Shown: piece by piece, positions 1 to 61,410 of the stretch
Position numbering within the stretch: the stretch's first letter is position 1
Layout: every line of letters begins with the position of its first letter
Assembly (NCBI GenBank): GCA_003450735.1
Contig: DMEZ01000013.1
Coordinates: 1-61,410 of the forward strand
Direction of reading: 5' to 3'
Origin: Elusimicrobiota bacterium
GTDB taxonomy: Bacteria; Elusimicrobiota; Elusimicrobia; UBA1565
Length of the DNA: 61,410 nt
Made by a program: the position numbers and the translations under genes
The notes under the pieces: generated by a model
What the model saw: the letters and a program-made list of their open reading frames with translations, nothing else
Told to the model about the DNA's origin: nothing
Databases searched by the model: none

Positions 1-1110
1 GACACGCCCGACCCGCCCGGCGGGCGCATCGAGCGCGGCCCCGGCGGCGAGCCCTCGGGCGTATTGCGCGAGGAGGCCATGGCGCTGGTGGAGAGCCTGC
101 TCCCGGAAAACAGCCAAGAGGAGCTGATGGAGGGCGCCCGGCGGGCCCTCAAGATGGCGGCCGGCTTCGGACTCACCGCGCTCCACGAGGCGGCGGCCGA
201 TGAGAAGACGCTCGCGGCCTACGCCGAGCTCGAGCGCCGCGGAGAGCTCACCGCCCGCGTCGACGCCTCCTTCCAGCTCGACCCCTCCAGCGGCGTCCCG
301 GACCTGGAGGCCCTGCGCGCGCGCCATCAAGGGAAGCTCCTGCGCCTGACCGGGGGGAAGATCTTCGCCGACGGCGTGCTCGAGGCCCGCACCGGCGCAG
401 TCCTCGAGCCCTATGTCGGCCGCGGCGGGCTCGGCACGGCGCTCTGGGACCAGAAAGCCTTCGATGAAGCGGCCTCGGAGCTCGACCGCCGGGGCTGCCA
501 GGTCCACGTGCACGCGGTGGGCGACCGGGCCGTGCGCATGGCCCTCGACGCGGTGGCCGAGGCCCGCCGGCGCAACGGCCCTGGCGGGCCGACGCACGAG
601 ATCGTCCACCTCGAGCTCATCGACCCCTCAGACCTGCCCCGCTTCAAGGCCCTGCGCGTCGCCGCCGGCTTCCAGCCGCTCTGGGCCTGGCGCGACCCCT
701 ACATCACCGACCTCACCGAGCCCGTGCTGGGGCCCGAGCGCTCCGCGCGCCTCTACCCCCTGGGCTCGGCCCTGCGCGCCGGAGCCCTGCTGGCCTGCGG
801 CAGCGACTGGTCGGTGAGCTCCATGAACCCCTGGGAGGCCATCCAAGTCGGTGCGACCCGTCGGGGCTTGGAGGAGGGGCCCGGTCAGGCCTGGCTGCCG
901 GGAGAGACGCTCCCGCTCGACGAGCTGCTGCGCTGCTACACGACCGGCGGGGCTTTGGCCGGAGGGCTGGACGCCGGGGCTCTCGAGCCGGGCAAGCCGG
1001 CGGACTTCATCGTGCTCGACCGCGACCCGTACCGCACGCCCCTGCACCAGCTCAAGGCCGTGAAGGTGCTCGAGACTTATCTGGAAGGACGCCGGGTCTA
1101 CTCGGAGTAA
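1..1110 (+). CDS. Amidohydrolase-family metal-dependent hydrolase (amidohydrolase 3 / YtcJ-like), 5'-partial; the frame is open to base 1
   Basis: ORF 64..1110 continues in-frame to position 1 without a stop. C-terminal motifs HVHAVGD, ACGSDWSV and KPADFIVLD are typical of the amidohydrolase TIM-barrel family. Confidence 0.7.
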   Translation, partial: DTPDPPGGRIERGPGGEPSGVLREEAMALVESLLPENSQEELMEGARRALKMAAGFGLTALHEAAADEKTLAAYAELERRGELTARVDASFQLDPSSGVPDLEALRARHQGKLLRLTGGKIFADGVLEARTGAVLEPYVGRGGLGTALWDQKAFDEAASELDRRGCQVHVHAVGDRAVRMALDAVAEARRRNGPGGPTHEIVHLELIDPSDLPRFKALRVAAGFQPLWAWRDPYITDLTEPVLGPERSARLYPLGSALRAGALLACGSDWSVSSMNPWEAIQVGATRRGLEEGPGQAWLPGETLPLDELLRCYTTGGALAGGLDAGALEPGKPADFIVLDRDPYRTPLHQLKAVKVLETYLEGRRVYSE

Positions 1111-2831
1111 GCGTAGAAGTACGGCAGTCCCAAAAAGCCCAGCCCCGCGACGTTCTCCTCGTTGCCGCAGCCCTTCACGCCCGCGCGGCAGGCCTCGAAC
1201 TCGGCCGGGGAGTAGGTCCAGATCTGCGGGACGTCCTCCTGGGCCCGGCGCAAGACCTTCGCCCAGGCCCGGCGCCGGGCTTTGGGATCCTCCGACGACG
1301 CCGCCTCGTCGATGAGAGCGTCGAGCCCGGGGCTGGAGTACCCCTGCCGCCGGGCGAGCCGGCCTCCGCTGTGGAGGAGCGGGTAGGCGAACGCGGCGAG
1401 GTCCGGGATCTCCGCGCTGAAATCCGCGACCGCCAAGGGCAGGGTGCGCGCGTCCAGCTCCCGCCGCAGGCGCTCGCGCTCCATGGGATGGAGGCGCGCC
1501 CTGAACTGCGGGCCGAGCGATTCGAGCCCCGCCTGCAGGACCCTCGCCGCGACCAGCTCCGCGGGGGAGCCGGCGTCGAAGGCGATGGGCAGGACGAAGC
1601 CCTTCCTCCAGAGAGCGCCCCCGCGGACACCCTTGAGAAGAGCCGCCGCGCGGGCGAGGTCCTTCTTCCAGCGCGGCCTGGCCGCGGTCTCCAGGAGGGC
1701 CGGCGGGAACGGGCCGTCCGTGCGCCGGCCCGAGGAGCCCAGGGCTTCCCGGTGGTAGCGCTCGTAGTCGAAGAGGAAGGAAAAGGCCTGGCGCACGGCG
1801 CGCTCGGCGAAGAGATCGGCCGGCAGGCCCTTCCCGTCCAGCACGCCGGAGCCCACGAAGGGCGAGGCGCTGGAGACGCGGAGGTTGAAGAGCACGAGCT
1901 TCCCCAGGCGCCCGAGCGGCGGGCTTTCGGCCCAGCGGATGCCCGGGTAGCCTTTCGCTCGGCGGGCGAAGGCGTCCTCCATGTCCGCGGCGTCCGCGTC
2001 TGCGGCCTCGAGGCGGAGGATGCGCTCCCCGGCGCTGGGCACCACGCGCAGGGCGGCCCTCCGCAGGGCCGCGGGCTTGCGCCAGTAGCCCTCGTGGCGG
2101 GCGAGCAAAGCATCCCCGGAGTCCGCCTTCTCGAGCCGGTAGGGGCCGGTGCCGTTCATGCGAGCGTCCAAGGGGCTCTTCGCGGGCCGCTCGGCGAGAC
2201 GGGCGTACCAGTCCGCCTCGCTCCCGTCCCAGTCGCCCTGGGCGAGAGCCCAGTCCTTGGAGGTCATGACGGGCATGGAGGCGATGAGCTTGAGAAGGAG
2301 CGGGACGGGGCGCTTGAAGCGCAGGACGAGCGCCCCCTTGCGGGCTTCGACCGCATCGAAGGCGGCCTTGAGCTCCGAGGCCGGCAGGACGCGGGGGTCC
2401 GGGCTGTCCGGCCGCCCCGCGAGGAGGCCGAGCAGGATGGAGGCGGCCGAGCCCTCGTCGGCGTAGATCATCGCCCGGAGGAAGGAGTAGCGCACGTCCT
2501 CGGCGCTCAGCTCGGAGCCCCCGTGCAGGCGCACGCCCTTGCGCACGGGGAAGGCCGCGACGAGGCGGTCTTCGGAGAGCAGGCCGTTCTCATGGGAGGG
2601 GATGTCCTCGGCGAGGAGCGGGAGGAAGACCTCCGACTGCCGCTCGCCCAGGAAGGCGAGGAGGGGCTCGTAGACGTTGCCGGCCAGCAGGAAATCCGAA
2701 GCCTCCGCCGTCCGGGCCGGGTCCATGCTCGTCCAGGGGCGGTCGAGCAGGTAGGTGAAGGTGCCCGTGTCCTGGATCTGCGCCGAGGCGGGGAGCGCGA
2801 AGGCCAGCAGGGCCGCGGGGAGCGCTCTCAT
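1098..2831 (-). CDS. ABC transporter substrate-binding protein, family 5 (peptide/nickel SBP-like), secreted
   Basis: A 577-aa product from an internal ATG (MRALPAALLAFALPASAQ signal peptide). Size and overall architecture fit SBP_bac_5. The N-terminal 23 aa of the longer ORF look non-coding. Start overlaps the upstream gene's stop as ATGA. Confidence 0.6.
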   Translation of the reverse strand: MRALPAALLAFALPASAQIQDTGTFTYLLDRPWTSMDPARTAEASDFLLAGNVYEPLLAFLGERQSEVFLPLLAEDIPSHENGLLSEDRLVAAFPVRKGVRLHGGSELSAEDVRYSFLRAMIYADEGSAASILLGLLAGRPDSPDPRVLPASELKAAFDAVEARKGALVLRFKRPVPLLLKLIASMPVMTSKDWALAQGDWDGSEADWYARLAERPAKSPLDARMNGTGPYRLEKADSGDALLARHEGYWRKPAALRRAALRVVPSAGERILRLEAADADAADMEDAFARRAKGYPGIRWAESPPLGRLGKLVLFNLRVSSASPFVGSGVLDGKGLPADLFAERAVRQAFSFLFDYERYHREALGSSGRRTDGPFPPALLETAARPRWKKDLARAAALLKGVRGGALWRKGFVLPIAFDAGSPAELVAARVLQAGLESLGPQFRARLHPMERERLRRELDARTLPLAVADFSAEIPDLAAFAYPLLHSGGRLARRQGYSSPGLDALIDEAASSEDPKARRRAWAKVLRRAQEDVPQIWTYSPAEFEACRAGVKGCGNEENVAGLGFLGLPYFYAYSE

Positions 2832-3529
2832 GGCATATCCGAAGTCAGCTTGGTGCCGCTCCGGTCGTACATCACGGTCTTCATGCTCATCCCGCCCCAC
2901 GAGGAGAGCGCCCCGCCCTGGACCGCGAGGGCGAGCATGGCCCGGTCGAGGCCGTCCACGGAGAGGCCGCGCACGTAGTTGCGGCCCAGGTTGTAGATCT
3001 GCTGGAACCAGAGCGTGTCGCCCGAGGCGTCCAGGTGGAGGATGCGCGCGGGGTAGCTGCCGTCGCTGAGGACGCAGGAGCCGGCGACCCAGGCCTCGCC
3101 CGCCTCGTTGGCCGCCGCGTAGGACGCCTCGCAGCCCGGGGCCGTGGTGTCCGAGCGCTCCCAGAGATAGTCCCCCGAGGGCGAGTACTTCATCATCCAG
3201 AAGTAGCGGCTCCCCTGCCAGAGCCGCATGCCGGCCAAGAGGATGCCGCCGCGGGGGTCGAGGGCGAGCGCATTGGCGTGCTCTTGGTAGCCGTCCGAGT
3301 GGGTGCGCTCCCAGAGCAGGCTGCCCGTTCCGTCGATATAGGTGATCCGGAGGGAAGTGTTCTGCCCGTCGAAGAGGCTCATCGCGCTGATCGAGTTGCC
3401 GGCGCTGTCGAAGACCTGCAGTAGCCCGCCGTCCTGCCCGCCGATGCTCGCGGCGCCGAAGCAGGGGGGGCGCGCGCAGAGGAGCGCGAGGGCGAGGGCG
3501 AGGGCGGCGGTCTTGAGCGGGAGGCGCAT
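2828..3529 (-). CDS. Secreted beta-propeller repeat protein (SBBP-like repeats)
   Basis: Signal peptide MRLPLKTAALALALALLCA. Repeated DG(S/T)LLWER / GDYLWER / GDTLWFQ motifs resemble Solibacter-type beta-propeller (SBBP) repeats. ATGA overlap with the SBP gene. Confidence 0.5.
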   Translation of the reverse strand: MRLPLKTAALALALALLCARPPCFGAASIGGQDGGLLQVFDSAGNSISAMSLFDGQNTSLRITYIDGTGSLLWERTHSDGYQEHANALALDPRGGILLAGMRLWQGSRYFWMMKYSPSGDYLWERSDTTAPGCEASYAAANEAGEAWVAGSCVLSDGSYPARILHLDASGDTLWFQQIYNLGRNYVRGLSVDGLDRAMLALAVQGGALSSWGGMSMKTVMYDRSGTKLTSDMP

Positions 3530-3599
3530 GGCTTCCCAGGATTTCAGCAATTTCCTCGAAGCCTTGCCAGCGGGAGCTCTCAAGGGCTATGCTCTATGC

Positions 3600-4778
3600 G
3601 TGAGTCCGCGCCTGCTTTTCCCGGCCCTGCTCCTGCTGGCCGCCTGCTCCAAGGGCTCCGCCCCCGTCGTCGGCCGGCCGGCCCCGGAGTTCAAGCTCGA
3701 CAAGGTCCTGCAGGCCCCGGTCGAGCGATTCGAGGGCTGGAAGAGCCTCCAGGGGAAGGCGGTCGTGCTCGAGTTCTGGGACACCGGCTGCGTCTCCTGC
3801 GTGGACGCCATCCCGCATCTCAACGACCTCGCCGAGCGCTTCAAGGACCGGCCCGTCGTGTTCCTCTCCGTGACCAAGGACGACGAGGAGACCGTGCGCG
3901 CCTTCCTCAAGGGCCGGCCCATGCGCGGCTGGGTGGGCCTCGACTTGGCCAAGCGCGCCTACGACGCTTTCCGCGTCCGCGCCGTGCCCCGCACCTTCAT
4001 CGTCGACGCCGGCGGGCGCCTGGTGGCCGACACCTACCCCGGCATGCTCGACGCCGAGACCCTCGAGAAGGCCCTGGCCGGGGCTCTCATCGAAGCCCCC
4101 ACCGACGCGCAGAAGGAGACGGCCGCCCTGCGCGCCATGCTCGGCCTGCAGGACGAGGAGCCGCTGCCCGCCCTCCTCGTGCGCGTCTCGCCGACGCGGC
4201 CCGGAGCCGACGGCGGCAAATACGGCCCGGGCCTCTTCAAGCAGTTCGGCATCACCTTCGAGGACATGGCGGCCTACGCCTACGAGGGGCGCAGGGGGCG
4301 AGTCGATTTCCGTTCCACCCGGGCGCTGGAGCGCTGCGACGTCCTCCTTTATTCCGCGGGCGCCGACGAAGCGCGCAAGCGGCGCCTCATGGGAGAGGCC
4401 CTGCAGACGCTCTTCCCGCACAAGGCGCGGCGCGAGGCCCGCACGGTGGACGTCTACCGCCTCGTGATGCGGGCCGGCCCCGCCCCGGGCCGCCGCAAGC
4501 CGGCCGACACGGACGTCATGGGGGGCGGGGGGAAGAAGGGCTCCGGCAGCCTCAAGTACAAGAACACCCCGCTAAGCTGGCTCGCCTCGGGCTTGGAGCG
4601 GGAGCTCGAGCGGCCCGTCTTCGACAAGACCGGCTCCAAGGAGAGCTTCGACTTCGAGATCGTCTGGGACGCCGGAAAGAAGGGCGCCCTCGAGAAGGCC
4701 CTCGACCCCATCGGGGTGCGCCTCATCCCCGCCAAGGCCCCGGTCGACTACCTCGTGGTCGAGGAGGAGCGCCCGTGA
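3600..4778 (+). CDS. Lipoprotein: TlpA-like thioredoxin/redoxin domain (CxxC) fused to a C-terminal TIGR03435-like 'soil-associated' domain
   Basis: GTG at 3600 gives MSPRLLFPALLLLAACSKG (lipobox LAAC). Redoxin motif WDTGCVSC plus RAVPRTFIVD. C-terminal ~230 aa carry DKTGSKESFDFEIVWD, which resembles the TIGR03435 signature. The true start is uncertain; the ORF extends to 3342 but would overlap the divergent gene. Confidence 0.55.
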   Translation: MSPRLLFPALLLLAACSKGSAPVVGRPAPEFKLDKVLQAPVERFEGWKSLQGKAVVLEFWDTGCVSCVDAIPHLNDLAERFKDRPVVFLSVTKDDEETVRAFLKGRPMRGWVGLDLAKRAYDAFRVRAVPRTFIVDAGGRLVADTYPGMLDAETLEKALAGALIEAPTDAQKETAALRAMLGLQDEEPLPALLVRVSPTRPGADGGKYGPGLFKQFGITFEDMAAYAYEGRRGRVDFRSTRALERCDVLLYSAGADEARKRRLMGEALQTLFPHKARREARTVDVYRLVMRAGPAPGRRKPADTDVMGGGGKKGSGSLKYKNTPLSWLASGLERELERPVFDKTGSKESFDFEIVWDAGKKGALEKALDPIGVRLIPAKAPVDYLVVEEERP

Positions 4779-5509
4779 GGCGGGGGCTGCTCCTCGCCGC
4801 GCTGCTGCCCCTGCAGGCGTGCCTCTACACCCATCACCGGGAGAAGGCCGCCCTCGCCCCCCAGGAGAGAGCGGTCTCCGGCGGCCTGCGAGCGGGAGAC
4901 ATCCTGGCGGACTGCTTCGTCTACCGCTCCTCCGAACTGCCCCTCTCGGCCTTCTTCCGGCGCCTGGCCAAGGGCGAGTTCGACAAGGCTCTCCAGAGCA
5001 TCCGCCTGCGCTACGAGCCCTCGGCCCACGACGGGAAGGCGATGAAGGCCCTGCTCAAGGCGCGCTTCGTGCCCGTGCTGGTGCGCGCGCGCAACGAGGG
5101 CTCCGCTTCCGCCGACCTCGGCGCCGTGCGCTGGACGCTCCACAGCGCCGACGGCGTGCTCGACCCCATCCCGCCCGCGGAGCTGCCCAAGGCGCTCGAA
5201 GGCGTTCACTGGCCCGCGGTCGCGGCCAACGTGTACAACACGACCGTCGTGGTGGTGGGCTACACGGCCGTGCTGGCCGCCATCGCCGCGACGGTCTACT
5301 ATGGAGGGAACGGCCCCATCCCCGCGGAATTCCTGTCCCTTCCCGAGCGGGATGCGGTATGGAACCCGGTCAAGAAGACCTTGGACCTCGACTACCAGGA
5401 CTTCCTGCTGCGCGGCGGGACGCTGGCCCCCGGCGAGAGCCGGCAGGGCCTGCTCTTCTTCCGCCTGAAGGGCAAGGACTGGGGAGGGCTCGCCCTCCAG
5501 GCAGGGTGA
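4775..5509 (+). CDS. Lipoprotein of unknown function
   Basis: GTG start overlapping the upstream stop (GTGA). MRRGLLLAALLPLQAC lipobox. Contains an internal hydrophobic segment TTVVVVGYTAVLAAIAATVYY. No domain recognised. Confidence 0.45.
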   Translation: MRRGLLLAALLPLQACLYTHHREKAALAPQERAVSGGLRAGDILADCFVYRSSELPLSAFFRRLAKGEFDKALQSIRLRYEPSAHDGKAMKALLKARFVPVLVRARNEGSASADLGAVRWTLHSADGVLDPIPPAELPKALEGVHWPAVAANVYNTTVVVVGYTAVLAAIAATVYYGGNGPIPAEFLSLPERDAVWNPVKKTLDLDYQDFLLRGGTLAPGESRQGLLFFRLKGKDWGGLALQAG

Positions 5510-5510
5510 C

Positions 5511-6197
5511 ATGATCGGGATCCTGGCGGCGGCGGTCGGCATCTCATCGGCGACCCTGGTCTGGCAGCCCTCGCACCAGACCGACACGGGGGAGGCCTAC
5601 GACGAGTCCGCGGTGTGCGGAGGCATCGTGGACGCCGCGATGGCCGCCGCGCCCGCACTTCAGGAGCACAGGGTCTGGAGCCGCGGAGTGAAGAACCTGC
5701 ACCACGCGGACTCCGGCACCAACACCCTCATCGCCCACACCTCCGCGCTGGTCGGGGGGAGGAAGTCCGGCTACGCCTACGAGCTCGACCTCTCCAACGC
5801 GCTCAAGCCGCTCGTCTTCGTGGGCGTGCACAACAACGGCGGCACGAAGCGCCACGCGGTCTGGGCTTACGTCCACGACGGCGACAGGCACGAGGCGCAG
5901 AGCCGCCGGCTGGCCGCGCTCCTCCTCGAGGAGGTCGCGGCCGCGACCGACCTGCAGGATCGCGGGACGCACCTCGACAGCTCCACGGGCCGCAACGACT
6001 ACCGCTGCAGGGCCACCGGCAAGCTGGCGTTCTACAGCATCGACGAGAACGTGAACGCCGCCCCTTACCGGGTACTCATGGAGATCGGCGACCTCGACGC
6101 GAGCCGGGAGTTCCTGCAGGACCCGGCCAACCAGAAGAGGCTGGGCGAAGCGCTCAAGCGCGGGGTCGCGAGGTTCCTGGAGAGCCTGCCCCGATGA
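5511..6197 (+). CDS. Zinc amidase, Amidase_3 (MurNAc-L-alanine amidase)-like with a divergent N-terminus
   Basis: NLHHADSG resembles the AmiA SIHADA motif. VLMEIGDL...LGEALKRGVARFL resembles the AmiA VLVETGF...LAEAIYKGLRNYF tail. The canonical DAGHGG motif is absent and possibly replaced by SHQTDTGEAYDE. N-terminal hydrophobic segment present. Confidence 0.4.
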   Translation: MIGILAAAVGISSATLVWQPSHQTDTGEAYDESAVCGGIVDAAMAAAPALQEHRVWSRGVKNLHHADSGTNTLIAHTSALVGGRKSGYAYELDLSNALKPLVFVGVHNNGGTKRHAVWAYVHDGDRHEAQSRRLAALLLEEVAAATDLQDRGTHLDSSTGRNDYRCRATGKLAFYSIDENVNAAPYRVLMEIGDLDASREFLQDPANQKRLGEALKRGVARFLESLPR

Positions 6198-7114
6198 GAG
6201 CCCTGCTGCTCCTCGCCGCGCTCTGCGCGTGCTCCCGCCAGGAGGACACGATGAAGACCTATTCGGCGGACGGCCGGCTCCCCATCGAGAAGCTCTTCGA
6301 GGCCCAGGACACGCTCCTGCGCTCGGGCCGCTGGGAAGTCGAGACGGTCTTCGATGACCGAGGCCTGCCCTCGCGCGTGTTCCGCACGAAGAAGAAGGGC
6401 CCGGCCCTCTGGGTGCTGGCCGGCATCCACGGCGAGGAGCCGGCCCCGCCCAACGCGGTGGCCCAGAACATCGAGAAGTTCGACGCCCTCGCAAGAAAGG
6501 GGATCCCGGTCGTGCTCTTCCCGCTCTGCAACCCCGTCGGCTACGTGAAGGCCTGGCGCTACCCGGACTCGGAAGGGCGCTCGGGGACCGGGCACAGCGT
6601 GGGCGACAGCGACCATCTGCTCCCGGACAAGGCGGGCAAGCCCCGGGCCATGAAGGCGACGTCCGCCCAGGCCGGCGCCCTGACCGCCAAGGTGCTCGCG
6701 CTCTCCAAGGACTATCCGCCGGTCCTCTCGGTCGACCTCCACGAGGACGACTCCATCGCGAAAGGCTACCTCTACTCCCAAGGCCCGAAGGGCCGGCAGG
6801 ACCCCGCGGCCAAGGCCATCATCGCCGAGATGGACCGCCTGGGCTATCCGGTCCAGCTGACGGGGCAGACCAGCTTCGACGAGATCATCGTCGGCGGGGT
6901 CATCTCCGGCGTGCAGGACGGCTCGGTGGACGAGCTCATCGCGGCCCGCGAGATCCTCGTCGACGGGGCGAGGCGCCCGGGGCCGGGAGGGAAGTCCGTG
7001 GTCGTCGTGGAGACCAGCACCATGAAGGCCCCCATCTCGGAGCGCCTGCGGGTGCACGACGCGGTCTTAAAGATGCTGGAGAAGCTCTACCAGGAGACGA
7101 ACTCGTCCTTCTGA
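6194..7114 (+). CDS. M14 zinc carboxypeptidase-like / AstE-AspA family lipoprotein (MpaA-like murein peptide amidase candidate)
   Basis: ATGA overlap with the upstream gene. MRALLLLAALCAC lipobox. Zinc-site motifs WVLAGIHGEEP (HxxE) and VDLHED. Confidence 0.55.
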   Translation: MRALLLLAALCACSRQEDTMKTYSADGRLPIEKLFEAQDTLLRSGRWEVETVFDDRGLPSRVFRTKKKGPALWVLAGIHGEEPAPPNAVAQNIEKFDALARKGIPVVLFPLCNPVGYVKAWRYPDSEGRSGTGHSVGDSDHLLPDKAGKPRAMKATSAQAGALTAKVLALSKDYPPVLSVDLHEDDSIAKGYLYSQGPKGRQDPAAKAIIAEMDRLGYPVQLTGQTSFDEIIVGGVISGVQDGSVDELIAAREILVDGARRPGPGGKSVVVVETSTMKAPISERLRVHDAVLKMLEKLYQETNSSF

Positions 7115-7467
7115 GCGTAGTCCTTGAGGTGCCAGACGACGCCTTCCCGGTCCGTGAAGAAGTAGACCTTCCCCGAGGCGTTCTCCGCCGTCCTGTCGAT
7201 GGGGAAGCCCAGTTCCTCCTCGATGAACCTCTTCGCGCCGGAGCGGCGCAGGCAGGGCTGGCAGATGCCCGAGGCGGCGGGGGGAGAGGGAACGGCGCGC
7301 TTCTTGACCTCCACGCAGAGGCCCTCGGGGCTGATGAACATGGCGGTGCCGGCCGCGTCCACGACCTTGTGGCGCCCGCCGCCGAAGAGCTTCACGAGGA
7401 AGAGGCAATAGGCCGGCACGTCCTTCACGTGAGCCTCGATGTGGTCGAACGACGCGGTCAAAACCAT
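7087..7467 (-). CDS. VOC/glyoxalase-bleomycin resistance family protein
   Basis: A 126-aa product. Size and composition fit a VOC-fold protein. Convergent 28-nt overlap with the upstream gene. Confidence 0.45.
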   Translation of the reverse strand: MVLTASFDHIEAHVKDVPAYCLFLVKLFGGGRHKVVDAAGTAMFISPEGLCVEVKKRAVPSPPAASGICQPCLRRSGAKRFIEEELGFPIDRTAENASGKVYFFTDREGVVWHLKDYAQKDEFVSW

Positions 7468-7514
7468 GGCCGCCTCCCTTGCATGGATGCCATTGAGGTA
7501 TACTCTACCATCTC

Positions 7515-8879
7515 ATGAGACTGAGAGTCCGCTTCTCGCTGGTCATCCTGAGCCTCATCCTGCTCAGCCAGGTGTTCTTCAGCGCGGCGTACTACTACAT
7601 CGAGCGCCGCTCCGAGATGGGCCTCATGTACCAGCAGGCCATGCAGAGCGTGCAGCTGGCCACCGCCGAGTGCCACGAGGCGATGGTCACCGGCGACTGG
7701 GGCACCGCGCGGGAGTACTTCGTCGCGCTCGGCATGCTCCCGGCGGTCCGCCACGCCGACTGCATGGACGCGGGGGGCCGCATCCTCGCCCACTCCGACC
7801 CGACCCGCATCGGCGAGAGGAACCTGGACGCCTTCGGCGTGGCCGAGGGGGTCTGGCAGGTCTCACGCTCGGTCCGCCTCCCCGGCCGCGGCGCGGGGCT
7901 GGCGCGCATCGGCTACGACGCCGCCGAGCTCGACGCCCAGGTGCGCGGACGCCTCGCCCGGACGATGCTCGTCCTGAGCCAGGTGGGCGTGTTCTCCATG
8001 GTCTTGGGTTTGCTCGCCGCCTTCCTGGTCGCCCGCGCCCAGACCCGGCCCATCGAGGAGCTGGCGGCGGCGACGGCCGAGCTCAGCGCGGGCCACCTCG
8101 ACTTCCGCCTCCCGGAAGACGCCCGGCGCGACGAGCTGGGGCTTCTGCGCCTGAAGTTCAACGAGATGGCGCACCGGCTGGGGGAGCTCGACAAGATGAA
8201 GCGGCGCCTCGTCGAGAGCCTGACCCACGACCTCAAGAACCCGCTGGCCGGCATCAAGGCGAGCCTCCAGATGATGCTCGACCGCAACGCCGGCCCCCTG
8301 ACCGCCGCGCAGAAGAAGTACATGGAGTCCTCGCTCGAGTCCGCGGACCGGCTCTGGGACACCATCGACGGGATCCTGGATGCCATGCGCCTGCAGGCCG
8401 GGCCCTTCCCCATCCAGCTCGAAGACGCGGAGGTCGAGGCGCTCGTCCGGCCCGCGGCGGCCGGCCTGGAGCCGAAGGCGGAGAGGTGCGGCGTCAAGCT
8501 GAAGACCTCCGTCCCGAAGGGGCTGCCCCGGGTGAAGGCCGACTGCGAGCTGGTCCAGCGGGTGCTCGGCAACCTCCTCGCCAACGCCCTCAAGTTCACC
8601 CCGTCGGGGGGGACCGTCACCCTCCGCGCCGAGAAGGACGGAGGGACCGTGCGCTTCGAGGTGCGGGACACCGGGGCGGGCATCCCGGCCGAGGAGCTCT
8701 CCCGCATCTTCGAGCCCTTCTACCAGGTCTCGGAGACCGGGAGCCTTGCGCGGGAGCACGGTTCCGGCCTGGGCCTGAGCATCTGCGAGCGCATCGTGCG
8801 CGAGCACGGCGGCCGCATCTGGGCCGAGAGCGAGTTCGGGAAAGGTTCGGCGTTCTTCTTCACCCTGCCCGCGGCGTGA
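7515..8879 (+). CDS. Sensor histidine kinase (2 TM, HAMP, HisKA, HATPase_c)
   Basis: H-box SLTHDLKNPLAGI. N-box/G-boxes LGNLLANALKFT, RDTGAGI, GSGLGLSI. N-terminal TM helix and a second TM before the HAMP-like linker. Confidence 0.85.
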   Translation: MRLRVRFSLVILSLILLSQVFFSAAYYYIERRSEMGLMYQQAMQSVQLATAECHEAMVTGDWGTAREYFVALGMLPAVRHADCMDAGGRILAHSDPTRIGERNLDAFGVAEGVWQVSRSVRLPGRGAGLARIGYDAAELDAQVRGRLARTMLVLSQVGVFSMVLGLLAAFLVARAQTRPIEELAAATAELSAGHLDFRLPEDARRDELGLLRLKFNEMAHRLGELDKMKRRLVESLTHDLKNPLAGIKASLQMMLDRNAGPLTAAQKKYMESSLESADRLWDTIDGILDAMRLQAGPFPIQLEDAEVEALVRPAAAGLEPKAERCGVKLKTSVPKGLPRVKADCELVQRVLGNLLANALKFTPSGGTVTLRAEKDGGTVRFEVRDTGAGIPAEELSRIFEPFYQVSETGSLAREHGSGLGLSICERIVREHGGRIWAESEFGKGSAFFFTLPAA

Positions 8880-9104
8880 GCCGCCCTCACGGTAGCCCGA
8901 CCGACGAGGGGTCGGGCAGGTCCCAGGCCTTCCACAGGCGCAGGTAGTCCCTGCTCGAAAGCAAAACCAGCTCGGCCTTCGAGGCGGGGTCCAGCCAGCG
9001 AAGCAGCCGGATCATCCGCTCCTCCGAGAGCGCGACGCAGGCCGAGGTCTGGTCGCCGGCCCCGGACGATAGCGGAATCGAAAGCGCGCTTGTATAATGC
9101 GTGC

Positions 9105-11300
9105 ATGAGAAAACTGCTGGCGCTCGCCCTCCTCCTGCTCTCCCCGACCCTGTCCTGGAGCCTGGACCAGGCGCTGGAGGCGAAGATCGGCGCCCTCCTC
9201 GGCAGGATGACGCTCGAGGAGAAGCTCGGCCAGCTCCAGCAGCTCGGCGGCCCCGGCACCCAGCCGGCGCCGCCGAACTACTCCGAAGCGGCACGGAAGG
9301 GCCGGCTCGGCTCCGTGCTCACCCTGCTCGGGAGCAAGAACATCAACGAGCTCCAGAAGGCCGCCCTGGAGTCGCGCCTCAAGATCCCCATCCTCTTCGG
9401 CTTCGACGTCATCCACGGCTACCGGACGATCTTCCCCATGCCCCTGGCCGAGGCCGCCTCCTGGGAGCCCTCGCTCGCCGAGAAGGCCGCGCAGATCGCC
9501 GCGGCCGAGGCTTACGCCGCCGGCGTGCGCTGGACCTTCGCGCCCATGGTGGACATCGCCCGAGACCCGCGCTGGGGCCGCATCATGGAGGGCTCCGGCG
9601 AGGACCCCTACCTCGGCTCGGTCTTCGCGGCGGCGCGCGTGCGGGGCTTCCAGGGCACAGACTACTCCGAGCCCGGCCGGCTCGCGGCCTGCGCCAAGCA
9701 CTGGGCGGCCTACGGCGCCGCCGAGGCGGGACGCGACTACAACACGGCCGACGTCTCCGAACGGACCCTGCGCGAGGTCTACTTCCCGCCCTTCAAGGCC
9801 GCCGTGGACGCCGGAGTGGCCACCTTCATGAGCGCCTTCAACGACCTCGACGGCCTGCCCGCCTCGGCCAATCCCTGGACGCTCACCCAGGTTTTGCGCA
9901 AGGAGTGGGGGTTCGAGGGCTTCGTGGTCAGCGACTACGAGTCCATCAAGGAGCTCATCAAGCACGGCGTGGCGGCCGACGCGGCCGGCGCCGCCCTGGC
10001 CGCCCTGCCCGCCGGAGTGGACATGGAGATGGTCAGCGACACCTTCATGGCGAGCGTCCCGACGCTGGTCCAGCAGGGGGAGCTCTCAATGGAGACCGTC
10101 AACGAGGCCGTGCGCCGCGTCCTGCGGATCAAGATGCGGCTCGGCCTCTTCGAGCGCCCCTTCGCGGAGGACCTCCCCGAGGCCGAGACGATGAAGAAGC
10201 CGGAGTACCTCGCCGCGGCCAAGGAGGCGGCGGACAAGTCCCTCGTCCTGCTCAAGAACGACGGGCCGACCCTGCCCTTCACGAAGGACCTCAAGACCCT
10301 CGTGGTGGTGGGGCCCCTGGCCGCCGACACCACCTCGATGCTGGGCTGGTGGGCAGGCGACGGGAAGCCGGAGGACGCGATCACCCTGCTCGACGGCCTC
10401 CGCCGGAAGCTGCCCACCGCGTCCGTCAAACAGTTCCAGGGCTGCGACATCGACTGCTTGAGCGACGGCGGCTTCGCCGAGGCCGTCGAGGCCGCGAAGT
10501 CCGCCGACGCCGTGGTCCTCGCTCTCGGCGAGAGCTACACCATGAGCGGCGAGGCGGCCTCGCGCTCTTCCATCGACCTGCCTGGGCATCAGCTCGAGCT
10601 GGCCCTCGCGGTGCTGGCCGCGGGCAAGCCTACGGCCGTCGTGCTCTTCAACGGCCGCCCGATGACGCTCTCGAAGCTGCACGAGAAGGCGCCGGCCATC
10701 CTCGAGGCCTGGTTCCCCGGGACGATGGGCGGCCACTCGGTGGCCGACGCGCTGTTCGGGGACGTGAACCCGGGGGGGAAGCTGCCCTCCACCTTCCCGA
10801 GGAACCTGGGGCAGGTCCCGCTCTACTACAACCACAAGAACACCGGCCGGCCGGCGCTCAACCCGACCGACCGTTACCTCTCGAAATATATCGATTCGCC
10901 CAACGCGCCGCTCTACCCCTTCGGCTGGGGCTTAAGCTACACGACCTTCGCCCTCAAGGACCTGAGCCTGGACCAGAAGACGATTCCCCCGTCGGGGAGC
11001 ATCCAGGCCTCGGTCACGGTGGAGAACACGGGCCCCGTGGCGGGGGATGAGGTCGTTCAGCTCTACATCCGCGATGCCGTGTCCTCAGTCTCGCGGCCGG
11101 TCCGAGAGCTCAAGGGCTTCCAGCGCGTGACGCTCAAGCCCGGCGAGCAGCGGCGCGTCGGGTTCGCGCTGGGGCCCAAGGAGCTCGGCGCCTACGACCA
11201 GGAGATGCGCTGGAAAGTGGAGCCCGGGACCTTCCAGGTGTTCGCCGGCACCTCGTCGGCGGGGGGGCTGGAGGCGTCCTTCGATGTTTTATCGAAGTGA
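9105..11300 (+). CDS. bglX: Glycoside hydrolase family 3 beta-glucosidase (BglX-like), secreted
   Basis: Signal peptide MRKLLALALLLLSPTLSWS. GH3 motifs GFDVIHGYRT, KHWAAYGA, FVVSDYESI. Perfect TATAAT at 9093-9098, only 6 nt before the ATG. Confidence 0.85.
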   Translation: MRKLLALALLLLSPTLSWSLDQALEAKIGALLGRMTLEEKLGQLQQLGGPGTQPAPPNYSEAARKGRLGSVLTLLGSKNINELQKAALESRLKIPILFGFDVIHGYRTIFPMPLAEAASWEPSLAEKAAQIAAAEAYAAGVRWTFAPMVDIARDPRWGRIMEGSGEDPYLGSVFAAARVRGFQGTDYSEPGRLAACAKHWAAYGAAEAGRDYNTADVSERTLREVYFPPFKAAVDAGVATFMSAFNDLDGLPASANPWTLTQVLRKEWGFEGFVVSDYESIKELIKHGVAADAAGAALAALPAGVDMEMVSDTFMASVPTLVQQGELSMETVNEAVRRVLRIKMRLGLFERPFAEDLPEAETMKKPEYLAAAKEAADKSLVLLKNDGPTLPFTKDLKTLVVVGPLAADTTSMLGWWAGDGKPEDAITLLDGLRRKLPTASVKQFQGCDIDCLSDGGFAEAVEAAKSADAVVLALGESYTMSGEAASRSSIDLPGHQLELALAVLAAGKPTAVVLFNGRPMTLSKLHEKAPAILEAWFPGTMGGHSVADALFGDVNPGGKLPSTFPRNLGQVPLYYNHKNTGRPALNPTDRYLSKYIDSPNAPLYPFGWGLSYTTFALKDLSLDQKTIPPSGSIQASVTVENTGPVAGDEVVQLYIRDAVSSVSRPVRELKGFQRVTLKPGEQRRVGFALGPKELGAYDQEMRWKVEPGTFQVFAGTSSAGGLEASFDVLSK

Positions 11301-11382
11301 GGAGCGGGAGATAGCGGGTCAGATTCCGGGCCTTCTTCTTGCGGAAGAAGGGCACCGTAGCGTAGAATAATGGAGAGGCCCC

Positions 11383-11793
11383 GTGATCATCACCGAATTC
11401 CTCCAGAACCAGGTCCCTTTCCTCAAGGGGCTCACGGACGAGCAGGCCCGCGAGCTCGCCTCCGCCGTGGAGGAGCGCGCCTACAAGTCGGGCCAGACGA
11501 TCGTCTTCAAAGGGGCCACCGTGGACGGCCTGCACGTGATCGCCGCCGGCAAGGTCTCGGTCTGCGCCAAGGCGGAGAAGAACAGCGCAGGGGCCCCGGG
11601 CGCCGTGCTGGGCCCGGGCGACGTCTTCGGCGAGCGGTCCATCGTCGAGATCACGACGGCGAAGGCGGCCTTCAAGGGCGCGGCCCCCGAGACCCTCCTC
11701 TTCGTCATCCCGCAGCGCGCCTTCGTCCGGCTCCTCCAGAACGACACGGCCCTCAAGTTCCGAGTCTACGCCCTCCTCAAATCCTCCGGCTGA
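11383..11793 (+). CDS. Cyclic nucleotide-binding domain protein (single cNMP-binding domain)
   Basis: GTG start. The beta-roll motif FGERS (GDVFGERSIVE) is typical of CAP-family cNMP-binding domains. Confidence 0.6.
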   Translation: MIITEFLQNQVPFLKGLTDEQARELASAVEERAYKSGQTIVFKGATVDGLHVIAAGKVSVCAKAEKNSAGAPGAVLGPGDVFGERSIVEITTAKAAFKGAAPETLLFVIPQRAFVRLLQNDTALKFRVYALLKSSG

Positions 11794-11796
11794 CCT

Positions 11797-12213
11797 CTAC
11801 GCCCCGGGCTTCAAGTAGCGGTCCACCAGCGCCATAAGACGCTGCGGCTCGATCGGCTTGTCGATGAACGCCTCGGGGGCGCTGCAGCCGTAGAACTTGC
11901 CCAGATCGTCGGCGGAGAACTTCAGCTCGGTGATGCGGTTGATGGACGAGAGCATGACGACGGGGATCGCGGCCAGAGCCGGGTCACGCCGCAGCTCCCG
12001 GAAGACGTCGAAGCCATCGGCTTTCGGCATCTGGACGTCCAGGATGACCATCTGCGGCCGGTGCTGCCGGATCAGCTCGAGCGCCTTCTCTCCGTCCGGA
12101 GCCTCGATCACCTCGCAGCAGGCATCCTCCAGGATCTGGCGCACGAAAGCGATGCAGTCCGGCTCATCGTCGGCGATCAGCACTTTGGGGCGTGGTTCCA
12201 CAGAGAGCCTCAC
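11797..12213 (-). CDS. Single-domain response regulator (CheY-like receiver)
   Basis: KVLIADDEPD, ILDVQMPKADG and a conserved K in the SAPEAFIDKP region. Paralog of the receiver at 26305..26706 (shared FYGCxxPEAFIDKPIEP tail). GTG start at 12213 or 12201. Confidence 0.7.
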   Translation of the reverse strand: MRLSVEPRPKVLIADDEPDCIAFVRQILEDACCEVIEAPDGEKALELIRQHRPQMVILDVQMPKADGFDVFRELRRDPALAAIPVVMLSSINRITELKFSADDLGKFYGCSAPEAFIDKPIEPQRLMALVDRYLKPGA

Positions 12214-12365
12214 TGGGGCGGCGCATCCCCGCGAACGCGGGCCGGGACTTCTCCGCCGTATCGATCCGGCCGCCTTGCAGACTATAGGATATTTCACCCT
12301 ATCCTGGACCTGGAAGGCCTCCAGGCCCGGGGTATTGTTGTAGAATCCCGCCTGAGCCGAGCTTC

Positions 12366-13958
12366 ATGATGGCCATCCAGAATCAGGCTCCACTCCTCCG
12401 GCTGGGAACGCTCATGGCGGGCTGGGCCTGCGCATCGGTCCTGGCCGGCTGCGCCGTCGCCGGCCGGAGGCCCGTCATCTGGCGGGAGCCGGCCCTCACG
12501 GTCTGGGACTTCTCTGACCCGGCCGCCCCCCTGACGCCCGCCTCGGGCCCCGCCAGCCTCGCCTATTCCGGCGCCGATGGGCCCGGCTGGGGAGCCAAGA
12601 CCAAGACGGGCCGGGCGAGCGCCCTGGGACTGCCCCCCATGGCGGACGGCGATCCGTGGGTCCTGGCCTTGCCGGCCAGGAGCGCACGGGAGGGGCTGTC
12701 CCTGACGCACCGGGGCTCTCCCAACGGGGCGTTCCTGCGCAAGGGCAGGGTCTCCAACTACACCCTCGTCATGGACGTGCTCTGGCCGGAATCGGCCGCC
12801 GGCTCCACCCGCAGCGTCCTCCAGACCGACCTGGGCGGCGCCGGCGAGGCCGAACTCCGCGTGAGCGCGGAGAACGAGCTCGGGAGCGGGGACGTCTTCG
12901 GAGGCGTCCTGGCGCCGGGACGCTGGCACCGGCTGGCCGTCTCGGTGCAGTCCGCGAAAGGCTACGGAGGGGTCGGGCAGGTCCATAAGTTCATCGACGG
13001 CCGGTTCGTGGGCGCCTACCTCACCGACAGCCCCGGGGAGGTGAGCCGGTGGACCCTGGGGGATTCCCTGCTCCTCTTCACGGACAGCGAGCCCGTCTCG
13101 ACCGAGGTCGCCCTTGGCGGCCTGATGTTCATCGACCGCAACCTCCCCATGGAAGAGCTCTCCCGCCTCGGCGGCCCCTCGGCGGCGGGCGCCGGCGCGC
13201 CTGGGCCGGCGCCCGGCCCGGAGAAGCCTCTCTCCAGGCGCGTAGGCGTCGTCGGACACCGCGGCGACAACTGCTGCGCCCCGGAGAACACCTTGGCCGC
13301 CATCCGGCAGGCCTTCGACAAGGGAGCCGAGTACGTCGAGGTCGACGTCCGCCGGACGGCCAACGGCGACCTCGTGCTCCTGCACGACGAGACCGTCGAC
13401 AGAACGACCGACGGACGGGGCCGCGTCGCGGACCTGACCCTCTGGGAGCTCAAGGCGCTCGACGCCGGCTCCTGGCACAGCCCGAAGTTCGCGGGCGAGA
13501 AGATCCCCACCCTGGCCGAGGCCCTGCTGGCCGCCAAGGGGCGCGGCAAGCTGATCCTGGACGTCAAGGCTCTCGATGTCGGGCAGGACATCCGCAGGGC
13601 GCTCTCCGAAGCCGGCGTCGGCCCGGACGCCATCCTGCCGGTCATGAACGTGGACGCCCGGGCTTTGGCGGACTTCCGCAAGCACCTCGGGGGAGCGGTG
13701 CTCCTGTGGGGGGAGGCGCCGGACCCCTCCGCCCTCGACGCCCTCAAGGCCTCGGGCGTGGGCGGCTTTGAAGTGCCGTTCTGGACCGTCAAGCCCCCGT
13801 TCCTCGAGGCCGCGCGCGCGCGCGGCATGCCGGTCATCGTCTATACGGTCATCGCCCCCGACACGATGCGCTGGCTGGCCGACGACGTGGGCGTGGACGT
13901 CATCGAGACGGATTTCCCCGGCGTCCTGAACTCCCTGCGGCCCAAGTTGCAGCCTTAG
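12366..13958 (+). CDS. Lipoprotein fusion: N-terminal concanavalin A-like (LamG-like) domain plus C-terminal glycerophosphodiester phosphodiesterase (GDPD) domain
   Basis: Lipobox VLAGC. C-terminal GDPD motifs VGHRGDNCCAPENT, EVDVRRTANGDLVLLHDETVDRTTDG. The N-terminal ~260 aa are predicted beta-sandwich; the LamG-like assignment is tentative. Confidence 0.65.
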   Translation: MMAIQNQAPLLRLGTLMAGWACASVLAGCAVAGRRPVIWREPALTVWDFSDPAAPLTPASGPASLAYSGADGPGWGAKTKTGRASALGLPPMADGDPWVLALPARSAREGLSLTHRGSPNGAFLRKGRVSNYTLVMDVLWPESAAGSTRSVLQTDLGGAGEAELRVSAENELGSGDVFGGVLAPGRWHRLAVSVQSAKGYGGVGQVHKFIDGRFVGAYLTDSPGEVSRWTLGDSLLLFTDSEPVSTEVALGGLMFIDRNLPMEELSRLGGPSAAGAGAPGPAPGPEKPLSRRVGVVGHRGDNCCAPENTLAAIRQAFDKGAEYVEVDVRRTANGDLVLLHDETVDRTTDGRGRVADLTLWELKALDAGSWHSPKFAGEKIPTLAEALLAAKGRGKLILDVKALDVGQDIRRALSEAGVGPDAILPVMNVDARALADFRKHLGGAVLLWGEAPDPSALDALKASGVGGFEVPFWTVKPPFLEAARARGMPVIVYTVIAPDTMRWLADDVGVDVIETDFPGVLNSLRPKLQP

Positions 13959-15556
13959 CCCGCCTTCGGCGTATAGCCGGGGATGCGGCTCTCGTCCACC
14001 GCGTCGATCTGGGCCGGGGGGAGGAACTGCTTGGCGTACGCCAGGTACACCTTCTCGCGGACGAAGACGTCGAAGAGGTCGGGGTCGATGTGTCCCCCGA
14101 GCTTCATCTTCCCCAGGATCTCCAGCGCTTCCGACAGGGTCTTGCCCTTCTTGTAGGGCCTATCCGCGGCGGTGAGCGCCTCGAAGATGTCCGCGATGCC
14201 GATCATGCGCGCCTGCACCGACATCTGCTCGCGCGTGAGCCCCTTCGGGTACCCCTTGCCGTCCATGCGCTCGTGGTGGCCGCCGGCGAACTCCGGCACG
14301 TTCTTCAGCTGCTTCGGCCAGGGGAGCGATTCCAGCATCTTGATGCTGACCTCGATGTGGCGGTTGATGATCCGCCGCTCCTCCTCCGTCAGGGTGCCGG
14401 CGCGGATGGTGAGATTCTTGACCTCGTCCTCGCTCAGGAAATCGGCCGTCCGGCCGTCGGCGCCGCGCCACCGGTAGGCGGCGATCCGGCGCACGCGCGC
14501 GCAGTCCTCCTCCGCCATGAACTCGCCGCCGACGTTGCAGCGCCGCAGGAAAGCGCGGTCGTCCTCGAGCTGCCGGAGGCGGGCCTCGTAGGCGGCGCGG
14601 AGGGAGGCTTCGCCGCCCCCGGCCGCCAGGGCGCGCAGCAGTTCGATCTCGGCATCCCGCTTGAGCACTTCGAAGCGCGTGTCCAGCAGGTGGATGCGGT
14701 CGAAGATGGTCTGCAGCTTGGTGGCCTTGTCGACGATGTCCACCGGAGTCGTGATCTTGCCGCAGTCGTGCAGCAGCGCCGCGATCTTGAGCTCGTGCCT
14801 CTGCGCGTCGGTCATGTCCGCGCCCGCCGCCTCGGCGAGCATCATGGTCAGGGCCGGCACGCGCGCGCAGTGGCCGCCGGTGTAGGGGGATTTGTCGTCG
14901 ATCGCGGTATTGATGAGGACGACGAGGGATTCGAAGAGCTCCTCGAGCTGCTCGATCAGCCTCCGGTTGGTCAGCACGATGGCGGCCTGCGAGGCGAGCG
15001 ACTCGAGCAGGTGCTGGTGGTCCTCGTCGAACGGGACGATCCCGCCGCTTTGCGGGTCCTGGGCGTTGATCAGCTGCAGCACCCCGATGACCTCGTCCTC
15101 GTGGTTGAGCATCGGCACCGTGAGGAAGGAGGTGGAGCGGTAGCCGTTCTTCGCGTCGAAGCTCTTCGTCCCCGAGAAGTCGTACTCCTCCGCGGCGTAG
15201 GCGTCCGGGAGGTTCACCGTCTCGCCGCTGAGCGCGGCGTGGGTGACCACCATCTTGTGGTCGGGCCGCCCCTCTTTGTCGTAGAGGGAAATCGGATCGA
15301 AGCGGATGGGCACGCCCGAGGTGCCGCCCATCGCGACCTTCAGGGAATCGGTGCGCAGGATGGCGAAGCGCAGGACCCGCTGCTCCGGGTCGTGGAGGTA
15401 GAGGGTGCCGGCGTCGGCGTTGGCGACGCGCTTGGCGGCGAGCAGGATGGTCTCGAGCAGGTGGTCGAGGTCGCCCTGCCTCGAGAGCGCGATGCCGATC
15501 TCGTTGAGCTCCTTGAGGCGGTGCGCGAGGTTCTCGTCGGAGCGCATGGGCGTCAT
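13955..15556 (-). CDS. GAF domain + HD-GYP domain c-di-GMP phosphodiesterase
   Basis: HD motif LLHDCGK. HD-GYP signature HHERMDGKGYP. N-terminal GAF-like region. ATGA overlap with the upstream gene. Confidence 0.8.
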   Translation of the reverse strand: MTPMRSDENLAHRLKELNEIGIALSRQGDLDHLLETILLAAKRVANADAGTLYLHDPEQRVLRFAILRTDSLKVAMGGTSGVPIRFDPISLYDKEGRPDHKMVVTHAALSGETVNLPDAYAAEEYDFSGTKSFDAKNGYRSTSFLTVPMLNHEDEVIGVLQLINAQDPQSGGIVPFDEDHQHLLESLASQAAIVLTNRRLIEQLEELFESLVVLINTAIDDKSPYTGGHCARVPALTMMLAEAAGADMTDAQRHELKIAALLHDCGKITTPVDIVDKATKLQTIFDRIHLLDTRFEVLKRDAEIELLRALAAGGGEASLRAAYEARLRQLEDDRAFLRRCNVGGEFMAEEDCARVRRIAAYRWRGADGRTADFLSEDEVKNLTIRAGTLTEEERRIINRHIEVSIKMLESLPWPKQLKNVPEFAGGHHERMDGKGYPKGLTREQMSVQARMIGIADIFEALTAADRPYKKGKTLSEALEILGKMKLGGHIDPDLFDVFVREKVYLAYAKQFLPPAQIDAVDESRIPGYTPKAG

Positions 15557-16344
15557 TTCGTCTTCAAGTCCTTCAGGTCCCAGCCGTAGAACCAGCTCAG
15601 GGAGAACCGCAAGGTCTTGACCGTCCGATGGAGCTGAGGATAGGTCTCCCAGCAGTATTCCGAGCCGACGTCGAAATACTTGCCCTTGAAGACCGCGGCG
15701 AGGGAGGGCCCGTGCACGTCGTAGTACTGCCGGTTCTTGGAGCGCAGGCGCCAGTCATAGGACGCGTAGGTGTGGAACATCCAGCCCCAGCCGAGCGCCG
15801 CCCAGTCCACACCCTGCCGGACCCAGCCCTGCGAGCCGGAGCCTTCCTCGCCGTGGAGATCGTAGGTCATCTTGCCCCAGGTGGAGAGCGGAAGGGCGAG
15901 CGGGGCGCGGGAGCCCAGGCGGGGCTTCCCGGTCCACTTGGAGACGTCCCAGGAGCTGAACCAGCTGCCGAAGAGGGAATAGTTGTTGTCGTCAAGGGGG
16001 AGGTCGGGATAGCGCAGCCATGCGAACTCCGCTCCGGCGGTGAGGGGCCCTTTCGCGAGCGAAGCGATCAAGGACGGCCCGTAGGTGTTGTAGTAGGTCT
16101 TGTTCTTGTTGCGCACGCGCCAGTTGTACGCGGCGTAGGTGTCCATGTCCACGTCCCCTTTGAACCGGACCCAGCGCACTCCCTGCCTGGCCCAGCCCTG
16201 CACGCCGGTGCCTTCCGTGTCGTCGGAGCCGCGCTTAAGGCTGCCCCAGGTGGAGCCGGGGTAGCCCTCGGGGGAGTAGGTCTCGGAGCCCGCCGGAGCG
16301 GACGCGAAGACGAGGAGCGTCAAAACCGCGGTTCGAAGCCTCAT
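15553..16344 (-). CDS. Secreted W/Y-rich protein with an internal tandem duplication (two ~115-aa repeats)
   Basis: Signal peptide MRLRTAVLTLLVFASAPAGS. Repeat 1 GVQGWARQGVRW...YAAYNWRVRNKNKTYYNTYGPSL matches repeat 2 GSQGWVRQGVDW...YASYDWRLRSKNRQYYDVHGPSL. ATGA overlaps at both ends place it in the bcs operon. Confidence 0.5.
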   Translation of the reverse strand: MRLRTAVLTLLVFASAPAGSETYSPEGYPGSTWGSLKRGSDDTEGTGVQGWARQGVRWVRFKGDVDMDTYAAYNWRVRNKNKTYYNTYGPSLIASLAKGPLTAGAEFAWLRYPDLPLDDNNYSLFGSWFSSWDVSKWTGKPRLGSRAPLALPLSTWGKMTYDLHGEEGSGSQGWVRQGVDWAALGWGWMFHTYASYDWRLRSKNRQYYDVHGPSLAAVFKGKYFDVGSEYCWETYPQLHRTVKTLRFSLSWFYGWDLKDLKTK

Positions 16345-18134
16345 CGGGCCACCTTCCTGAAGTCCTGGGGGGACGGTATCGTGCCGGAAGGCGTCAGCGC
16401 ATATTCGGGCAGCGGCTTCCACTCGTCGCTCTTCAGCCTGTAGACATAGCCTTCGCCGAGCCGCATCACGGCGGCGTTCTCGTCCTCGGCCAGGAACTCC
16501 GTGCCGGGAACCTCCGCGGCGAGAGCCTCCGGCCTGCGGGCGTCCTTGGAGAAGGGGTCATGGCGCAGGAACTCCGCGAGGAGCCAGGCCAGGGCGAGAA
16601 AGCTCGCGGGCTTGGTGATGACCTGCGGTTTCGCGGCATCCGCGTGGAAGGGCTTCCCGACCAATCTCACGGCGACGGGCACGGTCGCGATGGGGGGGAG
16701 CGGGATGTCCCGGACGTCCTTGGCCTGCATCTTCGTGCCGGTCAAGGCCGCGCCGTGCTCCGGCACGAACACCACGACCGCGCTGCGGCCCGATCTCTCG
16801 ACCGTCGAGAGGAAGGATTCCAGCTGTGCGATCATAGCCTCGAGCCTTCCCCTGTAGGAGGCGGCGTCGTCCGGGCCTCCGGAGACTCCCGACTTGTGCG
16901 TTCCCATGTGGAGATTGGCGGTATTGTAGTACAACGCCGCCCTCGGCGCCGACGACTCCTGGCGGGCTTTCCAGAATCGGCTCAGCGCCGCTTCGTCCTG
17001 GCTCATGGGGGAGTCGTCGAACATCCGATAGGCCGTCGGCAGGCCGTCGATGCCGATAGGCGGATCTCCCCGGCCGTACTTCTGCACGTTGACCGCGAAA
17101 TCGGCGTACTTGCCGTCGTTGTTGGTCATCGTGTAGGTCTTGAACCCGACGCTCCTCAGCCGGCCCAGGAGATAACAGCTGGCGGGGGCTTCGTCATAGA
17201 GCGCCTTGTGCCGCATCTGTCCGCAAGGGGCCTTCAGCAGGCGCAGCGACGCCGGGCCACTGTAGGAGCAGGCCGCGCTGAAATCGGTGAAGACGTAGTC
17301 GAACCTCGAGAAGAACGGCAGCAGGTCGGCCCCGGCATCCCTGATGTCCTTCCACGAGAGCGAGCAGATGTGCAGGAGGATCACGTCGAAAGGCCGCGCG
17401 CCATTCTCGGGAGGCGGGATCGCCACCACCCTGCGGCGTTCCTTCCGGTAGAAAGCCGCCGGCGACGCGCTGGGCCCCTCCGGCTCGGCCTCCTCCTCCG
17501 CCGGCTCCGGCTGCGGGGCGGGCGCCTCGGACCGGGCGAGGGCGGCTACCCTGTCGTAGAACGGGTCCTCGGGCAGCGGCTTCCTCGGCTCCAGGACCGG
17601 CCTCCTCGAGAGTTCCGCGGGAGCGTCCTCGCCCTCCAGGGCCAGGACGCCGTGCTTCGCCTGCAGACCCCACGCCGCGCCGAAGAGGACGTAGGCGCAG
17701 AGGGCGAGCGTCAGGGGCTTCCTGCGTGAGACGAGGAAGCATGCCGCGCAGAGCGCGAGCCCGGCCGCGAGCATCGGCAGGTTCAGGAACTGCCAGAGGA
17801 ACTCCGATAGGTAGCGCGCCGACGGGCGCTGCTTCGGGTCCGCCAGAAAATCAATGATCGTCATGGGAGGAGGGAGGAAGGATTCCCGCCACAGGAGCGC
17901 CAGCGCCGCGACGGCCGCCGACGCCCCGATGAGAGCGGTGAGGAGGCGGCTCTTCTTCGGGGGGGCGTGGAGCGCTAGATGCACGGCAAGCGCGAGCGCC
18001 CCCGTCAGGGCCGCATCGAGGGTGAGATAGCCGGCCAACGAGAGGACCGCCGCCGCGGCCAGGTACGCGTACCAGGCGGCCGCCAGCTCCTCGGAGAACC
18101 CACGGGGATCGAACGCCAGGCCGGCGATTCTCAC
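16341..18134 (-). CDS. bcsG: Cellulose biosynthesis protein BcsG-like phosphoethanolamine transferase (N-terminal TM domain + alkaline-phosphatase-like domain)
   Basis: N-terminal multi-TM region. Catalytic-domain motif ILLHICSLSWKDI (Cys/Ser ligands). PEHGAAL (Glu-His). The gene sits immediately downstream of bcsB. Confidence 0.55.
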   Translation of the reverse strand: MRIAGLAFDPRGFSEELAAAWYAYLAAAAVLSLAGYLTLDAALTGALALAVHLALHAPPKKSRLLTALIGASAAVAALALLWRESFLPPPMTIIDFLADPKQRPSARYLSEFLWQFLNLPMLAAGLALCAACFLVSRRKPLTLALCAYVLFGAAWGLQAKHGVLALEGEDAPAELSRRPVLEPRKPLPEDPFYDRVAALARSEAPAPQPEPAEEEAEPEGPSASPAAFYRKERRRVVAIPPPENGARPFDVILLHICSLSWKDIRDAGADLLPFFSRFDYVFTDFSAACSYSGPASLRLLKAPCGQMRHKALYDEAPASCYLLGRLRSVGFKTYTMTNNDGKYADFAVNVQKYGRGDPPIGIDGLPTAYRMFDDSPMSQDEAALSRFWKARQESSAPRAALYYNTANLHMGTHKSGVSGGPDDAASYRGRLEAMIAQLESFLSTVERSGRSAVVVFVPEHGAALTGTKMQAKDVRDIPLPPIATVPVAVRLVGKPFHADAAKPQVITKPASFLALAWLLAEFLRHDPFSKDARRPEALAAEVPGTEFLAEDENAAVMRLGEGYVYRLKSDEWKPLPEYALTPSGTIPSPQDFRKVAR

Positions 18135-18140
18135 GGCCCT

Positions 18141-20306
18141 CTACTTGCCCGTGATCCGCTTCTTCCTGTACTTGTTCAGGAAGTAGAACAGCGCCAGGCT
18201 GAGGGCGACGACGACGAGGGCCAGCAGGGCGTAATACAGCCACGGATGCGCGTACAGGTACGCATCCATCTTCGAGATCGGGCCGGCCTTCCCAGCGAAA
18301 TACTTCCTCCCGATGCTCACGGCGATCATGTTCTTCTCGGGGTCGTTGAGGTCGAGCAGGACGAGGTCGCCTTTCAGGTTCGCCTGCACGCTGTACTTCA
18401 TGAGGGCGAGGGAGAGGGCCCGGACTTCCTTGGGAGTGCGGGCGGTCAGCAGGACGACGCTGTGCCCTTCGCCGTAGGGTGATTGGAACTCCATCACCGC
18501 GCCGGTGTTCGTGCTCAGCCCGCTGACCTGCCGGCTGAACGCGAACTGCGATTCGTCCGCCCAGCCCTGCACGACGGGGTAGGGGAACGACATCTCCTTG
18601 GTCAGCGCGAGGGGCGCCTTCTCGCGAATCCCGGCGGGCAGGCTGTCGATGTCGCCGATGATCATGAGCTCGCCGTCGTATCTCTTGGGCGGCTGGGTGA
18701 TGAACTGGATCTCCAGGAGCGGGTGGCCGTTCTTCTGGGTGATCGAGCCCAGGAGGTTCAGCGCGGCCTCGATGCCCTCCCGGCCCGTGTTCGCCAGGTA
18801 GACCCTGGCGCCGTGCCCGTCGGGCCAGCGGGTGATGGGGAACCCGTTGAGCATGAAGAGCTCCAGGCGCGGCATGTCCACGTAGTGCGGCATGGGCGGG
18901 AAGCGGATCGTGGAGACGTCCATGACGGTCAGGAACAGGTTCTGGGTCTGGAAATACTCGCAGTTCTTGCCGATGGAAGGCGTCAGGACGGGCTCCAGCC
19001 GCAGGACATTGCTCCCCGGCTTGAAGAGGTAGGTGGGGATGTCCAGCATGTAGCCTTCGACGAGGCCGCCCTTCTCGTCGTTGAGGTGGATCCCGCGCAG
19101 GAGCTGGCCGTTCAGAGACAGGTTCACGACCGAGTCGGAGCGCCCGGCGGCGCCGTAGGAGTAGCTCAGCGACAGCTTGGCATAGAGGTTCTGCTTGATG
19201 AGGAAATCCGGGGGCAGGCGGAAGCTCAGCTCCGCCATGCTGGAGTTGATGCCCTTGAAGGTGCGGGTGGGGAAGTTCAGGGACTTGAAGGTGTAGGTCT
19301 TGTCCGCCTTGATGACCTCCTTGCCGCCGTAGAGCGGGATGTCCGGCATCTTGATCCCCGTCACGGTCATCTCGTCCATCTCCGGGAACGGCGCGGACAT
19401 GATGGCGAAGGTCTCGGCGGCGAGCTTCAGGTGGTCCTTGTTCAGGCCCGATACGACGAGCAGGGCATGGTAGGGGTCGCTGAGGCCCTCCCGCACCTGC
19501 CGGACGGGCAACGGCATGATCTTCAGGAACGGCCCCTTGACCCCCGCTTTGGCGTCGTACCCCGCCGCCTCCAGGACCCTGCCCGCGAAATCCGCGTCCC
19601 CGATGAGGATGTTGTCGTAGCCGGGCACGATCTCCCGCGACACGGCGAAGACGACTTCCCGATAATCGAACCTCATGGCGACGCCGGAGGCGATGATCCC
19701 GGCGATGGAGATGGTTTCCGCGGAGCTGTCGGGCATGACGATGACGACCTCGCCGCGGGGGGTCAGCTTGGGGTCGAAGAGGAAATTCGTGACCGCGGAC
19801 AGCCTCAGGGGGACCCGTTCGAGGGCATACTCGATCTCGAGGACCGCGTCGTCGTCGCCCAGCTTGAGCGTGGTCCAAAGCTCGGGCTGGCACGGGAATT
19901 CGCAGCCCATGGTGTAATGCTGGTGAGCGATGAAACTCAGGTCGTTGTAGCCCGGCTTGAACAGCTTCGCTGGCAGGTCCACCTTCATCGCCCCTTCGGG
20001 GGCCAGCGGGTTCAGGTTCCTCTGCGCGACCGCCTCCCCGTTGAACCTCACGATCAGGCGCGAGTTGGCGGCCAGGAGGGCGGTGGAGTTGACGAAGCCG
20101 AAGGAAAGCGACGCCTTCTTGACCTTCCAGCGCTCCGGGACAGGCAGGGACACCCCGTATTCGGCGGCCGTGCATTTGAGGTCGTAGCGCGTGGCCGAAC
20201 TGACCTTGTAGAGCGGGATCCGGATGGTCTCGGAGTGCGCCGCCTCGAGGCCTGCCGACGAGAGCAGGGCGCACGCCAGCATCGCGGAGGCGAAGGGGCG
20301 TCTCAT
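18141..20306 (-). CDS. bcsB: Cellulose synthase subunit BcsB-like (periplasmic, C-terminal TM anchor)
   Basis: Signal peptide MRRPFASAMLACALLSSAGLEA. Large periplasmic protein with a single C-terminal TM helix (YYALLALVVVALSLALFYFL), the topology expected of BcsB. Located in the bcsA operon. Confidence 0.6.
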   Translation of the reverse strand: MRRPFASAMLACALLSSAGLEAAHSETIRIPLYKVSSATRYDLKCTAAEYGVSLPVPERWKVKKASLSFGFVNSTALLAANSRLIVRFNGEAVAQRNLNPLAPEGAMKVDLPAKLFKPGYNDLSFIAHQHYTMGCEFPCQPELWTTLKLGDDDAVLEIEYALERVPLRLSAVTNFLFDPKLTPRGEVVIVMPDSSAETISIAGIIASGVAMRFDYREVVFAVSREIVPGYDNILIGDADFAGRVLEAAGYDAKAGVKGPFLKIMPLPVRQVREGLSDPYHALLVVSGLNKDHLKLAAETFAIMSAPFPEMDEMTVTGIKMPDIPLYGGKEVIKADKTYTFKSLNFPTRTFKGINSSMAELSFRLPPDFLIKQNLYAKLSLSYSYGAAGRSDSVVNLSLNGQLLRGIHLNDEKGGLVEGYMLDIPTYLFKPGSNVLRLEPVLTPSIGKNCEYFQTQNLFLTVMDVSTIRFPPMPHYVDMPRLELFMLNGFPITRWPDGHGARVYLANTGREGIEAALNLLGSITQKNGHPLLEIQFITQPPKRYDGELMIIGDIDSLPAGIREKAPLALTKEMSFPYPVVQGWADESQFAFSRQVSGLSTNTGAVMEFQSPYGEGHSVVLLTARTPKEVRALSLALMKYSVQANLKGDLVLLDLNDPEKNMIAVSIGRKYFAGKAGPISKMDAYLYAHPWLYYALLALVVVALSLALFYFLNKYRKKRITGK

Positions 20307-20322
20307 GGAGCGCGTGATTCTA

Positions 20323-21282
20323 TCAAAAGTAATTGTAATAGCCCATCCATAGATTCTCGAAGAACCCGCACTGCAGGTCGTTGAGGAGGCCCGCCCGGAC
20401 CTGTTCCGCGATCTCGTGCTCCGCATGGCATGCCCCCGCGCCGGCGTGGCCGCCTCCGCCGTACCTCTTCATGATGCTACCGATGTCCAGGGGGCAGGTC
20501 CTGTCGAGGACGGATTTTCCCGCCGCGAAGAACGCCCGGCCGCTCTTCCCGGTCGAGGAGACGTGCATGGACACGTTGCACTCGGGGAACAGGGCGTAAG
20601 TCATGAACTTGTTTCCCGGGACGATCCGCTCCTCCTGCCTCATGTCGGTGAGGACGAGGTTGGAGTGCACCGACGCGCATCTCAGGATCTGGCCCTTGTA
20701 CTCGTCGATGCACGCGAAATAGAGCTCCAGCCTCTCCTCCACGTCCGGGATGCTCAGGAGCTCCCATACGGTGCGGCGCTTCGCCTCGTCCATCAGCTCG
20801 ACGATGAGCTCGTCGTGGGACGCACGGAACCTCTTGAACTGCTCCAGGCCCGTCCTCGTGTCGATCAGGTAGCTCAGGAGGGTCCAGCCCGTCGGATACA
20901 GGATCTCCTCGCTCGCGATCCGGGCGCTGAAGCCCTTGTCGACCGCGTCGAGGATGTCGTCGTGGATGCCCGCGAACCGCTCCGCTCCGTAATGGTTGAA
21001 GATCACCCTCGCCGTGGAGGGCGCCCGGGTGTCGACCTTCAGATTGTGCTTGTCGACCGCCGGCTTGTGCGCGGAGGGATAGTGGTCGAAGGCCAGGTGG
21101 GCGTCGTCCTGGTACGGGAGCCCCGCCGTGATGTCGCCGGCCGTGACCTTGAACTTCCCGCTCTCGACGTCCTTCGGGTGGACGAAGGCGACGCTCTCGA
21201 GGAGGCCCAGCTCCTTGAGGAGCATGCCGCAGACCAGCCCGTCGAAATCGCTCTTGGTGACGAGCCGGTATCTTCCGCCCAA
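20323..21282 (-). CDS. DHH/DHHA1-family phosphoesterase-like protein (NrnA-like), with the DHH motif degenerate to DHY
   Basis: Motif I DFDG. FDHY sits in the place of DHH. DHHA1 signature GGGGHAGAGA. Inserted between bcsA and bcsB. Confidence 0.45.
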   Translation of the reverse strand: MGGRYRLVTKSDFDGLVCGMLLKELGLLESVAFVHPKDVESGKFKVTAGDITAGLPYQDDAHLAFDHYPSAHKPAVDKHNLKVDTRAPSTARVIFNHYGAERFAGIHDDILDAVDKGFSARIASEEILYPTGWTLLSYLIDTRTGLEQFKRFRASHDELIVELMDEAKRRTVWELLSIPDVEERLELYFACIDEYKGQILRCASVHSNLVLTDMRQEERIVPGNKFMTYALFPECNVSMHVSSTGKSGRAFFAAGKSVLDRTCPLDIGSIMKRYGGGGHAGAGACHAEHEIAEQVRAGLLNDLQCGFFENLWMGYYNYF

Positions 21283-21283
21283 G

Positions 21284-23557
21284 CTAGGCCTCCGCCCTCG
21301 CCCAGAGGCGGTCGACGTAGCCCGCGAGGCGGTTCGAGTGGAGCTTGACGTGGTCCATCGAGGGGACGAGGATGAACTTGAGCACCGCGACGTAGAACAC
21401 CCGCAAGCCCATGGCGCTCGACTTGAGGAGGAAGAGCAGGATCCACACGGGGTTGGCCGGCTTGGTCTTCTGCTCCCAGAAATCCGCCCACCGCTGGCTG
21501 TCGCCGAAGACGAACTCGACGGCCTCCATGCGCTGCTTCTCGTCGCTCAGGATGAACTCGCAGCCGCAGGCCCAGGTTGTCCCCCTGCGGACCTGCCGCT
21601 GGACACGCGCCTCGATCCTGAATCTCTTGCCGTGGCTGTTCCGGGTCTCGAGGATGAGGTGCTCGAGGGGCGCCAGCTCGTCGGCCAGCTCGAAGGAGAG
21701 CCCGACGCCCGACATGGAGATGTCGTCCATCTGCGCTTCCAGCGCCTTGCCCAGCCTGGGCAGGGTGAGATGCGCCGTGCCTTTCGCCCACATCCGGTGG
21801 TGCCGGCGCACCTGCTTGCGCTCGAAGAACGCCCCGAACGACGAGAGCGCCAGCAGGAGGTTCACCAAGCACCACACGAAGGTGATCGTCGTGATGTCCC
21901 GGTAGATCGGGTACGTGTACCACTTGATCGCCGCGGCCGGGACGGCGACGATGAGCACCCCGGTCAGCAGGAGGAAGGGCAGGGCGAACCCGCTCAGGAA
22001 GTCGCTCTCCAGGCTCTTCCCCTTCGGCGTCACCTTGAAGGACGGCTTCCTCGGGTTCAGGAAGACGGACAGGACCACGGGGATCAGGAACAAAGACTGG
22101 ATGCCCTCGAAGAACTCCGAGAAGAAGGGCCAGCGGAACCGCCCGTAGAGGAACCCCGTCAAAACCATGGACCCCAGCACGTGCGGGAGCGCGTAGGCCA
22201 AAACCTGGGGCACGGAGGCGAAGAAGACCCTCAAATCCAGGAGCAGGAACGCCGCCGGCGCGACGTAGAAGATGACCCTCGACGCCCCGAAGAACCAGTA
22301 GAAGCAGCTGTTGAAGTAGCAGAGCTTCTGGTAGAGCTTCAGGCCTTTCGCGAACAGCGGGTTGTTCAGGACGAAGATCTGGGTCATCCCCTGGGCCCAG
22401 CGGCTCTTCTGCACGATCAGGTCGTCGAACGTCTCCGGGGAAAGGCCGCAGACCATGGGCCGCGGGATGTAGACGCTCTTATAGCCCCGCTGGTGCAGGG
22501 CCACGGCGGTCTCGCAGTCCTCGGTGATGGTCTCGCCGCAGACGCCCCCGATCTCCTCGAGGCAGCTCCGCCTCAGCAGCGCCGCCGAGCCGCAGAAATA
22601 GCTCGAGTTCCACATGTCGAGGCCCGGGTGGATGCCGCGGTAGAACATGTCGTTCTCGCTGGGCGCGTCCTTGAAGATCGCCATGTTCTTCTCGATCGGG
22701 TTCGGGTTGATGAAGAAGTGCGGCGTCTGCACGAACGCGACCTTCTCGTCTTTCAGGAACCAGCCCGCGGTGTTCTTCAGGATGTCCCTCACGGGGACGT
22801 GGTCGCAGTCCAGGATGAGCACCAGGTCGGCGCTCGTGTGCCCCAGCGCGTGGCTGAGGTTCCCGGCCTTGGCCCTGAGATTCTTCTCGCGCGTGATGTA
22901 GCCGATGCCGTGCCTCTCGGCCAGCCCCTTCAGGGCGTAGTACCTCTCCCAGGCCTGGGGCCCGGTCTTCGGGTCGCACCGCTTCGCGACGGTGGCCCCG
23001 TCGTCGAGGATGTGGATCTTCAGCTTGTTTTTTGGGTAATCGATGTTCAGGGCGGCCAGGGCCGTGAGCTTCACGATGCCGATCGGCTCGCTGTAGGTCG
23101 GGATGAGCACGTCCACGGAAGGGTAGCTGGACGTGTCCGCGGGCAGCGGCATGATCTTGTTCTCGAGCGGCCAGATGCTCGTGAAGATGCCGAGCAGGTG
23201 GACGCTGATGGCGTACATCTCGGCGAGGTAGAGGGCCATCATGGCCAGGGTGTCCGCCGGCCCCGTATAGACCAGGGTCTCGGTCGTCCTCCAGACCACG
23301 TAGCGGAGGGTCAGGAAGGAGGCCAGGACGATGAAGAGGATCCTCAGGGGGGGCTTCTTGACCCTGTCGATGGGCTTGAGGAGGAAAAGGACGGCGAGGG
23401 AGCCCCAGCCGACGACGTACTGGCTGCTGAGCTCCAGGTGCAGCTGCGCGAGATGGTAGAAGAGATAGAGCGCGGCGGCGAGGAACGCGTACGAGAAGCC
23501 CGGGATGACGCCGGGATGCTTCAGCAGGAAGTCCTTCAACGAGCCGGCGGACGTCAA
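21284..23557 (-). CDS. bcsA: Cellulose synthase catalytic subunit BcsA (GT2) with C-terminal PilZ domain
   Basis: GT2 motifs D,D,D (ILDDG, LDCDH), TED, QKSRWAQG (QxxRW). PilZ motifs RRHHR and DISMSGVGL. TTG start at 23557 overlaps the cyclase stop (TTGA). The N-terminal 70 aa of the longer ORF look non-coding. Confidence 0.9.
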   Translation of the reverse strand: MTSAGSLKDFLLKHPGVIPGFSYAFLAAALYLFYHLAQLHLELSSQYVVGWGSLAVLFLLKPIDRVKKPPLRILFIVLASFLTLRYVVWRTTETLVYTGPADTLAMMALYLAEMYAISVHLLGIFTSIWPLENKIMPLPADTSSYPSVDVLIPTYSEPIGIVKLTALAALNIDYPKNKLKIHILDDGATVAKRCDPKTGPQAWERYYALKGLAERHGIGYITREKNLRAKAGNLSHALGHTSADLVLILDCDHVPVRDILKNTAGWFLKDEKVAFVQTPHFFINPNPIEKNMAIFKDAPSENDMFYRGIHPGLDMWNSSYFCGSAALLRRSCLEEIGGVCGETITEDCETAVALHQRGYKSVYIPRPMVCGLSPETFDDLIVQKSRWAQGMTQIFVLNNPLFAKGLKLYQKLCYFNSCFYWFFGASRVIFYVAPAAFLLLDLRVFFASVPQVLAYALPHVLGSMVLTGFLYGRFRWPFFSEFFEGIQSLFLIPVVLSVFLNPRKPSFKVTPKGKSLESDFLSGFALPFLLLTGVLIVAVPAAAIKWYTYPIYRDITTITFVWCLVNLLLALSSFGAFFERKQVRRHHRMWAKGTAHLTLPRLGKALEAQMDDISMSGVGLSFELADELAPLEHLILETRNSHGKRFRIEARVQRQVRRGTTWACGCEFILSDEKQRMEAVEFVFGDSQRWADFWEQKTKPANPVWILLFLLKSSAMGLRVFYVAVLKFILVPSMDHVKLHSNRLAGYVDRLWARAEA

Positions 23558-24369
23558 TTCGTATCGCCCGTGATCGTTACGCTGTGCTCGGTCGTCCGCC
23601 TTTCCTCGTCGGAGCCTGAGCGGCCCAGCTTCCAGTAGGCCGCGGCCGCGAGGAGGATCGCGCCGGCCAGGGCCAGGAGGACCTTGATGCACAGCGGGCA
23701 CTTCTCTTGGACATCCTGGACCGGCTTCCTGGCGGAGAGGTCGCGCTGGATCTCGGTCTTGTTCCAATAGCCCTTGTAGAGCTTCATGGGCTCTTTCTTG
23801 CCCTTCAGCTCGACTTCCTTGGCGAAGCCGCAGTAGATCTCGGCGCGGTCCGAGAGCGCGTTGTAGGCCTCCTCCGAGAGGAGGATCTCGCCGGGGTTCG
23901 CCTGCGCCTCGATCCTGGACGAGACGTTCACGACGTCGCCGAAGATGTCGTTCTTCTCCACGATGCCGAGGCCCACGTGGATGCCGATGCGCATGAGGAT
24001 CGGGATCGTGAGCTTCTTCTCCAGGTTGAACGCGTCGATGCCCTTCTGGATCTCCGCGGCGGCCCGCAGGGCGCTCTGGGCGTTCTCGTAGTAGGACATC
24101 GTGCCGTCGCCCATCGTCTTGACGAGGATCCCGTCGTGCTTCTTGATGACCGGGAAAACGATGTCGAAGTGCTGTTTTATCAGCGTCCGGTGGGCGATGT
24201 CCCCGTGCGTCTCGGCGATGGCCGTGGAGCCCTTGAGATCGGTGAACATGACCGTGATGGTCTTCTGGAACCGGTCCTTGAACAGCTTGTCGAGGCGGGC
24301 GCGCTCCTCGATGATCTTGTCTACGTTCAAATCGTCTTCAGGATCTTCTTTCCGCTGTTCATCTGCCAT
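23554..24369 (-). CDS. Class III adenylate/guanylate cyclase (CHD) with a C-terminal transmembrane anchor
   Basis: Metal-binding Asps in FTDLKGST and KTMGDG. GIHVGLGIV and NVSSRIE motifs. The Lys before TMGDG suggests ATP specificity. C-terminal TM helix VLLALAGAILLAAAAYW. Confidence 0.75.
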   Translation of the reverse strand: MADEQRKEDPEDDLNVDKIIEERARLDKLFKDRFQKTITVMFTDLKGSTAIAETHGDIAHRTLIKQHFDIVFPVIKKHDGILVKTMGDGTMSYYENAQSALRAAAEIQKGIDAFNLEKKLTIPILMRIGIHVGLGIVEKNDIFGDVVNVSSRIEAQANPGEILLSEEAYNALSDRAEIYCGFAKEVELKGKKEPMKLYKGYWNKTEIQRDLSARKPVQDVQEKCPLCIKVLLALAGAILLAAAAYWKLGRSGSDEERRTTEHSVTITGDTN

Positions 24370-24399
24370 GCGTCAGGCCTCGCGCGACATGTATAACAT

Positions 24400-24429
24400 T
24401 TACCAATTAGCATCGCGATATTACCAATT
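24400..24429. promoter_or_regulatory. Direct repeat TTACCAATT x2, spaced 21 bp, in the promoter region of the cyclase-bcsA operon
   Basis: Repeats at 24400-24408 and 24421-24429. They lie 31 and 52 bp upstream of the cyclase ATG (24369, minus strand), in a locally AT-rich 84-bp intergenic region. Confidence 0.35.
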
Positions 24430-24453
24430 TTCCGACTCGCTGACCCTAGGCCT

Positions 24454-26235
24454 CTATCTTCTCAGGGTGAGAGTGAGGGAAGCGCCTTCTCTGGCGAGCG
24501 AGGCCGGACTTGCGGCCGAGAAGGGCCCGGAGGAGGCCGTGATCTCGTAGTCGCCCAGGAACGCGCGCGCTCGATACTCCCCGCGCCAGTCCGCGGTCCC
24601 GCCGGTCTGCGTGTTCCAATCCTTCAGGAGGAGCTCCTCGAGCGCGGCGGCCGCCGGCTTCTTCGACCAGTCCCTCCGGTAGAGCGCCATGACCGGTTCG
24701 GAATGGACGCCCTCCCAGAAGCCCCAGAGGGTGATGCCCTCCACCGCGGGGTGGCTGAACATCGCGGTCATGAAATCGCGCAGGTAATCGGCCTGGAGCT
24801 CCTCGTCGGCCACCTCGACGTCGAGCTCAGTGGCCTGCAGGGGCTTGCCGAGCCGTCCGAACCGGTCGAGGACCCTCAGCAGCCGCTCGGGCGGCGTAAG
24901 GTCGTAGCGGAAATGACACTGCAGGCCGACGCCGTCGAGCGGGGCCCCATCCGAAAGGATCCGGCGGATGAGCGCTTCGTAGCGGTCCTGCTGCTCGAGG
25001 TTCAGGCCGAAGCCGTCCAGGACGTCGTAGTCGTTCACGAAGAGCCTGGCTTCGGGGTCGGCCTTCCGCGCGAGGCGGAACCATTCGAGAGCCTCCCCGC
25101 GGCCCAGGAGGCCGAGGACCTCCGGGTGGCCGATGGGCTCGTTGAGCACGTCCCACTCCGCGGCCTTCCCTCGGTAATAGGCCGCTTCCTCCGTGATGTG
25201 CCCGCGGATGGTTTTCCGCAGTCGGTCCGGGTCGTTCTTCAGGTTCTCCATGCCCTCGGGCATGTGCTCCCAGCCGGGCCAGACCAGGGTATGGCCCCGG
25301 AGCTTGATGCCCCCGGCCTTCAGCCAGGCGGCCGTCTTGTCGGCCCAGGCTCTCTGCTCGCCTTTCCAGAAGGGCCACTTGAGTCCGTTCTCTATGGTGG
25401 CGGAGTTGAAGAGCCGCAGGAAGGTCTCCTTGTAGCGGCGCCGGTCGTCGTCCCGGCCCCCGGAGAAGAGGGTCGCCGAGTTGATCGCGCTGCCGAAGAA
25501 GAACGCATGCCGCTTCAGTCTGACCTGGACGGCCGCGCCCGGCGCCGGCTTCCCGTCCGGGTCCACGACCTTGACCGTGATGCCGGCTTTCCGGATGCGC
25601 TCGATGCGCTCTTCGGCGGCTTTCCTCCACGGGGCCCCGGGCTCCCGGCCTTCATAGAACCCGGCGGCGGGGACCCGGACAGGGCTCCGGCCGAGGCCGA
25701 CGAGCTCGAAGCCGGCGAGCTCCACCGTCTGCGCGCCGAATCCGAGCCTGAAAGCGATCTGCGCTCCCCCGGCCGGATAATCCCCGGCCGACCTGAAAGG
25801 TACGTCGATGCGCCGCCAGCGCAGGCCGGCCTCCGCCGGGAGAACGATGGATTTCCGGTACTCGCCGCCGACCTGCTCGAAGACGAAGTCCACCCGGGCC
25901 TTCGCGGGCGAGAACAGCGGCCTCCGGACGTAGAACCTGGCCGCCAGAAGGTCCCCGGCGCGCACCGGCGCGGCCGTCGGCGCTCTCAACTGCACCTCGT
26001 AAGGCTGAGGCGGCCTGGCCAGGGTGCGCAGGCGCAGCGCCTGCCCGCGGATCGAGACAGCGCCGCGGCCGCCGGCAAGAAAGGAGGCAGGGTCGCTCAG
26101 ATCGGAGGGCCTCACCAGCGGGGTCCCCGGCGGGAGCGGCGGCGCGGCGGGAAGCCTCAAGACGTAGAAGCCGTATGCCGAGTATGCCGCGGCGGCGGCC
26201 AGGGCGGCGCAGGAGGCGGCCAGGAGGCGCTTCAC
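24454..26235 (-). CDS. Glycoside hydrolase family 10 (endo-beta-1,4-xylanase-like) with an N-terminal beta-sandwich (CBM4/9-like) region, secreted
   Basis: GH10 catalytic motifs WDVLNEP (acid/base) and QATELDV (nucleophile). In-frame GTG starts at 26265 or 26235 (MKRLLAASCAALAAAAA signal peptide). Confidence 0.7.
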   Translation of the reverse strand: MKRLLAASCAALAAAAAYSAYGFYVLRLPAAPPLPPGTPLVRPSDLSDPASFLAGGRGAVSIRGQALRLRTLARPPQPYEVQLRAPTAAPVRAGDLLAARFYVRRPLFSPAKARVDFVFEQVGGEYRKSIVLPAEAGLRWRRIDVPFRSAGDYPAGGAQIAFRLGFGAQTVELAGFELVGLGRSPVRVPAAGFYEGREPGAPWRKAAEERIERIRKAGITVKVVDPDGKPAPGAAVQVRLKRHAFFFGSAINSATLFSGGRDDDRRRYKETFLRLFNSATIENGLKWPFWKGEQRAWADKTAAWLKAGGIKLRGHTLVWPGWEHMPEGMENLKNDPDRLRKTIRGHITEEAAYYRGKAAEWDVLNEPIGHPEVLGLLGRGEALEWFRLARKADPEARLFVNDYDVLDGFGLNLEQQDRYEALIRRILSDGAPLDGVGLQCHFRYDLTPPERLLRVLDRFGRLGKPLQATELDVEVADEELQADYLRDFMTAMFSHPAVEGITLWGFWEGVHSEPVMALYRRDWSKKPAAAALEELLLKDWNTQTGGTADWRGEYRARAFLGDYEITASSGPFSAASPASLAREGASLTLTLRR

Positions 26236-26304
26236 GTTCGCTCCAGATGGATGATACGCATCCACCGGATGCGATGCAAGCCGGGAAGCGGCCCCGCGGG
26301 GAGC

Positions 26305-26706
26305 CTAGGCCGGCTTGAGCAGACGGGCTACGGTCTGTTCGAGCAGGGCCGGCTCGATGGGCTTGTCGATGAAGGCCTCGGGCTCCTTGCAGCCGTAGTA
26401 CTCCCCCAGGTCCTCGGCCGAGAACTTCAGCCCGCTGCGCCGGTTCACGGATGTCAGCATGATGACCGGGATCGAGGCCAGGTCCTTGTCGGTCCGCAGC
26501 GCCGCGAACACCCCGAACCCGTCCATCTTGGGCATCTGGACGTCCAGGATGACCAACCGAGGCCTGCTCTGGCGGATCAGCTGGAGCGCCTTCTCTCCGT
26601 CGGGAGCGTCGAGCAGTTCGCAGGGGAAGCCTTCCAGGACGCCCCGCACGAAAGAGATGCAGTCCGGCTCGTCGTCGGCGATCAGGATCTTGGGCTGTTC
26701 GTTCAA
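26305..26706 (-). CDS. Single-domain response regulator (CheY-like receiver)
   Basis: KILIADDEPD, ILDVQMPKMDG, LTSVNR...KPIEP. TTG start with a GAGGAGG SD 7 nt upstream. Paralog of 11797..12213. Confidence 0.8.
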   Translation of the reverse strand: MNEQPKILIADDEPDCISFVRGVLEGFPCELLDAPDGEKALQLIRQSRPRLVILDVQMPKMDGFGVFAALRTDKDLASIPVIMLTSVNRRSGLKFSAEDLGEYYGCKEPEAFIDKPIEPALLEQTVARLLKPA

Positions 26707-26737
26707 GGTCGTTCCTCCTCGGCGTCTCTTCGGCGGG

Positions 26738-27166
26738 TCAGGCCAGCACCTTCTTGACCGTCTCGATCAGGACCTGGGGGTCCACGGGCTTCTCGACGTA
26801 GGCGTCCGGCTTGGCGTCGACGCCGACGACCTTCTTCTTCGCCGCGGCATGCGAGTCGTCGCAGAGGTAGGACTTCATGTCCACGCCCGTGACCTTCGAG
26901 GCGCCGCTCACCACGATCACGGGGACCTGCCGGAAGCCCTCCTGCCGCTTGAATTGGTTGAAGAACGCCAAGCCGCTCTGCCCCGGCATCATGAGGTCGA
27001 GGAAGACGATATCGGGCCTGCGCCCGGAGGCCTTCTCCAGGGCGTCCTTGCCGTTCTTCGCCGAGAAGGTCTCGAAGCCGTGGTCCTCCAGGATCTGCGA
27101 GATGAAATCGATGTTGTCCTGCTCATCGTCCACGACCAGCGCGACCTTGCCGTTGAATTCTGCCAT
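26738..27166 (-). CDS. Single-domain response regulator (CheY-like receiver)
   Basis: VALVVDDEQD, FLDLMMPGQSG, VIVVSGASK. AGGAGG SD upstream of the ATG. Confidence 0.8.
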   Translation of the reverse strand: MAEFNGKVALVVDDEQDNIDFISQILEDHGFETFSAKNGKDALEKASGRRPDIVFLDLMMPGQSGLAFFNQFKRQEGFRQVPVIVVSGASKVTGVDMKSYLCDDSHAAAKKKVVGVDAKPDAYVEKPVDPQVLIETVKKVLA

Positions 27167-27205
27167 GGTCCTCGATCCTCCTGGAATCGGCGGGCTTCGA
27201 AAGCC

Positions 27206-28735
27206 CTACCCGCCCTGCCGGCCTGCGTCCATCGCGGCCTGTCTGCTCCTGGGGAGCCGGAGGCTGAAGGTGGTGCCCCGGCCGAGGGCGGTGTCGACCT
27301 CGATGCGTCCCCCGTGCTCTTGAACGATCTTGCGGGTCACGGAAAGGCCGAGCCCCGTGCCCTTGGAGCCCTTGGTGCTGAAGAAGGCCTTGAAGAGGGA
27401 CCCGCGCGCGGCCTCGTCCATGCCGCAGCCCTGGTCGGCCACGTCCACCGCCACCTCGCCGCAGTCGAGCTCGCGCACGCGCACGTCCACGCCGGCCCCT
27501 TCGCGCCCCTCGCAGGCGTCCAAGGCGTTGGTGACCAGGTTCAGGACGCACCGGCAGATCCCCTGGCCGTCGAGTTCGACCGGGTTCGGCCCGGGGGTCG
27601 GCTCGAAGCGCAGGGGCACGCCCCGCTCGTGCGCCTTGGGAGCCATCAGGTCCACGACGCCCTTCACGACCTCGTTGAGGTCGCACGCCTGGTATTCGGG
27701 CCGGCGCTCCTTCGCGTAGGTCAGCATGTCCTGGACGAGGTTCTTCAGGAGCTCGAGGTTCCTGTCGATCATCCCGATGCTGCGGCCCGGGATGTCCGAC
27801 CCGGCCTTCTTGACCGCGGACTTGAGCAGGTACATCCCGCCGCTCAGCCCGTTGAGCATGTTCTTGATGCAGTGCGCCACCCCGGCTACCGCCTCGCCGA
27901 TGGCGGCCAGGCGCGCGGCCTTGAGGGATTCGCGGATGAGCTGCGCGTTGTGGATGGCGACCGCGATCTGGCCGGCTACGGCCTCCGCGAGGGCGAGGTC
28001 GTGGCGGCTGAAGCCCTCGCCCCCGTTCTTGTTGACCAGCTCGAGGGCGCCGATGCACTGGGAATCGACGATCAGCGGCACGCAGAGGATCGAATGGGTG
28101 AGGAAGCCGCTCTCTTCGTCCGCCTTCTTGGAGAAGCGCGGGTCCTGGAGGGGGTTGTTGACGATGACCGCCAGCCGCTTGGACACGCAGTCGCCCACGA
28201 TGCCCTCGCCTTCCGCGAGGCGGAAGCTCGCCAGCTTGGAGGCGCCGCCCTCCGTCACCACGAACTGGAACACGAGCTCGCGCGCCCCCTTGTCCCAGAG
28301 CGCGATGGTCGCCCCTCCGACGTCCAGCATCTCGCCGGCGATCCGGATGACCGTGGGCAGGAGCTTATCGAGGTCCTGGGACGCGCTGTGGATCAGGCGC
28401 GAAGTGTCGACGAGGCCCCGGAGCTCGGCCAGCAGGAAGCGGTGGGCGTGGTCGTTGCGCCTGCGGCCGATCGCCTGTCCCGTCCTGGATGAGAGCTTAG
28501 CGACGATCAGCCCGCCGCAGCCGCAGGCGACCTCGGTGTCGGCCCGGAACGCCGCCAGGTCGTATTCCCGACCGCAGGTCGGGCAGGACATCCGCTTCCT
28601 TTCGCTGACGATCCGGCGGTAGGCGAGCCACGGGAGGATCCGGATCCTTTCGCCGCAGGAGCACGCGATCTCGGTCTCGTTGAGAGACCGGTCCGCCTCG
28701 TAACGATGACGGCACTTAGGGCATTCGGCCAGCAT
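27206..28735 (-). CDS. Sensor histidine kinase: duplicated N-terminal zinc-ribbon, GAF, HisKA, HATPase_c (cytoplasmic, no TM seen)
   Basis: Two CPxC(x16-18)CxCG repeats (CPKCRH...CSCG and CPTCGR...CGCG). GAF-like region. H-box GVAHCIKNML. HATPase LNLVTNALDA, DQGCGM, GTGLGLSV. Confidence 0.75.
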   Translation of the reverse strand: MLAECPKCRHRYEADRSLNETEIACSCGERIRILPWLAYRRIVSERKRMSCPTCGREYDLAAFRADTEVACGCGGLIVAKLSSRTGQAIGRRRNDHAHRFLLAELRGLVDTSRLIHSASQDLDKLLPTVIRIAGEMLDVGGATIALWDKGARELVFQFVVTEGGASKLASFRLAEGEGIVGDCVSKRLAVIVNNPLQDPRFSKKADEESGFLTHSILCVPLIVDSQCIGALELVNKNGGEGFSRHDLALAEAVAGQIAVAIHNAQLIRESLKAARLAAIGEAVAGVAHCIKNMLNGLSGGMYLLKSAVKKAGSDIPGRSIGMIDRNLELLKNLVQDMLTYAKERRPEYQACDLNEVVKGVVDLMAPKAHERGVPLRFEPTPGPNPVELDGQGICRCVLNLVTNALDACEGREGAGVDVRVRELDCGEVAVDVADQGCGMDEAARGSLFKAFFSTKGSKGTGLGLSVTRKIVQEHGGRIEVDTALGRGTTFSLRLPRSRQAAMDAGRQGG

Positions 28736-29105
28736 GCGTCCCCCTGCTGCGCAGGCGTGCGGCGGGATTAGGGCCTCGGCGCACGGTAACACGCCCCGAG
28801 GACTGAAGACAAATGAATTTTTTTCATCGTCGTATTAGCGCATCTAATATCCGGAGCCTCCGGCCCGGCCGAGACTGGACGTCCATGCCGCATTATACCA
28901 CCCAGGCCCCGGCGGCGGCCAGGACGGCGACGCCCAGCGCCGCGTCCGCGCCGCGACGCCGCCGAAGAGGACCTGCAGCGTCACCTCGAAGGACGTCCAG
29001 CCGAGCCAGAGCGCTCCCGCCACCGGCAGGGCGTTCCTGGCCAGCACCAGCCACGGCCCCAGGTTTCCATGAAGGACTCGGAACGGTTTCTTGGGAGATG
29101 CTCCA

Positions 29106-31112
29106 TCACGTCCCAAGCCGGACGAGCGCCCGCGCCCGCGCATCGGTCGCCGACAGGAAGCTCGAGTGGCTCCACGACAGGTCCCGGCCCGAGGCCGGCG
29201 CGCCGGTCTCCTTGTCGAACTGCTCGGCCAGCTCGCCGGAGGGGGGGGTCGCGCGCTTGAGCGTCCTCAGCAGGTCGTCTCCGCGCAGGACGAGGCCCCG
29301 CAGCAGGCTCTCCCGCTCGGCCAGGGCCTCATCGCGCAGCGCTCCTCCTCCCGCCCGCCTCAGCGCCCTCGAGAGGAACTCCCGGTTGAGCGGGGTCACG
29401 GGGATGGACTCCTTTTTCGACAGCAGTTCCGCGGCCCGGTAGTGGAGCTCCGCGTAGGCCATCGTGGCGAACACCCACGGGTTCCCGCCAAAGTAGGTGT
29501 CCCCGTTGTAGCGCCCCATCGCCACGCCCTCGTCTTCGGCGCGCTTCTTGTTGAACGGGTATAGGGACTCGAAGAGGTCTTCCAGCTTCACCGCGGTGGA
29601 CAGCACGCGCTCGTCGAGGGGGGACGTCCGCCCCTCCGTCAGGCCCCCATGCAGGGCCGCGAGCAGCACCGCGACGTCCAGCCCCTCGCCGGGCTTCTCC
29701 TTCACCGTCCCGTCCCAGTAGGTCCGGGGCCCCAGCGCGAAGGCATAGTAGCCCTTGTCCTCCAGCCAGAGCTTGTCCAGCTCCGCGTACAGCCGCCTCG
29801 AGGCCTCGACACGGCCGCCCGCCCTCAGGGCCGCGGCCTGCACCGCGCGGGTATAGTAGTCGTGCCCGCGGTACTCCTCCCACAGGTCGAAGCCCTCGCG
29901 CTCCGTGTCCGAGGCGATGAAGTCCAGGTCGGTCTTCGCCGCCTCGGGGTCCACGCGCAGAAGGGCCAGCGCCCGCAGGGCCGGCCCGTCGTACTGCGGC
30001 CTCGACCAGCGCAAAAAGTCTCGGGAGCCGTCGGCATTGAAGCGCGGCTCGCCCAGGTCGGAGGCTTGCAGGGAGCGGGAGAACGCGGCGAAATCCTTCA
30101 CCTGCTGGTCGTGCCCCAGCGCCGCCAGCTCGGACATGACCAAGGCCGAGTCCCGCACCCAGTGGAAGAAATAGTCCGGCTCCGGGGGCTTGCCCGCCGG
30201 GGCCGCGACCACGGAGCCCGGCTTCGGGGTGATGCTCGCCCGGATCTTCCCGCCTTCGATCTTCAGGCCGGCCTTGCGGGCGGGGTCGGCGTGGACCTCA
30301 TCGAACTCTTTCTCCACGACGGTCCCCGTCGAAGACACGTTGCGCAGGAGGCGCTCGAGCGAGAGCTTCCTCTGAGCGGCGATCCAGGTTTCGAGCCCGA
30401 AATGGGCGAAGATCCGGTCGAAGGCCTCCCGCTCCTTCTCAGGATGGAACTGCACCGCCAGGATGGAGCCCTTCTCCATCGCCTCGACGACGCCGTCGTC
30501 CGCCGCGGCGGCGACCGTGAAGCCCTCCGCCGGCCGCTTGACCGCCTGATGGTGGTACGAGTTCACCCGGATGCGGTCCTTTCCCAGAAGCGCCCGCAGC
30601 AGGCTCCCTTTCTTCAGGTCGACTTCGTGGTAGCAAGGCTTGGACTTCCCGTCCTCGCGGACGCGGTGGACGATCTTGCCGACCTGGGAGGGGAGGTCCT
30701 GGTAGAGGCTGCCCCCGGCGTAGACGTTGAGCAGCTGGTGGCCCTTGCAGATGCCGAGGATGGGGAGCTTCCGCTCCAGGCTCCTCTTGACCGCGGCGAA
30801 CTCGTAGAGGTCGAAGCCCTTGTCGACCGTCTCGAGCTTCGGGTGCGGCTCCTCGCCGTAGAGGTCGGGCGAGACGTCGTCGCCTCCCGGCACCAGCAGG
30901 CCGTCGAGGGAGTCGAGGCGCGCCTCGGTCTCGCTGGAGGCCAGCGCCTGGAAGAGCGGGACGATCTCGGCCCCGTGGGCCTTCAGCGCCTTGGAGTAGT
31001 AGGGGAGCTTGTCCTCCGCGGCCAGCGCTTGCTCCTCAGTGTAAAGCAGTCCGATCCTGGGAGGGGCGGCCTCCGCGAGCGCGGCCGCGGCGAGGAGGGC
31101 GAGCCAGGCCAT
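29106..31112 (-). CDS. Secreted fusion protein: class I glutamine amidotransferase-like (peptidase C26) domain + GH15 glucoamylase-like (alpha/alpha)6 domain
   Basis: Signal peptide MAWLALLAAAALAEA. GATase1 triad motifs ILGICKGHQLLN and VQFHPE. GH15 motifs HWVRDSALV and GFDLWEE. Confidence 0.65.
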   Translation of the reverse strand: MAWLALLAAAALAEAAPPRIGLLYTEEQALAAEDKLPYYSKALKAHGAEIVPLFQALASSETEARLDSLDGLLVPGGDDVSPDLYGEEPHPKLETVDKGFDLYEFAAVKRSLERKLPILGICKGHQLLNVYAGGSLYQDLPSQVGKIVHRVREDGKSKPCYHEVDLKKGSLLRALLGKDRIRVNSYHHQAVKRPAEGFTVAAAADDGVVEAMEKGSILAVQFHPEKEREAFDRIFAHFGLETWIAAQRKLSLERLLRNVSSTGTVVEKEFDEVHADPARKAGLKIEGGKIRASITPKPGSVVAAPAGKPPEPDYFFHWVRDSALVMSELAALGHDQQVKDFAAFSRSLQASDLGEPRFNADGSRDFLRWSRPQYDGPALRALALLRVDPEAAKTDLDFIASDTEREGFDLWEEYRGHDYYTRAVQAAALRAGGRVEASRRLYAELDKLWLEDKGYYAFALGPRTYWDGTVKEKPGEGLDVAVLLAALHGGLTEGRTSPLDERVLSTAVKLEDLFESLYPFNKKRAEDEGVAMGRYNGDTYFGGNPWVFATMAYAELHYRAAELLSKKESIPVTPLNREFLSRALRRAGGGALRDEALAERESLLRGLVLRGDDLLRTLKRATPPSGELAEQFDKETGAPASGRDLSWSHSSFLSATDARARALVRLGT

Positions 31113-31122
31113 CTCAGAGCTT

Positions 31123-31631
31123 CGGGCTCTGGAAGCCGAGCCTCTTCAACCCCGCCTTCACCTCGGGACAGCTCATGAAGAGCCTCCAGAGGAGGCCGGT
31201 GCGGTAGTTCTCGATCATGACCACGATGGGCCCCTGGTCGATGGCCAGGTGGGACTTGGCGGTCCAGCCCTCCCCTGGAAGAGGAAGGAGGTCTCCACGA
31301 GGTCCCCGCCGTCGTCCTTGCGGCTGAAGGGGATCACCAGCCGGCCGGCCGCCGCCTCGCGGCTCACCCCGCCGCGCTCCGCGGCGACGACGAGGGCCAT
31401 GACGCCGAACCCGGTGCCGCCGATGGTGACGACCTCGCCGCCGTAGCCGTAGGCCCTGTGGCTCCTTTCGCGGGCCAGGCCGCTGTCGGGGTGTGCGAAG
31501 TCCCAGAAGTAACGGACGGTCTGCTTCTGCACGAGCTCGAGGAGCTCGTCGTCGCTGAGCTTCACCGGACGAAGCTCGGCGAAGGCCCGGGCGGGGAGCA
31601 GCAGAACGGCGGCCAGGAGGAGGATCCTCAC
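31123..31631 (-). pseudogene. Remnant of a glycoamylase-like (PF10091/DUF3131-type) gene: frameshifted and internally deleted
   Basis: N-terminal segment (GTG 31631, signal peptide, TVRYFWDFAHPDSGLARER, GGTGFGVMALVVAAERG) runs in one frame. The conserved C-terminus DQGPIVVMIENYRTGLLWRLFMSCPEV...KLGFQS reads only in a different frame, 31123..~31270. About 300 aa of the expected middle are missing. Confidence 0.35.
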
Positions 31632-33202
31632 GCGGGGGAGAGGTTGGCGAGCTTCACCGCCGGATTCTTGCCCATGAAGTACTCGCAGTCCCAGAGGGTC
31701 TTGAAGAGGGCGACGGCGCGGCCGTCGACATCCTGGGCGAGGCGCGCTCCGGCGGGCAGGAGGTCTTCCCCGAAAGGCGTCAAAACCCAGCGCACCACCG
31801 TCCAAGGGGAGGCCTCGAAGCGGGACTCCGCCCCGTACTCGTTCCTCAGGCGGTACTGCAGGACCTCGAACTGGAGGGGGCCCACCGCGCCGAGCAGGGG
31901 CACGCGGGAGGCCGCTCCGGGCAGGGTGAAGGTCTGCACGACCCCCTCCTGGAGGAGGTGGTCGAGGCCCGTTCGGAAGCGCTTGAACTCGGCCGTGCGG
32001 GTGCTGTGCAGGAAGGCGAAATGCTCGGGCGGGAATTTCGGCATGGGCTTGAAGGCGATGGCCGCGTCCTCGGTCAGGGTGTCGCCGATGCGGAACTGCG
32101 AGTGGCCCACGAGGCCCACCACGTCGCCGGCGAACGCCTCGTTCAGGAGTTCGCGGTCGCGGCCGAAGAGCTTGTGGGAGCTCGAGAGGCGCATCGTCTC
32201 GCCCGTGCGCGCGTGGAACACCTTCATGTCCCTTTCGAAGCGGCCGGAGCAGACACGCAGGAAGGCGAGCTGGTCGCGGTGGCGGGGGTCCATGTTCGAC
32301 TGGATCTTGAAGATGAAGCCGGAGAAGCGGGGGTCGTCGGGCTCCACTCGGCCGCTTGTCGTCGGCTGGGGGCGCGGGGGGGAGGAGAGCTTTAGGAAGC
32401 CGTCCAAAAGCAGCTGGACGCCGAAGTTGTGGACCGCGCTGCCGAAGAAGACCGGGGTCATGTCGCCGGCCTTCACCGCCGCCGGGTCGAAGGGCGTCCC
32501 CGCCCCCTCGACGACGGCCAGCTCGTCCTGGACCTTGCGCGCGGCCTCCGGGGCGAGGTGCTCCGCGAGGGCCTCGTCGAAGCCCTCGAGCACGGTGAGG
32601 GGAGCGCGGAACGCCCCGCCCGGCGCGCGCTCGAAGAAGTGGAGGCGCCTGGGGCCGCGCTCGAAGACCCCGTTGAAATCCTCGCCCATGCCCAGCGGCC
32701 AGTCCATGGGGAAGGGGTGCAGATGCAGGCGGCGGTCGATCTCATCGAGCAGTTCGAGCGGCTCGAGCGAGGGGCGGTCGAGCTTGTTGATGAAGGTGAA
32801 GATGGGGAGCTGGCGGAAGCGGCAGATCTCGAAGAGCTTGAGGGTCTGGCTCTCGATGCCCTTGGCTCCGTCGAGCACCATGATGACCGCATCGACGGCG
32901 GTCAGCACGCGGTAGGTGTCCTCCGAGAAGTCCCGGTGCCCTGGGGTATCCAACAAGTTGAGATGCCGGCCCCCATACTCGAACTGCAGGACCGTCGAGT
33001 TGACCGAGATGCCGCGCTTGCGCTCCAGTTCCATCCAGTCGGAGGTCGTGTTCTGCTCCCTCCTGCGCGCGGTGACCGAGCCGGCCAGCTGGACGGCGCC
33101 GCCGTAGAGCAAAAGCTTCTCGGTGAGGGTGGTCTTGCCCGCGTCGGGGTGGGAGATGATGGCGAGCGTGCGGCGCTTGGAGATCTCCTCGCGGTGGTCC
33201 AT
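31628..33202 (-). CDS. prfC: Peptide chain release factor 3
   Basis: GTPase motifs AIISHPDAGKTT, DTPGH, NKLD. Full-length (524 aa) RF3-like. Confidence 0.9.
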   Translation of the reverse strand: MDHREEISKRRTLAIISHPDAGKTTLTEKLLLYGGAVQLAGSVTARRREQNTTSDWMELERKRGISVNSTVLQFEYGGRHLNLLDTPGHRDFSEDTYRVLTAVDAVIMVLDGAKGIESQTLKLFEICRFRQLPIFTFINKLDRPSLEPLELLDEIDRRLHLHPFPMDWPLGMGEDFNGVFERGPRRLHFFERAPGGAFRAPLTVLEGFDEALAEHLAPEAARKVQDELAVVEGAGTPFDPAAVKAGDMTPVFFGSAVHNFGVQLLLDGFLKLSSPPRPQPTTSGRVEPDDPRFSGFIFKIQSNMDPRHRDQLAFLRVCSGRFERDMKVFHARTGETMRLSSSHKLFGRDRELLNEAFAGDVVGLVGHSQFRIGDTLTEDAAIAFKPMPKFPPEHFAFLHSTRTAEFKRFRTGLDHLLQEGVVQTFTLPGAASRVPLLGAVGPLQFEVLQYRLRNEYGAESRFEASPWTVVRWVLTPFGEDLLPAGARLAQDVDGRAVALFKTLWDCEYFMGKNPAVKLANLSPA

Positions 33203-33219
33203 GGGGATAATATATTACC

Positions 33220-35367
33220 ATGTCCGTCGCAGCCGAGTCCCCGCGCATGATCCGCCGGAAAGAGTGGCAGCTGTTCGCGGTCTCCTTCGTCAGCCTGTTC
33301 TTGGAGCTGATGCTCATCCGCTGGTCCCCCGCGGTCGTCCGCCTCATCGCCTATTACGCCAACCTGCTTTTGATCAGCTCCTTCCTGGGGCTGGGGATCG
33401 GCGCGATGCAGGGGCTTCGCCGGAAGAGCCTCTTCGGGCTCTTCCCTCCGCTCCTGCTCCTCCACGTCGGGGTCCTGCTGCTCTGCCGCCAGGCGATCCT
33501 GCCGGGGAGCGGCCTCGAGCTCCGCTTCGGGGGCGAGGAGCACGCCCGCCTCCTGAACTACGCCGTCCTGGTCGGCGTCTTCCTCGCGAACGCCGCCGTC
33601 TTCGTGCCGCTGGGACAGAGGATCGGCTCGCTCTTCGAAAGCCTCCCCGCCCTCAAGGCCTACGCATGGGACCTCTCCGGAAGCCTCTGCGGCGCGGTCT
33701 GCTTCGGCGTGTTCTCCTGGTCTCATTTCTCCCCGCTGGCCGGCCTCGCCCTCGTTTCGGGCGTGGTCCTCGCCCTCTCCGAGAGGAAGGAGCTCCGGCT
33801 CCGCCTGCCCTGCTTTTTGGCCGTCCTGGCGTGCGTCGGCCTGTCCTCCGAGCAGGGCGCCGTCTGGTCCCCGTACTATTTCGTCACGGTCCATGAGGGC
33901 AACCCGGGCGCCAAGCGGCTGGGCGGGGACAACGTCCTCGCGGAGCTCTTCTTCGCCGACTCGCGCCCGGTCTCGCGGCCCCGGGAGGGCCTCCGCGCGA
34001 TGAAAGACCCTCCGATCTACACCGCCCGGGTCAACCAGTTCTTCTATCAGCCCAACCTGACCTTGAACCCCGCCCGCTACACCGACCCGGCCGTCTCCGC
34101 CTTCATCGAGTGGCTCAGCCACGGCTACCGGCTGCCCTTCGCCCTCTCCCGCGCCCATGAGCGCGTGCTGGTTTTGGGGGCCGGAGGCGGCACCGACGTC
34201 GAAGCCGCCCTCGCCTCCGGGGCGGAGCAAGTCGACGCGGTGGAGATCGACCCCGTCCTCGTCGGCCTCTCCCGGAAGTTCAACCCGTCCGGCGTGTACG
34301 ACTCGCCCCGGGTGCGGGTGCACGTCGACGACGCCCGGGCGTTCCTGCGAAAGGCGGCCCCGGGCTACGACATGGTGCTCTTCGGCCTCCTCGACTCCCA
34401 GGCCCTCTTCAGCCAGATGAGCAGCATCCGGCTCGACGGCTACGTCTACACCGTGGAGAGCATGCGCTCGGCCTACGCGCTGCTGGCCCCCGAAGGCCTG
34501 CTGAGCGTCTCCTTCATGGCGGGCAAGGACTGGGTGGCGGCCAAGCTGCTGCGCATGCTGCAGGAGGCCACCGGGAAGACTCCGCTCATGTACGCGGACC
34601 TCGGCCAAGTCGTCCTCTGCGTTTCCCGCGGTCCGGCGCCCGAGGCGCCCCCGAGCATCGGCCGCTTCCGCCGGGTCCGGATGGAGTCGCTCCCGTCCCT
34701 CGAAGCCCCCAGCGACGACTGGCCCTACCTGTATCTCTCCGGGAGGAGGATCCCGCCGGACTACCTGGCGGTGATCCTGACCCTGCTGGCCTTGTCCATC
34801 GCGGCCGTGGTCCTCCAGCGCGGCCGGGGCTTCGGGGCCGAGGACGGGAAGTTCCTGTTCCTGGGCATGGGGTTCCTGCTGCTGGAGACCGCGAGCATCA
34901 GCGACTGCTCGCTCTACCTCGGGACCACCTGGCTGGTGACCACGGCCGTGGTCTCGGGAGTCCTGCTCATGTGCCTGGCCGCGAACCTCGCGGCGCAGAA
35001 GCTCAGGCCGCCCCCCTGGAAGATGGCCGTTCCCCTGTTCGCGACCCTCCTGCTCCTTTACGCGATGCCGAAAGACCAGGTGCTCTCGGCGCCCCTGTGG
35101 GGGAGGCTCCTGTGGACCGTGCTCGTCGTCCCTTTGCCCGTGTTCTTCGCGGGTCTCCTGTTCTCCTCGTCCTTCCGGGACGCCGGCTCCCGGTCGGCGC
35201 TCTTCGGCGCCAACCTCATCGGCGCCGTGATCGGGGGCTTCTGCGAGTACCTGGGGATGGCGATCGGGCATCGCGCCCTCCTGCTGATCGTGATGGGGGC
35301 CTACGCCGCCAGCCTGCTCGCCGGCTCAGGTCCGGCGGGACGGCAGGACTTCGAGCACGGCCGCTGA
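33220..35367 (+). CDS. Membrane-embedded spermidine synthase-like (polyamine aminopropyltransferase fold) protein with N- and C-terminal multi-TM domains
   Basis: Central Rossmann-type motif VLVLGAGGGTD...VDAVEIDP...VHVDDARAFL...YDMVLFGLLD. Flanked by ~7 N-terminal and ~6 C-terminal TM helices. The start may be 33247. Confidence 0.65.
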   Translation: MSVAAESPRMIRRKEWQLFAVSFVSLFLELMLIRWSPAVVRLIAYYANLLLISSFLGLGIGAMQGLRRKSLFGLFPPLLLLHVGVLLLCRQAILPGSGLELRFGGEEHARLLNYAVLVGVFLANAAVFVPLGQRIGSLFESLPALKAYAWDLSGSLCGAVCFGVFSWSHFSPLAGLALVSGVVLALSERKELRLRLPCFLAVLACVGLSSEQGAVWSPYYFVTVHEGNPGAKRLGGDNVLAELFFADSRPVSRPREGLRAMKDPPIYTARVNQFFYQPNLTLNPARYTDPAVSAFIEWLSHGYRLPFALSRAHERVLVLGAGGGTDVEAALASGAEQVDAVEIDPVLVGLSRKFNPSGVYDSPRVRVHVDDARAFLRKAAPGYDMVLFGLLDSQALFSQMSSIRLDGYVYTVESMRSAYALLAPEGLLSVSFMAGKDWVAAKLLRMLQEATGKTPLMYADLGQVVLCVSRGPAPEAPPSIGRFRRVRMESLPSLEAPSDDWPYLYLSGRRIPPDYLAVILTLLALSIAAVVLQRGRGFGAEDGKFLFLGMGFLLLETASISDCSLYLGTTWLVTTAVVSGVLLMCLAANLAAQKLRPPPWKMAVPLFATLLLLYAMPKDQVLSAPLWGRLLWTVLVVPLPVFFAGLLFSSSFRDAGSRSALFGANLIGAVIGGFCEYLGMAIGHRALLLIVMGAYAASLLAGSGPAGRQDFEHGR

Positions 35368-35733
35368 AGCCAGGGCGAGCACGGCGAAGAAGACCGCCGC
35401 GAGGGGATAGGCGGGGATGGAGACGGGGAGCTCGGCGAGGATCCGGATCTGCCCCTTCTGCCGGCGCAGCTCGTCCAAGGGCACCTTGGCGAAAGGGACC
35501 TTCTGCTTGTCGACGACGACGCCGTCCATGATGGCGAGGGTGTAGTAGAACCGCTTCTCGGCCGGCGCGAAGGAGAACTGCAGAGGGCTGCGCTTGAGCA
35601 CCACGATGGCGACCTTCCGATCGCTCTCGCGGGTGGCCTGGACCCCGGAGACGTAGCTGAAGGCCTGGTAGGCGACGACCTGCGCGGCCATCAGGAGCAG
35701 GGCGAAAGGGTGGCGCTTGAGCTGCTGCAGCAT
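35326..35733 (-). CDS. Small membrane protein of unknown function
   Basis: A 135-aa product with N- and C-terminal hydrophobic helices. Start is 2 nt after the asnS stop. Convergent 42-nt overlap with the upstream gene. Confidence 0.35.
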   Translation of the reverse strand: MLQQLKRHPFALLLMAAQVVAYQAFSYVSGVQATRESDRKVAIVVLKRSPLQFSFAPAEKRFYYTLAIMDGVVVDKQKVPFAKVPLDELRRQKGQIRILAELPVSIPAYPLAAVFFAVLALASAAVLEVLPSRRT

Positions 35734-35735
35734 GA

Positions 35736-37148
35736 TCAGAACTCCGCCGAGCGCGGCACGCGCGGGTAGGGGATCACGTCCCGGATGTTGGACATCCCGG
35801 TCACGAACTGCACCGTGCGCTCCAAGCCCAGCCCGAAGCCCGCGTGCGGCACCGTCCCGAAGCGGCGCAGGTCGAGGTACCACCCGTAGTCCTCGGGCTT
35901 CATGTTCATCGCCCGGATGCGGCCTTCCAGCACGTCGAGCCGCTCCTCGCGCTGGGAGCCGCCGATGATCTCGCCGATCTTCGGCACCAGCACGTCCATC
36001 GCGGCCACCGTGCGCTCGCCGCCGTGATCTGCGGCGTCGTCGTTCATGCGCATGTAGAACGCCTTGATCTTGGCCGGGTAATTCATGAGGATGACCGGCT
36101 TCTTGAACTTCTCCTCGGTCAGGTAGCGCTCGTGCTCGGTCTGCAGATCCACGCCCCAGGACACCGGGAACTCCCAGGTCTTGCCCGACGCCTTGAGGAT
36201 CTCCACCGCCTCCGTGTAGGAGAGGCGCACGAAGTCGCTCTGGATGATGTGCTTGAGCGTGTCGGGCAGGGTCTTGTCGTTGCGCTCGCTCAGGAAGGCG
36301 ACGTCCTTTGGACAGCGCTCCAGGGTCTTGGACAAGATGTGCTTGAGGAAGGCCTCGGCGAGGTCCGCGTCGTCATCGAGGTCGCAGAAGGCCATCTCCG
36401 GCTCGACCATCCAGAACTCGGAGAGGTGGCGGGGCGTGTTCGAGTTCTCGGCCCGGAAGGTCGGGCCGAAGGTGTAGATCTTGTCCAGGGCGCAGGCGTA
36501 GGTCTCGCCCTCGAGCTGGCCCGACACGGTCAGGAAGGTCGGGCGGCTGAAGAAATCCTGGCTGTAGTCGATCTTCCCGTCCGCGCCGCGGGGGGGCTTC
36601 TCGAAGTCGAGGGTGCTGACGCGGAACATCTGCCCCGCGCCCTCGCAGTCGCTGCCCGTCACGATGGGCGTATGGACGTACAGGAAGCCCCGCTCCTGGA
36701 AGAAGCCGTGGACCGCGGCGCAGACCGCGTTGCGCACGCGCGCCACCGCGCCGAAGGTGTTGGTGCGGGGGCGCAGGTGGGCCACCGTGCGCAAAAACTC
36801 CATCGTGTGCTTCTTGGGCTGGATGGGGAAGGTCTCGTCGGCCCGGCCGAGCAGCTCCACCTCGGAGGCCTTGAGCTCCACCGCCTGCCCCTTGCCCGGG
36901 CTCGCCGCGAGCTCGCCGCGGACGAGCACCGAACAGCCGGCGGTGAGGCGCACGACGACGCTCTCGTAGTTCGAAAGCGAAGCCTCGGCCATCACCTGGA
37001 TGCTCTCGAAGCAGGAGCCGTCGTTGACCGTGATGAAGCTGAACCCGCCCTTGCTGCAGCGCAGGGTCCTGACCCAGCCGGCGAGGACGATCTTCCCGCC
37101 GGGGGGCGAGGCCAGCGCCTCGCGCACGAGGGAGCGCTTCGGGAACAT
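35736..37148 (-). CDS. asnS: Asparagine--tRNA ligase
   Basis: Class II aaRS motifs ([12 protein letters not shown]). N-terminal OB-fold anticodon-binding domain. AsnS-specific length. Confidence 0.9.
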
Positions 37149-37149
37149 A

Positions 37150-37773
37150 TCAGACGGTGAAGAGGCGGTCGCCCGCGTCGCCCAGGCCCGGCACGATGTA
37201 GCCGTGCGTGTTGAGCACCGGGTCCACGGCCGCGGTGAAGATGTGCACGTCCGGGTGCTCGCGGTGCACGCGGCGGATGCCGGTGCGGGTCGCGAGCAGC
37301 GTCACGAGGCGCACGTCCTTCGCCCCGTCCGTCTTGAGGATGCGCACCGCCTCGGCGGCCGAGCCGCCGGTGGCGAGCATCGGGTCGAGCAGGAGCACGA
37401 AGCTCTTGTCGAGCCCGGCGGGCAGGCGCACGTAGTAGCGGATCGGGTTGAGCGTCTCCTCGTTGCGGTAGAGCCCGATGTGGCCCTCGCGCGCCTCGGG
37501 GAGGATGCGGCTCAAGCCCGGCATCATCCCGAGGCCCGCGCGGAGGATGGCCACGAGCGCGGCCGGCTGGCCGAGCTTGCGCGCGGAGGCGGTCTTGAGC
37601 GGGGTCGCGACCTGCTCGGGCTGGGTCTTGACGCCCTTCAGGGCCTCGAGGCCGAGGATGAGCCCGGCGTTCTCCATGAGCTCCTTGAAGCGGGGCCTCG
37701 GGGTGGCCTTGTCGCGCAGGCCGGCGAGGGCGTGCTGGAGGACGGGATGGTCGCAGACGATGAGCTTGCTCAC
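37150..37773 (-). CDS. upp: Uracil phosphoribosyltransferase
   Basis: GTG start overlapping the deoA stop (GTGA). PRPP-binding motif [14 protein letters not shown]-terminal [12 protein letters not shown]. Confidence 0.9.
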
Positions 37774-39080
37774 TGGATCACCTTCAGGATGGTCTTGCGG
37801 GGCGCGGGCGCCTTGCGCCCCACATCCAAAGCGCTCTGGGCCATCTTGAGGCCCTCTCCCAGGCGCTTCGCGTCCGAGGCATAGACCGAAGCCAGGGTCT
37901 CGCCCTTGCGCACCCGGTCGCCGAGCTTGCGGCGCAGGGTGAAGCCGGCGCCGAAATCGATCTTGTCTTCCTGGCGGTCCCGCCCGGCGCCCAGGGCCAC
38001 CGCGGCGCGGCCGAAGAGCTTGGCGTCGAGCCGGGTGAGGAAGCCCTCCGCGGGCGCCTTCAGCTCGGCCTTGAGCCTGGAGACGGGGAGGAAGCGCTCG
38101 GGGTCGTCGGCCACGCGCGGGTCGCCGCCCTGCGCCTTCACCATCTCCTTGAAGCGCTTGAGCGGCTTGCCGGTCAGGATGAGCTTCTTGAGGCGCTCGG
38201 CGCCCTTGCGCCAGTCCTTCTCGAGGCGGCCCAGCACCAGCATCCAGCCGCCCAGGGTGAAGAGCACTTCGGCGTAATCGGAGGCCGTGAAGTCGCCGCG
38301 CAGGATGTCCACCGCCTGACGGATCTCCAGGGCGTTGCCCACCTGCAGGCCCAGGGGCTGCTCCATGTCGGTCATCACGGCCACGCAGCGCAGGCCCGAG
38401 CCGCAGGCGGTGCGCACCAGGTCGCAGGCCAGCCCTTCGGCCTGCTTCGGGTCCTTGAAGAAAGCGCCCGAGCCGCACTTCACGTCCATGATGAGGCCGT
38501 CGAGGTCCTCGGCGAGCTTCTTCGAGAGGATGCTCGCGACGATGAGCGGGCGCGACTCCACGGTCGCGGTCGCGTCGCGCAGGGCGTAGAGCTTGCCGTC
38601 GGCCGGGGCGAGGTCGCCGCTCTGCCCGAACATGCACACGCCGAGCCGCTTCACCTGCCGCTCGACCGCGGGGATGGGGATGCGCACCTTGAAGCCGCGG
38701 ATGCTCTCGAGCTTGTCGAGCGTGCCGCCCGTGTGGCCCAGCCCGCGGCCCGACATCATCGGGACCGCCGCGCCGGCCACGGCCAGGAGGGGGGCGAGCG
38801 GGATGGAGATGCCGTCCCCCACGCCGCCGGTCGAGTGCTTGTCCACCTTGGGCGCCTTGACCTTGGAGAGGCGCACGGTGCGCCCCGAGCGGGCCATCGC
38901 CCGGGTGAAGGCGACGGTCTCCGTGCGGCTCATTCCGTTGAGCCGCACGGCCATCAGCCAGGCGGAGAGCTGGTAGTCCGGCACCGAGCCCGAGGCCGCG
39001 GCCTTGGCGATGAACTCGAGCTCCGCGGGGGCGTGCTCGAGGCGGTCGCGCTTCTTGGCGATGAGGTCGAGCATCCTCAT
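37770..39080 (-). CDS. deoA: Thymidine/pyrimidine-nucleoside phosphorylase
   Basis: KHSTGGVGD and HTGGTLDKLE motifs. A 437-aa product from the internal ATG. The upstream 86 codons of the long ORF look non-coding. Confidence 0.85.
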   Translation of the reverse strand: MRMLDLIAKKRDRLEHAPAELEFIAKAAASGSVPDYQLSAWLMAVRLNGMSRTETVAFTRAMARSGRTVRLSKVKAPKVDKHSTGGVGDGISIPLAPLLAVAGAAVPMMSGRGLGHTGGTLDKLESIRGFKVRIPIPAVERQVKRLGVCMFGQSGDLAPADGKLYALRDATATVESRPLIVASILSKKLAEDLDGLIMDVKCGSGAFFKDPKQAEGLACDLVRTACGSGLRCVAVMTDMEQPLGLQVGNALEIRQAVDILRGDFTASDYAEVLFTLGGWMLVLGRLEKDWRKGAERLKKLILTGKPLKRFKEMVKAQGGDPRVADDPERFLPVSRLKAELKAPAEGFLTRLDAKLFGRAAVALGAGRDRQEDKIDFGAGFTLRRKLGDRVRKGETLASVYASDAKRLGEGLKMAQSALDVGRKAPAPRKTILKVIQ

Positions 39081-39084
39081 GCGC

Positions 39085-39987
39085 TCAACCCTCCTGCAGG
39101 CCCTCGAGCAGGCTCTCGAGGAAGCTGCGGATGACCCCGGCCATCTTCTGGCCGAGGGCCAGCACGTCGCTGTGCTCCAGGTTCTCCTTGGAGAGGCCGG
39201 CGGCCATGTTCGAGATCCAGCCGAAGGCGAGCACCTCCATGCCGATCTGCCGCGCGGTGATGGACTCCGGCACGACGGACATGCCGACCACGGTGCCGCC
39301 GAGCTGGGCGAAGGCCCGGATCTCGGCGGGAGTCTCATAGGAGGGTCCGCCCACCGCGGTGTAGACGCCCTCGTGGGCGGTGATCTTGAGCTTTTTGCAG
39401 AGCTCGAGCGCCTTCCTGCGCAGGGCCGGGGTGTAGGCGCCGGCGAGATCGGGGAACATCTCGCCGAACTCCTTGGTGTGGTAGCCTCGCAGAGGGTTGG
39501 CCCCCATGAAGTTCATGTGGTCGTTCATGAAGACGAGGTCGCCGGGCTTGATCTCCTCGCGCAGGGAGCCCACGGCGGCGCTCAGGACGAGCTTCTTGGC
39601 CCCGAGGGCCTTGAGGACGCGGACCGGGAGGGTGATGGCGTCCATCGTGTGCCCCTCGTAATAGTGGAAGCGTCCCTGCATGATGGCGACCCCGAGCGAC
39701 CCCATCTCGCCCAGGACCAGCTTGCCCGCGTGCCCGCTCACCGTCGGCTTGGGGAAGCCCGGGATGTCGGAGTAGGAGATGACGACTTGGTTCTGCAAAG
39801 TCGGGACGGCGCCGGAGAGCCCGCTGCCCAGGATGATGCCCACATCGGGGGACTTCGGAGCGGCGGCTCCGAGTCCCTGGATGCGGCCTTCCAGGAAGGC
39901 GGCGGCTTCCTGGATGCGCTTGAGATAGTCGACGCGGTCGTGGTCTCTGTTCACTTTTTTTCTTTGGAAGTTGCGGTTTTTCCTCAA
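39085..39987 (-). CDS. punA: Purine nucleoside phosphorylase (PNP/MTAP family I)
   Basis: Motifs GIILGSGL, VGMSVVPE, YETPAE. The exact start is uncertain. Confidence 0.8.
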   Translation of the reverse strand: MRKNRNFQRKKVNRDHDRVDYLKRIQEAAAFLEGRIQGLGAAAPKSPDVGIILGSGLSGAVPTLQNQVVISYSDIPGFPKPTVSGHAGKLVLGEMGSLGVAIMQGRFHYYEGHTMDAITLPVRVLKALGAKKLVLSAAVGSLREEIKPGDLVFMNDHMNFMGANPLRGYHTKEFGEMFPDLAGAYTPALRRKALELCKKLKITAHEGVYTAVGGPSYETPAEIRAFAQLGGTVVGMSVVPESITARQIGMEVLAFGWISNMAAGLSKENLEHSDVLALGQKMAGVIRSFLESLLEGLQEG

Positions 39988-40032
39988 GAATTCTCTGGCC
40001 GGAGTTTAGCATTTTTTTATACCATCCCGTTT

Positions 40033-40848
40033 ATGAGCGTCGACGAGCTCAAAACCTTGGCACGCGGGCTTCGCGTGGACATCGTCCGCATGATCGAGGC
40101 GGCCGGCTCGGGGCATCCGGGCGGCTCGCTCTCCGTCGTGGACATCCTGGCGGCGCTCTACACGCGCGTCCTGCGCCACCGCCCCGAAGAGCCAGGCTGG
40201 CCGGAGCGCGACCGGTTCCTCCTCTCGAAAGGCCACGCCTGCCCCGCGCTCTACGCGGTGCTCGCCCACTGCGGCTACTTCCCTAAGGAAAAGCTCTCCA
40301 CTCTGCGCCGGCTCGACAGCCCGCTCCAGGGCCACCCCGACCGCCTCCGCCTGCCCGGCGTCGAGGCCTCCACCGGCTCGCTCGGCCTGGGGCTCTCCAT
40401 CGGGATCGGCATGGCCCTCGCGGCCAAGCTCGACAAGAAGGGCTTCCACACCTGGTGCGTGCTCGGAGACGGCGAGATGCAGGAAGGCCAGGTCTGGGAG
40501 GCCGCCATGGCCGCGCCCCAGCTCAAGCTGGGCAATCTCTCCATGATCGCGGACTTGAACGGGGGCCAGATCGACGGGCCCGTCGCCGAGGTCATGGACC
40601 TCGAGCCGCTCTCCGACAAGCTGAAGGCCTTCCGCTGGGACGTCCGCGTCATCGACGGCCACGATTTCAAGCAGATCCTCGATGCGTTGGAGTGGGCCGC
40701 GGCCGCGAAGGACCGCCCCGCCGCCATCCTCGCCAAGACGGTCAAGGGCAAGGGCGTCTCGTTCATGGAAGGCGTCATCGACTGGCACGGCAAGGCCCCG
40801 AACAAGGACGAAGCCGACCGGGCCGTGCGGGAGATCGAGAGTGCCTAA
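40033..40848 (+). CDS. Transketolase, N-terminal (thiamine diphosphate-binding) subunit
   Basis: GSGHPGGSLS, GDGEMQEG and SKGHA motifs. Split-type transketolase. Confidence 0.85.
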   Translation: MSVDELKTLARGLRVDIVRMIEAAGSGHPGGSLSVVDILAALYTRVLRHRPEEPGWPERDRFLLSKGHACPALYAVLAHCGYFPKEKLSTLRRLDSPLQGHPDRLRLPGVEASTGSLGLGLSIGIGMALAAKLDKKGFHTWCVLGDGEMQEGQVWEAAMAAPQLKLGNLSMIADLNGGQIDGPVAEVMDLEPLSDKLKAFRWDVRVIDGHDFKQILDALEWAAAAKDRPAAILAKTVKGKGVSFMEGVIDWHGKAPNKDEADRAVREIESA

Positions 40849-41779
40849 GGCCACGCGTCAGGCCTTCGGCGAGGCCCTCGCCGAGCTCGCCGCCTCCAGG
40901 CCCCAGGTCGTCGTCCTCGACGCCGACCTCTCCAAGTCCACGATGACGAGCCTCTTCGGCAAGAAGTTCCCGGAGCGGCGCTTCCAGTTCGGCATCGCCG
41001 AAGCCAACATGATCGGCGCGGCGGCGGGCCTGGCGCTCTGCGGCAAGGTCCCGGTCGTCAGCAGCTTCGCCTGCTTTTTGGTCGGACGCCTCGAGACGAT
41101 CCGCGTCTGCGCGGCCTACAACCGCACGAACGTGAAGCTCGTGGGCACCCACGCGGGGCTCGGCATCGGAGACGACGGCGCCTCCCAGATGGGCCTCGAG
41201 GACCTCGGCGCCCTGCGCTCCCTGCCCAACCTGAGCATCCTTCAGCCCGCTGACGAGCTCGAGACCCGGCAGATGACCGAGTGGATGCTGGACCACGACG
41301 GCCCCGTCTACCTGCGCCTCACGCGCCAGAAGACGGCCGACGTCCACGGCCCGGACTACCGCTTCAAGCTCGGCGCCGCGGACACGGTCTACGAGCCTCC
41401 GCCCGGAGCGCCCCTGCAGGCCACCCTCTTCGCGAGCGGGGGGACGGTCGGCGAGGCGGTGAAGGCGGCGCGAGCCCTGATGGATCGGGGATTCAGGGCT
41501 CGCGCCGTCAACTGCGGCTCCCTCGTCCCCTTCGACGAAGAAGCGGTCGTCCGGGCCGCCCAGGACAGCGCCCGGCTCGTGACCCTCGAGGACCACCACG
41601 TCAACGGCGGCCTCGGCAGCGCCGTCTGCGAGGCGGCCGCGCGGCGCGCCTGCGCCGTCCCCGTCCTGCGGCTCGGGGCCACGGAGTTCGGAGAGTCCGG
41701 GACGGCCGAAGAGCTCTACGAGAAGCGGGGCCTCTCCTGGTCGCACGCCGCCGAGGCCTGCCTCAGGAACCTGGCGTAG
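40841..41779 (+). CDS. Transketolase, C-terminal (pyrimidine-binding) subunit
   Basis: GTG start overlapping the upstream stop. FGIAEANMIGAAAGLA motif. Transketolase C-terminal domain. Confidence 0.85.
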   Translation: MPKATRQAFGEALAELAASRPQVVVLDADLSKSTMTSLFGKKFPERRFQFGIAEANMIGAAAGLALCGKVPVVSSFACFLVGRLETIRVCAAYNRTNVKLVGTHAGLGIGDDGASQMGLEDLGALRSLPNLSILQPADELETRQMTEWMLDHDGPVYLRLTRQKTADVHGPDYRFKLGAADTVYEPPPGAPLQATLFASGGTVGEAVKAARALMDRGFRARAVNCGSLVPFDEEAVVRAAQDSARLVTLEDHHVNGGLGSAVCEAAARRACAVPVLRLGATEFGESGTAEELYEKRGLSWSHAAEACLRNLA

Positions 41780-41781
41780 CT

Positions 41782-42453
41782 GTGCGTTCCCTTCCCTTCT
41801 TTCTGCTCACGGCTTGGACGCCGTGCGCCTTCGCGCAGACGAACCCGAACTATCTGCCGGTCTTCGAATCCGGCATGAAGTCGGCCGGCCTTCAACTGGG
41901 CCTGAACCGGCCGATGGCGACTCGGGATTTCGATCAGGACGTAGGCCCAGGGGCGGCTTTGAACCTGTCTGGGAGCTACTTCGTCTTGGATTGGATCGCG
42001 ATCGGAGCCGAGCTTGGCTATGTCACGTTCGGAGCTCGGACCCACGCCGAGACGGACGCAGTGGGAACCACCGCCGACATAGAGCGAGAAGCCGCAGGAT
42101 TTTATGCAGACATCATCGGGCGGTTCAATCTCGTGCGTGAACGGACATGGACGCCGTATGTCCTCGGCGGCGTAGGGCGCCATACCGTCGTGATGGCCAT
42201 CACATCGAAGACTCCAGGCGCCCTCCTCTGCTCGACCTCTGGACAGTGCTCCTCGACCGCCACAGGCTCAGCCGGGAGCGGCATGACATGGACCGTCGGA
42301 GCAGGCGCCGAGTTCTTCATCATCCGCGGCATGACCCTGTCCCTGGAGGCCCGCTACCGCCAGTTCAATCTCAACAAGCAATTCCTCATTCCCAACTCCA
42401 TTGAGTCCTTGAGTTATCAGCTTGGCATGACATTTTATTTCGGTCACTCATGA
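41782..42453 (+). CDS. Outer-membrane beta-barrel protein (OmpA/OmpW-like small barrel), copy 1
   Basis: GTG start. Signal peptide VRSLPFFLLTAWTPCAFAQ. Alternating beta-strand pattern. C-terminal aromatic YFGHS. Confidence 0.45.
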   Translation: MRSLPFFLLTAWTPCAFAQTNPNYLPVFESGMKSAGLQLGLNRPMATRDFDQDVGPGAALNLSGSYFVLDWIAIGAELGYVTFGARTHAETDAVGTTADIEREAAGFYADIIGRFNLVRERTWTPYVLGGVGRHTVVMAITSKTPGALLCSTSGQCSSTATGSAGSGMTWTVGAGAEFFIIRGMTLSLEARYRQFNLNKQFLIPNSIESLSYQLGMTFYFGHS

Positions 42454-43019
42454 TGCCCCTTCATCGCCTGCGAAGCCTGGCGGCTCCGCTGCTCTTCTTC
42501 TGGGCCGCAACGGCCTCGGCCCAGTCGGCGCCGGGCTACACCCCTCTATTCGATGAAGGCCTCAAGTCGGTCGCGCTCCGTCTAGGAGCTTCGCGCCCCA
42601 CTCCTTCCAACGGCTTCGACAAGGACGCCAAGGCCGGCCCGGGGCTCTCCCTGCAGGGGCTCTACTACGCCTGGGACTGGGTCGGCGTCGGAGCCGACCT
42701 GGGCTATCATACCTTCGGGAAGGACGCGAATGCTCTCGCGCTCGATGCCATCGTCCGATTGAACTTCCTTCGGGAGTCTTCATGGTCGCCTTATCTTATG
42801 GGAGGGGCTGGCCACGCCCAGAGCTCGGTGACCCGCAACGGCGCGAAAGAGTCGTCGACCGGAGGCTCCTTCCTCGCCGCCGGAGGGATCGAGGCCTTCG
42901 TCCTGCGCGGCATGAGCGTCTCCTTCGAGGCGCGCTTTACGGCGTTCCGGGGAGGCGGCAGCGGGGTCGAGTCCCTCGCCTACCTGCTCGGGGCCGCGTT
43001 CTGGTTCGGCTACGACTGA
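42450..43019 (+). CDS. Outer-membrane beta-barrel protein, tandem paralog (copy 2)
   Basis: ATGA overlap. Signal peptide ...AATASAQS. Same architecture as copy 1 (PLFDEGLKS..., C-terminal FWFGYD). Confidence 0.45.
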   Translation: MMPLHRLRSLAAPLLFFWAATASAQSAPGYTPLFDEGLKSVALRLGASRPTPSNGFDKDAKAGPGLSLQGLYYAWDWVGVGADLGYHTFGKDANALALDAIVRLNFLRESSWSPYLMGGAGHAQSSVTRNGAKESSTGGSFLAAGGIEAFVLRGMSVSFEARFTAFRGGGSGVESLAYLLGAAFWFGYD

Positions 43020-43095
43020 GGGCCCGCCCTTCCCTCTTTGACCAAGAGTCTCAAAAAGGAGTAGCATCCCGCTCAGGCGTCCTGGAGGCACAGTC

Positions 43096-45132
43096 ATGGA
43101 TCTGATGCTCGCCGCCGTGGTCCGCATCGAGTTCTGGCTCGCCGTGGCCGGACTCTTCGTCGTCTACCATTCCATCGTCATCGTGGGCGGGACGCAGATC
43201 GCCATCCTCGAGCGCCGCTGGCTCGGCCGCAAGCTGCCGGGCGGCCGCGTGGTGGCCTACTCGACCGAGGTCGGCATGCAGGCGCGCACGCTCGCGCCGG
43301 GCCTGCACTTCGTCATCCCCTTCATCTACCGCGTCGAGAAGACCCCGATGCTCAAGATCGGCGAGGATGAAGTGGGCCTCATGGAGTCCATCGACGGGGT
43401 GCCGGTGGAGCCGGGCCGCATCTTCGCCCGCGTCGTGGAAGGGCACTCCCTGTTCCAGGACGGCGAGACCTTCCTTAAGAACGGCGGGGAGAAGGGCCCC
43501 CAGCTCGAGGTCCTGCCTCCCGGCCTCTACCGCATCAACCCCTATCTCTTCCGGGTCGAGCGCGTCCCCATGACGCGCGTGCCCAACTCGCAGATCGGCA
43601 TCGTGGTGGCGACCGACGGCAGGCCCATCGAGTCGCCACGGCTGCTGGGCAAGAAGATCGAGGGGCACAACAACTTCCAGGACGGCCGGGCCTTCCTCGA
43701 GAAGGGCGGCCAGAAGGGCCCCCAGATCGACGTGCTCCTGCCCGGCTCCTTCCGCATCAACACCAAGCTCTTCCAGGTCGAGATCAAGCCCGCGATCATG
43801 GTCCAGGCGACCAAGGTCGGCCTGGTCACCGCCCGGGACGGCGAGCCCCTCCCCCAGGGCGAGTACGTCGCCAAGACCGTGGAGGGCGACGAGGAGTTCC
43901 AGAACGCCGCCGCCTTCCTGGCCAACGGAGGCCAGCGCGGCCCGCAGTTCGACTTCCTGCGGCCGGGCACCTACTACGTGAACCCGCTGATGTTCGAGGT
44001 GGGAGTGGCCGACGTCCTGCTGGTCCAGCGCGGCGAGGTCGCCGTCATCGTCTCCAACGTGGGCAAGGACCCCTCCCGTCCCGCCCAGGCCGAGCCGGAG
44101 AACCGCCTGATCCAGGGCGTGGAGCGCTACGTGGTCGAGCCCGGCTACCGCGGTATCCAGCGCGAGGTGCTCGGGCCCGGGACCTACTACATCAACCGCT
44201 GGGCCTTCACCCCGCACCTCATCCCGACGGTCAACATCACCATCGACTGGGCGGACACCAAGCCGACCAAGGATATGCCCGTCGTATTCAACCCCTTGGC
44301 CATCGTGTCCAAGGACGGCTTCGAGATGACCGTCGAGGTCAAGGTCATCATCCGGGTCCTGCCCCAGCAGGCGCCGCACATGGTCGCCCGCATCGGCACC
44401 ATCCAGAACCTCATCGAGGCGGTCATCCATCCGCTCATCGACAGCTCCTTCCGCAACCAGGCCTCCTCCACGGAGGCGATGAACTTCATGCAGGACCGCC
44501 ACGAGCAGCAGCGGCTGGCGGAGCAGCACGTCATCGAGGAGCTCAAGCGCTACTACGTCGAGTGCGTGAGCGTGCTCATCTGCCAGATCAAGCTGCCCGA
44601 GCGGCTGATGCAGACCCTCACCAACAAGGTCGTGGCCACCCAGCAGAAGTCCATGTTCGACGCCCAGCAGGAGGCCGAGGGCCGCCGCAAGGAGATGGAG
44701 AAGACCAAGGCCCAGGCGGACCTCCAGCCCTCGCTCGTGAAGGCCGAGATCGACGTGCAGATCGCCAGCCAGCAGAAGCAGCAGGCCATCGTCCTGGCCG
44801 AGGGCAAGGGGCAGTCCACCCGTCTCGAGCAGGAGGGCGTCGCGGCCGGCGTCGAGGCGGTGGGGCGCGCCGAGGGCGAGAAGATCCGCGCCATCGGGCA
44901 GGCCACGGCCGAGGCCTACCAGAAGCAGGCGAACGCCCTGGGGATGCTTCCTCTCGCGATGATCGAGGTCATGCGCCGGGTCTCCGAGGGCAAGGTCAAG
45001 ATCACCCCGGACGTGGTCGTGAGCGGCGGGGGGGGCGCGGACAACAACGCCAACATGTCCGGCGTCCTCTCCGCGTTCATGGCCTCGATCATGGCGGACA
45101 AGCTCTCCGCCCGCGGTCCGGACAAACCCTGA
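43096..45132 (+). CDS. Flotillin-like SPFH/band-7 family protein (YqiK-like) with three internal repeats
   Basis: N-terminal TM. Three repeats FQDG.xFLxxGGxKGPQ...PG.YRIN...F. Long coiled-coil/Ala-Gln-rich C-terminal half. Confidence 0.75.
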   Translation: MDLMLAAVVRIEFWLAVAGLFVVYHSIVIVGGTQIAILERRWLGRKLPGGRVVAYSTEVGMQARTLAPGLHFVIPFIYRVEKTPMLKIGEDEVGLMESIDGVPVEPGRIFARVVEGHSLFQDGETFLKNGGEKGPQLEVLPPGLYRINPYLFRVERVPMTRVPNSQIGIVVATDGRPIESPRLLGKKIEGHNNFQDGRAFLEKGGQKGPQIDVLLPGSFRINTKLFQVEIKPAIMVQATKVGLVTARDGEPLPQGEYVAKTVEGDEEFQNAAAFLANGGQRGPQFDFLRPGTYYVNPLMFEVGVADVLLVQRGEVAVIVSNVGKDPSRPAQAEPENRLIQGVERYVVEPGYRGIQREVLGPGTYYINRWAFTPHLIPTVNITIDWADTKPTKDMPVVFNPLAIVSKDGFEMTVEVKVIIRVLPQQAPHMVARIGTIQNLIEAVIHPLIDSSFRNQASSTEAMNFMQDRHEQQRLAEQHVIEELKRYYVECVSVLICQIKLPERLMQTLTNKVVATQQKSMFDAQQEAEGRRKEMEKTKAQADLQPSLVKAEIDVQIASQQKQQAIVLAEGKGQSTRLEQEGVAAGVEAVGRAEGEKIRAIGQATAEAYQKQANALGMLPLAMIEVMRRVSEGKVKITPDVVVSGGGGADNNANMSGVLSAFMASIMADKLSARGPDKP

Positions 45133-45142
45133 GCGGGATCCC

Positions 45143-46393
45143 ATGCCCCTGAAAAGAAGCCGGAACGCCGACGCCGAAATCCGGGCCCTGCGGGCCCAGC
45201 TCGCCCGCGAGCGCTCCCAGAGCCGGCGCCGCGCGGAGCTCTTCGAGAAGGCCATCCAGACCAACGACCTGCGCGAGGTGGGCGAGGAGATGTACCGCTA
45301 CTTCTTCAGCCACTTCGGCGTCTACAAGGGCGACATCACCATCCTGACCGACTACGACGAGCGCGAGTTCTACGACCTCGTCGGCTGGACGCCCCGCCAG
45401 GACACGCCCTCCCCCGAGGAGCTGCTGCGCCTGGCGACCCAGCACTGCGAGTACCTGCGCAGCCTCGTCGAGGAGCAGATCTTCATCGGCTACAGCCCCG
45501 ACGAGGAGCGGGAGATCAAGGAATCCTACCTGGTCGAGCAGAGCATGCTCGAGAGCATGGTCACCAAGGCGCCCCGCCTCGTCAACGACGTGCTCTGTGA
45601 GCTCTCGGCCAAGGAGATCGAGGAAGCCAAGAAGCAGCAGACCCGCTCCTGGCTGAACTGGACGGTGCTCCACCCGGACAACTCGAAGCTGCTGGCCAAG
45701 ATGCACATGTCCTTCCGCAAGGCCCGCAAGCGGACCCTCGCCGAACTCACGCGCCAGCTGCGCCCCTTCGAGAACCTGCTCGGCTACCGCATCCTGCACA
45801 CCCGGGACTTCAAGCGGGTCAAGTACCTCTCCGAGCGCGACGCCCTGACGGGGCTCTACCTGCGCCCCACGCTGGCCAAGCGCTGGGACTACGCCGTGGA
45901 CCACGGCTCGCGCGGCCGCCGGAAGGCCGCCGTCAGCGTGGCCATGCTGGACCTGGACCTCTTCAAGCGCTTCAACGACAACTACGGGCACGAGGTGGGA
46001 GACCGGGTCCTGCGGCACTTCGCGCAGTCGGTGCAGTCGGCCCTGCGCGGGACCGACGTGGTGGGCCGCTACGGCGGCGAGGAGTTCGTGGCCCTCTTCC
46101 CCGGCGCCGACACGGGCGGGGTGCTCACCATCCTCAAGCGCATCCACGAGCGCATCAAGGACGTCAACTTCCTGCCGCCCGCGGCCTGGGTCGCGGGCGC
46201 CACGCCCGAGCACCTGCGCTTCAGCGCCGGCGTCTTCACCCTGGAGCCCGGCCGCAAGGACGCGAAGCCCAGCTTCGACGAGGCCATCAAGGCCGCCGAC
46301 GAGCTGCTCCTCTACTGCAAGCAGTCCGGCCGCAACGCGGCCGCCTACCGGGACTCGGCCGGCCGCATCCGGCGCTTCCGCTTCGAAGACTAG
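45143..46393 (+). CDS. Diguanylate cyclase (GGDEF domain) with an N-terminal domain of unknown function
   Basis: GGEEF motif RYGGEEF. GGDEF signatures FKRFNDNYGH and DALTGL. 10 nt downstream of the flotillin gene. Confidence 0.8.
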   Translation: MPLKRSRNADAEIRALRAQLARERSQSRRRAELFEKAIQTNDLREVGEEMYRYFFSHFGVYKGDITILTDYDEREFYDLVGWTPRQDTPSPEELLRLATQHCEYLRSLVEEQIFIGYSPDEEREIKESYLVEQSMLESMVTKAPRLVNDVLCELSAKEIEEAKKQQTRSWLNWTVLHPDNSKLLAKMHMSFRKARKRTLAELTRQLRPFENLLGYRILHTRDFKRVKYLSERDALTGLYLRPTLAKRWDYAVDHGSRGRRKAAVSVAMLDLDLFKRFNDNYGHEVGDRVLRHFAQSVQSALRGTDVVGRYGGEEFVALFPGADTGGVLTILKRIHERIKDVNFLPPAAWVAGATPEHLRFSAGVFTLEPGRKDAKPSFDEAIKAADELLLYCKQSGRNAAAYRDSAGRIRRFRFED

Positions 46394-46413
46394 CGGACCG
46401 CGCTGGAGCCGTC

Positions 46414-47307
46414 ATGCTATCGCCGATCCGCATATCCCCGAGCCTCGCGGCGCTCCTGCTCGCTCTGCCGGCGCATCCGGCCGCGCCGCAGCCGTCCACG
46501 ACCGAGATTATCCATACCGGTCATCTCATCGTGGATGATCATGAAGTCCCGCCGCCCTACAAGGTCGAAGCGATCGGGGAGATTGTCCTGCTGAACGGCA
46601 TCCAGATCTACCCGCACAAGCCCACGCCCTCCGAGATCGCGGAAAACGCCGAGAAGCAGGAGGCGAGGAAACTGCTGGACTCGCTCCACGAGGAGTTCGA
46701 CAAGATTGAGAAGCTGGAGGGGCATGAGAAGGCCGTCGACCAGCTAAGAATGGAATTGAGGAAACATCCCAAGTACAAGAACTTTTCAATCGAAGAGACG
46801 GATGGGGGTACCAGAGTCGATCTTGGGATGGGTAGCGATGATGCACTGGAGCATAGCTACTTCTTTCGATTCATGGGTAAGAAATATCGTCAATTTAATG
46901 ACAGTCACAGAGGTCCACTAATCGATCCAGGCTTAGGAATAGGGGACATCATCGAAATCGCAGTAAATCGGGTACTACTGGACCCTCTATTGCGGCTGGC
47001 TAGAGCAATCCTCGGAATCAAGATACAAAACGAAGAGAACCACCCCGGTTTCGCCAGCAAGACTATCCAAAGCGAGTTTAACTCGGTTACACATCCTTTG
47101 GGAACCAAGGGCTGCGTAGTGGTATTGGAAGGGCATTTATATTGGACAACCAAATTTAAAGCCAAGTTCGCTTGCGATGAATACTTGAGGGTCGTCCACA
47201 ATAAAACCACTATGGATGCCGCATGGAAAAACCTGCGCTATCATTTCGTGGACTCAGACTACATGGAGAAACATCTGCGGCGATACCTGAAAGCCAAAGG
47301 CAGATGA
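46414..47307 (+). CDS. Secreted hypothetical protein; the 3' two-thirds of the gene is compositionally anomalous (low GC)
   Basis: Signal peptide MLSPIRISPSLAALLLALPAHPAA. No domain recognised. GC drops sharply from about 46740 onward. Confidence 0.4.
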   Translation: MLSPIRISPSLAALLLALPAHPAAPQPSTTEIIHTGHLIVDDHEVPPPYKVEAIGEIVLLNGIQIYPHKPTPSEIAENAEKQEARKLLDSLHEEFDKIEKLEGHEKAVDQLRMELRKHPKYKNFSIEETDGGTRVDLGMGSDDALEHSYFFRFMGKKYRQFNDSHRGPLIDPGLGIGDIIEIAVNRVLLDPLLRLARAILGIKIQNEENHPGFASKTIQSEFNSVTHPLGTKGCVVVLEGHLYWTTKFKAKFACDEYLRVVHNKTTMDAAWKNLRYHFVDSDYMEKHLRRYLKAKGR

Positions 47308-47518
47308 TACATTCACGACGGGATACCGCTTGCCGTTGTTCGAGCTTCCGCCCCGCCGATAGGCGGGGACGAAGCCGCGCGCCCGAGGCGCGTAAAAAGC
47401 GCCTTTTCGACGGATCGGATCGCTCTATCCCATCTCTCGATCGTTGAACATGCAAACATTCTTCAAGGAGCGAGTCGCTCTCCCATCGATCAACCCTGTC
47501 TACTCCGACTTATAACCA

Positions 47519-47550
47519 CCTGTTCCGGCTCCATCCTGTTCCGGCTCCAT
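47519..47550. repeat. 16-bp perfect tandem duplication (CCTGTTCCGGCTCCAT x2)
   Basis: Read directly from the sequence. Confidence 0.9.
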
Positions 47551-47600
47551 CTTCTCCCGTGGGGGGGACTACTTGGAAATAACGCTTAAATAATAAGCCA

Positions 47601-47628
47601 AATCAACATCGTCCGGACGATGTTGATT
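47601..47628. repeat. Perfect 28-bp palindrome (AATCAACATCGTCC|GGACGATGTTGATT)
   Basis: Read directly from the sequence. Lies in the low-GC intergenic island between 47307 and 47919. Confidence 0.9.
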
Positions 47629-47918
47629 GTGCTGAAAAAATAAGCGGAATCTCAGAGGGGTGGGGGGGGCAGCCGTTCTCCCGGAGTCTCAACAACCCAT
47701 GAGGATCCCCTCATGTACCGATAGCATCGCAAGCGTTGGCACTCTTTCCACTCAAACGACCGGCACCCCGCCGGAACCGATGCGGACATCCCCGCTTGAA
47801 AGCCCAATCGCCTAGGCCCCCGAGCCCGACCGGCCCACTGCGCAGGCCCATTAGGCCCAGCGTGTTTTCAGGCCCCTAGCCCCTGTCGGCGCCCGCCTGA
47901 CGCCGCTACACTCAAGAC

Positions 47919-49736
47919 ATGAAGCGGTCACTGGGCCTCCTCCTCGCCCTCCTCCTCTCGGCGCAGACCTCGCAGGCGCAGTTCGTGCAGAGCGCGGCCG
48001 CCCTCGCGGCCCCGAAGGCCGGCGTCGCCCTCCCCGCGGGCCTGGCCTTGCCGCAGGTCGCCGCCCCCGGGCTCCTCAGCCCGCTCTACGCTCCGAACCT
48101 GAACCTCGGCCTCCCTCTGCCGGCCGCCCCGCTCGCGGCGCCGAAGGTTTCGGCCCCGGCCAAGGCCCAGGCCCCGCGCGCCCTGCTCAAAGAAGCCCCC
48201 ATCCCCGCGTCGCCCCTAGGCGACGCAGGGACGGCGCGAGCGGAGAACGGCCAGCGCGCCGCGACCGTCCTCGAGCAGCTCCAGCAGGTCCAGGCCCCCG
48301 CCGCCGAGGCCGCCTCGCCCGAGCGCATCGAACAGCTCTACAACGGAGGGGTGAAGCCGGAGGCGTCCGCGGCCGAGGCCCTCGAGGCCCCGGAGGTCGA
48401 GGAAGGCCTGCCGCTGGGCTGGGTCCGCAAGGAGCAGGCCAAGAGCCGCTCGGTGGACTCGAGGACCGCCAGGCTCCAGCGCAAGGCGCAGAGCCGGGGC
48501 TTCTCCAGGGCCGCCCTGAACCCCGAGGTGCTCAAGCGCCACAACGCCCATTACACGCACGAGGTCCCGGTCGGCGAGGTCACCGACCAGAAGTCGTCGG
48601 GCCGCTGCTGGATCTTCGCCGGCCTGAACATGATCCGCTCCATGATGCTCGCCGAGGGGCGCATCGGAAAGGACTTCGAGTTCTCGCAGAACTACCTTTA
48701 CTTCTTCAGCCAGCTCGAGCAGTCGAACCGCTACCTCGAGCAGGTCATGAAGGCGGCCTATGAGCCGGGCTCGGTGAAGCACATCCCGCGCGACCTCCAG
48801 ATGATCGCCCCCAGCGTCGAGGACGGCGGGCACTTCGAATACCTGCAGTTCCTCGTCGGCAAGTACGGCCTCGTCCCGAAGAGCGCGATGCCGGAGACCA
48901 AGAGCTCGGGCGCGACGGACGGGCTCGACGGCGAGCTCAACTACAGCCTGGGCATCACCGTGCGGGAGTTGCTCGAGGACGCCCGCGCCCTCGAGAACGG
49001 CCGAGGCCCCTCCCGCGCGCGTGAGATCCGGGAGCGGGGGATGGACCGCGTCTGGAAGATCCTGGCCGCGCACCTCGGCACCCCGCCCGAGCGCGTCTCC
49101 CACCCCGTGAAGGGCCGCAAGCGCTCCTTCACGCCCCAGCGCTTCGCCAAGGACTTCGCCGGCTACCGCCTAGACGACTACGTCCACGTCACCGCCTACC
49201 CCTACGAGAAGCAGGGCGTCGCGGGAGAGGAGGACGACAGCTCGATCGGCGCCGCCACGCGCGGCCACCGTGCCCGCAACGTCAAGGCCCTCAACGTGAG
49301 CCTCGACCGGCTCGAGCGGCTGGCCCTCGCGGCCCTCGAGGGCGGCCAGCCCGTCGACATCTTCGCCTCCATGAAGCGGGACATCAGCGGGAAGACGGGC
49401 ATCATGCACCCCGCCGTCTTCGACCGCGCCGCGGTCTACGGCTGGTCGGCCGAGCAGGAGCGTGAGAAGCTCACCCGCGCCCAGGGCGTCTCGCTGGGCC
49501 TCAACGGCCCCGACCACCTCATGATGCTGACCGGCTTCGACCGGCCCGACCCGGAGAAGCCCGTCGTCAAGTTCAAGGTCGAGAACTCCTGGGGCCCGAA
49601 GATCGGCGACCACGGCGTCTTCCACATGTACCGCGAGTGGTTCCGGCAGAACCTGTTCGGCATCGTCGTCCACAAGAGCTTCCTATCCAAGGCCGAGCGC
49701 AAGGCCTGGGAAGCCGCCAAGAAGAACGCGGACTGA
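47919..49736 (+). CDS. pepC: Peptidase C1B (aminopeptidase C / bleomycin hydrolase)-like cysteine peptidase with an N-terminal signal peptide and Ala/Pro-rich extension
   Basis: Active-site QKSSGRCWIFAGLNM. C-terminal catalytic region NSWGPKIGDHGVFHM. A signal peptide and ~150-aa low-complexity N-terminal region precede the catalytic domain. Confidence 0.75.
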   Translation: MKRSLGLLLALLLSAQTSQAQFVQSAAALAAPKAGVALPAGLALPQVAAPGLLSPLYAPNLNLGLPLPAAPLAAPKVSAPAKAQAPRALLKEAPIPASPLGDAGTARAENGQRAATVLEQLQQVQAPAAEAASPERIEQLYNGGVKPEASAAEALEAPEVEEGLPLGWVRKEQAKSRSVDSRTARLQRKAQSRGFSRAALNPEVLKRHNAHYTHEVPVGEVTDQKSSGRCWIFAGLNMIRSMMLAEGRIGKDFEFSQNYLYFFSQLEQSNRYLEQVMKAAYEPGSVKHIPRDLQMIAPSVEDGGHFEYLQFLVGKYGLVPKSAMPETKSSGATDGLDGELNYSLGITVRELLEDARALENGRGPSRAREIRERGMDRVWKILAAHLGTPPERVSHPVKGRKRSFTPQRFAKDFAGYRLDDYVHVTAYPYEKQGVAGEEDDSSIGAATRGHRARNVKALNVSLDRLERLALAALEGGQPVDIFASMKRDISGKTGIMHPAVFDRAAVYGWSAEQEREKLTRAQGVSLGLNGPDHLMMLTGFDRPDPEKPVVKFKVENSWGPKIGDHGVFHMYREWFRQNLFGIVVHKSFLSKAERKAWEAAKKNAD

Positions 49737-49740
49737 AGGG

Positions 49741-50190
49741 CTAGCGCCCGCCCGTCTCGTCGACGGTGACCGACTGGAAGACGGGCGGCTCGATCCTGGG
49801 AGGGCCGGTGTCGCCCGGCCTCGGGCGCGGCAGGATGGGCTTCCGCTGGATGTTCTTGCCCTTGTTGACGAGGAACAGACTCATCACGATCATCCAGAAG
49901 ATCAGCAGGCCGAAGAAGCCCCAGGCCAAGTAGCGCGCGATCGGGGGGGCGGGGGGCTTCTCCTTCGCCGTGTCCTGACGCAGGAGGGCGAAGATCTCCT
50001 CATCCTTCATCGGCGCCTTAGGCTCACCCTGCGGGGACTGCTGAACCGGCACGGCGGGCGGAGGGGGAGGCGGAGCAGGCTCCGCAGGCGCCGCTTTCAC
50101 CGGCTTTTTGAAAGGCTCCTTGCAGAAGTCGCACCACGCCTGAGTGTCGGGAGTCTCGAAACCGCAGGATGGGCACTTCACCGCGTCCAC
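49741..50190 (-). CDS. Zinc-ribbon-containing, Pro-rich membrane protein (hypothetical)
   Basis: GTG start. CPSCG...CDFC zinc-ribbon. Pro-rich linker. TM helix YLAWGFFGLLIFWMIVMSLFLV. Confidence 0.4.
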   Translation of the reverse strand: MDAVKCPSCGFETPDTQAWCDFCKEPFKKPVKAAPAEPAPPPPPPAVPVQQSPQGEPKAPMKDEEIFALLRQDTAKEKPPAPPIARYLAWGFFGLLIFWMIVMSLFLVNKGKNIQRKPILPRPRPGDTGPPRIEPPVFQSVTVDETGGR

Positions 50191-50540
50191 CCCTGGGCCG
50201 AGAAGGCGTCCTTGACATGGCGGATTTCGCCGTCCTGCAGGGCGACGACGTCGAAGCGCACCGGCGCGTCGAGCTTCTCGCGCTGGAGATAGGCGAGCGC
50301 GGCCCGGACGATGCGTCCCTGCTTGCGCCGGTCCACGGCGCACTCGGCCGGCCCGAAACGGCCCGAGGAGCGCGCTTTGACCTCCACGAAGATTACGGTG
50401 CTCCCGTCCCGGGCGATGAGGTCCACTTCGCCCATCCGGGTGCGCCAGCTTCGGGCCAGGATGCGCCAGCCCAGGGACTCCAGGAAGCGCTCGGCGGCGG
50501 CCTCGCCGGCCCGTCCCAGCTTCAGGCGCTCCTCAGACAC
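50178..50540 (-). CDS. yraN: YraN-family (UPF0102) endonuclease
   Basis: A 120-aa product with GE.DL(I/V)A and IFVEVK motifs. Confidence 0.7.
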   Translation of the reverse strand: MSEERLKLGRAGEAAAERFLESLGWRILARSWRTRMGEVDLIARDGSTVIFVEVKARSSGRFGPAECAVDRRKQGRIVRAALAYLQREKLDAPVRFDVVALQDGEIRHVKDAFSAQGWTR

Positions 50541-51168
50541 GGACCATCCCCGATACCGGATGGAAGCTGCGGCGATGGACCGGCGAGGGGCCCAGGCGGC
50601 CGAGGGCGTCCATGTGCTCCGCGCTGCCGTAGCCCTTGCTCTTCGCGAAGCCGTAGCCCGGGTAGCGCGACTCGAGCACCCTCATCCAGCGGTCCCGCAC
50701 GACCTTGGCGACGACGCTCGCGGAGGCGATGGAGAGCGAGAGGTCGTCCCCGCCCACGAGCGTCTTCTGGCGCAAAGCCAGGCCGGGAACCGCCTGGTTG
50801 CCGTCCACGAGCACCCAGGGGGCCTCTTCCGGCGCCAGACGCAGGCGCTCGAGGGCCCGGCGCATGGCCAGGAAAGTCGCCTGCAGGATGTTGACCTGGT
50901 CGATCTCTTCGGGCAGCGCCCAGCCGACGCCGACGCGCGCGGCCCTGCGGATGAGGGGGAAGACCCTTTCGCGCCCCTTCGGAGTGAGCTTCTTGGAATC
51001 CTTGACGCCCGCGAGTTCGGGCAGGGGCCGCGAGGGGAGCAGGACGGCCGCGGCCACGACGGGACCGGCCAGCGGCCCGCGCCCCGCCTCGTCGATGCCG
51101 ATAAGAGAAGAGGCGCCTAGTCGGCGCCTCGTCTCCGTGTCGTAAGCTTCCAGCGTCCCGGTGTCCAA
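50533..51168 (-). CDS. rnhB: Ribonuclease HII
   Basis: IGIDEAGRGPLAGPVV catalytic motif. Confidence 0.85.
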   Translation of the reverse strand: MDTGTLEAYDTETRRRLGASSLIGIDEAGRGPLAGPVVAAAVLLPSRPLPELAGVKDSKKLTPKGRERVFPLIRRAARVGVGWALPEEIDQVNILQATFLAMRRALERLRLAPEEAPWVLVDGNQAVPGLALRQKTLVGGDDLSLSIASASVVAKVVRDRWMRVLESRYPGYGFAKSKGYGSAEHMDALGRLGPSPVHRRSFHPVSGMVRV

Positions 51169-51176
51169 GCGAGAGT

Positions 51177-51602
51177 CTACTTCTTGGCGGCGGGCTCCTC
51201 TTTGGCGGGCGCCGCGGCGGGCGGGGCCTCGGCGGCCGGAGCGGCCTCGGAGGCTTCCGCCTGCTCGCGCGTGTCCTCGTTGAGGCGGGCGGCCTTGCCC
51301 GAAAGCCCGCGCAGGTAGTAGAGGCGGGCGCGGCGAGCCTTGCCGGGCCGGGTGACCTCGAGCTTCATGAGGCGGGGGGAGTGCATGGGGAAGGTGCGCT
51401 CGACGCCGACGCCGAAGGAGACCTTGCGGACGGTGAACATCTCGCCGGCGCCGACGCCGCGCCGCGTGATGACCGTGCCTTCGAACGCCTGGAGGCGCTC
51501 GTTGTCGCCCTCGACGACCTTCAAGGTGACGCGGACCGTGTCGCCGGGCTTGAAATCCGGGAACTTGCGCTTTTCCGGCTGGGGAATCTTGAATGATGCC
51601 AT
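51177..51602 (-). CDS. rplS: 50S ribosomal protein L19 (with Ala/Pro/Glu-rich C-terminal extension)
   Basis: [20 protein letters not shown] and [10 protein letters not shown] motifs. Confidence 0.9.
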
Positions 51603-51626
51603 GGGACGTCCTCGCTTAGAACGGGT

Positions 51627-52346
51627 TCAGACCCTTAATCTTAACTTTTTTCGGGCGGGCTTTTCCAGCAGGTCGGGCCGCTTGAGGGCGGTGGCCCGCC
51701 GGGCTGCCTCGCGCCGCCAGGCGTCGATGCGGGCGTGGTCGCCGCTCAAGAGCACCTCGGGGACCTTGCGGCCGCGCCACTCTGCCGGACGGGTATACTG
51801 CGGGTAGTCGAGCAGGCGCTCGGTGAAGGACTCCTTCTCGGCCGCCCCGGGCTTGGCCAGCACGCCGGGCAAAAGGCGGGCGACGGCGTCCACGACCGCC
51901 ATGGCGGGGATCTCGCCCCCCGTCAGCACGAAGTCCCCGACCGAAAGCTCCAGGTCCACGAAGTCCAGGATGCGCTCGTCGACGCCCTCGTAGTGGCCGC
52001 AGACGAGGACGAGGTGCCGTTCCTTGGCGAACTTGGCGGCGAGCGCCTGGTCGAAGCGGCGGCCCTGGGGGGAGAGGAGGATGACCTTGGAGTTCTTCTT
52101 GCGAAGGCGCTTCAAGGCCTGGAAGAGCGGCTCGGCCATCAAGAGCATCCCGGCCCCGCCGCCGTAGGGCCGGTCGTCGACGGTATGGTGGCGGTCGGTG
52201 GAGAAATCGCGCAGGTCGGTGAGGCGGACGTCGAGGAGCCCGCGCTCCCGGGCGCGCTTGAGGATGCTCTCCGAGAAGGGCCCCTCGAACATCCGGGGGA
52301 ACAGCGTGAGGACGTCGAAGCGGAGCGGGGGCTTGGGTCTGCTCAC
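51627..52346 (-). CDS. trmD: tRNA (guanine37-N1)-methyltransferase
   Basis: FDVLTLFP, VCGHYEG, LTGGE motifs. Confidence 0.9.
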   Translation of the reverse strand: MSRPKPPLRFDVLTLFPRMFEGPFSESILKRARERGLLDVRLTDLRDFSTDRHHTVDDRPYGGGAGMLLMAEPLFQALKRLRKKNSKVILLSPQGRRFDQALAAKFAKERHLVLVCGHYEGVDERILDFVDLELSVGDFVLTGGEIPAMAVVDAVARLLPGVLAKPGAAEKESFTERLLDYPQYTRPAEWRGRKVPEVLLSGDHARIDAWRREAARRATALKRPDLLEKPARKKLRLRV

Positions 52347-52570
52347 TCCACGTCTAGGACGACCGTCTTGTCCGCCTTGGCGGCGGCGACGCCGACGATG
52401 GCGCGGATGGCCTTGATGACCTTGCCCTGCTTGCCGATGATCTTGCCCTTGTCCTCTTCGGCGACCTTCAGCATGAGGCGGGTCACGCCGCCTTCCTCGG
52501 AGGCCGTCACGTCGACCTTGTCCGGCTGGTCGACGAGCTGGCGGGCGATGTGGAGGGCGAGCTCCTTCAT
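52343..52570 (-). CDS. KH-domain RNA-binding protein (YlqC/UPF0109 family)
   Basis: A 75-aa product with the IIGKQGKVIKAIR KH motif. Located between rpsP and trmD. Confidence 0.7.
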   Translation of the reverse strand: MKELALHIARQLVDQPDKVDVTASEEGGVTRLMLKVAEEDKGKIIGKQGKVIKAIRAIVGVAAAKADKTVVLDVE

Positions 52571-52845
52571 GCCTTCGCCCCAGCGGCCTCCTGCTTCTGC
52601 TGCTTCTCGTAAGTCTTCAGCAGGGTGCGCGCGGTGTCGCTGGGCTGGGCCCCGTTCTTGAGCCAGTAGGCGACGCGCTCCACATTGATCTGGAGCTTGT
52701 CCTTGATCTTCTCGCCCCGCGGATTGTAGGAGCCCAGGACTTCGAGCGGCGTGCCGCTCTGCCCGCGCGTCTTGACGACGGCCACGAGCCGATAATGGGC
52801 CTGCTTGGGTTTGCCGATGCGCTGAAGCCGGATGCTGACCGCCAT
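52567..52845 (-). CDS. rpsP: 30S ribosomal protein S16
   Basis: MAVSIRLQRIGKPKQAHYRLV N-terminal signature. Confidence 0.9.
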   Translation of the reverse strand: MAVSIRLQRIGKPKQAHYRLVAVVKTRGQSGTPLEVLGSYNPRGEKIKDKLQINVERVAYWLKNGAQPSDTARTLLKTYEKQQKQEAAGAKA

Positions 52846-52895
52846 GGTGATATGCCTCCTGGAAAAACTCGCTGTCCCCGAAAGGACTCCTTATT

Positions 52896-53582
52896 CTACG
52901 ATTTTTTGAGGGCTTTTTGCGCGGCTTTCTCGATGCGGCGCGCCGCGGCGGCCGGATCCCGGGCGCCGAACACCGCGCTGCCGGCGACCAGGCTGTCGGC
53001 GCCGGCGGACGCGGCCGCAGGCGCGGTCCGTTCGTCGATGCCCCCGTCCACCTGCAGCCAGGCCTTCAGGCCCCGGCGATCGAGCTCCCGGCGAAGGACG
53101 CGCACCTTGGAGAGCATCTTCGGCATGAAGGCTTGCCCGCCGAAGCCCGGCTCCACCGTCATGACGAGGGCGAGGTCGAGGTCGGCCAGGAAGGGGAGCA
53201 GGGCCGAGACAGGGGTCTTCGGCTTGATAGCCAGCCCGGCGCCGGTGCCGCGCGCGCGCAGGGCGCGCAGCAGCGGCCGCGGGCGCGGGCAGGCCTCCAG
53301 GTGGAAGACCACCCAATCCGCGCCGGCCTCGGCGAAGAGGGGGGCGTAGCGGACGGGGTCCGAGACCATGAGGTGCGCATCGAGCCGGCAAGCACCGCTC
53401 CGCAGGGCCTTCAGCGCGCTCGGGCCGTAGGTGAGGTTCGGGACGAAATGGCCGTCCATCACATCGAGGGAGGCCCAGCGGGCCCCGGACCGATCGAGGT
53501 CGCGGCGCAAGGCGCCCGGATCGGCCGAGAGGAGGGAGGGGACCACCCGCACCCGTCCGTCGGGGCGCAGGGGCCGCTTCAC
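52896..53582 (-). CDS. rpe: Ribulose-phosphate 3-epimerase
   Basis: GTG start overlapping the upstream stop. PSLLSAD, DVMDGHFVPN, MTVEPGFGGQ motifs. Confidence 0.85.
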   Translation of the reverse strand: MKRPLRPDGRVRVVPSLLSADPGALRRDLDRSGARWASLDVMDGHFVPNLTYGPSALKALRSGACRLDAHLMVSDPVRYAPLFAEAGADWVVFHLEACPRPRPLLRALRARGTGAGLAIKPKTPVSALLPFLADLDLALVMTVEPGFGGQAFMPKMLSKVRVLRRELDRRGLKAWLQVDGGIDERTAPAAASAGADSLVAGSAVFGARDPAAAARRIEKAAQKALKKS

Positions 53583-54517
53583 AGGTTGCGCTCCTCGACC
53601 AGGATGCCGTTGAGGAAGATCTTCACGCGCGCCTTCTTGGTGGCCGGCACGGCCAGATCCACCTTCGAGCCGGGCGCGCGCAAGCCGTTGAAGAGCTCGC
53701 GCTCCCCCTGCTGGTCCACGAGCACGATCCGCAGCAGGCTCTCGCTGGCTCCCTGGGGGACCTGGTAGTGGAAGCCCGCGGCGGCGGCTTCTTCGCGGCC
53801 GCCGGGCCGGGCGCTGATGGTCAGGGTGACCTTGGCCCCGTCGGAGACGACGGCATCGGCCAGGGGCTGCTGCTCGAGCACGACGCCGTAGGGGAACAGG
53901 GAGCTCGGGTCCTTGACGACGGAGATCTCGACGCCGTGCTTGCCCGCCCACTGGCTCGCCTCGGCGATGTTCTTGCGCAGGAGGTCGGGCATCAAGACCA
54001 CGCCCTCGGGCGGGGCCCCGCCGGAGACGACCACGTTGACCAGGGTGTTCTTCTCAACGCTGGACTCCGCCTTCGGGTCCTGGGAGAGCACGAGGCCCTT
54101 GTCGAGGCGCAGCGAGTAGGACTCGCTCACCTCGCCCAGGGCCAGCTGGCTCTGGCGCAGGAGGATCTCCGCGTTGCGCAGGGGCAGGCTGGCCAGGGAG
54201 GGGGTGAACACCGTCTCGCCGCCCTGGGAGACCACGACCCGGATCGTCTTGCCCTCGCGCACCTTCGTGCCGCCCGGCGGGCGCTGGCGGACGATGGAGC
54301 CGATGGGCACGCTCCCGTTGAACTCCTCGCCCTCCTTCATCAGGGGAAGGTCGAGCGGGGCGAGCATGCTCAGGGCGCCGGCGATGGATTTGCCGCGGAT
54401 GTCGGGAACGACCTGGATCTTGCGGTTGTGCACCGCTCCCTCGATCCCCCAGCGCAACGCGGCGTAGCCGAGGCCGCCGAGGACGAGGAGGGCCAGGAGG
54501 ACCTCCAGAATGTGCAC
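53579..54517 (-). CDS. PASTA domain-containing membrane protein (three PASTA repeats)
   Basis: N-terminal TM. Three ~65-aa repeats with the V.VP.(L/V).G pattern. Confidence 0.65.
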   Translation of the reverse strand: MHILEVLLALLVLGGLGYAALRWGIEGAVHNRKIQVVPDIRGKSIAGALSMLAPLDLPLMKEGEEFNGSVPIGSIVRQRPPGGTKVREGKTIRVVVSQGGETVFTPSLASLPLRNAEILLRQSQLALGEVSESYSLRLDKGLVLSQDPKAESSVEKNTLVNVVVSGGAPPEGVVLMPDLLRKNIAEASQWAGKHGVEISVVKDPSSLFPYGVVLEQQPLADAVVSDGAKVTLTISARPGGREEAAAAGFHYQVPQGASESLLRIVLVDQQGERELFNGLRAPGSKVDLAVPATKKARVKIFLNGILVEERNL

Positions 54518-54528
54518 GCGGTTCGATT

Positions 54529-55479
54529 TCAGGGAAGAGTCTCCAGGCGGCCGCCGGGGCCCAGACGCAGTCCGTTGAGGAAATCCGCCGAGAAAACCGG
54601 CTTTTTCCCCTCAGGCTGGACTTGCGAGATCCACAACCGGCCGGAGCGCAATCGTATCAAAATCCCTCGAGAGCGTTCAACGCGGACCAGGTCGCCCGCC
54701 TCTCCCGGACCCTCCGCTCCCGCCTCCAGGGCCGTTTTGAGGACGGCCACGCGCAGGGGCTGCTCCCGGCCGGGGACCTTGAGCAGCAGGTAGGGCTTCG
54801 GCCCGCCCTGCAGGGCGCGCACCCTGTTGTGGAACTCCTCGGCGCTCTGCTTGAAATCGAGCCGGGCGATAGCGGCGTGGAGCTTGGGGGCCCGCGTCGG
54901 CTCGCCCGCCTGGGGTTCCCGGCGGACGCGGCCCTCGGCGACCTCGCCCAGAGCGGAGCCCAGTTCGCGCACGCCGAGGTCGACGAGGCGACTCATAAGG
55001 GTCGGCTCATCGTCGTCCTCCCGCACGTCCTCGGGAGCCTGGCGCTGGAGGGGCCCGGTGTCGAGGCCCTCCTCGATCCAGAACAACGACACCCCCGAGC
55101 GGCGCTCCCCGCTCAGGAGCGTCCAAGCGACCGGCGCGGCCCCGCGCCAGCGCGGGAGCAGGGAGAAATGCACGTTCAGGAAGCCGTGCCGGGTCGAGGC
55201 CAGCACCTCGGGCTTGAGGATGCGTCCATACGCAACGACGACGGCCATGTCCGCGCCCAAGGCTTGGAGTTCGGGCGCAGGCTCCGCGGGATCGGCCGGC
55301 TGGAGCACCCGGAGCCCCAGGCGCTGGGCCGCCAGCTTGACCGGCGGCGGTGAGAGCTTGAGGCCCCGGCCGGAAGGTTTGTCCGGCTGGGTGAGGACGG
55401 CGGCGACCTCATGCTCGCGGGCGCACGCCTCCAGGAACGGGACGGCCTCCCCGGGGGAGCCAAGGAAGAGGAGCCTCAT
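54529..55479 (-). CDS. fmt: Methionyl-tRNA formyltransferase
   Basis: MRLLFLGSP, NVHFSLLPRWRGAAP motifs. Confidence 0.9.
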   Translation of the reverse strand: MRLLFLGSPGEAVPFLEACAREHEVAAVLTQPDKPSGRGLKLSPPPVKLAAQRLGLRVLQPADPAEPAPELQALGADMAVVVAYGRILKPEVLASTRHGFLNVHFSLLPRWRGAAPVAWTLLSGERRSGVSLFWIEEGLDTGPLQRQAPEDVREDDDEPTLMSRLVDLGVRELGSALGEVAEGRVRREPQAGEPTRAPKLHAAIARLDFKQSAEEFHNRVRALQGGPKPYLLLKVPGREQPLRVAVLKTALEAGAEGPGEAGDLVRVERSRGILIRLRSGRLWISQVQPEGKKPVFSADFLNGLRLGPGGRLETLP

Positions 55480-55985
55480 AGCCAGGTCTTCTTGAGCTCT
55501 TTGAGAGCGGCGGCGACCTCGAGACGCTGGTCGAGGGTGAACTGATCGATGAAGAGCTTGCCGTCGAGGTGGTCGACCTCGTGCTGGAAGGCCCGGGCGA
55601 GCAAGCCCGTCCCCGTGCGCTCCCAGGGCTGGCCGTTCTCATCGAGCGCGCGGATGCGCACGCGGCTGTAGCGGCGGGTCTTGCGGTAGAGGCCCGGGAT
55701 GGAAAGGCAGCCTTCTTCCTCGATCACGAGGCCTTCGCGGCTGAGGATCTCGGGGTTCAGGAGGACGAGGCGCTCGGGCTTGCCTTCAGGCTTGACGTCG
55801 ATGATGGAGAGACGGAGGACCAGGCCGACCTGCTGGGCGGAGAGCCCCACCCCCCTGGCGGCGTACATCGTAGCCCACATGTCCCCGAGCAGACGGGGGA
55901 GCTCGTTCTTGACCGCGTCGAAATCGACGGGAGGAGCTGGCTTCTTGAGGACCGGCTCGCCGTGCTTGGTGATGCGCAGGATCAC
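55476..55985 (-). CDS. def: Peptide deformylase
   Basis: GVGLSAQQVG, EGCLS, HEVDHL motifs. Confidence 0.9.
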   Translation of the reverse strand: MILRITKHGEPVLKKPAPPVDFDAVKNELPRLLGDMWATMYAARGVGLSAQQVGLVLRLSIIDVKPEGKPERLVLLNPEILSREGLVIEEEGCLSIPGLYRKTRRYSRVRIRALDENGQPWERTGTGLLARAFQHEVDHLDGKLFIDQFTLDQRLEVAAALKELKKTWL

Positions 55986-55998
55986 CGAAGGGCGCCTG

Positions 55999-56574
55999 CT
56001 AGGCCGACTCTCGGCCTTCGATGTAAGCGATGACCTCGCCGGGCGTCTTCTTCTTCAGGAGGTCGTCGATGAAGGCCGGCTGGAAGAGAGCCGAGACCCC
56101 GCGCAGGAGGTAGAGGTGCTGCTGGAACATCTCCTGGCGCATGGGCGTGAAGAAGACGCACATCGCCCGGATGACGATATCGGGTTGCTTGGGGTCCGCC
56201 AGGCCCTGGGGGATGAGCCCGAAGACGGCCGAGATGGAGTCCAGGCCCTCGATGCGGGCGTGGGGGATGGAAAGGCCGGTGTCCAGGGTGGTGCTCATGC
56301 CCTGCTCGCGTTCGAGGATCTTGGAGAGCAGCCGCTTGGACTCGCCGAGCTTCTTGATCTTGCACAGCCGCTCGATGAGCAGTTCGATGAGCTGGTCCTT
56401 GCTCTTTCCCGCCGGCAGCCAAAGCACGAGTTCGTCCGACAGGAGGTTCCCAAGACGGATGCCGTTCGAGGAACCTGTCGGATTAGGAGAGGAGGGCTTG
56501 CTTGAGCCGGACGGCGCGGCGGCCTTACCGTCCTTTTTGCGGAACCAGCCGAGAGTCATTAACCCTCCTATCAT
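55999..56574 (-). CDS. PTS EIIA-2 (fructose/Ntr-type, PtsN-like) domain protein with an N-terminal low-complexity extension
   Basis: Phosphorylation-site-like SIPHARIEGL. EIIA-2 fold length after a ~40-aa Ser/Pro-rich N-terminus. Confidence 0.6.
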   Translation of the reverse strand: MIGGLMTLGWFRKKDGKAAAPSGSSKPSSPNPTGSSNGIRLGNLLSDELVLWLPAGKSKDQLIELLIERLCKIKKLGESKRLLSKILEREQGMSTTLDTGLSIPHARIEGLDSISAVFGLIPQGLADPKQPDIVIRAMCVFFTPMRQEMFQQHLYLLRGVSALFQPAFIDDLLKKKTPGEVIAYIEGRESA

Positions 56575-56615
56575 AACAATCCTGGAGTCTTTCTGTCAAT
56601 ATTCCGCTTTGATTT

Positions 56616-58172
56616 ATGCTGAAATTTCCGATAAAATGCGGGTTCATGGCCTCTCTTTCCGGCCAGACCGTGCTCCTCACCCGCCCCAAGCGCCAGTCCA
56701 GCGGGTTGGCTCGTTTGCTCGCGCGCCTGGGTGCCCGGAGCGTCCCGGTCCCGCTCATCCGCACGCGCGCCCCGCGCAGTTGGAAGCCGCTCGACGCGGC
56801 CCTGCGCGCCCTCGAAAGCTTCGATGCGGTGGCCTTCACGAGCGCCAACGGCGTGGAGGGCTTCTTCCAGAGGGCTCGCCGGGTCTTCAAGAGAACTCCT
56901 CGCGCCCCCCGGAGGATCTACGCCATCGGCCCGGCCACCGCCCAAGCCCTGGCCGGGCACGGCTGGCGGGCTCTCAGCGTCCCGGAGGACCACGAAGGAG
57001 GGGCCTTGGCCCGCCGCATGGGGAAGGTGAAGGGGATGAAGATCCTCATCCCCCGGGCCCAGACCGCTCGGGAGGAACTGCCGGCCCTCCTCCGGAAGGC
57101 GGGAGCCGACGTCCGCATCGCGCCCGCCTACCGGACGGAGCCTGATCCGGCAGGCCGCCGGGCCCTGCGCCGCTCATCAAGCGCCGACTGGGTGACCTTC
57201 ACTTCGGTCTCGACCGTCAGGGCGTTCTTCGACGCCCTGGGGGAGACGGAGGCCCGACGCTTCCTCTCCCGGGCCCGAGCCGCCGCCATCGGTCCAGTCA
57301 CGGCGGCCGAACTCAGGAGCCGCGGCGTCGAACCGGCGGCCCAGGCCCGGCCCTCCACCTCGGAGGGTCTCGCCCAGGCTCTCGCCGACGCCGCCGACCT
57401 CAGGGGCACGCTCGTCGCCGCCCTAAGGGAAGCCGGCGCCGTCCTGCGGGAGCGCTACGGGAAGGTGCATGTCCGCTACAAAGGGCGCGCGAACCTGGTC
57501 ACCGAGGCCGACCACGCCAGCGAGCAGCGCATCCTCGACGTCATCCTCTCCCGCTATCCGAGCCACGATTTTCTGACGGAAGAGCGCGAGCCCCGCTCGA
57601 CCGGCTCGGATTTCGTCTGGGTGGTGGACCCGCTCGACGGCACCACGAACTACGCGCACGGCTTCCCGGTCTTCTGCGTCTCCATCGGGCTCCTGCACCG
57701 AGGACGCCCGCTCCTGTCGGGAGTCTACGACCCCTGCCGGAACGAGATGTTCCTGGCCGAGCGGGGACGCGGGGCGATGCTCAACGGCAAGCCCCTGCGT
57801 GTCTCGAGAGCGGGGAACGTGTCCGAATCCCTCCTGCTGACCGGCTTCGCCTACGACCGGGCCGCGCGGGCCGACTACCTCATCCGCTTTTATAAGGAAT
57901 TCATGCGCCGCTGCCACGATGTGCGCCGTTCGGGCTCCGCCGCGCTGGACCTGGCGTGGACGGCCGCCGGCAGGGTGGACGGCTACTGGGAGTTCTCGCT
58001 CAAGCCCTGGGACGTCGCGGCCGGCTGGCTGCTGGTCAGCGAGGCGGGGGGGGAGGTCACCGACTTCTCCGGCAAGGCCTGGGACGGCCTGAAACTCCTT
58101 GGACGCGAGACCCTCGCCAGCAACGGCCGAATCCACGCGCAGATGCTCCGCCTCATCCGCCGCCACCTCTAA
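56616..58172 (+). CDS. Fusion protein: uroporphyrinogen-III synthase (HemD) domain + inositol monophosphatase-family (SuhB/IMPase) domain
   Basis: N-terminal ~250 aa HemD-like (VLLTRP...). C-terminal IMPase motifs TEADHASEQ, WVVDPLDGTTNY, WDVAAG. Alternative start at 56646. Confidence 0.65.
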   Translation: MLKFPIKCGFMASLSGQTVLLTRPKRQSSGLARLLARLGARSVPVPLIRTRAPRSWKPLDAALRALESFDAVAFTSANGVEGFFQRARRVFKRTPRAPRRIYAIGPATAQALAGHGWRALSVPEDHEGGALARRMGKVKGMKILIPRAQTAREELPALLRKAGADVRIAPAYRTEPDPAGRRALRRSSSADWVTFTSVSTVRAFFDALGETEARRFLSRARAAAIGPVTAAELRSRGVEPAAQARPSTSEGLAQALADAADLRGTLVAALREAGAVLRERYGKVHVRYKGRANLVTEADHASEQRILDVILSRYPSHDFLTEEREPRSTGSDFVWVVDPLDGTTNYAHGFPVFCVSIGLLHRGRPLLSGVYDPCRNEMFLAERGRGAMLNGKPLRVSRAGNVSESLLLTGFAYDRAARADYLIRFYKEFMRRCHDVRRSGSAALDLAWTAAGRVDGYWEFSLKPWDVAAGWLLVSEAGGEVTDFSGKAWDGLKLLGRETLASNGRIHAQMLRLIRRHL

Positions 58173-58297
58173 ACGCTGGTGCCTGAAACGCTGGTGCCTG
58201 TCATTACACTCCGCACACCATACACCTGGCGCCACAGGCCCGCATCAAGACCAAAGTGTAATGACCCGCAGGTGTAATGACAGGCACCTACTCCTAA
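58171..58297. repeat. Composite palindromic intergenic element: 15-bp tandem duplication, then a 17-bp perfect inverted repeat (GGTGCCTGTCATTACAC / GTGTAATGACAGGCACC) separated by 62 nt
   Basis: Tandem AAACGCTGGTGCCTG x2 at 58171-58200. IR arms at 58193-58209 and 58272-58288. GTGTAATGAC duplicated at 58257-58266. Confidence 0.85.
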
Positions 58298-59263
58298 CTA
58301 GAAGCGGGCGCCGATGGCGATGCGATGGGTGGTGCCGAGGTCGCCGAAGGGCACCCACGCGTAGTCCAGCCGCACGCGGCGCAGATCCACCCCGAGCCCC
58401 GCCGACGCCCCGGAGAAGCCTTCCAGGTCGCGCGCATAGCGCATGTTGTAGCCGCCGCGCACGCTGGCTCCGAAGCCCTCTCCGAAAGGCTGGTTGTACT
58501 CCGCGCCGAGGCAGAAGTACGGGTCCGAATCCACCGGCAGGTTCGCGTCCAGCAGGCCGTTGAAGCGAGGGCTGATGTGCCAGAGCGCACCGACCGCGGC
58601 CTTGAAGGGGAGCGGGTCGGACATCGAGCCGACCTTGATGGGGGGGCCGAAGTTCAGGATCGCGAGCCCGAGGTCGAGCGGGCTCTCGCCCAGGTCGGTG
58701 ATGCGCTCGACCTGGAGTCCGAAGTCCAGGGCGAAGGTGGAGCCCGAGGCGTCGTCGATCTCCGAACGGATGTACTTCAGGCTCGAGCCCAGCCGCACGC
58801 GCTTCAACTGCCGGGCGTAGCCGAACGCCAAGGCCAGATCGTTCGGCGCGAACTCCGAGGTCGGGTCGCCCACGGTGCTGTAGCCTTGGATGGCGGACTG
58901 GGAGAAGTAGACGAAGGACGCCCCGAGGACGCCCTTCTGCTCCGGAAGGGGGTGGGCGTAGGCGAGCGCGCCGGAATACATGGTCTCAAGGAGGTTGCTG
59001 TAGCCCATGGCTGCGTCGGGCCGGCCGGCAGCCTCCAGGCGGGAGAGCCCCGCGGGGTTCCAGAACATCGCCTCGGAGTTGTCCACGGCGGCGGCGCTGG
59101 CGCCTCCGAGAGAAGGGATGCGGCCGCCCGCCGGCAGCTTGAGAAAGGCCGCGCCGGTCGTGCCGGTAGCCTTGTCGGTGAAGGGGTCTTCCGGGAAGAC
59201 GCCCGCATGCGCCTGGACGGCCAACAGCGACGCGAAGAGGAGTACGGAGCTCAGACGGGCCAA
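58298..59263 (-). CDS. Outer-membrane beta-barrel protein (PorV/UPF0164-like, tentative)
   Basis: Signal peptide MARLSSVLLFASLLAVQAHA. Amphipathic beta-strand pattern. C-terminal ...IAIGARF aromatic terminus. Confidence 0.4.
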   Translation of the reverse strand: MARLSSVLLFASLLAVQAHAGVFPEDPFTDKATGTTGAAFLKLPAGGRIPSLGGASAAAVDNSEAMFWNPAGLSRLEAAGRPDAAMGYSNLLETMYSGALAYAHPLPEQKGVLGASFVYFSQSAIQGYSTVGDPTSEFAPNDLALAFGYARQLKRVRLGSSLKYIRSEIDDASGSTFALDFGLQVERITDLGESPLDLGLAILNFGPPIKVGSMSDPLPFKAAVGALWHISPRFNGLLDANLPVDSDPYFCLGAEYNQPFGEGFGASVRGGYNMRYARDLEGFSGASAGLGVDLRRVRLDYAWVPFGDLGTTHRIAIGARF

Positions 59264-60267
59264 ACCGGACCCCGGCCCTTCGGCTTTGGGATCGACTCAT
59301 CCGGCAGCGCCTCGTCCGCCGCGGGGGCGGCTGCCGGGGCGGGGGCAGGAGCGGGCGCCTGGACGTCCAGCTGGATGACAGGCTGAGCTTCAACGACGGG
59401 CGGCGGCACAGCGGGAGCCGGCTCGGCGGCGGGCGGAGGCGCAGCCGGCACGGCCGCCATCGCCTGGGCCAGCGCCTGCTCGGGAGTGGGGGCGGGGACG
59501 ATCTTGCCTGGGATCGGGATGCGGACAGGTTCGCGCTTCGTCGCGGGGAGCGGGGCGGCCGCGGGAGCCTGCTGCGGCGAGACGGCCTGCGGCTTCGGCG
59601 CCGCGGCGGGCGCGGGCGCGGCGGAGGGCTGGAGGACGACCGGCTTCGGAGCCGGAGCTGGGGCGGCCGTCCGAGGCTGCGCGGCCGGCTTCGAAGCCGG
59701 AGCCGGCGTGCCATGCGCTTCGACCTGTTCGTGGAGATCCCCCTGCAGTTCGGCGAGCCTCTTGAGCAGGGCGTCGAACTGGTTGTCGTGGCGGGAGACC
59801 ATCCCGTTGAGGTCGCCTCGGAGCTGGTGGATCTCCTTCTCGAAATGCTCCATCTGCATCTTCAGGTTCTGCAGGTAGACGACCGCCGGGCTCAGGCCCA
59901 GGGTGGTGACCTTGACGTCCGGCTTCTCCAGCGGCGAAGCCGAAGGGAGCGCGGCTTTGGATTCTGCGGCCGGGACCGGCGCCGGGGCGGGAGCGGGCGC
60001 AGGGGGGAGGGCGGCGGCGGGCTTGGGCGCCTCCGCCGGCTTCTCCTGGGGAACTTCGGCGACGAGCTTCGCGTCTTCTTTTTTCGGCGCTACGACCTTG
60101 ATCGGCTCGACGGTCTCCTCCGCTTCCGGCTCGATGGGAGGCTCGCCGGAATCCGTTTCGGCGACCACCTCGCGGTAGCGCTTGAGGAGAAAAGCGAAAA
60201 GACCGCCCCCGACGCCGAGGCCGGCCAGATACGCCCAAACCCAGTGGTCGAGAAAGATGGCTCCCAT
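59251..60267 (-). CDS. Membrane-anchored Pro/Ala-rich protein with a central coiled-coil segment (hypothetical)
   Basis: N-terminal TM WVWAYLAGLGVGGGLFAFLL. Long PAPAPAP low-complexity tracts. Central heptad-like region LQNLKMQMEHFEKEIHQLRGDL. Confidence 0.35.
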   Translation of the reverse strand: MGAIFLDHWVWAYLAGLGVGGGLFAFLLKRYREVVAETDSGEPPIEPEAEETVEPIKVVAPKKEDAKLVAEVPQEKPAEAPKPAAALPPAPAPAPAPVPAAESKAALPSASPLEKPDVKVTTLGLSPAVVYLQNLKMQMEHFEKEIHQLRGDLNGMVSRHDNQFDALLKRLAELQGDLHEQVEAHGTPAPASKPAAQPRTAAPAPAPKPVVLQPSAAPAPAAAPKPQAVSPQQAPAAAPLPATKREPVRIPIPGKIVPAPTPEQALAQAMAAVPAAPPPAAEPAPAVPPPVVEAQPVIQLDVQAPAPAPAPAAAPAADEALPDESIPKPKGRGPVWPV

Positions 60268-60326
60268 GGTCAGATTTGCAAGTTTAGAGGAATTTCATCC
60301 GTCTGTCAATAGGAGGTATGTGTTAT

Positions 60327-60431
60327 ATGCTGGAAAACTATGGATATGATGGATCAGCTGTTACGAATCATCAACAACAGGGTGTGGACGTTGTTAAACA
60401 ATTAATAAAATATTCAAGCCTGACACCATAA
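60327..60431 (+). CDS. Candidate small ORF (34 aa) in an AT-rich island
   Basis: AGGAGG at 60311-60316, 10 nt upstream of the ATG. Peptide MLENYGYDGSAVTNHQQQGVDVVKQLIKYSSLTP. Speculative. Confidence 0.2.
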   Translation: MLENYGYDGSAVTNHQQQGVDVVKQLIKYSSLTP

Positions 60432-60622
60432 ATTACAAACAATGATGAATACTGCTTGTTTTATATGCATTATAAGTGACTCTCTCGTGCATAACAAGTC
60501 TGGCACTCATTAACTTGACTGCCTGAGCTCCGGTTTGCTATCATTGCCGGACATGCTCGTACATTCGCCGAGTCCCTCCGCCGCGTGCATGCAATCCCAA
60601 CTGTGACGGGAGCCCCCATATC

Positions 60623-61410
60623 ATGAGAGAGAACATCTATTCCACCGAACCTATCGCCATCATCGGCCTCGGCGGCATCTTCCCGAAAGCCGCCGACATC
60701 CCGACCTTCTGGAAGAACATCCTCGGCAAAGTCGACTCGATCATCGAAGTGCCGGCCGACCGATGGGACTGGCATCTCTATTACAGCGCCGACCATTCCG
60801 CTCCCGACAAGACCTATTCCAAGATCGGCGGCTTCATCCAGGGTTTCAAGTTCGACCCGCTCCCCCTGCGCATCCCGCCGGGCGTCGCCAAGCAGATGGA
60901 CACCGTCCAGCAGTACGCCGTGGTCGCGACCGCCGAGGCCCTGAAGGACTCCGGCTACGACAAGAAGCCCTTCGACTCCGCGCGCACGGCCGTCATCTTC
61001 GGCAACGCGATGGGCGGCATCAAGAAGGAAGCCACCGATCAGCGCGTCTACACCGCCGAGATCCGCAAGCGCATCACCGAGTCCAAGGGCCTCTCGAAGC
61101 TCGATGACAAGACCCGCGAAGCGGTCGCCGACGAGATCGAGGCCTCCATCAAGGCCGGCCTGAGCCCCATCACCGAGGACACGATGCCCGGCGAGCTCTC
61201 CAACGTCATCGCCGGCCGCGTGGCCAACGTCTTCAACCTCAACGGCCCGAACTTCACGGTGGACGCCGCCTGCGCGGCCTCGCTCGCCGCCATCTCCCAG
61301 GCCATCAACGGCCTGCGCCTGCGCGAGTTCGACATGGCGGTCACGGGCGGCATCGACCAGATGATGGCCCCCCCGGCCTTCGTGAAGTTCTGCAAGATCG
61401 GCGCCCTCTC
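60623..61410 (+). CDS. Type I polyketide/PUFA-synthase-like beta-ketoacyl synthase (PfaA-like KS), 3'-partial
   Basis: IAIIGLGGIFPKA KS N-terminal motif. Active-site TVDAACAASLAAI. Open to the window end. Confidence 0.8.
   Translation, partial: MRENIYSTEPIAIIGLGGIFPKAADIPTFWKNILGKVDSIIEVPADRWDWHLYYSADHSAPDKTYSKIGGFIQGFKFDPLPLRIPPGVAKQMDTVQQYAVVATAEALKDSGYDKKPFDSARTAVIFGNAMGGIKKEATDQRVYTAEIRKRITESKGLSKLDDKTREAVADEIEASIKAGLSPITEDTMPGELSNVIAGRVANVFNLNGPNFTVDAACAASLAAISQAINGLRLREFDMAVTGGIDQMMAPPAFVKFCKIGAL

Follow-up and report, generated by a model that had tools for sequence, protein, structure and literature searches.

A GH10 glycanase gene linked to cellulose synthase genes in one Elusimicrobiota clade

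Gene content of the bcs locus

The window analyzed here, by which we mean the whole 61,410-nt stretch of contig DMEZ01000013.1, comes from a host group of uncultured groundwater Elusimicrobiota. Its reverse strand carries a run of genes of like orientation that includes bcsA, bcsB, bcsG, and a GH10 glycanase gene (24454–26265), and we confirmed that the GH10 gene encodes an intact GH10 enzyme with predicted export. The longest open reading frame is 603 aa. The probable start codon is GTG 26235, which gives 593 aa, the length also found in the gene calls of the public assemblies, and a GGAG motif stands 6 nt before it. This GTG is likely the true start, which would make the 5′ end given in an earlier, sequence-only reading of the window approximately 30 nt too long.

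Two-component genes lie directly upstream of the GH10 gene (26305–28735, reverse strand; Pfam and gene calls): a GAF histidine kinase (27206–28735) and two single-domain receivers (26738–27166 and 26305–26706). The spacers along the series kinase, receiver, receiver, and GH10 are 39, 31, and 69 nt. On the downstream side, 84 nt (24370–24453, reverse strand) separate the GH10 gene from a class III nucleotidyl cyclase gene (23554–24369, reverse strand; PF00211, E = 9e-23), which overlaps the start of bcsA by 4 nt. The 84-nt spacer has 50% G+C, compared with approximately 68% locally, and holds two copies of the direct repeat AATTGGTAA; it is possibly an internal promoter or operator site ahead of the cyclase gene and bcsA. 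A scan of positions 13000–32000 found no terminator-like site in this spacer. Terminator and promoter counts in the scanned interval were at chance level, with no site in the relevant spacers, and the scan was uninformative on operon structure.

The remaining genes of the run, all on the reverse strand, begin with bcsA (21284–23557). Its product contains a PilZ domain, scored 804 bits with TIGR03030 (cut-off, 699 bits), and has all of the motifs DCD, TED, QKSRW, RKQVR, and DISMSG. The next gene (20323–21282) encodes a PggH-like pGpG phosphodiesterase, which matched PggH (PDB 7D62) at E = 1.2e-84 and had no Pfam match; the function of PggH has been described (PMC8861645). It is followed by bcsB (18141–20306; PF03170, E = 5e-110, and gene call), the phosphoethanolamine transferase gene bcsG (16341–18134; PF11658, E = 4e-120), a gene for an orphan 12-stranded outer-membrane β-barrel that is a candidate cellulose channel (15553–16344), and a GAF-HD-GYP c-di-GMP phosphodiesterase gene (13955–15556; PF13487, E = 2e-47; GAF, E = 7e-17). 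A GDPD-family phosphodiesterase gene (12366–13958, forward strand; PF03009, E = 3e-37) converges on this run, and it is kept beside bcsG in related loci (L084, L086, L087, L093, and L094). A GH3 β-glucosidase gene lies nearby at 8880–11300.

TIGR03030 and Pfam matches for BcsA, BcsB, and BcsG on the same strand agree with the earlier recognition of a cellulose synthase locus, and the features of the E. coli-type (type II) Bcs system found in the window were BcsA with PilZ, BcsB, and BcsG. The further claim that the GH10 gene occupies the usual position of bcsZ did not hold: the gene is not in a bcsB-bcsZ-bcsC slot, but lies between the kinase and receiver genes on its upstream side and the cyclase gene and bcsA on its downstream side. 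Residues C243, S278, H396, E442, and H443 of E. coli BcsG, which we take to be the catalytic Ser and the zinc ligand set, all aligned to identical residues in the window BcsG. Because BcsG has all of its catalytic and zinc residues, the polymer should carry O6 substituents, which are impossible for xylan; the intact enzyme predicts phosphoethanolamine-modified (pEtN-) cellulose. The suggestion that the polymer is not pure β-1,4-glucan thus stands as far as a pEtN modification is concerned, and nothing pointed to xylan.

No GH8 gene was found within the 61-kb window, either by Pfam on every large high-GC3 open reading frame or by tblastn with E. coli BcsZ. The window and the related Elusimicrobiota loci alike yielded no homolog of GH8 or BcsC. 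BcsC, which combines TPR repeats with a 16-stranded outer-membrane barrel, had no tblastn match in any of these loci, and the window has the orphan 12-stranded barrel instead. In the window, E. coli BcsE, BcsF, and BcsR had no tblastn match and BcsQ had no Pfam match among the open reading frames scanned, searches in which very short or divergent genes could be missed.

Domain structure of the GH10 protein

The GH10 identity of the protein and its intact catalytic residues were established directly. Residues 256–541 (24643–25500, reverse strand) matched PF00331 (Glyco_hydro_10) at E = 2.2e-44 and 152.4 bits (cut-off, 22.1 bits) over profile positions 12–307 of 311, and 142 PDB chains of GH10 enzymes were matched at E < 0.01. 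The closest solved structure by sequence search was XynA (PDB 7D88; E = 1.5e-50, approximately 31% identity), with an alignment over residues 210–576. The AlphaFold2 model (pLDDT 90.9) consisted of a helix (8–36), a β-sandwich (approximately 65–195), a (β/α)8 barrel with eight strand-helix units, and a small β-sandwich (226–253 and 553–600). The barrel is the catalytic domain found by Pfam, the PDB search, AlphaFold2, and Foldseek alike. In the small β-sandwich, the C-terminal strands 553–600 (24466–24609, reverse strand) pair with 226–253 as in XynA, according to both the model and the alignment. The best Foldseek matches were GH10 structures (7D88 and 7D89, E of approximately 1e-31, and also 8B73), with TM scores of 0.77–0.89 on the target.

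Both catalytic motifs reported earlier were found in the translation, and the codons were checked. The acid/base Glu376 lies in EWDVLNEP (25138–25140, reverse strand) and the nucleophile Glu480 in LQATELDVE (24826–24828, reverse strand); they align with Glu182 and Glu280 of XynA, and both are invariant in 121 family members, Glu376 also in a set of 31. Lys296, His325, Trp329, Asn375, Gln449, His451, and Trp514 were invariant or near-invariant in the family alignments. These seven residues presumably correspond to the conserved −1/−2 subsite residues Lys47, His80, Trp84, Asn126, Gln203, His205, and Trp273 of Cex.

The N-terminal hydrophobic helix (residues 8–36; 26158–26244, reverse strand; AlphaFold2 and sequence) would be a signal anchor or a signal peptide and in either case predicts export, as the earlier claim of secretion had it. 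A possible cleavage site lies between AAA and YS. The hydrophobic stretch was 22–25 residues long in the core-clade N-termini, and the outgroup proteins had classical cleavable signal peptides (both judged by eye). Unlike that of the outgroup, the core-clade N-terminus is probably signal-anchor-like, in which case it would tether the enzyme to the inner membrane without cleavage. A lipoprotein signal (LAASC) was rejected, since there is no L, V, or I at −3 and the h-region ahead of the Cys is too short.

The N-terminal β-sandwich (approximately residues 65–195; 25681–26073, reverse strand; AlphaFold2 strands 68–192) is CBM-like and untyped. Foldseek alignments of approximately 545 columns extended over two-domain xylanases of the CBM15-GH10 (1US2) and CBM22-GH10 (2WYS) types. 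No CBM family matched this domain by sequence, either in Pfam at E values up to 10 or in a search of all PDB sequences with a 14-sequence profile. The proposal of an N-terminal β-sandwich that could be a CBM was therefore borne out for the fold in the AlphaFold2 model, but not for any CBM family.

Linkage to bcs genes and substitutions in the clade

A neighbor-joining tree placed the window protein within a single clade of Elusimicrobiota GH10 proteins. Wherever the genomic context of a clade member could be read, its GH10 gene was linked to bcs genes (10 of 10, with nine different arrangements of the genes), compared with one of 80 loci outside the clade (Fisher test, P = 1.9e-12). The outside set comprised two sampled proteins just outside the clade (P0025 and P0026), whose loci were without bcs genes, and 78 more distant genome loci, one of which had them. 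In the clade loci the GH10 gene lay at most 10 kb from bcsG and, contig permitting, from bcsA, the barrel gene, and the GDPD gene. A frequent order was bcsA-barrel-GH10 with a gap of 0–4 nt between the last two, and in most relatives the gene immediately preceding GH10 was that for the barrel. Because of this difference in linkage between the clade and the outside loci, the view that the GH10 gene truly belongs to the bcs cluster and is conserved with it, as opposed to lying there by chance, is supported.

Related clusters of a second subtype encoded a BcsA 35–42% identical to that of the window, and no BcsB was encoded within 10 kb of them. In a more distant cluster, the barrel gene and bcsG were accompanied by a PilZ-less GT2 gene and, in place of GH10, by a GH26 gene; because of this GH26, the comparison suggests that one "hydrolase slot" is conserved and is occupied by varied enzymes of clan GH-A. 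The wider family of approximately 600-aa proteins was common in Verrucomicrobiota, Planctomycetota, Acidobacteriota, and Myxococcota, and its members were named endo-1,4-β-xylanase by the sources. In a Candidatus Solibacter locus (L050), bcsQ-bcsAB-bcsC genes were divergent from a gene whose 830-aa product is a GH10 protein of this family. We rejected this locus as an independent second case and regard it as a probable chance adjacency: its protein keeps Trp at position 522 and belongs to a different clade, and none of the relatives in Bryobacterales/Solibacter were bcs-linked.

The clade also differs from the rest of the family within the active-site region. Ser522 (24700–24702, reverse strand) aligned in place of the "lid" Trp of the GH10 −1 subsite, in the loop after strand 8. 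Of the clade members, 23 have a residue in this column: Ser in 18, Ala in two, Gly in two, Leu in one, and Trp in none. Trp occupies it in 89 of the 96 sequences from the rest of the family and in XynA. Ser522 stands eight residues after Trp514, which corresponds to XynA Trp314, so that position 522 matches XynA Trp322; phmmer placed the canonical Trp as an insertion beside His521/Ser522. Position 522 ranked first of 566 aligned positions for divergence between the clade and the rest, and positions 520, 513, 334, and 523 were also among the top nine. The loss of Trp at 522 is one inherited event and does not count as independent evidence for each sequence.

The clade-specific His334 (25264–25266, reverse strand) was aligned by phmmer, with Cex and Xys1 among the aligned enzymes, to Cex Gln87, the discriminator of the −2 subsite. 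Position 334 (rank 6 of 566) was His in 23 of 25 clade members and Asn, Tyr, or Trp in others. By position, Ser522 would be the equivalent of Cex Trp281 and XynA Trp322, and His334 that of Cex Gln87. Trp281 and Gln87 are the two Cex residues reported to need rearrangement for glucose substrates, and in xylanases the −1 subsite Trp must shift to admit the C6 hydroxymethyl group of glucose (PMC5738707). The alignments thus support an active-site region altered at positions where GH10 enzymes are known to impede the binding of glucose.

Interpretation and comparison with known systems

We consider it probable that a GH10 enzyme was recruited in one Elusimicrobiota lineage as the dedicated Bcs hydrolase, a non-orthologous replacement of the GH8 enzyme BcsZ with (pEtN-)cellulose in the periplasm as its predicted substrate. 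The "non-canonical editing glycanase" of the sequence-only reading is the best description of the protein, because it combines linkage to bcs genes, no GH8 gene in 61 kb, and changes at glucose-hindering positions.

The substrate, topology, and physiological role of the enzyme are what we infer, along the following lines. BcsA, with or without BcsB, would extrude β-1,4-glucan into the periplasm, where BcsG would add phosphoethanolamine to O6 of some glucosyl units, and the chain would leave through the small 12-stranded outer-membrane barrel. Tethered to the inner membrane by its uncleaved helix and holding the chain with its CBM-like domain, the GH10 enzyme would cut stalled, mislocalised, or finished chains, with Glu376 as acid/base and Glu480 as nucleophile. 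Ser522 in place of Trp, together with the clade-specific His334, may open room for the C6 hydroxymethyl group of glucose and possibly for 6-O-phosphoethanolamine, so that specificity would have moved from xylan to (modified) cellulose.

A role in matrix remodeling or dispersal, which we judge rather unlikely, differs from the dedicated Bcs hydrolase in physiological timing only, as the substrate is the same. The GH10 gene would then be an output gene of the unit of GAF kinase and two receivers, and its product would break down (pEtN-)cellulose made by the same cell, so that cells are freed or glucan is recycled. The position of the gene directly after the kinase and receiver genes with short spacers fits this role, as do the 50% G+C spacer that parts it from the cyclase gene and bcsA, the richness of the cluster in c-di-GMP-lowering enzymes (HD-GYP and PggH), and the GH3 gene at 8880–11300. 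In most relatives, however, the GH10 gene is not beside a two-component system and is coupled to bcsA and the barrel gene with gaps of 0–4 nt, and the GH3 gene is not conserved in the related loci.

The other two explanations concern the substrate. It is distinctly unlikely, in our view, that the polymer is not cellulose and that the GH10 enzyme suits a mixed-linkage glucan, another β-glycan, or a heteropolymer. With 804 bits, the window BcsA lies above the curated cut-off for cellulose synthases (699 bits), and it has the DCD, TED, QxxRW, and PilZ motifs, BcsB and BcsG are both encoded in the window, BcsG modifies a hexose O6 that is missing from xylose, and the clade is without the Trp that favors xylose over glucose. 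These points stand against the divergent second-subtype BcsA without BcsB within 10 kb, the distant cluster in which a PilZ-less GT2, the barrel, and BcsG are paired with GH26, a family containing mannanases, and the fact that GH10 is primarily a xylanase family. That an ordinary nutrient-scavenging xylanase lies beside the bcs genes by chance is highly improbable. The approximately 600-aa family is common in polysaccharide-degrading phyla, the source names are those of a xylanase, and the nearest characterized enzyme is a xylanase, but chance would not account for linkage in 10 of 10 clade members with nine gene orders (one of 80 outside), for a clade-specific change at the most divergent of 566 positions, or for the shift of the N-terminus from a signal peptide to a signal-anchor-like sequence.

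A more specific version of the preferred reading, that of a dedicated Bcs hydrolase, is offered tentatively. The clade may consist of membrane-tethered endoglucanases specialized for 6-O-pEtN cellulose, whose opened −1 pocket takes the C6 substituent and which are subunits of an undescribed Elusimicrobiota secretion system with a 12-stranded barrel for BcsC, a dispensable BcsB, and its own GDPD, PggH, and HD-GYP proteins.

Synthase-dependent exopolysaccharide systems nearly always have a dedicated hydrolase or lyase, the role of which is still debated. If the preferred reading is true, GH10 would be a third clan GH-A solution beside the GH8 paradigm, after GH5 and the predicted GH10 of Zetaproteobacteria, and the clade would be a natural experiment in the re-specialization of a xylanase to a glucanase, tied to the mutable residues Ser522 and His334. 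The locus would represent a distinct Bcs system in a little-studied and mostly uncultured phylum, with no BcsC and with an orphan 12-stranded barrel, BcsG, GDPD, and PggH. Phosphoethanolamine-type modification of cellulose would then have a known range wider than Proteobacteria, and the barrel of the locus is a compact candidate outer-membrane glucan channel for structural work. No account of such an arrangement came up in literature searches that combined GH10 or xylanase with bcs genes, or Elusimicrobia with cellulose synthase; these searches did bring up Sfz4 of Zetaproteobacteria. A review of Bcs secretion does not mention GH10, GH5, GH6, or Elusimicrobia (PMC8892547).

BcsZ is the periplasmic endo-β-1,4-glucanase of proteobacterial bcs operons, and its activity on (pEtN-)cellulose is required for secretion to be efficient. 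The window GH10 resembles BcsZ in being encoded in a cellulose synthase cluster beside bcsA, bcsB, and bcsG, in its predicted export, and in the expected cleavage of what the synthase itself makes. BcsZ of organisms that make pEtN-cellulose recognizes pEtN-glucose and clears mislocalised polymer (bioRxiv 10.64898/2026.08.24.745826). The two proteins are without sequence similarity: BcsZ is a GH8 (α/α)6 inverting enzyme, whereas the window protein is a GH10 (β/α)8 retaining enzyme, and the position of its gene in this window differs from that of bcsZ. The GH10 protein is also larger and multi-domain, with a CBM-like domain, and is probably membrane-anchored, whereas BcsZ is free in the periplasm (bioRxiv 10.64898/2026.08.24.745826).

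The Bacillus sp. KW1 enzyme XynA acts measurably on CMC, Avicel, and cello-oligosaccharides but is mainly an arabinoxylanase, with 551 U/mg on wheat arabinoxylan vs. 5 U/mg on CMC, a difference of approximately 100-fold (PMC6408826). It shares with the window protein the sandwich of N- and C-terminal β-strands around the barrel and the WGFWxGxH loop (PDB 7D88 and 9RHV; TM score of 0.89 on the target). It differs in that it keeps the loop Trp322, is without the N-terminal CBM-like domain and membrane helix, and is not bcs-linked. A membrane-anchored endoglucanase beside a processive GT2 cellulose synthase is found in plants, in the GH9 type II membrane protein KORRIGAN; this protein is eukaryotic and unrelated in sequence, and the likeness is an analogy only.

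Further likenesses come from other bacterial synthase clusters. The stalk-formation cluster of Zetaproteobacteria, an exopolysaccharide cluster of the synthase type, has a gene for a predicted GH10 protein, Sfz4, beside those for the BcsB-like Sfz1 and the GT2 synthase Sfz2 (PMC8250860). Sfz4 differs in having 323–345 aa and a catalytic domain only, and its cluster is without a canonical BcsA-PilZ or BcsG. CcsZ (GH5_25) of the clostridial cellulose synthase locus, the activity of which was biochemically characterized, is likewise a clan GH-A (β/α)8 retaining glycanase in the place of GH8 (PMC7710045); it belongs to GH5 and to Gram-positive hosts without an outer membrane, whereas the window GH10 is known from its sequence. 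The earlier statement that cellulose synthase operons almost always carry a GH8 enzyme was therefore overstated: the GH5 enzyme CcsZ (PMC7710045) and the predicted GH10 Sfz4 (PMC8250860), both hydrolases of other synthase clusters, are already known and are precedents for the arrangement found in the window.

The GH10 gene and its cellulose synthase locus

The gene at 24454-26265 (minus strand; window G+C approximately 0.68) is a GH10 gene by sequence, fold, and catalytic residues. Its 603-aa translation matched Pfam Glyco_hydro_10 with 152 bits (cut-off 22) and 142 GH10 sequences in the PDB, the best being XynA of Bacillus sp. KW1 (7D88; E = 1.5e-50, covering residues 210-576); the nearest homologues (65-67% identity) came from Elusimicrobiota MAGs. 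The window also matched a contig from a groundwater metagenome (ENA ERZ909578), and a protein encoded near the GH10 gene was 100% identical, in an alignment spanning 97% of its length, to one from an 'Elusimicrobia bacterium' MAG. Both catalytic motifs that the sequence-only reading had reported as intact were present in the translation, EWDVLNEP (Glu376) and LQATELDVE (Glu480), and the one conserved GH10 feature absent from the protein was the lid Trp. The reading frame also held, except at its 5′ end, which was first called approximately 30 nt too long; the probable start is the GTG at 26235, with GGAG upstream.

The AlphaFold2 model (31 homologues as input; pLDDT 90.9) comprised an N-terminal helix (residues 8-36), an N-terminal beta-sandwich (approximately residues 65-195), the catalytic (beta/alpha)8 barrel, and a small sandwich formed by strands 226-253 and 553-600. 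Foldseek upheld the GH10 identity and returned alignments of approximately 545 columns to two-domain CBM15-GH10 and CBM22-GH10 xylanases, so that the N-terminal sandwich appears CBM-like in its predicted fold. No sequence match assigned the sandwich to a CBM family.

Read along the minus strand from upstream to downstream, the run starts with a GAF histidine kinase gene (27206-28735), followed by genes for two receiver proteins, the GH10 gene, an 84-nt spacer (24370-24453), a class III nucleotidyl cyclase gene (23554-24369), bcsA (21284-23557; overlapping the cyclase gene by 4 nt at its start), a gene for a PggH-like pGpG phosphodiesterase (20323-21282), bcsB, bcsG, a gene for an orphan 263-aa secreted protein, here called the barrel (15553-16344), and a GAF-HD-GYP gene (13955-15556), with a convergent GDPD gene on the plus strand (12366-13958). 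BcsA scored 804 bits against the curated cellulose synthase model (cut-off 699) and carried the motifs DCD, TED, and QKSRW and the PilZ motifs RxxxR and DxSxxG. In BcsG, the catalytic Ser and the zinc ligands all aligned to identical residues. With bcsB and bcsG on the same strand, the locus is a cellulose synthase locus, as had been claimed. When all large high-GC3 ORFs of the 61 kb were scanned with Pfam, no GH8 or BcsC was found, and E. coli BcsZ, BcsC, BcsE, BcsF, and BcsR gave no tblastn match in the window; a GH8 may still lie elsewhere in the genome. With BcsC, BcsE, BcsF, BcsR, and also BcsQ missing, the system does not belong to the type II Bcs systems typified by E. coli.

The spacer directly upstream of cyclase-bcsA had 50% G+C versus 68% for the genome and contained the direct repeat AATTGGTAA twice, approximately 20 nt apart; a role as promoter or operator is possible. 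A terminator scan, which was uninformative, gave no site in this GH10-cyclase spacer, and co-transcription of the GH10 gene with bcsA in the window is no more than possible.

An input of cAMP/cGMP to cellulose synthesis and c-di-GMP turnover is suggested by three features together: translational coupling of the cyclase gene with bcsA, the GAF domains of the kinase and of the HD-GYP enzyme, and a nearby gene for a cNMP-binding protein that stands alone (11371-11793, plus strand). A GGDEF diguanylate cyclase gene approximately 20 kb from the cluster (45023-46393, plus strand) encodes the only enzyme for c-di-GMP synthesis seen in the window. The PggH-like protein had no Pfam match and matched the pGpG-specific PggH of Vibrio cholerae (PDB 7D62; E = 1e-84); a dedicated pGpG hydrolase inside a bcs operon, next to a GAF-HD-GYP enzyme, is unusual. 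A GH3 beta-glucosidase-type gene (8880-11300, plus strand; GH3 N and C domains, Fn3-like) lies approximately 1 kb from the cluster and was not conserved in related loci; it brings to mind the GH3 gene that follows the bcs operon in Komagataeibacter. Just upstream of the kinase gene is an unusual fusion of a peptidase C26/class I glutamine amidotransferase with a GH15 (glucoamylase-family) domain (29106-31112, minus strand), with a signal-like N-terminus.

Linkage of GH10 and bcs genes among relatives

Membership of the GH10 gene in the bcs system was judged by comparing the loci of relatives. A family-profile scan of 185,579 species genomes yielded 80 loci, only 3 of which had bcs genes adjoining GH10 (tblastn, window proteins as queries): two Elusimicrobiota loci (L004 and L005) and one Solibacter locus (L050). 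Metagenomic GH10 homologues were then taken at falling identity and their contigs were read for context. The homologues P0014 and P0011 (56-57% identity), P0018 (56%), P0024 (50%), P0021 (48%), P0092 (45%), and P0044 (43%) were bcs-linked, all beside bcsG and, where the contig sufficed, with bcsA, the barrel gene, and GDPD. No bcs genes were found near P0025 (47%) and P0026 (45%).

In a neighbor-joining tree of 122 sequences, the bcs-linked proteins grouped into one clade that excluded the unlinked proteins. Linkage was found in 10/10 cases in the clade versus 1/80 outside (Fisher test, P = 1.9e-12, a value that treats related sequences as independent). It held across nine gene orders, the window's own being unique. 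The most frequent order was bcsA-barrel-GH10, with 0-4 nt from barrel to GH10; in other orders, GH10 was convergent on bcsG. Linkage kept through rearrangement is a classical signature of functional coupling. Viewed from the barrel side, at least eight barrel homologues lie on contigs whose lengths match those of contigs with GH10 homologues.

Besides bcsQ and bcsC, the Candidatus Solibacter locus L050 (337-12358) carries bcsA and bcsB fused into one gene (1411 aa); it gave no match to GH8. Its 830-aa GH10 belongs to the same family, has a TIG domain, and is transcribed divergently from the bcs genes. We judged this a probable chance adjacency: the protein keeps Trp at position 522, and its relatives are unlinked.

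The barrel sequence, an internal tandem duplication, occurred in only 33 clusters among 5.8 billion proteins and was predicted to form a 12-stranded outer-membrane barrel (pLDDT 91.6). In relatives it was always found with bcsA and bcsG, and the modelled protein is a candidate channel for cellulose export independent of BcsC. A GDPD-family phosphodiesterase gene adjoined bcsG in every related cluster (L084, L086, L087, L093, and L094), and in L087 its product is joined to a tyrosine-phosphatase-like domain; the enzyme may serve to recycle the phospho-head-group modification or to take it off. These loci form a second cluster subtype, in which the barrel gene directly follows bcsA and no BcsB was found within 10 kb. 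In known systems, BcsB is considered indispensable to the activity of BcsA. Locus L095 (8013-13386) combines a distant homologue of the barrel (35% identity) with bcsG, two tiny ORFs, a cellulose-synthase-like GT2 gene lacking PilZ, and a gene for a GH26, which there fills the hydrolase slot in place of GH10.

Clade-specific changes in the enzyme

When 25 clade members were compared with 96 other family members over 566 alignable positions, residue 522 of the window protein was the most divergent: clade members have Ser, Ala, Gly, or Leu there and never Trp, whereas Trp occurs in 89/96 of the others and in XynA. Positions 520, 513, and 523, which share the loop after strand 8 with residue 522, and position 334 were also within the top nine. 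Residue 522 lies at +8 from Trp514, the same spacing as from Trp273 to Trp281 in Cex. Trp514 aligns with XynA Trp314, which contacts the xylobiosyl ligand in 9RHV, and His334 was aligned to Cex Gln87 by phmmer. According to a review (PMC5738707, which cites Notenboom 1998 and Ducros 2000), the -1 Trp and -2 Gln of Cex must rearrange to accommodate the extra hydroxymethyl of glucose, the same rearrangement being costlier in Xyn10A of S. lividans. From the positional match to these Cex residues, we infer that two known xylose/glucose discriminators, at 522 and 334, are the active-site positions that set the bcs-linked clade apart.

In the core clade, the N-terminus is a hydrophobic stretch of 22-25 residues with Arg or Lys at its end and looks like a signal anchor; the signal peptides of basal clade members and of the outgroup are of the classical cleavable type.

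Proposed function and comparison with known systems

We propose that a beta-1,4-glucan is extruded by BcsA(-BcsB), receives phosphoethanolamine (pEtN) on O6 from BcsG, and likely leaves through the barrel. The GH10 enzyme, exported and perhaps tethered next to the synthase, would cut stalled, mislocalised, or completed chains as a retaining enzyme (Glu376, acid/base; Glu480, nucleophile), its presumed larger -1 pocket taking the C6-OH and perhaps C6-O-pEtN. A starting point for this specificity shift is present in the subfamily: XynA, the closest solved relative, weakly hydrolyzes CMC, Avicel, and cello-oligosaccharides, with 5 U/mg on CMC versus 551 U/mg on arabinoxylan (PMC6408826).

That the protein is an ordinary xylanase placed beside bcs genes by chance is disfavoured by the linkage maintained in the clade through so many gene orders, by the change at residue 522, and by the signal-anchor-like N-terminus. 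Instead of serving biosynthesis, the enzyme could have a part in dispersal, controlled by the two-component system encoded upstream. It is also possible that the polymer is other than cellulose, above all in the second subtype, whose BcsA is 35-42% identical to that of the window and which has no BcsB within 10 kb; the remoter cluster with GH26 beside the PilZ-less GT2, barrel, and BcsG points the same way. In the window, however, BcsA, BcsB, and BcsG argue for pEtN-cellulose as the product.

Non-GH8 hydrolases have precedents in synthase clusters: the GH5 CcsZ of Clostridia (PMC7710045) and, in the Zetaproteobacteria, Sfz4, a predicted GH10 adjoining BcsB-like and GT2 genes (PMC8250860). In the literature, we found no account that places a GH10 in a true bcsA/bcsB/bcsG cluster, nor one of any Elusimicrobia bcs cluster. 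The value of the case lies in a residue-level specificity hypothesis open to test and in the unusual BcsC-less system around it. E. coli BcsZ is now thought to recognise pEtN-glucose and to clear periplasmic polymer (bioRxiv 10.64898/2026.08.24.745826), and the role proposed here for the GH10 enzyme is the same as this current view. Although it lies outside the BcsZ/GH8 family, the GH10 enzyme probably works like BcsZ.

Follow-up and report, generated by a model that had tools for sequence, protein, structure and literature searches.

Enzymes of glycoside hydrolase family 15 (GH15) have been described from both fungi and bacteria, and the linkage specificity within the family (alpha-1,4, alpha-1,6, trehalose etc.) depends on the +1 subsite. 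The fungal glucoamylases, such as those of Aspergillus niger/awamori (1AGM, 1DOG, 3EQA) and Hypocrea jecorina (2VN4), consist of an (alpha/alpha)6 domain with no N-terminal beta-sandwich. The second family considered here, Peptidase C26, includes PuuD of E. coli (6VTV), SpuA of P. aeruginosa (7D4R) and Lin1909 (3FIJ), of which PuuD and SpuA are cytoplasmic enzymes of polyamine catabolism. The prokaryotic-type GH15 glucoamylases, glucodextranases and trehalases carry a GH15_N beta-sandwich of about 280 amino acids and a linker in addition to the catalytic domain (PMC8141877, PMC3917699).

In one uncultured Elusimicrobia population, the two families are joined in a single open reading frame (ORF) of 668 amino acids, with Peptidase_C26 at the N-terminus and GH15 at the C-terminus (Pfam). 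The original prediction had placed a class I glutamine amidotransferase/C26 domain N-terminal to GH15 in one ORF; this was borne out by Pfam, and the motifs GICKGHQ, FHPE and DLWEE are all present. The protein is a "hypothetical protein" in the NCBI annotation. The explanation that we prefer, with a probability of about 0.6 as a whole, is that the gene fusion is genuine and specific to this lineage and that its two enzymes act independently. The features of the locus are listed below, with coordinates in the window, i.e. the whole stretch of 61,410 nucleotides that was analysed.

29106..31112, minus strand: complete fusion ORF, 668 amino acids plus stop codon (29106-29108), from the ORF listing
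31062..31112, minus strand: residues 1-17, hydrophobic leader resembling a signal peptide (MAWLALLAAAALAEAAP) but lacking a Lys/Arg n-region, aligning with the signal peptides of exported C26 relatives
30399..31061, minus strand: residues 18-238, Peptidase C26/class I glutamine-amidotransferase-like domain (Pfam PF07722, PDB sequence matches, model)
30747..30749, minus strand: Cys122 codon, predicted nucleophile (GICKGHQ, residues 120-126), in an invariant alignment column and matching the ICRG motif of PuuD/Lin1909/SpuA
30438..30446, minus strand: His223-Pro224-Glu225 codons, predicted remainder of the triad (FHPE, residues 222-225), in invariant columns and matching the WHPE motif of PuuD/Lin1909/SpuA
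30396..30401, minus strand: fusion seam Phe238|Gly239, where the C-terminal helix of C26 leads without a break into the first helix of GH15, placed by comparison with C26 and GH15 relatives
29109..30398, minus strand: residues 239-668, fungal-type GH15 catalytic domain (Pfam PF00723, 1agm match, AF2 and Foldseek)
29877..29879, minus strand: Glu412 codon, predicted general acid (DLWEE, residues 409-413), placed by alignment at the first Glu in the DLWEE motif of glucoamylase
29223..29225, minus strand: Glu630 codon, predicted general base (AEQFD), aligned with the Glu of the glucoamylase SEQFD
31114..31631, minus strand: GH144 (endo-beta-1,2-glucanase-like) pseudogene, from PDB sequence matches to 4gl3 and 5gzh

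An antisense ORF of 509 amino acids overlies the fusion gene, in a genome with about 69% GC. A promoter and terminator scan of positions 28500-33500 returned nothing, as did an Rfam search of the window.

The GH15 half

Glyco_hydro_15 (PF00723) was matched at residues 350-655 with 156.8 bits against a cut-off of 22 (E 1e-45, Pfam), and in the PDB sequence search this half matched the fungal glucoamylase 1agm at E 9e-42. Modelled alone with AF2, the domain gave an (alpha/alpha)6 barrel with a pLDDT of 94.4 and a pTM of 0.94. The best PDB matches of this model in Foldseek were the fungal (Aspergillus, Hypocrea) glucoamylases, with TM scores of 0.75-0.79, whereas scores of 0.51-0.56 were obtained for the bacterial enzymes with an N-domain, among them 0.52-0.56 for 1lf6 and 1ug9. 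The structural match is thus much weaker to the beta-sandwich glucoamylases, glucodextranases and trehalases (1LF6, 1UG9; SdGA, CauloGA), although these belong to the same family and have the same catalytic glutamates. The score with TIGR01577 was 59.9 against a cut-off of 820.7. A beta-sandwich of the GH15_N type is absent before the barrel and its region is occupied by C26 (Pfam). The original prediction had contrasted the fusion with the bacterial beta-sandwich enzymes, which, for a GH15 domain of the fungal type, was off target; such domains are common in bacteria with only a signal peptide or lipoprotein leader, so that C26 stands in the place of a leader peptide and not of a beta-sandwich.

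Glu412 and Glu630, which do not vary in any of the 33 sequences aligned, match both catalytic glutamates of the Aspergillus glucoamylase, Glu179 and Glu400 in the literature numbering. The residues of the -1 subsite that were checked (Y314, W318, R320, D321, W369, W411, E413, R534, D538, Y540, Q631 and W647) are all identical. These correspond to Y48, W52, R54, D55, W120, W178, E180, R305, D309, Y311, Q401 and W417 of the literature numbering, and their roles are taken from the glucoamylase literature. Because the -1 subsite is fully conserved, the GH15 half should free glucose from the non-reducing ends of alpha-glucosides; it would act as an inverting, glucoamylase-like exo-alpha-glucosidase with Glu412 as the general acid and Glu630 as the general base.

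The catalytic acid and base and all the -1 subsite residues named above are common to the fusion and the fungal glucoamylases, but the identity in structural alignments is only 26-28%. The fusion further differs from them in its bacterial host, in its N-terminally fused C26 and in having neither the starch-binding CBM20 nor the O-glycosylated linker. An N-terminal insertion specific to the clade is modelled as a small beta-sheet at residues 31-59 of the GH15 domain, and several helical hairpins are shorter. Four shortenings, after residues 335, 351, 389 and 435 and about 45 residues in total, are shared with none, or almost none, of the 32 homologues compared. They could impair stability despite the confident model of the domain alone, which gives the trimmed hairpins, too, a high-confidence fold.

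The nearest relatives of the GH15 half are uncharacterised bacterial proteins consisting only of the catalytic domain (P0002-P0020, from Elusimicrobiota, Acidobacteriota and Pseudomonadota), which are annotated as "glycoside hydrolase family 15 protein" or "glucoamylase". Over residues 240-668 they are 46-56% identical to the fusion, and they share its clade-specific N-terminal insertion. In contrast to the fusion, they are stand-alone proteins of 500-560 amino acids with their own signal or lipoprotein leader, and none has C26 or the four shortenings.

The C26 half and its leader

Peptidase_C26 (PF07722) was matched at residues 36-225 with 182.9 bits against a cut-off of 20.5 (E 9e-54), together with a GATase match at residues 105-232 (Pfam), and the PDB sequence matches of this half were Lin1909, PuuD and SpuA. 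The domain model, with a pLDDT of 84-98, has the GATase1 alpha/beta fold and gave TM scores, normalised to the target, of 0.80-0.87 to 3fij (Lin1909), 6vtv (PuuD) and 7d53 (SpuA). Based on alignments to the PDB chains 3fij, 6vtv and 7d4r, a Cys-His-Glu triad was assigned at the canonical positions, in line with the triad motifs of these chains, and Cys122, His223 and Glu225 were found to be invariant across the exported C26 relatives. The catalytic Cys that had been predicted was thus found in place, and the Cys122-His223-Glu225 triad is intact.

The fold and the Cys-His-Glu motifs are those of PuuD, SpuA and Lin1909, but the identity to these enzymes is only about 30-34%, and the clade to which the fusion belongs carries signal peptides, unlike PuuD and SpuA. 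The score with the PuuD equivalog of NCBIfam (NF008471, gamma-glutamyl-GABA hydrolase) was 92.8 bits, far below the cut-off of 266, and the C26 half is therefore a member of the family and not a PuuD orthologue. Its closest relatives form an exported C26 clade, with P0121 (70% identity) and P0122 (59%) from Elusimicrobiales; this clade has in common with the fusion the position of the leader and such motifs as HRIR..G.SKPCYHE and VNSYHHQ, but no member of it is joined to GH15. Other fusions do occur in the clade, namely M15/VanX-like with C26 (P0021), C26 with a PRAI-like domain (P0022, P0244) and SLH with tandem C26 (P0326).

It was also considered that C26 could be the ammonia-donating subunit of an amidotransferase. 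This was rejected, since the protein lacks a synthase domain, its clade is exported and the Pfam family that it matches, PF07722, is of the hydrolase type. The half instead belongs to a clade of exported PuuD/Lin1909-like cysteine hydrolases and most likely cuts a gamma-glutamyl amide bond, with cleavage proceeding via a thioester at Cys122 and helped by His223 and Glu225. For the C26 half, as for the GH15 half, the probable substrate class is deduced from family membership alone.

The protein had been described as secreted, and this stands in part. The first 17 residues are hydrophobic and signal-like, at the position where all the C26 relatives have signal peptides; they contain a hydrophobic core (best 10-residue hydrophobicity 2.60) and an ALA|EA site. 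There is, however, no Lys or Arg before the core, unlike in the relatives, where 19 of 19 have at least one. Both parent clades comprise single-domain proteins that are exported, the C26 relatives with signal peptides and the GH15 relatives with signal or lipobox leaders, and the fusion protein is probably exported as well, but because of the missing Lys/Arg n-region the export may be inefficient or lost.

Seam, neighbouring genes and distribution

On comparing the fusion with its relatives, it was found that the C26 proteins extend about six residues beyond the position of the seam and then end (P0121: ...FDYFVRQARR), and that the GH15 proteins have, upstream of ...GLE.WI, a signal or lipobox leader that the fusion lacks. 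There is no flexible linker between C26 and GH15. In the full-length model, a single continuous helix covers residues 228-280, with a confidence below 50 from about residue 260; the low-confidence stretch at 260-370 is an artefact and disappears when the GH15 domain is modelled alone. Because the join is seamless, neither a simple frameshift nor a read-through error can account for it. It would rather have arisen by a deletion or rearrangement that joined two genes seamlessly and removed about six C-terminal residues of C26 and the signal or lipoprotein leader of GH15, so that the export of GH15 would now depend on the C26 leader. A deletion is what we infer and not what was observed, because the ancestral unfused arrangement was not recovered: the search for it through prfC synteny yielded only distant orthologues (the nearest being 76-77% identical), with no GH144, C26 or GH15 genes downstream.

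The gene directly upstream of the fusion is the GH144 pseudogene, whose GTG overlaps the stop codon of prfC and whose own stop lies 1 nt before the ATG of the fusion. Only three collinear pieces are left of it (4gl3 residues 12-83, 112-135 and 368-419), the reading frame shifts between pieces, and the same broken form occurs in the three other assemblies in which the fusion was recovered. The GH144 identity comes from the PDB sequence search, as a Pfam search of the fragments gave no match. The reduction of this gene to three pieces indicates that the locus is prone to deletion.

The architecture is a singleton, neither common nor annotated. In an exhaustive HMMER search of 1.84 billion cluster representatives, the only protein spanning C26 and GH15 was the fusion itself, and all other multi-stretch matches were tandem C26 proteins; a word-indexed search of 5.8e9 proteins gave no second C26-GH15 fusion. 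Among 80 GTDB-representative GH15 loci, none has a C26 gene within 10 kb. No partner gene was found in the gene contexts of P0003, P0021, P0121 and P0122, and no GH15 gene adjoined the stand-alone C26 genes in the contexts examined. The recurrent "Rosetta-stone" pattern, in which a pair of domains found fused or side by side across several independent lineages points to functional coupling, is thus not seen for C26 and GH15. In the literature, a full-text search gave no paper naming both families, and a search on secreted bacterial C26 enzymes gave nothing relevant.

Rival readings and significance

That the ORF is a chimera of assembly or binning, or the product of a sequencing error merging two neighbouring genes, might be suspected from its unique architecture and from its source, a metagenome-assembled genome. 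The same ORF was, however, recovered identically in three other assemblies (JGI 3300009296 and two separate per-run assemblies of Logan, SRR6483009 and SRR5855239), with 99.99-100% DNA identity and 0-2 mismatches over 4-14 kb; all assemblies with the fusion represent one near-clonal population. The codon usage is host-like in both halves (r 0.93-0.95) and uniform across the seam, with a GC3 of 0.93 on either side. Given the identical ORF in these assemblies and the host codon usage of both halves, a misassembly is unlikely, and the seam has none of the leftover C-terminal tail, intergenic or leader sequence that would be expected from a frameshift or a lost stop; an artefact is thus highly improbable. 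The fusion could also be real and yet be an accident of local deletions, a decaying or functionally compromised gene that is turning into a pseudogene as its upstream neighbour has done, the latter being shattered by a frame shift and two deletions within it. The loss of the positive n-region from the leader and the four GH15 shortenings are in agreement with this, and long reading frames stay open by chance in a genome of such GC content (about 69%), as the antisense ORF illustrates. On the other hand, none of the length changes disturbs the reading frame, a confident fold is predicted for the trimmed hairpins, and all catalytic and subsite residues are intact. At columns conserved in at least 90% of the sequences, the fusion deviates in only 1 of 72 for GH15 and 0 of 42 for C26, fewer than in a typical relative (medians 2 and 1). 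By these counts there is no sign of relaxed constraint in either half, and both halves look active. Decay is accordingly considered unlikely.

The original prediction of a bifunctional enzyme acting on gamma-glutamylated or amidated glycans amounts to a coupling of the two activities, in which C26 would clear a glycan or glycoconjugate of gamma-glutamyl or amide decorations for subsequent degradation by GH15, or the two would act in the opposite order. In favour of this, neither active site has lost its conserved residues, the parent clades of the two halves work outside the cytoplasm, and the linker-free join with its predicted continuous helix over the seam could fix the geometry of the domains. 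Against this, the two domains are never fused or neighbours elsewhere in the searches described above; the full-text search gave no paper naming both families; the fusion is restricted to a single population and adjoins a deletion-riddled pseudogene; and the same C26 clade has also been fused to VanX-like M15, to a PRAI-like domain, to SLH and to copies of itself. Such unrelated partners argue for a promiscuous module and against a partnership specific to GH15. We know of no gamma-glutamylated alpha-glucan. The idea found no support, and coupling of this general kind appears improbable. A selected, coupled exo-enzyme, in which a rigidly held C26 strips gamma-glutamyl- or amide-linked decorations off an extracellular polymer or glycopeptide bearing alpha-glucosides and GH15 trims it afterwards, is a slightly longer shot still; if true, it would reveal amino-acid-decorated alpha-glucans as a substrate class, one that to our knowledge has not been described. 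The preferred reading remains a fusion that is specific to this lineage and whose two enzymes act independently, the independence being concluded solely from the lack of any sign of coupling.

The fusion is a weak clue to new biology, because it is a singleton in one population, is not accompanied by gene linkage and lies in a locus visibly damaged by deletions. Provided that both halves are active, it would be a natural chimera of two enzymes, showing that a GH15 barrel of the fungal type can cope with a bulky N-terminal passenger and with shortened hairpins, and as such it may be of interest to enzyme engineers. The search also exposed two uncharacterised clades that could merit biochemistry: the exported C26 hydrolases, which fuse to modules related to the cell envelope, and the bacterial GH15 enzymes of the fungal type, often with lipoprotein-type leaders.

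The fusion gene, its seam and its locus

The open reading frame was found where the original prediction had placed a C26-GH15 fusion, at 29106..31112 (-), and encodes 668 aa. Pfam assigns residues 36-225 to Peptidase_C26 (182.9 bits against a cut-off of 20.5), a match overlapped by the GATase family, and residues 350-655 to Glyco_hydro_15 (156.8 bits against a cut-off of 22). The motifs first read from the sequence, GICKGHQ (120-126), FHPE (222-225) and DLWEE (409-413), are all present. The exact protein is on public record, from a metagenome-assembled genome, as 'hypothetical protein DCM05_02375 [Elusimicrobia bacterium]'.

The C26 relative P0121, a stand-alone protein with a signal peptide, ends in ...FHPEKERKAEPVFDRVFDYFVRQARR, and the GH15 relatives start with the pattern leader...(P)GLE.WI..Q. 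Across the seam, the query reads ...FHPEKEREAFDRIFAHF followed directly by GLETWIAAQ. The join is thus Phe238/Gly239: the C26 tail has lost about 6 residues and GH15 its entire leader, with nothing added. Since no C-terminal tail, intergenic spacer or leader-peptide remnant is left there, the seam cannot stem from a frameshift error or the loss of a stop codon. That the fusion is an assembly chimera or a sequencing error is very unlikely, as the JGI metagenome assembly 3300009296 and the per-run Logan assemblies SRR6483009 and SRR5855239 contain this ORF unchanged, together with its upstream fragments. These three differ from the window by 0-2 mismatches over 4-14 kb, all the assemblies being samples of one near-clonal population. 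Both gene halves also carry the extreme codon signature of the host (GC3 of 0.93), and their codon fractions correlate with those of neighbouring genes at 0.93-0.95.

On the (-) strand, prfC is followed by a GH144 fragment, the fusion and a spacer of 313 nt, and then by a GAF histidine kinase, two response regulators, a GH10-like protein, a nucleotide cyclase, bcsA (with PilZ), bcsB and bcsG.

Features around the fusion gene
31114-31631 (-): GH144 (endo-beta-1,2-glucanase-like) pseudogene, matching 4gl3 and 5gzh
26305-28792 (-): GAF histidine kinase and two single-domain response regulators, just upstream of the bcs cluster
24454-26265 (-): GH10-like protein, 603 aa, preceding the bcs genes
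23554-24369 (-): nucleotide cyclase, preceding the bcs genes
21284-23767 (-): bcsA (GT2 with PilZ), in the cellulose-synthase cluster 16341-26265
18141-20426 (-): bcsB, same cluster
16341-18134 (-): bcsG, same cluster

In the position of the GH10-like protein, bcs clusters usually have a GH8 BcsZ endoglucanase. The GH144 fragment retains three collinear pieces only (4gl3 residues 12-83, 112-135 and 368-419), and the reading frame shifts between them; internal deletions have removed about 260 of about 420 codons, leaving the signal peptide and the natural C-terminus intact. It starts with a GTG that overlaps the stop codon of prfC and stops 1 nt ahead of the ATG of the fusion, and all three other assemblies have it in identical form. 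Because the immediate neighbourhood has demonstrably been hit by deletions, a deletion would be the most economical origin of the fusion. No ancestral locus was found via prfC, the nearest orthologues of which (76-77% identical) show no synteny.

Divergent to prfC, and also present in the other assemblies, lies a gene for a 715-aa protein (33220-35367, +). Several membrane segments seem to make up its hydrophobic N-terminal part, and residues 308-397 form a spermine/spermidine-synthase-like domain. Elsewhere, a strong positive AT skew (0.10-0.18) extends over 44001-50000, and the G+C falls to 0.59 at 46001-48000 from about 0.69. An Rfam search of the entire window gave no RNA families.

The two catalytic domains

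The top solved matches to the GH15 half are fungal glucoamylases (1agm at E 9e-42). The domain modelled alone, on a clean 47-sequence alignment, gave a pLDDT of 94.4 and a pTM of 0.94. This model superposes on the Aspergillus, Hypocrea and Hormoconis glucoamylases with TM 0.75-0.79. On the Kribbella-type enzyme 5z3a, which has only the catalytic domain, it reaches 0.55-0.56, and on bacterial GH15 enzymes with an N-terminal beta-sandwich (1lf6, 1ug9, 9ju0) 0.51-0.56. In a 33-sequence alignment that included 1agm, all residues checked were kept: Y314, W318, R320, D321, W369, L410, W411 and E412, equivalent to Y48, W52, R54, D55, W120, L177, W178 and E179 of Aspergillus glucoamylase in its literature numbering, and E413, R534, D538, Y540, W546, E630, Q631 and W647, equivalent to its E180, R305, D309, Y311, W317, E400, Q401 and W417. 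E179 and E400, aligned with E412 and E630, are the established acid and base, respectively.

The nearest GH15 homologues (46-56% identical, 500-560 aa; Elusimicrobiota, Acidobacteriota, Pseudomonadota) have GH15 as the sole domain after a signal or lipobox leader, and hundreds of shorter GH15-only bacterial proteins follow further down the hit lists. Most characterised prokaryotic glucoamylases carry an N-terminal beta-sandwich (PMC8141877). C26 does not take its place here, because the GH15 clade of the query never had that domain. Common to this clade (P0002-P0020), and absent from fungal glucoamylases, is an insertion, about 30-45 residues long, that follows the first helix and precedes the PDYFFHW motif. 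In the fusion it occupies residues ~262-297 (window ~30222-30329), and it was modelled as a small three-stranded beta-sheet (domain residues 31-59, pLDDT 82-91).

The solved structures nearest to the C26 half are Lin1909 (3fij), E. coli PuuD (6vtv) and P. aeruginosa SpuA (7d4r), on which its model (pLDDT 84-98) superposes at target-normalised TM values of 0.80-0.87. The predicted Cys-His-Glu triad is intact; Cys122, His223 and Glu225 are invariant among the relatives and align with the ICRG and HPE triad motifs of solved C26 enzymes. At 92.8 bits, the C26 half falls far short of the 266 bits set for the PuuD equivalog, so it is a member of the same family but not a PuuD orthologue.

Its closest relatives are stand-alone proteins of 260-340 aa, all with a clear signal peptide, among them P0121 (70% identical) and P0122 (59%, from an Elusimicrobiales MAG). 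Elsewhere the clade is fused to a VanX-like M15 dipeptidase or a PRAI-like domain, occurs as tandem C26 or stands behind an SLH cell-wall anchor. Given these signal peptides and varied partners, the clade looks like an exported C26 module prone to joining other domains. The signal-peptide-bearing PuuD-like clade (P0121-P0140, P0021, P0022, P0244, P0326; loci L006-L009), presumably exported, spans Elusimicrobiota, Ozemobacteraceae, Hydrogenedentes, Riflebacteria and other groups. Some of its genes have envelope-related neighbours (HtrA-like protease, Wzy_C, NlpC/P60); that its substrate might be a cell-envelope gamma-glutamyl compound is only a guess.

Rarity, integrity and proposed action

When 1.84 billion 50%-identity representatives were searched exhaustively with HMMER, 20,097 hits came back. 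Any second fusion would be expected at the top of the list, because both domain scores would add up; among the best 150 hits, however, the query alone matches residues 1-668, and all other proteins match either ~4-240 or ~240-666. Every protein with two C26-region stretches is a tandem C26. The two families are well known; their combination is new and, judging by the public data, has no second instance. No C26 gene lies within 10 kb of GH15 at any of 80 loci from GTDB species representatives, none was found in the neighbourhood of the closest GH15 gene (P0003), and no GH15 gene was found in those of the closest C26 genes (P0021, P0121, P0122).

On whether the protein still works, three features call for caution. 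Its leader, MAWLALLAAAALAEAAP, has a hydrophobic core and an ALA/EA site, but it contains no Lys or Arg, unlike that of 19/19 relatives. The GH15 half is shorter than 32 aligned homologues at four places (after 335, 351, 389 and 435; ~45 residues in total), three of these shortenings being absent from 32/32 homologues and the fourth from 31/32; one removes ~17 residues of the helix-4/5 hairpin just ahead of DLWEE. Moreover, long ORFs survive by chance in DNA of ~69% GC. Spurious antisense ORFs lie opposite the fusion (509 aa; 29649-31178, +) and the GAF kinase (677 aa), so ORF length alone is weak evidence of coding or selection in this window. Even so, a functionally compromised protein is unlikely: none of the length changes breaks the reading frame, the models of the trimmed hairpins are confident, and at columns conserved to at least 90%, deviations number 1 of 72 in GH15 and 0 of 42 in C26, against medians of 2 and 1 in relatives. 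Both domains are most likely active.

The bifunctional enzyme for gamma-glutamylated or amidated glycans proposed originally is improbable and found no positive support. With neither a second fusion nor neighbouring C26 and GH15 genes turned up by these searches, there is no 'Rosetta-stone' signal for functional coupling. In the full-length model a single continuous helix (228-280) spans the seam, but its confidence drops under 50 from residue ~260 onwards; with no full-length homologue in the alignment, the modelled arrangement of the two domains is not reliable.

The reading preferred here, with a probability of roughly 0.6, is that of an exported two-headed hydrolase, the heads of which would act independently. 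The C26 head would form an acyl-enzyme intermediate on Cys122 to cut a gamma-glutamyl-type amide, and the GH15 head would work as an inverting exo-alpha-glucosidase that frees glucose at non-reducing ends. The fusion itself would be a tolerated lineage-specific accident, perhaps because GH15 gets a leader from it, and to the specialist it is more a curiosity than a surprise.

Follow-up and report, generated by a model that had tools for sequence, protein, structure and literature searches.

The main finding of this work is that the low-GC stretch at positions 46740-47918 of the window (the whole 61,410-nt stretch of DNA analysed, from an uncultivated, high-GC, Elusimicrobiota-like groundwater bacterium) consists of two adjacent things, the foreign-codon part of a real gene, here called ORFX, and a spacer of normal composition. 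On balance we favor the view that ORFX is a mosaic produced when a host-adapted copy recombined with a foreign-type one from the same family, lying beside this normal spacer. Ordinary gene transfer and recombination explain the feature, and no new kind of element is required. The locus offers a clean, small case of a compositionally mosaic gene, and its value for annotation is that ORFX is real, not a fusion artefact, and that the spacer need not be foreign. Its wider value is modest and lies in the ORFX family, which is extremely rare, has no relative in Pfam, NCBIfam, PHROGs, PADLOC or the PDB, is at most other loci lower in GC at third codon positions (GC3) than adjoining host-like genes and has giant-protein neighbours.

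Compositional mosaic within ORFX

ORFX (46414..47307, plus strand) is predicted from the ORF listing, its homologues and an AlphaFold model to encode a secreted protein, 297 aa long and about 30 kDa in size, that would be exported and that belongs to a rare family not yet characterised. The gene closes a tightly spaced same-strand run composed of two OMP beta-barrel genes, SPFH, GGDEF and ORFX itself. It lies between two native genes on the plus strand, a GGDEF diguanylate cyclase (45143..46393; GC3 0.98), whose stop is only 20 nt from the ORFX ATG, and a secreted, pepC-like aminopeptidase of the C1 family (47919..49736; GC3 0.96).

A likelihood change-point analysis placed a break after codon 110, at nt 46744, with a GC3 of 0.836 up to this codon and 0.524 beyond it (log-likelihood ratio 15.7, matched in 0 of 5000 permutations). 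This agrees with the first-pass annotation, according to which the GC drop began about one third of the way into the gene. When a two-state HMM was applied to GC3, GGDEF, pepC and SPFH were each returned as one host-type segment and ORFX as four. Codons 1-31 (46414..46506), the signal-peptide region, are near host-like (GC3 0.87) and are followed by a short patch that is foreign-type in its third-position bases (codons 32-44, 46507..46545; GC3 0.38). Codons 45-110 (46546..46743) form a host-like patch with a GC3 of 0.91, which holds the family's most conserved part (PPxxVE...NGIQxYP, a helix), and codons 111-297 (46744..47307) form a foreign-type tract that is still coding, with 46% GC and a GC3 of 0.52. 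The earlier proposal of horizontally acquired or recombined DNA is supported for the 3' two-thirds of ORFX, given the abrupt switch and the contrast in GC3 between this part (0.52) and the flanking genes (0.96-0.98), but the spacer need not be foreign.

ORFX is a genuine gene, its low-GC part included. Over codons 111-297 its frame contains 0 stops in 187 codons at 46% GC, whereas the five alternative frames have 6-11 apiece, and since the probability of staying open by chance is 1.7e-5, coding constraint acts on the low-GC tract. The protein aligns over its full length with 12 distant homologues, with whole-protein homology to P0002-P0007. Identity to homologues of 40-42% persists over residues 111-160, 50 residues past the GC break, and the family-conserved C234, G240, C254, L274 and F278 all sit in the low-GC part. 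In an AlphaFold model built with the family alignment (pLDDT 77.7), residues 30-150 and 211-297 are confident and form one protein; residues 167-210 are unconfident, and ORFX is without about 45 residues that its homologues conserve. The break itself lies mid-helix, in a part of the protein that is conserved, and coincides with no domain or signal-peptide boundary. The idea of a chimeric ORF, in the sense of unrelated sequences joined together, is not supported, since family homology runs through both compositional parts and the fold is a single confident one. Full-length homology to the 12 homologues, the one-protein model and the open frame show that ORFX is no fusion with unrelated DNA, and because both parts are homologous, share one fold and are joined by conservation that crosses the break, the break is better read as a recombination junction between two versions of one gene than as a gene fusion. 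ORFX matched no family in Pfam, NCBIfam, PADLOC or PHROGs, and no relative was found in the PDB.

The spacer upstream of pepC

The low-GC stretch had been described as an island of approximately 47% against 69% GC. The collapse is real and is the minimum of the window, as all 1179-bp windows of lowest GC in the 61 kb begin at 46451-46751, but the interval 46740-47918 has 52.8% GC and the window 67.9%. Nor is it a single island reaching to the pepC start: it is made of three unequal pieces, namely coding DNA at 46744-47307 (46.1%), 47308-47813 (56.1%) and 47814-47918 (71.4%), and in a cumulative-deviation plot the low-GC run is over by about 47814. The spacer between ORFX and pepC measures 611 bp and has 56-59% GC. 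Since the short intergenic gaps of the window span 43-60% GC on a crude gene map, in which genes away from the locus were placed by a GC3 filter alone (the gap at 60268-60622, for instance, has 43%), this spacer is long but ordinary in composition.

Every small feature that had been noted in the interval is present exactly at its assigned coordinates. Just downstream of ORFX, a GC-rich hairpin cluster followed by TTTT (47344..47406, plus strand; inverted repeat I4) probably ends transcription of ORFX and of the gene run that it closes. Its fold (-50.9 kcal/mol, z = -2.1) is only modestly better than that of shuffled sequences. Five contigs from other assemblies end close by, at 47317-47346. 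The first-pass annotation had called positions 47345-47395 terminator-like; the stems do fold as drawn and TTTT does follow the last of them, but the z-score is only -2.1 and a scan for simple consensus terminators did not call the hairpins at 47344-47406.

Further downstream, a perfect 16-bp tandem duplication (CCTGTTCCGGCTCCAT, twice) occupies 47519..47550 and is identical in all spanning contigs; about 1e-5 such duplications are expected per 61 kb, and the window holds one other, of 15 bp, at 58171. It is followed by an AT-rich foldback lying between a G7 tract (47561-47567) and a G8 tract (47662-47669), that is, within 47561..47669. A perfect 28-bp palindrome at 47601-47628, beyond chance, constitutes the core of this 78-bp imperfect foldback (47576-47653), which is the largest short-range inverted repeat of the window, with 39-nt arms that are 74% complementary and a minus-strand RNA fold of -31.3 kcal/mol (z = -7.7). 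The two G tracts are not unusual in a window with 16 G-runs of at least 7, and phase variation at them was rejected, as the contigs spanning both runs are all identical.

The last element is a GC-rich segment with four AGGCCC motifs (47814..47883, plus strand), 35-105 nt upstream of pepC. Four copies in 70 bp make this the densest cluster in the window, which contains 79 copies in all. Of four distant Elusimicrobiota relatives, two (L001 and L003) likewise have GGCCC-rich DNA ahead of pepC, and the cluster is probably native upstream sequence of pepC, the GC-rich region as a whole being, in our model, pepC's own. Like the palindrome and the tandem duplication, the AGGCCC cluster is not a random feature. 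Rfam gave no match at the gathering score over the whole window and none at E <= 1 over 47280-47960, and the window contains no tRNA or tmRNA genes. The ORFs of the spacer are short (at most 81 aa) and mostly overlap on opposite strands. Neither a decayed family copy (tblastn of family members; family HMM on six-frame translations) nor a relic of a giant partner gene (tblastn of giant partner proteins) was found in the spacer.

Origin of the mosaic

An exhaustive HMMER search found 13 cluster representatives of the ORFX family among 1.84 billion, the 12 distant homologues among them, and among 5.8 billion proteins there was no close relative of ORFX besides itself. A profile search of a word-indexed protein database returned only two members, both already known; a scan of JGI metagenomes with the ORFX protein gave no relative, and the family profile found no second copy elsewhere in the window. 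The family gene has a GC3 below that of adjoining host-like genes at six of eight other loci (L082, L083, L084, L086, L087 and L098), with values of 0.47 against 0.83-0.90 at L082, 0.67 against 0.90-0.97 at L083, 0.56-0.63 against 0.95-0.96 for the three tandem copies of L084, 0.61 against 0.87 at L086 and 0.53 against 0.64-0.69 at L087. More distant members, at L097 and L099, have native composition. Some family genes adjoin toxin-antitoxin-type genes (AbiEii, NTP_transf_2). As a whole, the family behaves like transferable accessory DNA. Taken with the foreign GC3 and the abrupt switch of ORFX, the low GC3 at six of eight other loci makes a horizontally derived or recombined origin the best reading of the gene. 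In addition, at one locus two tandem paralogues, P0004 and P0005, share 72% identity in their N part and 28-42% elsewhere, and since their N part is homogenised, recombination in the N-terminal half does occur in this family.

From composition and homology we infer the recombination event, its direction and its donor, and we hypothesize the following sequence. A host-adapted family copy would have been resident after GGDEF, and the 20-nt gap between GGDEF and ORFX, together with the host-like 5' end, fits a long-resident 5' end of the gene. A second copy may have come in from a genome of approximately 45-50% GC, and homologous recombination or gene conversion could have joined the two, with junctions in the conserved N-terminal half, chiefly at 46744. 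At its 3' end the imported tract would reach past the ORFX stop, to somewhere between about 47320 and 47814, a range within which the end cannot be placed because AT-rich DNA is usual for spacers here. The tract, whose neighbours are SPFH, GGDEF and pepC, is marked by no mobility gene, no tRNA and no direct repeats at its flanks. Parental alleles of the blocks, host-type or foreign-type, were absent from the protein and contig collections searched. A phage or plasmid origin was rejected, as there was no DNA match in either collection, no plasmid protein match and no viral-contig relative.

Unlikely, though the closest competitor of recombination, is that the whole of ORFX was acquired at once, its heterogeneity being inherited from the donor or due to selection at the 5' end for translation start or export, with no recombination in this host. 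That the family gene is compositionally foreign at most other loci is consistent with such an acquisition, and so is the GC3 of the N part, which exceeds that of the C part in four homologue genes (0.55/0.43, 0.68/0.67, 0.62/0.53 and 0.67/0.60); as the N part of homologues is mildly GC3-richer, part of the ORFX gradient could be a family property. However, the step in ORFX, from 0.84 to 0.52, with 0.91 over codons 45-110, far exceeds that of any homologue, and it occurs in mid-helix in a conserved stretch. Acquisition in one piece is also difficult to reconcile with the foreign-type patch of codons 32-44, which splits the host-type part, and with a native GGDEF just 20 nt upstream.

Less probable still is that ORFX (about 46420-47320) is a discrete cassette found in several genomic contexts, a small mobile unit with no recognisable recombinase or attachment sites. 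This possibility is suggested by one contig (L081) that matches 46420-47319 at 99.8%, but begins with 172 bp that have no counterpart in the window and whose junction falls 6 nt after the ORFX ATG. In the same direction point the ends of three independent contigs, at 47317, 47319 and 47320, and of another at 47346. Nevertheless, L081 has a coverage of 1.44-fold and a search of the protein database gave no homologue for its 5' flank, for which reasons it is likely a chimeric contig, and the GGDEF junction is the normal one in L102 and in five further contigs. The contig ends lie just before the hairpin cluster, which has 80% GC, and one contig ends at the palindrome, at 47631, both being common assembly break sites. 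Direct repeats and an attC-like consensus are lacking, no integrase was seen among the genes annotated near the locus, and a cassette would leave the GC3 step inside ORFX unexplained.

Very improbable, in our judgement, is that ORFX is entirely native and that relaxed selection, together with mutation biased towards AT, has left its 3' part in decay. The lack of the roughly 45 homologue-conserved residues and the unconfident residues 167-210 would fit decay, but decay accounts poorly for the open frame of 187 codons and for the preserved family-conserved residues and confident C-terminal fold. Moreover, neutral drift of GC3 from about 0.95 to 0.52 would wipe out homology, and the homologues are low-GC in other hosts too.

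At least five samples, in six assemblies besides this one, contain the locus at 99.97-100% identity and with gene order kept where covered, all these contigs being from the same population. Two long contigs (L088/L093 and L092) extend from SPFH through pepC and beyond, and five independent contigs, from differing samples and assemblers, span the break. Faulty assembly is thus excluded as the source of the mosaic, and although the odd composition and the several contigs that break nearby might suggest an assembly or binning chimera carrying a piece of another organism, this can be practically dismissed, as the five contigs cross 46744 at 99.97-100% and both the frame and the protein homology are unbroken over the junction. 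There was no synteny in the nearest genomes, with 51% pepC identity, and 80 pepC loci from reference genomes included no syntenic relative.

Relation to known systems

In the amelioration framework of Lawrence and Ochman, acquired genes and islets are reportedly recognised by atypical third-position GC. ORFX resembles such islets in the GC3 of its tract (0.52 against 0.96-0.98 in the host) and in the patchy distribution of its family, foreign-looking in several hosts and sometimes beside toxin-antitoxin-type genes. It differs from them in that only part of one gene is affected, and in the lack of a tRNA, flanking repeats, other cargo or, among the annotated neighbours, an integrase. Mosaic genes can also arise by intragenic homologous recombination between diverged alleles, as with the penicillin-binding-protein genes in Streptococcus and Neisseria. 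Like these genes, ORFX shows abrupt blocks in one intact frame, all homologous to the same family; unlike them, its parental alleles were not found and its blocks are set by composition, not by donor similarity.

In polymorphic toxin loci, C-terminal parts are replaced, as in the AT-rich tips of Rhs proteins and in CdiA-CT. ORFX is comparable in having a conserved, host-like N part and a more divergent, AT-richer C part, and the family has tandem copies elsewhere with a homogenised N part, but ORFX is small and has neither repeats nor a demarcation motif. A polymorphic toxin was rejected, because the C-terminal parts of family members can be aligned with one another and have Cys, Gly and Phe positions in common, and because no immunity ORF lies downstream, the spacer ORFs, none above 81 aa, being without a family-profile match.

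Giant surface proteins are repeatedly encoded just downstream of family genes, and if this pairing is functional, the family may represent a new accessory component of large-adhesin systems. A tentative reading of the N-terminal domain of the giant partners as caspase- or gingipain-like, an impression from motifs, drew no support from Pfam or from a PDB profile search. A bolder reading, which we consider improbable, is that the family is an undescribed, recombination-shuffled module: a small periplasmic partner whose gene normally stands immediately before that of a giant Ig/fn3 surface protein, with its conserved N-terminal half as recombination handle and with either its 3' part or the entire ORF (about 46420-47320) mobile between genomes and contexts, without a recognisable recombinase. 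If so, the 5' junction of L081 and the contig ends at 47317-47320 would be real cassette borders.

An ORFan-like short gene of odd composition followed by an imperfect palindrome, with L081 as a possible second context, recalls integron cassettes. A cassette of this type was rejected by eye, as the palindrome lies 290 nt past the ORFX stop and has no outer RYYYAAC/GTTRRRY; its AAC...GTT bases are only 14 nt apart, inside the perfect palindrome, and in attC the R''/R' criterion refers to the ends of a 57-140-nt imperfect palindrome that comes directly after the ORF. No attC was found between GGDEF and ORFX, and no integrase was seen among the genes annotated near the locus (transketolase, two OMP beta-barrel, SPFH, GGDEF, pepC, housekeeping). 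A diversity-generating retroelement was also rejected: comparison of 46400-47950 with the window gave no template repeat, the palindrome being the only match, and no reverse-transcriptase-like gene was seen among the annotated neighbours of ORFX.

Finally, the AT-rich segment of about 94 bp with its 39-nt inverted arms, bracketed by G7 and G8, is similar to miniature inverted-repeat elements, but G-runs are common in the window and the foldback is single-copy in the 61 kb, self-comparison of 46400-47950 having revealed no second copy. The 22-nt core of the palindrome is present at two unrelated metagenome loci, where its flanks are dissimilar.

Extent of the low-GC tract

The GC content of the whole window is 67.9%, and every one of the lowest 1179-bp windows in the 61 kb begins at 46451-46751; the GC collapse described in the first-pass annotation is therefore real and unique at that scale. 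The uniform island of about 47% GC claimed for 46740-47918 did not hold, since this interval has 52.8% GC overall and is divided into a coding part within ORFX (46744-47307, forward strand, 46.1%), the first part of the spacer (47308-47813, 56.1%) and its last part before pepC (47814-47918, 71.4%). Nor does the low GC reach the pepC start, as had been proposed: in a cumulative-deviation plot the low-GC run stops at about 47814. According to a crude gene map of the window built on third-position GC, short intergenic gaps have 43-60% GC, and one divergent spacer of 355 bp upstream of a ketosynthase-like gene (60268-60622), the only other strongly low-GC patch, has 43% and looks like an ordinary promoter region. 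The 611-bp ORFX-pepC spacer is thus long, yet normal in composition, and a special explanation is needed for the coding part only.

ORFX as a gene and its compositional mosaic

ORFX (46414-47307), encoding a secreted protein of 297 aa from a rare family, is real and a single gene. It is the last of a same-strand run formed by two OMP beta-barrel genes, SPFH and GGDEF, and starts 20 nt from the GGDEF stop codon. Its low-GC part comprises 187 codons without a stop, against 6-11 stops in each of the remaining five frames, and the chance of these codons staying open is 1.7e-5. A word-indexed search of 5.8 billion proteins returned just one 99%-identical fragment; 12 distant homologues (254-718 aa) came from an exhaustive search with HMMER that covered 1.84 billion cluster representatives. 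The six closest are alignable over the entire length of ORFX, which lacks about 45 central residues found in the homologues, and the invariant C234, G240, C254, L274 and F278 fall in the low-GC part. The AlphaFold model, obtained from an input alignment of 11 sequences, had a pLDDT of 77.7 and a pTM of 0.65, with high confidence at residues 30-150 and 211-297 and low confidence at 167-210. Judged by eye, the N-terminus resembles a Sec signal peptide, as do those of the homologues; Pfam, NCBIfam, PADLOC, PHROGs, PDB sequences and a fold search gave no match. The tandem OMP beta-barrel paralogues that head the run (41782-42453 and 42450-43019) are compositionally atypical too, showing intermediate GC3 (third-codon-position GC) of 0.73 and 0.81 versus 0.94-0.98 in core neighbours.

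Within ORFX, GC3 is 0.84 in codons 1-110 versus 0.52 in codons 111-297, and it is 0.96-0.98 in SPFH, GGDEF and pepC. The best change-point lies after codon 110, at nt 46744 (log-likelihood ratio 15.7; score attained by 0 of 5000 permutations), essentially identical to the island start at 46740 given in the first-pass annotation. A two-state HMM assigned a single host-type segment to each of the three neighbouring genes versus four segments to ORFX, namely codons 1-31 (host-type), 32-44 (foreign-type), 45-110 (host-type) and 111-297 (foreign-type). Conservation at the protein level shows no such segmentation, with identity to the homologues P0002-P0004 of 40-48% at residues 28-110 that persists at 40-42% beyond the break (residues 111-160). 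Since conservation continues past the break, which falls within a predicted helix of the AlphaFold model, codon 110 looks like the junction of two versions of one gene and not a domain fusion. The best explanation of the low-GC coding tract, favoured with moderate confidence, is foreign-type DNA from ORFX's own gene family that entered a host-adapted copy by recombination or exchanged sequence with it. The proposal of foreign or recombined DNA creating a chimeric ORF is half right: foreign-type DNA is the favoured reading for the coding tract, and the composition of the spacer is ordinary. A fusion with unrelated DNA was rejected because the homology to the family is full-length and covers both compositional parts.

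The mosaic is not an assembly artefact. The locus is present in seven contigs from other assemblies, which represent at least six samples; six of the seven contigs are 99.97-100% identical to the window over the full shared length, with gene order kept where covered, and five of these six cross the 46744 break. The long contigs L088/L093 and L092 span from SPFH to past pepC. The former (JGI Ga0103681_1000246) is identical to the window until 50733, after which the RNase HII region is replaced by other sequence, suggesting either that strains are rearranged here or that the assembly was joined at this point. The nearest reference genomes, Elusimicrobiota bins, have pepC identities of at most 51% and no synteny with the window.

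Contig L081 (ENA ERZ5996431, 1.44-fold coverage) matches 46420-47319, and its high-GC first 172 nt (L081:1-172), joined to ORFX 6 nt past the ATG, are unrelated sequence with no match and hold a possible divergent ORF without a homologue. Contig ends, in five cases from different assemblies and samples, fall at 47317, 47319, 47320, 47346 and 47631, just before GC hairpins or right after a palindrome. The mundane reading is that L081 is a chimeric low-coverage contig and that the contig ends are assembly breaks at strong hairpins; alternatively, the locus would have a genuine second context, or structural polymorphism would begin just past the stop codon.

The ORFX family in other loci

Family genes at other loci have lower GC3 than their host-like neighbours: 0.47 versus 0.83-0.90 in L082, 0.67 versus 0.90-0.97 in L083, 0.56-0.63 versus 0.95-0.96 for three tandem copies in L084, 0.61 versus 0.87 in L086 and 0.53 versus 0.64-0.69 in L087. 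Composition is native in L097 and L099, which hold more distant members. Between the tandem paralogues P0004 and P0005, identity reaches 72% in the N part and just 28-42% elsewhere, which shows that recombination or conversion affects the N part within the family. The ORFX mosaic is a fresh case of an event type that is well known. At L084:3-2508, at least three tandem copies constitute a low-GC block adjoining a 70%-GC GlgE gene; for two of these copies, identity is 72% between the N-terminal parts and 28-42% over the rest.

Giant Ig/fn3 surface-protein genes lie directly downstream of the family gene in L083 (10954-16062) and L097 (1766-9520), and in L087 (908-2239) and L099 (1180-2901) it precedes genes for related proteins of 443 aa and at least 574 aa; all four products are large secreted proteins. 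They are alignable over the N-terminal ~450 residues, a region that matches nothing in Pfam or PDB and has an invariant C-x-S and a GHG-like motif, giving the impression of a possible cysteine-peptidase-like dyad. Upstream of the family gene, L082 and L098 carry toxin-antitoxin-type nucleotidyltransferase genes. Neither a giant surface-protein-type partner gene nor a relic of one was detected in the window. What is mildly novel here is confined to the family, which is uncharacterised, and to its association with giant surface proteins.

Elements of the spacer

The small features listed in the first-pass annotation were all recovered exactly where it had placed them. GC-rich hairpins followed by TTTT (47344-47406), directly past the ORFX stop codon, are a plausible terminator candidate, and a consensus terminator scan made no call there; the spacer matched no Rfam family. 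The 16-bp tandem duplication (47519-47550), the perfect 28-bp palindrome (47601-47628) and the AGGCCC cluster (47814-47883) each exceed chance. With 16 G-runs of at least 7 in the window, the G7 and G8 tracts are not unusual. They bracket an AT-rich foldback (47568-47661), 3' of the duplication, whose fold is far stronger than those of shuffled sequences (z = -7.7); it has no further copy in the window and contains the palindrome, itself the core of the window's largest short-range inverted repeat. Two unrelated metagenome loci with 71-72% GC also carry the 22-nt palindrome core CAACATCGTCCGGACGATGTTG (L094:4300-4325; L095:3305-3330 and L096:1033-1058, which are one locus); the two have 26 identical nt in common and, flanks included, showed no further resemblance to the window. 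At 58171-58200, where another spacer begins, the window has one more perfect tandem duplication (AAACGCTGGTGCCTG x2, 15 bp). The AGGCCC cluster, the densest in the window, sits in GC-rich DNA immediately upstream of pepC and is taken to be probable native pepC upstream sequence; GGCCC-rich sequence likewise precedes pepC in L001 and L003, both from distant relatives.

Follow-up and report, generated by a model that had tools for sequence, protein, structure and literature searches.

A reading frame joining uroporphyrinogen-III synthase (HemD) to an IMPase-family phosphatase in Elusimicrobia

The fusion gene and its surroundings

The window analysed here, the whole stretch of 61,410 nucleotides, comes from a groundwater Elusimicrobia genome. 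On its forward strand, positions 56616..58172 hold a complete open reading frame (ORF) of 518 codons plus stop, running from an ATG to a TAA, whose product matches HAH05391.1 (locus tag DCM05_02520, from an Elusimicrobia bacterium MAG) identically. A reading-frame check reveals no internal stop between 56616 and 58172, including the region 57380-57420 where one had been suspected, and bears out the preliminary description of a single uninterrupted ORF. It encodes a uroporphyrinogen-III synthase (HemD or HEM4) domain (aa 31-253, 56706..57374, forward strand) followed by a phosphatase domain of the IMPase/SuhB family (aa 263-516, 57402..58163, forward strand), and GC content at codon position 3 is alike in the two halves (0.87 and 0.90, respectively). 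The domain junction, aa 254-262 (ALADAADLR, forward strand, 57375..57401), was delimited from an alignment of orthologs, the structure model and a codon scan. In the alignment it is the shortest linker among the fusion orthologs, the others having 10-14 additional residues, and in the model a helix (249-260) is followed directly by a second one (262-280). ATG, GTG and TTG are all absent in frame between codons 240 and 283, and the phosphatase half therefore cannot start alone.

The second in-frame ATG (Met11, 56646..56648, forward strand) is probably the true start of the protein, which would then be 508 aa long. Most orthologs begin at that alignment column, residues 1-10 are modelled as disordered (pLDDT ~34), and the first ten codons fall within AT-rich sequence that resembles a promoter, with a -10 element ending at 56637. 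This element belongs to a sigma-70-like candidate, recognised by consensus match only (TTGATT-17-TAAAAT, 56609..56637, forward strand), in a 41-bp AT-rich divergent intergenic region. A divergent promoter-like match on the reverse strand (TTGACA-18-TATGAT, 56570..56599; 11/12 positions, with an extended TG) faces the operon PTS_EIIA_2 (PtsN-like)-def-fmt. Two promoter-like sites were found in all, against a mean of 0.0 in shuffled sequences. The divergently transcribed upstream genes follow the order PTS_EIIA_2-def-fmt-PASTA-rpe-rpsP, and so on, which is the same at three related loci (L003, L007/L008 and L009); the fusion gene adjoins a translation-related operon (def, fmt, rpsP, trmD, rplS). 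A search for further heme-pathway genes (hemA/L/B/C/E) across the 61-kb window and the ~20-kb contexts of eight relatives gave none.

Directly 3' of the stop codon, a repeat search of the region 58171..58288 (no strand assigned) revealed a 15-nt tandem direct repeat at 58171-58200 and a 17-nt perfect inverted repeat (58193-58209 / 58272-58288). From its sequence, this region may be a putative bidirectional terminator hairpin common to the fusion gene and to a convergent PorV-like gene. Such a gene lies downstream, in convergent orientation, in both L001/L002 and L007/L008.

The two domains

Profile searches, matches to solved structures, and a structure model with its fold search agree that a HemD domain and an IMPase-family phosphatase share the one ORF, as had been proposed. 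The HemD half matches the HEM4 profile over its full length (Pfam PF02602, E 6.2e-55; 186.3 bits against a cut-off of 27.5; profile positions 3-230 of 231), a feature shared with stand-alone HemD enzymes (PF02602, EC 4.2.1.75) such as those of Pseudomonas syringae (3re1) and human (UROS, 1jr2), and it also matches the solved uroporphyrinogen-III synthase (U3S) structures 3re1, 4es6, 3mw8, 3p9z and 1jr2 by sequence. Like these enzymes, it forms a domain of about 250 aa that keeps the FTS, IGPxT, Tyr172, FTSxS and second IGPxT elements. The residues invariant in 29 aligned fusion orthologs are S76 (FTS), G105 and T108 (IGPxT), Y172, S197 and S199 (FTSxS) and I225-G226-P227. The Tyr172 codon is located at 57129..57131 on the forward strand, and the residue aligns with the tyrosine at chain position 189 of 1jr2, which we take to be Tyr168 of human UROS on the assumption of a 21-residue tag. 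In U3S structures, the equivalent of this tyrosine and the Ser/Thr residues of the paired TS and GPxT motifs have a role in the active-site cleft. Uroporphyrinogen-III synthase closes hydroxymethylbilane to uroporphyrinogen III, from which heme and other tetrapyrroles all derive.

The fusion differs from stand-alone HemD in that a 256-aa phosphatase domain follows covalently and in that its HemD domain scores under every NCBIfam HemD equivalog cut-off (best NF004593, 97.3 bits against 275). HemD is a fast-diverging family, and this shortfall limits the confidence with which the half can be named but does not exclude activity. AlphaFold models the half as alternating strand-helix elements with a pLDDT of ~90 over aa 18-260. 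The 50 Foldseek matches listed were all IMPases, the query being the whole model with both domains; a putative two-lobed alpha/beta fold of this half draws its support from the sequence matches to the five U3S structures. Outside the Elusimicrobia clade, the sequences closest to the HemD half belong to ordinary HemD and CobA-HemD enzymes and are 40-45% identical to it.

The IMPase half likewise matches its profile over the full length (Pfam PF00459, Inositol_P, E 1.8e-72; 244.5 bits against a cut-off of 27; positions 6-268 of 271) and retrieves the PDB entries 5zhh (E 1.4e-63) and E. coli SuhB 6tqn (E 3e-58). The preliminary description listed EADHASE, WVVDPLDGT and WDVAAG as intact metal-binding motifs. 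All three strings occur in the translation (aa 297-303, 335-343 and 465-470), and DPLDGT and WDVAAG are such motifs, but EADHASE is not the metal-binding acidic motif, which is instead the E322-E323 pair in LTEERE. This pair (codons at 57579..57584, forward strand) corresponds in the SuhB/IMPase alignment to the catalytic Glu of IMPases. The DPxDGT metal and phosphate motif (D338-P-L-D341-G-T343) is encoded at 57627..57644, its D, P, D, G and T being invariant, and the WDxAAG motif (W465-D466-V-A-A-G470), which includes the third metal-binding Asp and is itself invariant, at 58008..58025, both on the forward strand. In the 29 fusion orthologs, E322, E323, D338, D341, G342, T343, W465, D466 and G470 are all invariant, and the motifs line up with those of 5zhh and 6tqn.

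The AlphaFold model of the whole fusion has a mean pLDDT of 87.9 and a pTM of 0.71. Its C-terminal half resembles SuhB structures from P. aeruginosa and E. coli in Foldseek (target-normalised TM-score 0.86-0.90, E 4e-29 to 1e-27), which supports the five-layer alpha-beta-alpha-beta-alpha fold of IMPases. Bacterial IMPases of known structure (PF00459; E. coli SuhB 2qfl/6tqn, Anabaena 5zhh) are 40-44% identical to the fusion in the Foldseek alignments; the fusion keeps all their metal-binding and catalytic motifs and differs in bearing the N-terminal HemD domain. The half reaches none of the NCBIfam equivalog cut-offs: SuhB (208 bits against 332, a difference from the E. coli-type equivalog), HisN (156 against 275), FBPase/IMPase (122 against 264) and CysQ (93 against 229). 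Judged by sequence, it is closest to SuhB among these equivalogs, though below the cut-off. A sulfur-assimilation link combining siroheme with a CysQ-type PAP phosphatase was set aside on the SuhB and CysQ scores (208 and 93 bits).

Distribution and origin of the fusion

The same fusion recurs in other genomes. Three contigs, which come from JGI, ENA and a third source, encode the identical 518-aa protein, and about 31 further clusters (P0002-P0032), at 54-69% identity, bear both Pfam domains in frame and are from Elusimicrobia wherever named. The 29 aligned fusion orthologs are 55-71% identical overall. The HemD-IMPase architecture is nevertheless rare: across 1.84 billion representatives, searched exhaustively, only one more fusion cluster (P0121) came to light; in the other long IMPase-containing proteins of that search, the partner is a beta-lactamase, YCII, or none. 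Apparent fusions in Chloroflexota (L017, L037) and Clostridia (L069) were tblastn artefacts. These loci encode stand-alone IMPases whose upstream genes are unrelated (response regulator, ABC ATPase). A HemD profile HMM, applied to every ORF in the 94 fetched loci, detected hemD in Elusimicrobia loci only; in the ~78 loci from other phyla, there was none within 10 kb of the IMPase.

An error in sequencing or assembly that erased a stop or frameshift between two genes could in principle produce such a frame. Sister genomes do carry the two genes one frame apart, so that a single-base error could mimic the fusion, and assemblies of the same organism differ by a frameshift elsewhere (rpe appears as 51 + 197 aa in one case and as 228 aa in the other). 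However, this explanation is extremely improbable: three contigs give the same 518-aa product, the ~31 additional clusters from many samples have an in-frame junction, every linker indel is a multiple of three in length, the fused proteins group together in one clade, and a separate IMPase would lack a start codon near the junction. Recurrence on three identical contigs and in ~31 orthologous clusters also answers the earlier concern about a hidden stop, and the assembly-artefact reading of the ORF can be regarded as effectively refuted.

HEM4 and Inositol_P are encoded by separate genes, overlapping by 4 bp, on four independent contigs from Elusimicrobia (L004/L005, L093, L094 and the P0285 contig); stop and start there read TTGA, GTGA or ATGA (NTGA). 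These split operons of sister Elusimicrobia have the same gene order as the fusion, with HemD 38-51% and IMPase ~60% identical to it, and differ in being two ORFs overlapping by 4 bp instead of one. They occupy the same chromosomal slot wherever the upstream flank is visible, that is, in three of the four contigs, L093 beginning too near its hemD. In a neighbour-joining tree of the IMPase domain, the fused proteins are monophyletic together with the 5'-truncated fragment P0033 (bootstrap 78/100). P0033 might be taken for a stand-alone IMPase, in which case monophyly falls to 0/100, but it is really a 5'-truncated fusion. The HemD-half tree is too noisy to recover the fused proteins as one clade (2/100 bootstraps), and the long-branch sequences P0010 and P0014 wander in it.

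Since sister lineages hold split pairs with a 4-bp overlap and the IMPase tree contains one fused clade, a single fusion of a translationally coupled hemD-IMPase pair is the most likely origin. That the genes fused, and did not split, is itself inferred. The ancestral hemD and IMPase genes would have been neighbours overlapping stop-to-start by 4 bp (NTGA), and a small frame-restoring change at the overlap may have removed the stop, once, in one Elusimicrobia lineage.

Possible roles and significance

Together, these observations make it likely that the protein is a genuine two-domain enzyme whose halves act independently and which stems from a single fusion of overlapping neighbour genes. The N-terminal half would have uroporphyrinogen-III synthase activity and the C-terminal half would be an IMPase/SuhB-family phosphatase that depends on Mg2+ and acts on sugar phosphates, most likely each with its own active site and made as a unit in one polypeptide. 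A possible benefit would be fixed 1:1 co-production or, perhaps, stabilisation of a monomeric HemD on a dimeric IMPase scaffold. That the lineage uses heme supports the role proposed for the HemD half: high-GC respiratory Elusimicrobia have cytochrome oxidases, with hemB/hemC/hemD scored 1 or P (Meheust et al., bioRxiv 10.1101/765248, Table S3). The genome GWA2_51_34 (L011), in which an IMPase occupies the same slot without hemD, is scored 0.

No metabolic link between the HemD and IMPase activities is evident. A real functional coupling of the "Rosetta stone" type, with the phosphatase and HemD serving one process in these bacteria, is rather unlikely. In such a case a so far unrecognised phosphorylated compound tied to tetrapyrrole metabolism might be the substrate of the phosphatase, or one domain might regulate the other. 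In its favour, 4-bp overlaps on the four diverged split-state contigs already coupled translation of the two genes before they fused, the pairing is clade-specific (as the ~78 loci from other phyla illustrate), and IMPase-family enzymes, which are promiscuous, have been drawn into cofactor pathways, as with PDB entry 9mmi, which is described as an enzyme of riboflavin synthesis. To our knowledge, however, no step from 5-aminolevulinate to heme or siroheme involves a phosphate ester. Moreover, cobalamin synthesis is scored absent in high-GC Elusimicrobia (Meheust et al., bioRxiv 10.1101/765248, Table S3), for which reason a cobalamin-phosphate phosphatase role was also set aside. In L011 the IMPase in this slot has a BadF/BadG-type ATPase as its coupled partner in place of HemD, so that the IMPase looks like a positional anchor whose partners can change, and adjacency conserved within one clade can be plain inheritance. 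That hemD and the IMPase gene have stayed paired while diverging deeply (HemD identity as low as 38%) could nonetheless reflect a functional link. It is distinctly unlikely that long-conserved coupling and later fusion mark a real biochemical or regulatory link of tetrapyrrole synthesis with the phosphatase. Examples of such a link would be a new cofactor-linked phosphatase substrate, or a SuhB-type factor that responds when the HemD fold binds a tetrapyrrole intermediate.

It is very unlikely that one half is no longer an enzyme, the HemD fold having become a ligand-binding or regulatory module, or the IMPase a dimerisation scaffold or Nus-type factor. SuhB acts non-enzymatically in rRNA antitermination complexes (6tqn and 6ib8 are among the best matches), the neighbouring operon is translation-related, and one cluster of orthologs (P0032) covers only the first two-thirds of the HEM4 profile. 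Against this, the catalysis-associated residues of both families are all invariant in 29 orthologs that are only 55-71% identical, which is what purifying selection on activity predicts, and the 40-45% identity of the HemD half to ordinary pathway HemDs is the usual distance between such enzymes.

The view that the two chemistries are not normally linked is borne out by a survey of metabolic gene fusions, which for HemD contains only CobA-HemD (uroporphyrinogen-III methyltransferase/synthase) and HemC-HemD (porphobilinogen deaminase/synthase) (PMC4921024). In these, HemD is likewise joined to another enzyme, and some of the closest relatives of the HemD half outside the Elusimicrobia are CobA-HemD proteins. 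However, their partner performs an adjacent pathway step with an unstable intermediate in common (PMC4921024), whereas the partner in the HemD-IMPase fusion is a phosphatase without known tetrapyrrole substrate. Neither PF00590 nor a porphobilinogen deaminase domain is present in the fusion protein according to Pfam.

The fusion does not appear to be annotated already as a bifunctional enzyme. Orthologs are named "hypothetical protein", "uroporphyrinogen-III synthase", "inositol monophosphatase family protein" or "myo-inositol-1(or 4)-monophosphatase", and no publication linking uroporphyrinogen III synthase, inositol monophosphatase and fusion was found in the literature searched. With one name per gene, one of the two functions is hidden each time, and heme-synthesis completeness in uncultured Elusimicrobia could therefore be scored "partial" from naming alone. 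If the halves are simply independent, the finding is ordinary. The fusion is a modest curiosity, relevant mainly to genome annotation. It does present both stages of a gene fusion side by side, with NTGA-overlapping genes in sister lineages and one ORF in a single derived clade, and the pairing offers a weak but testable hint that HemD and a SuhB-like phosphatase may gain from co-production.

Architecture and authenticity of the fusion gene

The fusion gene (window 56616..58172, + strand) encodes a protein of 518 aa from an ATG start, and a direct codon check found no internal stop. Pfam assigns aa 31-253 to HEM4 (uroporphyrinogen-III synthase, HemD) over almost the entire profile (E 6.2e-55) and aa 263-516 to Inositol_P (E 1.8e-72). 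The same two families are retrieved by NCBIfam, with several HemD models for the N-terminus and a SuhB-type inositol-1-monophosphatase as the top phosphatase model; neither half reaches an equivalog cut-off. Among solved structures, the best matches are five uroporphyrinogen-III synthases (U3S) for the N-terminal half, and the Anabaena IMPase 5zhh (E 1.4e-63) and E. coli SuhB (E about 3e-58) for the C-terminal half. The preliminary description of a single uninterrupted ORF joining HemD to an IMPase-family phosphatase is thus borne out.

The annotated start codon is probably located 30 nt too far upstream, the likelier start being Met11 (ATG 56646), since the first residue of the orthologs falls in the alignment column of Met11, residues 1-10 have a pLDDT of about 34 in an AlphaFold2 model, and an AT-rich, promoter-like TTGATT-17-TAAAAT element extends into the first ten codons. 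A start at 56646 implies that the leaders of this gene and of its divergent neighbour are very short or absent.

The concern that an assembly error hides a stop codon can be dismissed. Three contigs of differing origin encode an identical protein; among them are one of 45 kb from JGI and one of 74 kb from ENA. Both Pfam domains also occur in 31 further clusters from the homologue search (P0002-P0032), assigned to Elusimicrobia in every case with a source name. They share 54-69% identity with the query, mostly across 92-98% of its length (86% for P0027, and just 49% for P0032). The junction is in frame throughout a 29-member alignment, in which linkers differ by whole codons and that of the window protein is the shortest. 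GC content at the third codon position is even (0.87 and 0.90 in the two halves), and codons 240-283 contain no ATG, GTG or TTG able to start a separate phosphatase.

Catalytic residues and function

Overall identity within the fusion family is about 55-71%, and the signature residues of both enzyme families are unvarying in the 29 sequences: S76, G105, T108, Y172, S197, S199 and I225-G226-P227 in the HemD half, and E322, E323, D338, P339, D341, G342, T343, W465, D466 and A468-A469-G470 in the phosphatase half. The three strings initially described as intact metal-binding motifs (EADHASE, WVVDPLDGT, WDVAAG) are all present, but the metal-binding acidic motif is E322-E323 within LTEERE and not EADHASE. 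Y172 aligns with a Tyr at chain position 189 of the human uroporphyrinogen-III synthase structure 1jr2. Assuming a 21-residue tag, which the chain length suggests, this Tyr corresponds to Tyr168, a residue considered important in the U3S structural literature. The AlphaFold2 model, built from the same alignment, has a mean pLDDT of 87.9 and a pTM of 0.71, and its C-terminal half matches SuhB structures with target-normalised TM-scores of 0.86-0.90 (Foldseek). Helix 249-260 runs nearly straight into helix 262-280, so the two domains of the window protein are not joined by a long flexible linker.

Outside the clade, the HemD half is most closely related to ordinary HemD and CobA-HemD enzymes (40-45% identity). 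High-GC respiratory Elusimicrobia lineages possess cytochrome oxidases and alternative complex III, and their hemB/hemC/hemD are scored 1 or P, while uroporphyrinogen III synthesis is scored 0 in GWA2_51_34, where hemD is missing from the IMPase slot (Meheust et al., bioRxiv 10.1101/765248, Table S3). No remaining heme genes were found in the 61-kb window or the fetched flanks.

The protein is likely to be bifunctional, one polypeptide carrying two active sites that work independently: that of a uroporphyrinogen-III synthase for heme synthesis and that of a SuhB-like phosphatase dependent on Mg2+. The conserved coupling of hemD with IMPase could instead reflect a real functional link between the two activities. 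However, no step in tetrapyrrole synthesis is known to involve a phosphate ester, and hence there is no evident metabolic link between the halves, which makes this improbable. That one half has assumed a non-catalytic role appears more doubtful still. The bifunctional enzyme remains the preferred reading.

Chromosomal setting and origin of the fusion

The fusion gene stands alone, divergent from a conserved operon (PTS_EIIA_2 (PtsN-like), def, fmt, PASTA protein, rpe, rpsP, KH protein, trmD, rplS, rnhB) and convergent with a PorV-like outer-membrane gene. The fused orthologs examined share this upstream gene order, and the PorV-like gene is seen again in the fused-ortholog locus L007/L008. In the same organism, rpe is called as two pieces of 51 and 197 aa in the JGI contig (L001 1458-2221) and as a single 228-aa gene in the ENA contig (L002 6281-6967); assembly differences of the frameshift type thus exist in these data, but the fusion gene is free of them.

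At the fusion-gene stop codon, 15 nt are directly repeated in tandem (AAACGCTGGTGCCTG x2); next comes a perfect inverted repeat of 17 nt (58193-58209 / 58272-58288) with arms 62 nt apart and a second, partial arm at 58255-58270. This region (58171-58288), whose sequence recurs nowhere else in the window, could be a terminator acting in both directions or else a small variable element. The intergenic length past the fusion gene differs by 6 nt between the two assemblies, L001 and L002. There is a 13-nt overlap between the start of the PorV-like gene and the gene of a 338-aa Pro/Ala-rich protein without Pfam match (59251-60267, - strand). L007/L008 and the split-gene locus L004/L005 likewise have an unannotated protein (254-367 aa) at this place beside the PorV-like gene, a pattern suggestive of a conserved outer-membrane module of two genes. 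In two fused-ortholog loci, a giant multidomain polyketide/PUFA-synthase-like gene (>2500 aa; KS, AT, KR, DH; L003 14208-21551 and L007/L008 14173-21635) lies downstream of the fusion gene at a distance of about 2.5 kb; beyond the 3' end of the window, large proteins without Pfam hit are found instead (for example 1454 aa, L001 10309-14670).

Elsewhere in the window are an unusual 668-aa fusion of glutamine amidotransferase/Peptidase_C26 with glucoamylase-type Glyco_hydro_15 (29106-31112, - strand) and a bacterial cellulose synthase cluster (~15550-24370, - strand) comprising a BcsA-like glycosyltransferase with PilZ domain, BcsB and BcsG. The cluster is flanked by guanylate-cyclase-type, GAF-HD, GAF-histidine-kinase and response-regulator genes, with a GGDEF gene farther away (45143-46393).

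The closest stand-alone IMPase (P0034) and three of the closest stand-alone HemDs (P0275, P0283, P0285), all from sister Elusimicrobia, belong without exception to hemD + IMPase gene pairs with a 4-bp stop/start overlap (TTGA, GTGA or ATGA). Such NTGA overlaps are a classic signature of translational coupling. Three of the four pairs visibly occupy the chromosomal slot of the fusion gene; the fourth contig (L093) starts too near its hemD to show the upstream flank. In the GWA2_51_34 locus (L011 9063-10801), the partner overlapping the start of the same-slot IMPase by 4 bp is a BadF/BadG/BcrA/BcrD-family ATPase (302 aa) rather than hemD. The IMPase is therefore translationally coupled to differing upstream partners across Elusimicrobia lineages.

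The fused proteins group as a single clade when the phosphatase half is analysed by neighbour joining (bootstrap 78/100, counting P0033 as a 5'-truncated fusion fragment). The split-state genes are placed just outside this clade in the BLOSUM62 distance tree, a grouping with little bootstrap support, and the sequences of the HemD half have diverged too far for a tree of that half to recover the fused clade. In the simplest history, IMPase would have been the positional anchor of the slot, hemD would have settled upstream of it as a translationally coupled gene in one lineage, and a small change within the NTGA overlap, restoring the frame, would have produced a single fusion. We infer from parsimony that the direction was fusion, not fission.

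Distribution and significance

An exhaustive HMMER scan of 1.84 billion representatives at 50% identity returned, among the best 150 matches, one other fusion representative (P0121, 54% identical, both domains confirmed); all the remaining proteins among these 150 match one half of the query only. Apparent extended matches in Chloroflexota and Clostridia proved to be artefacts. A HemD profile HMM run against all ORFs detected no hemD within 10 kb in about 78 IMPase loci of other phyla. Rare IMPase fusions of other kinds occur elsewhere, with a beta-lactamase-family domain (P0220, 677 aa) or a YCII domain (P0231, 390 aa).

Documented HemD fusions, CobA-HemD and HemC-HemD, involve pathway neighbours (PMC4921024), whereas the partner here is an IMPase-family phosphatase, an architecture mentioned neither in that paper nor in the others found. 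Database labels of the fusion proteins comprise three differing single-function names, or hypothetical; nothing indicates an already annotated bifunctional enzyme, as had been considered at the outset. The protein is a new architecture made from two well-known enzymes and limited to one clade. The finding is real and of modest interest, its value lying mainly in annotation and evolution. An IMPase label can hide HemD, so that heme-pathway calls in Elusimicrobia MAGs may look partial, and the family offers a clean case of gene fusion out of overlapping genes.
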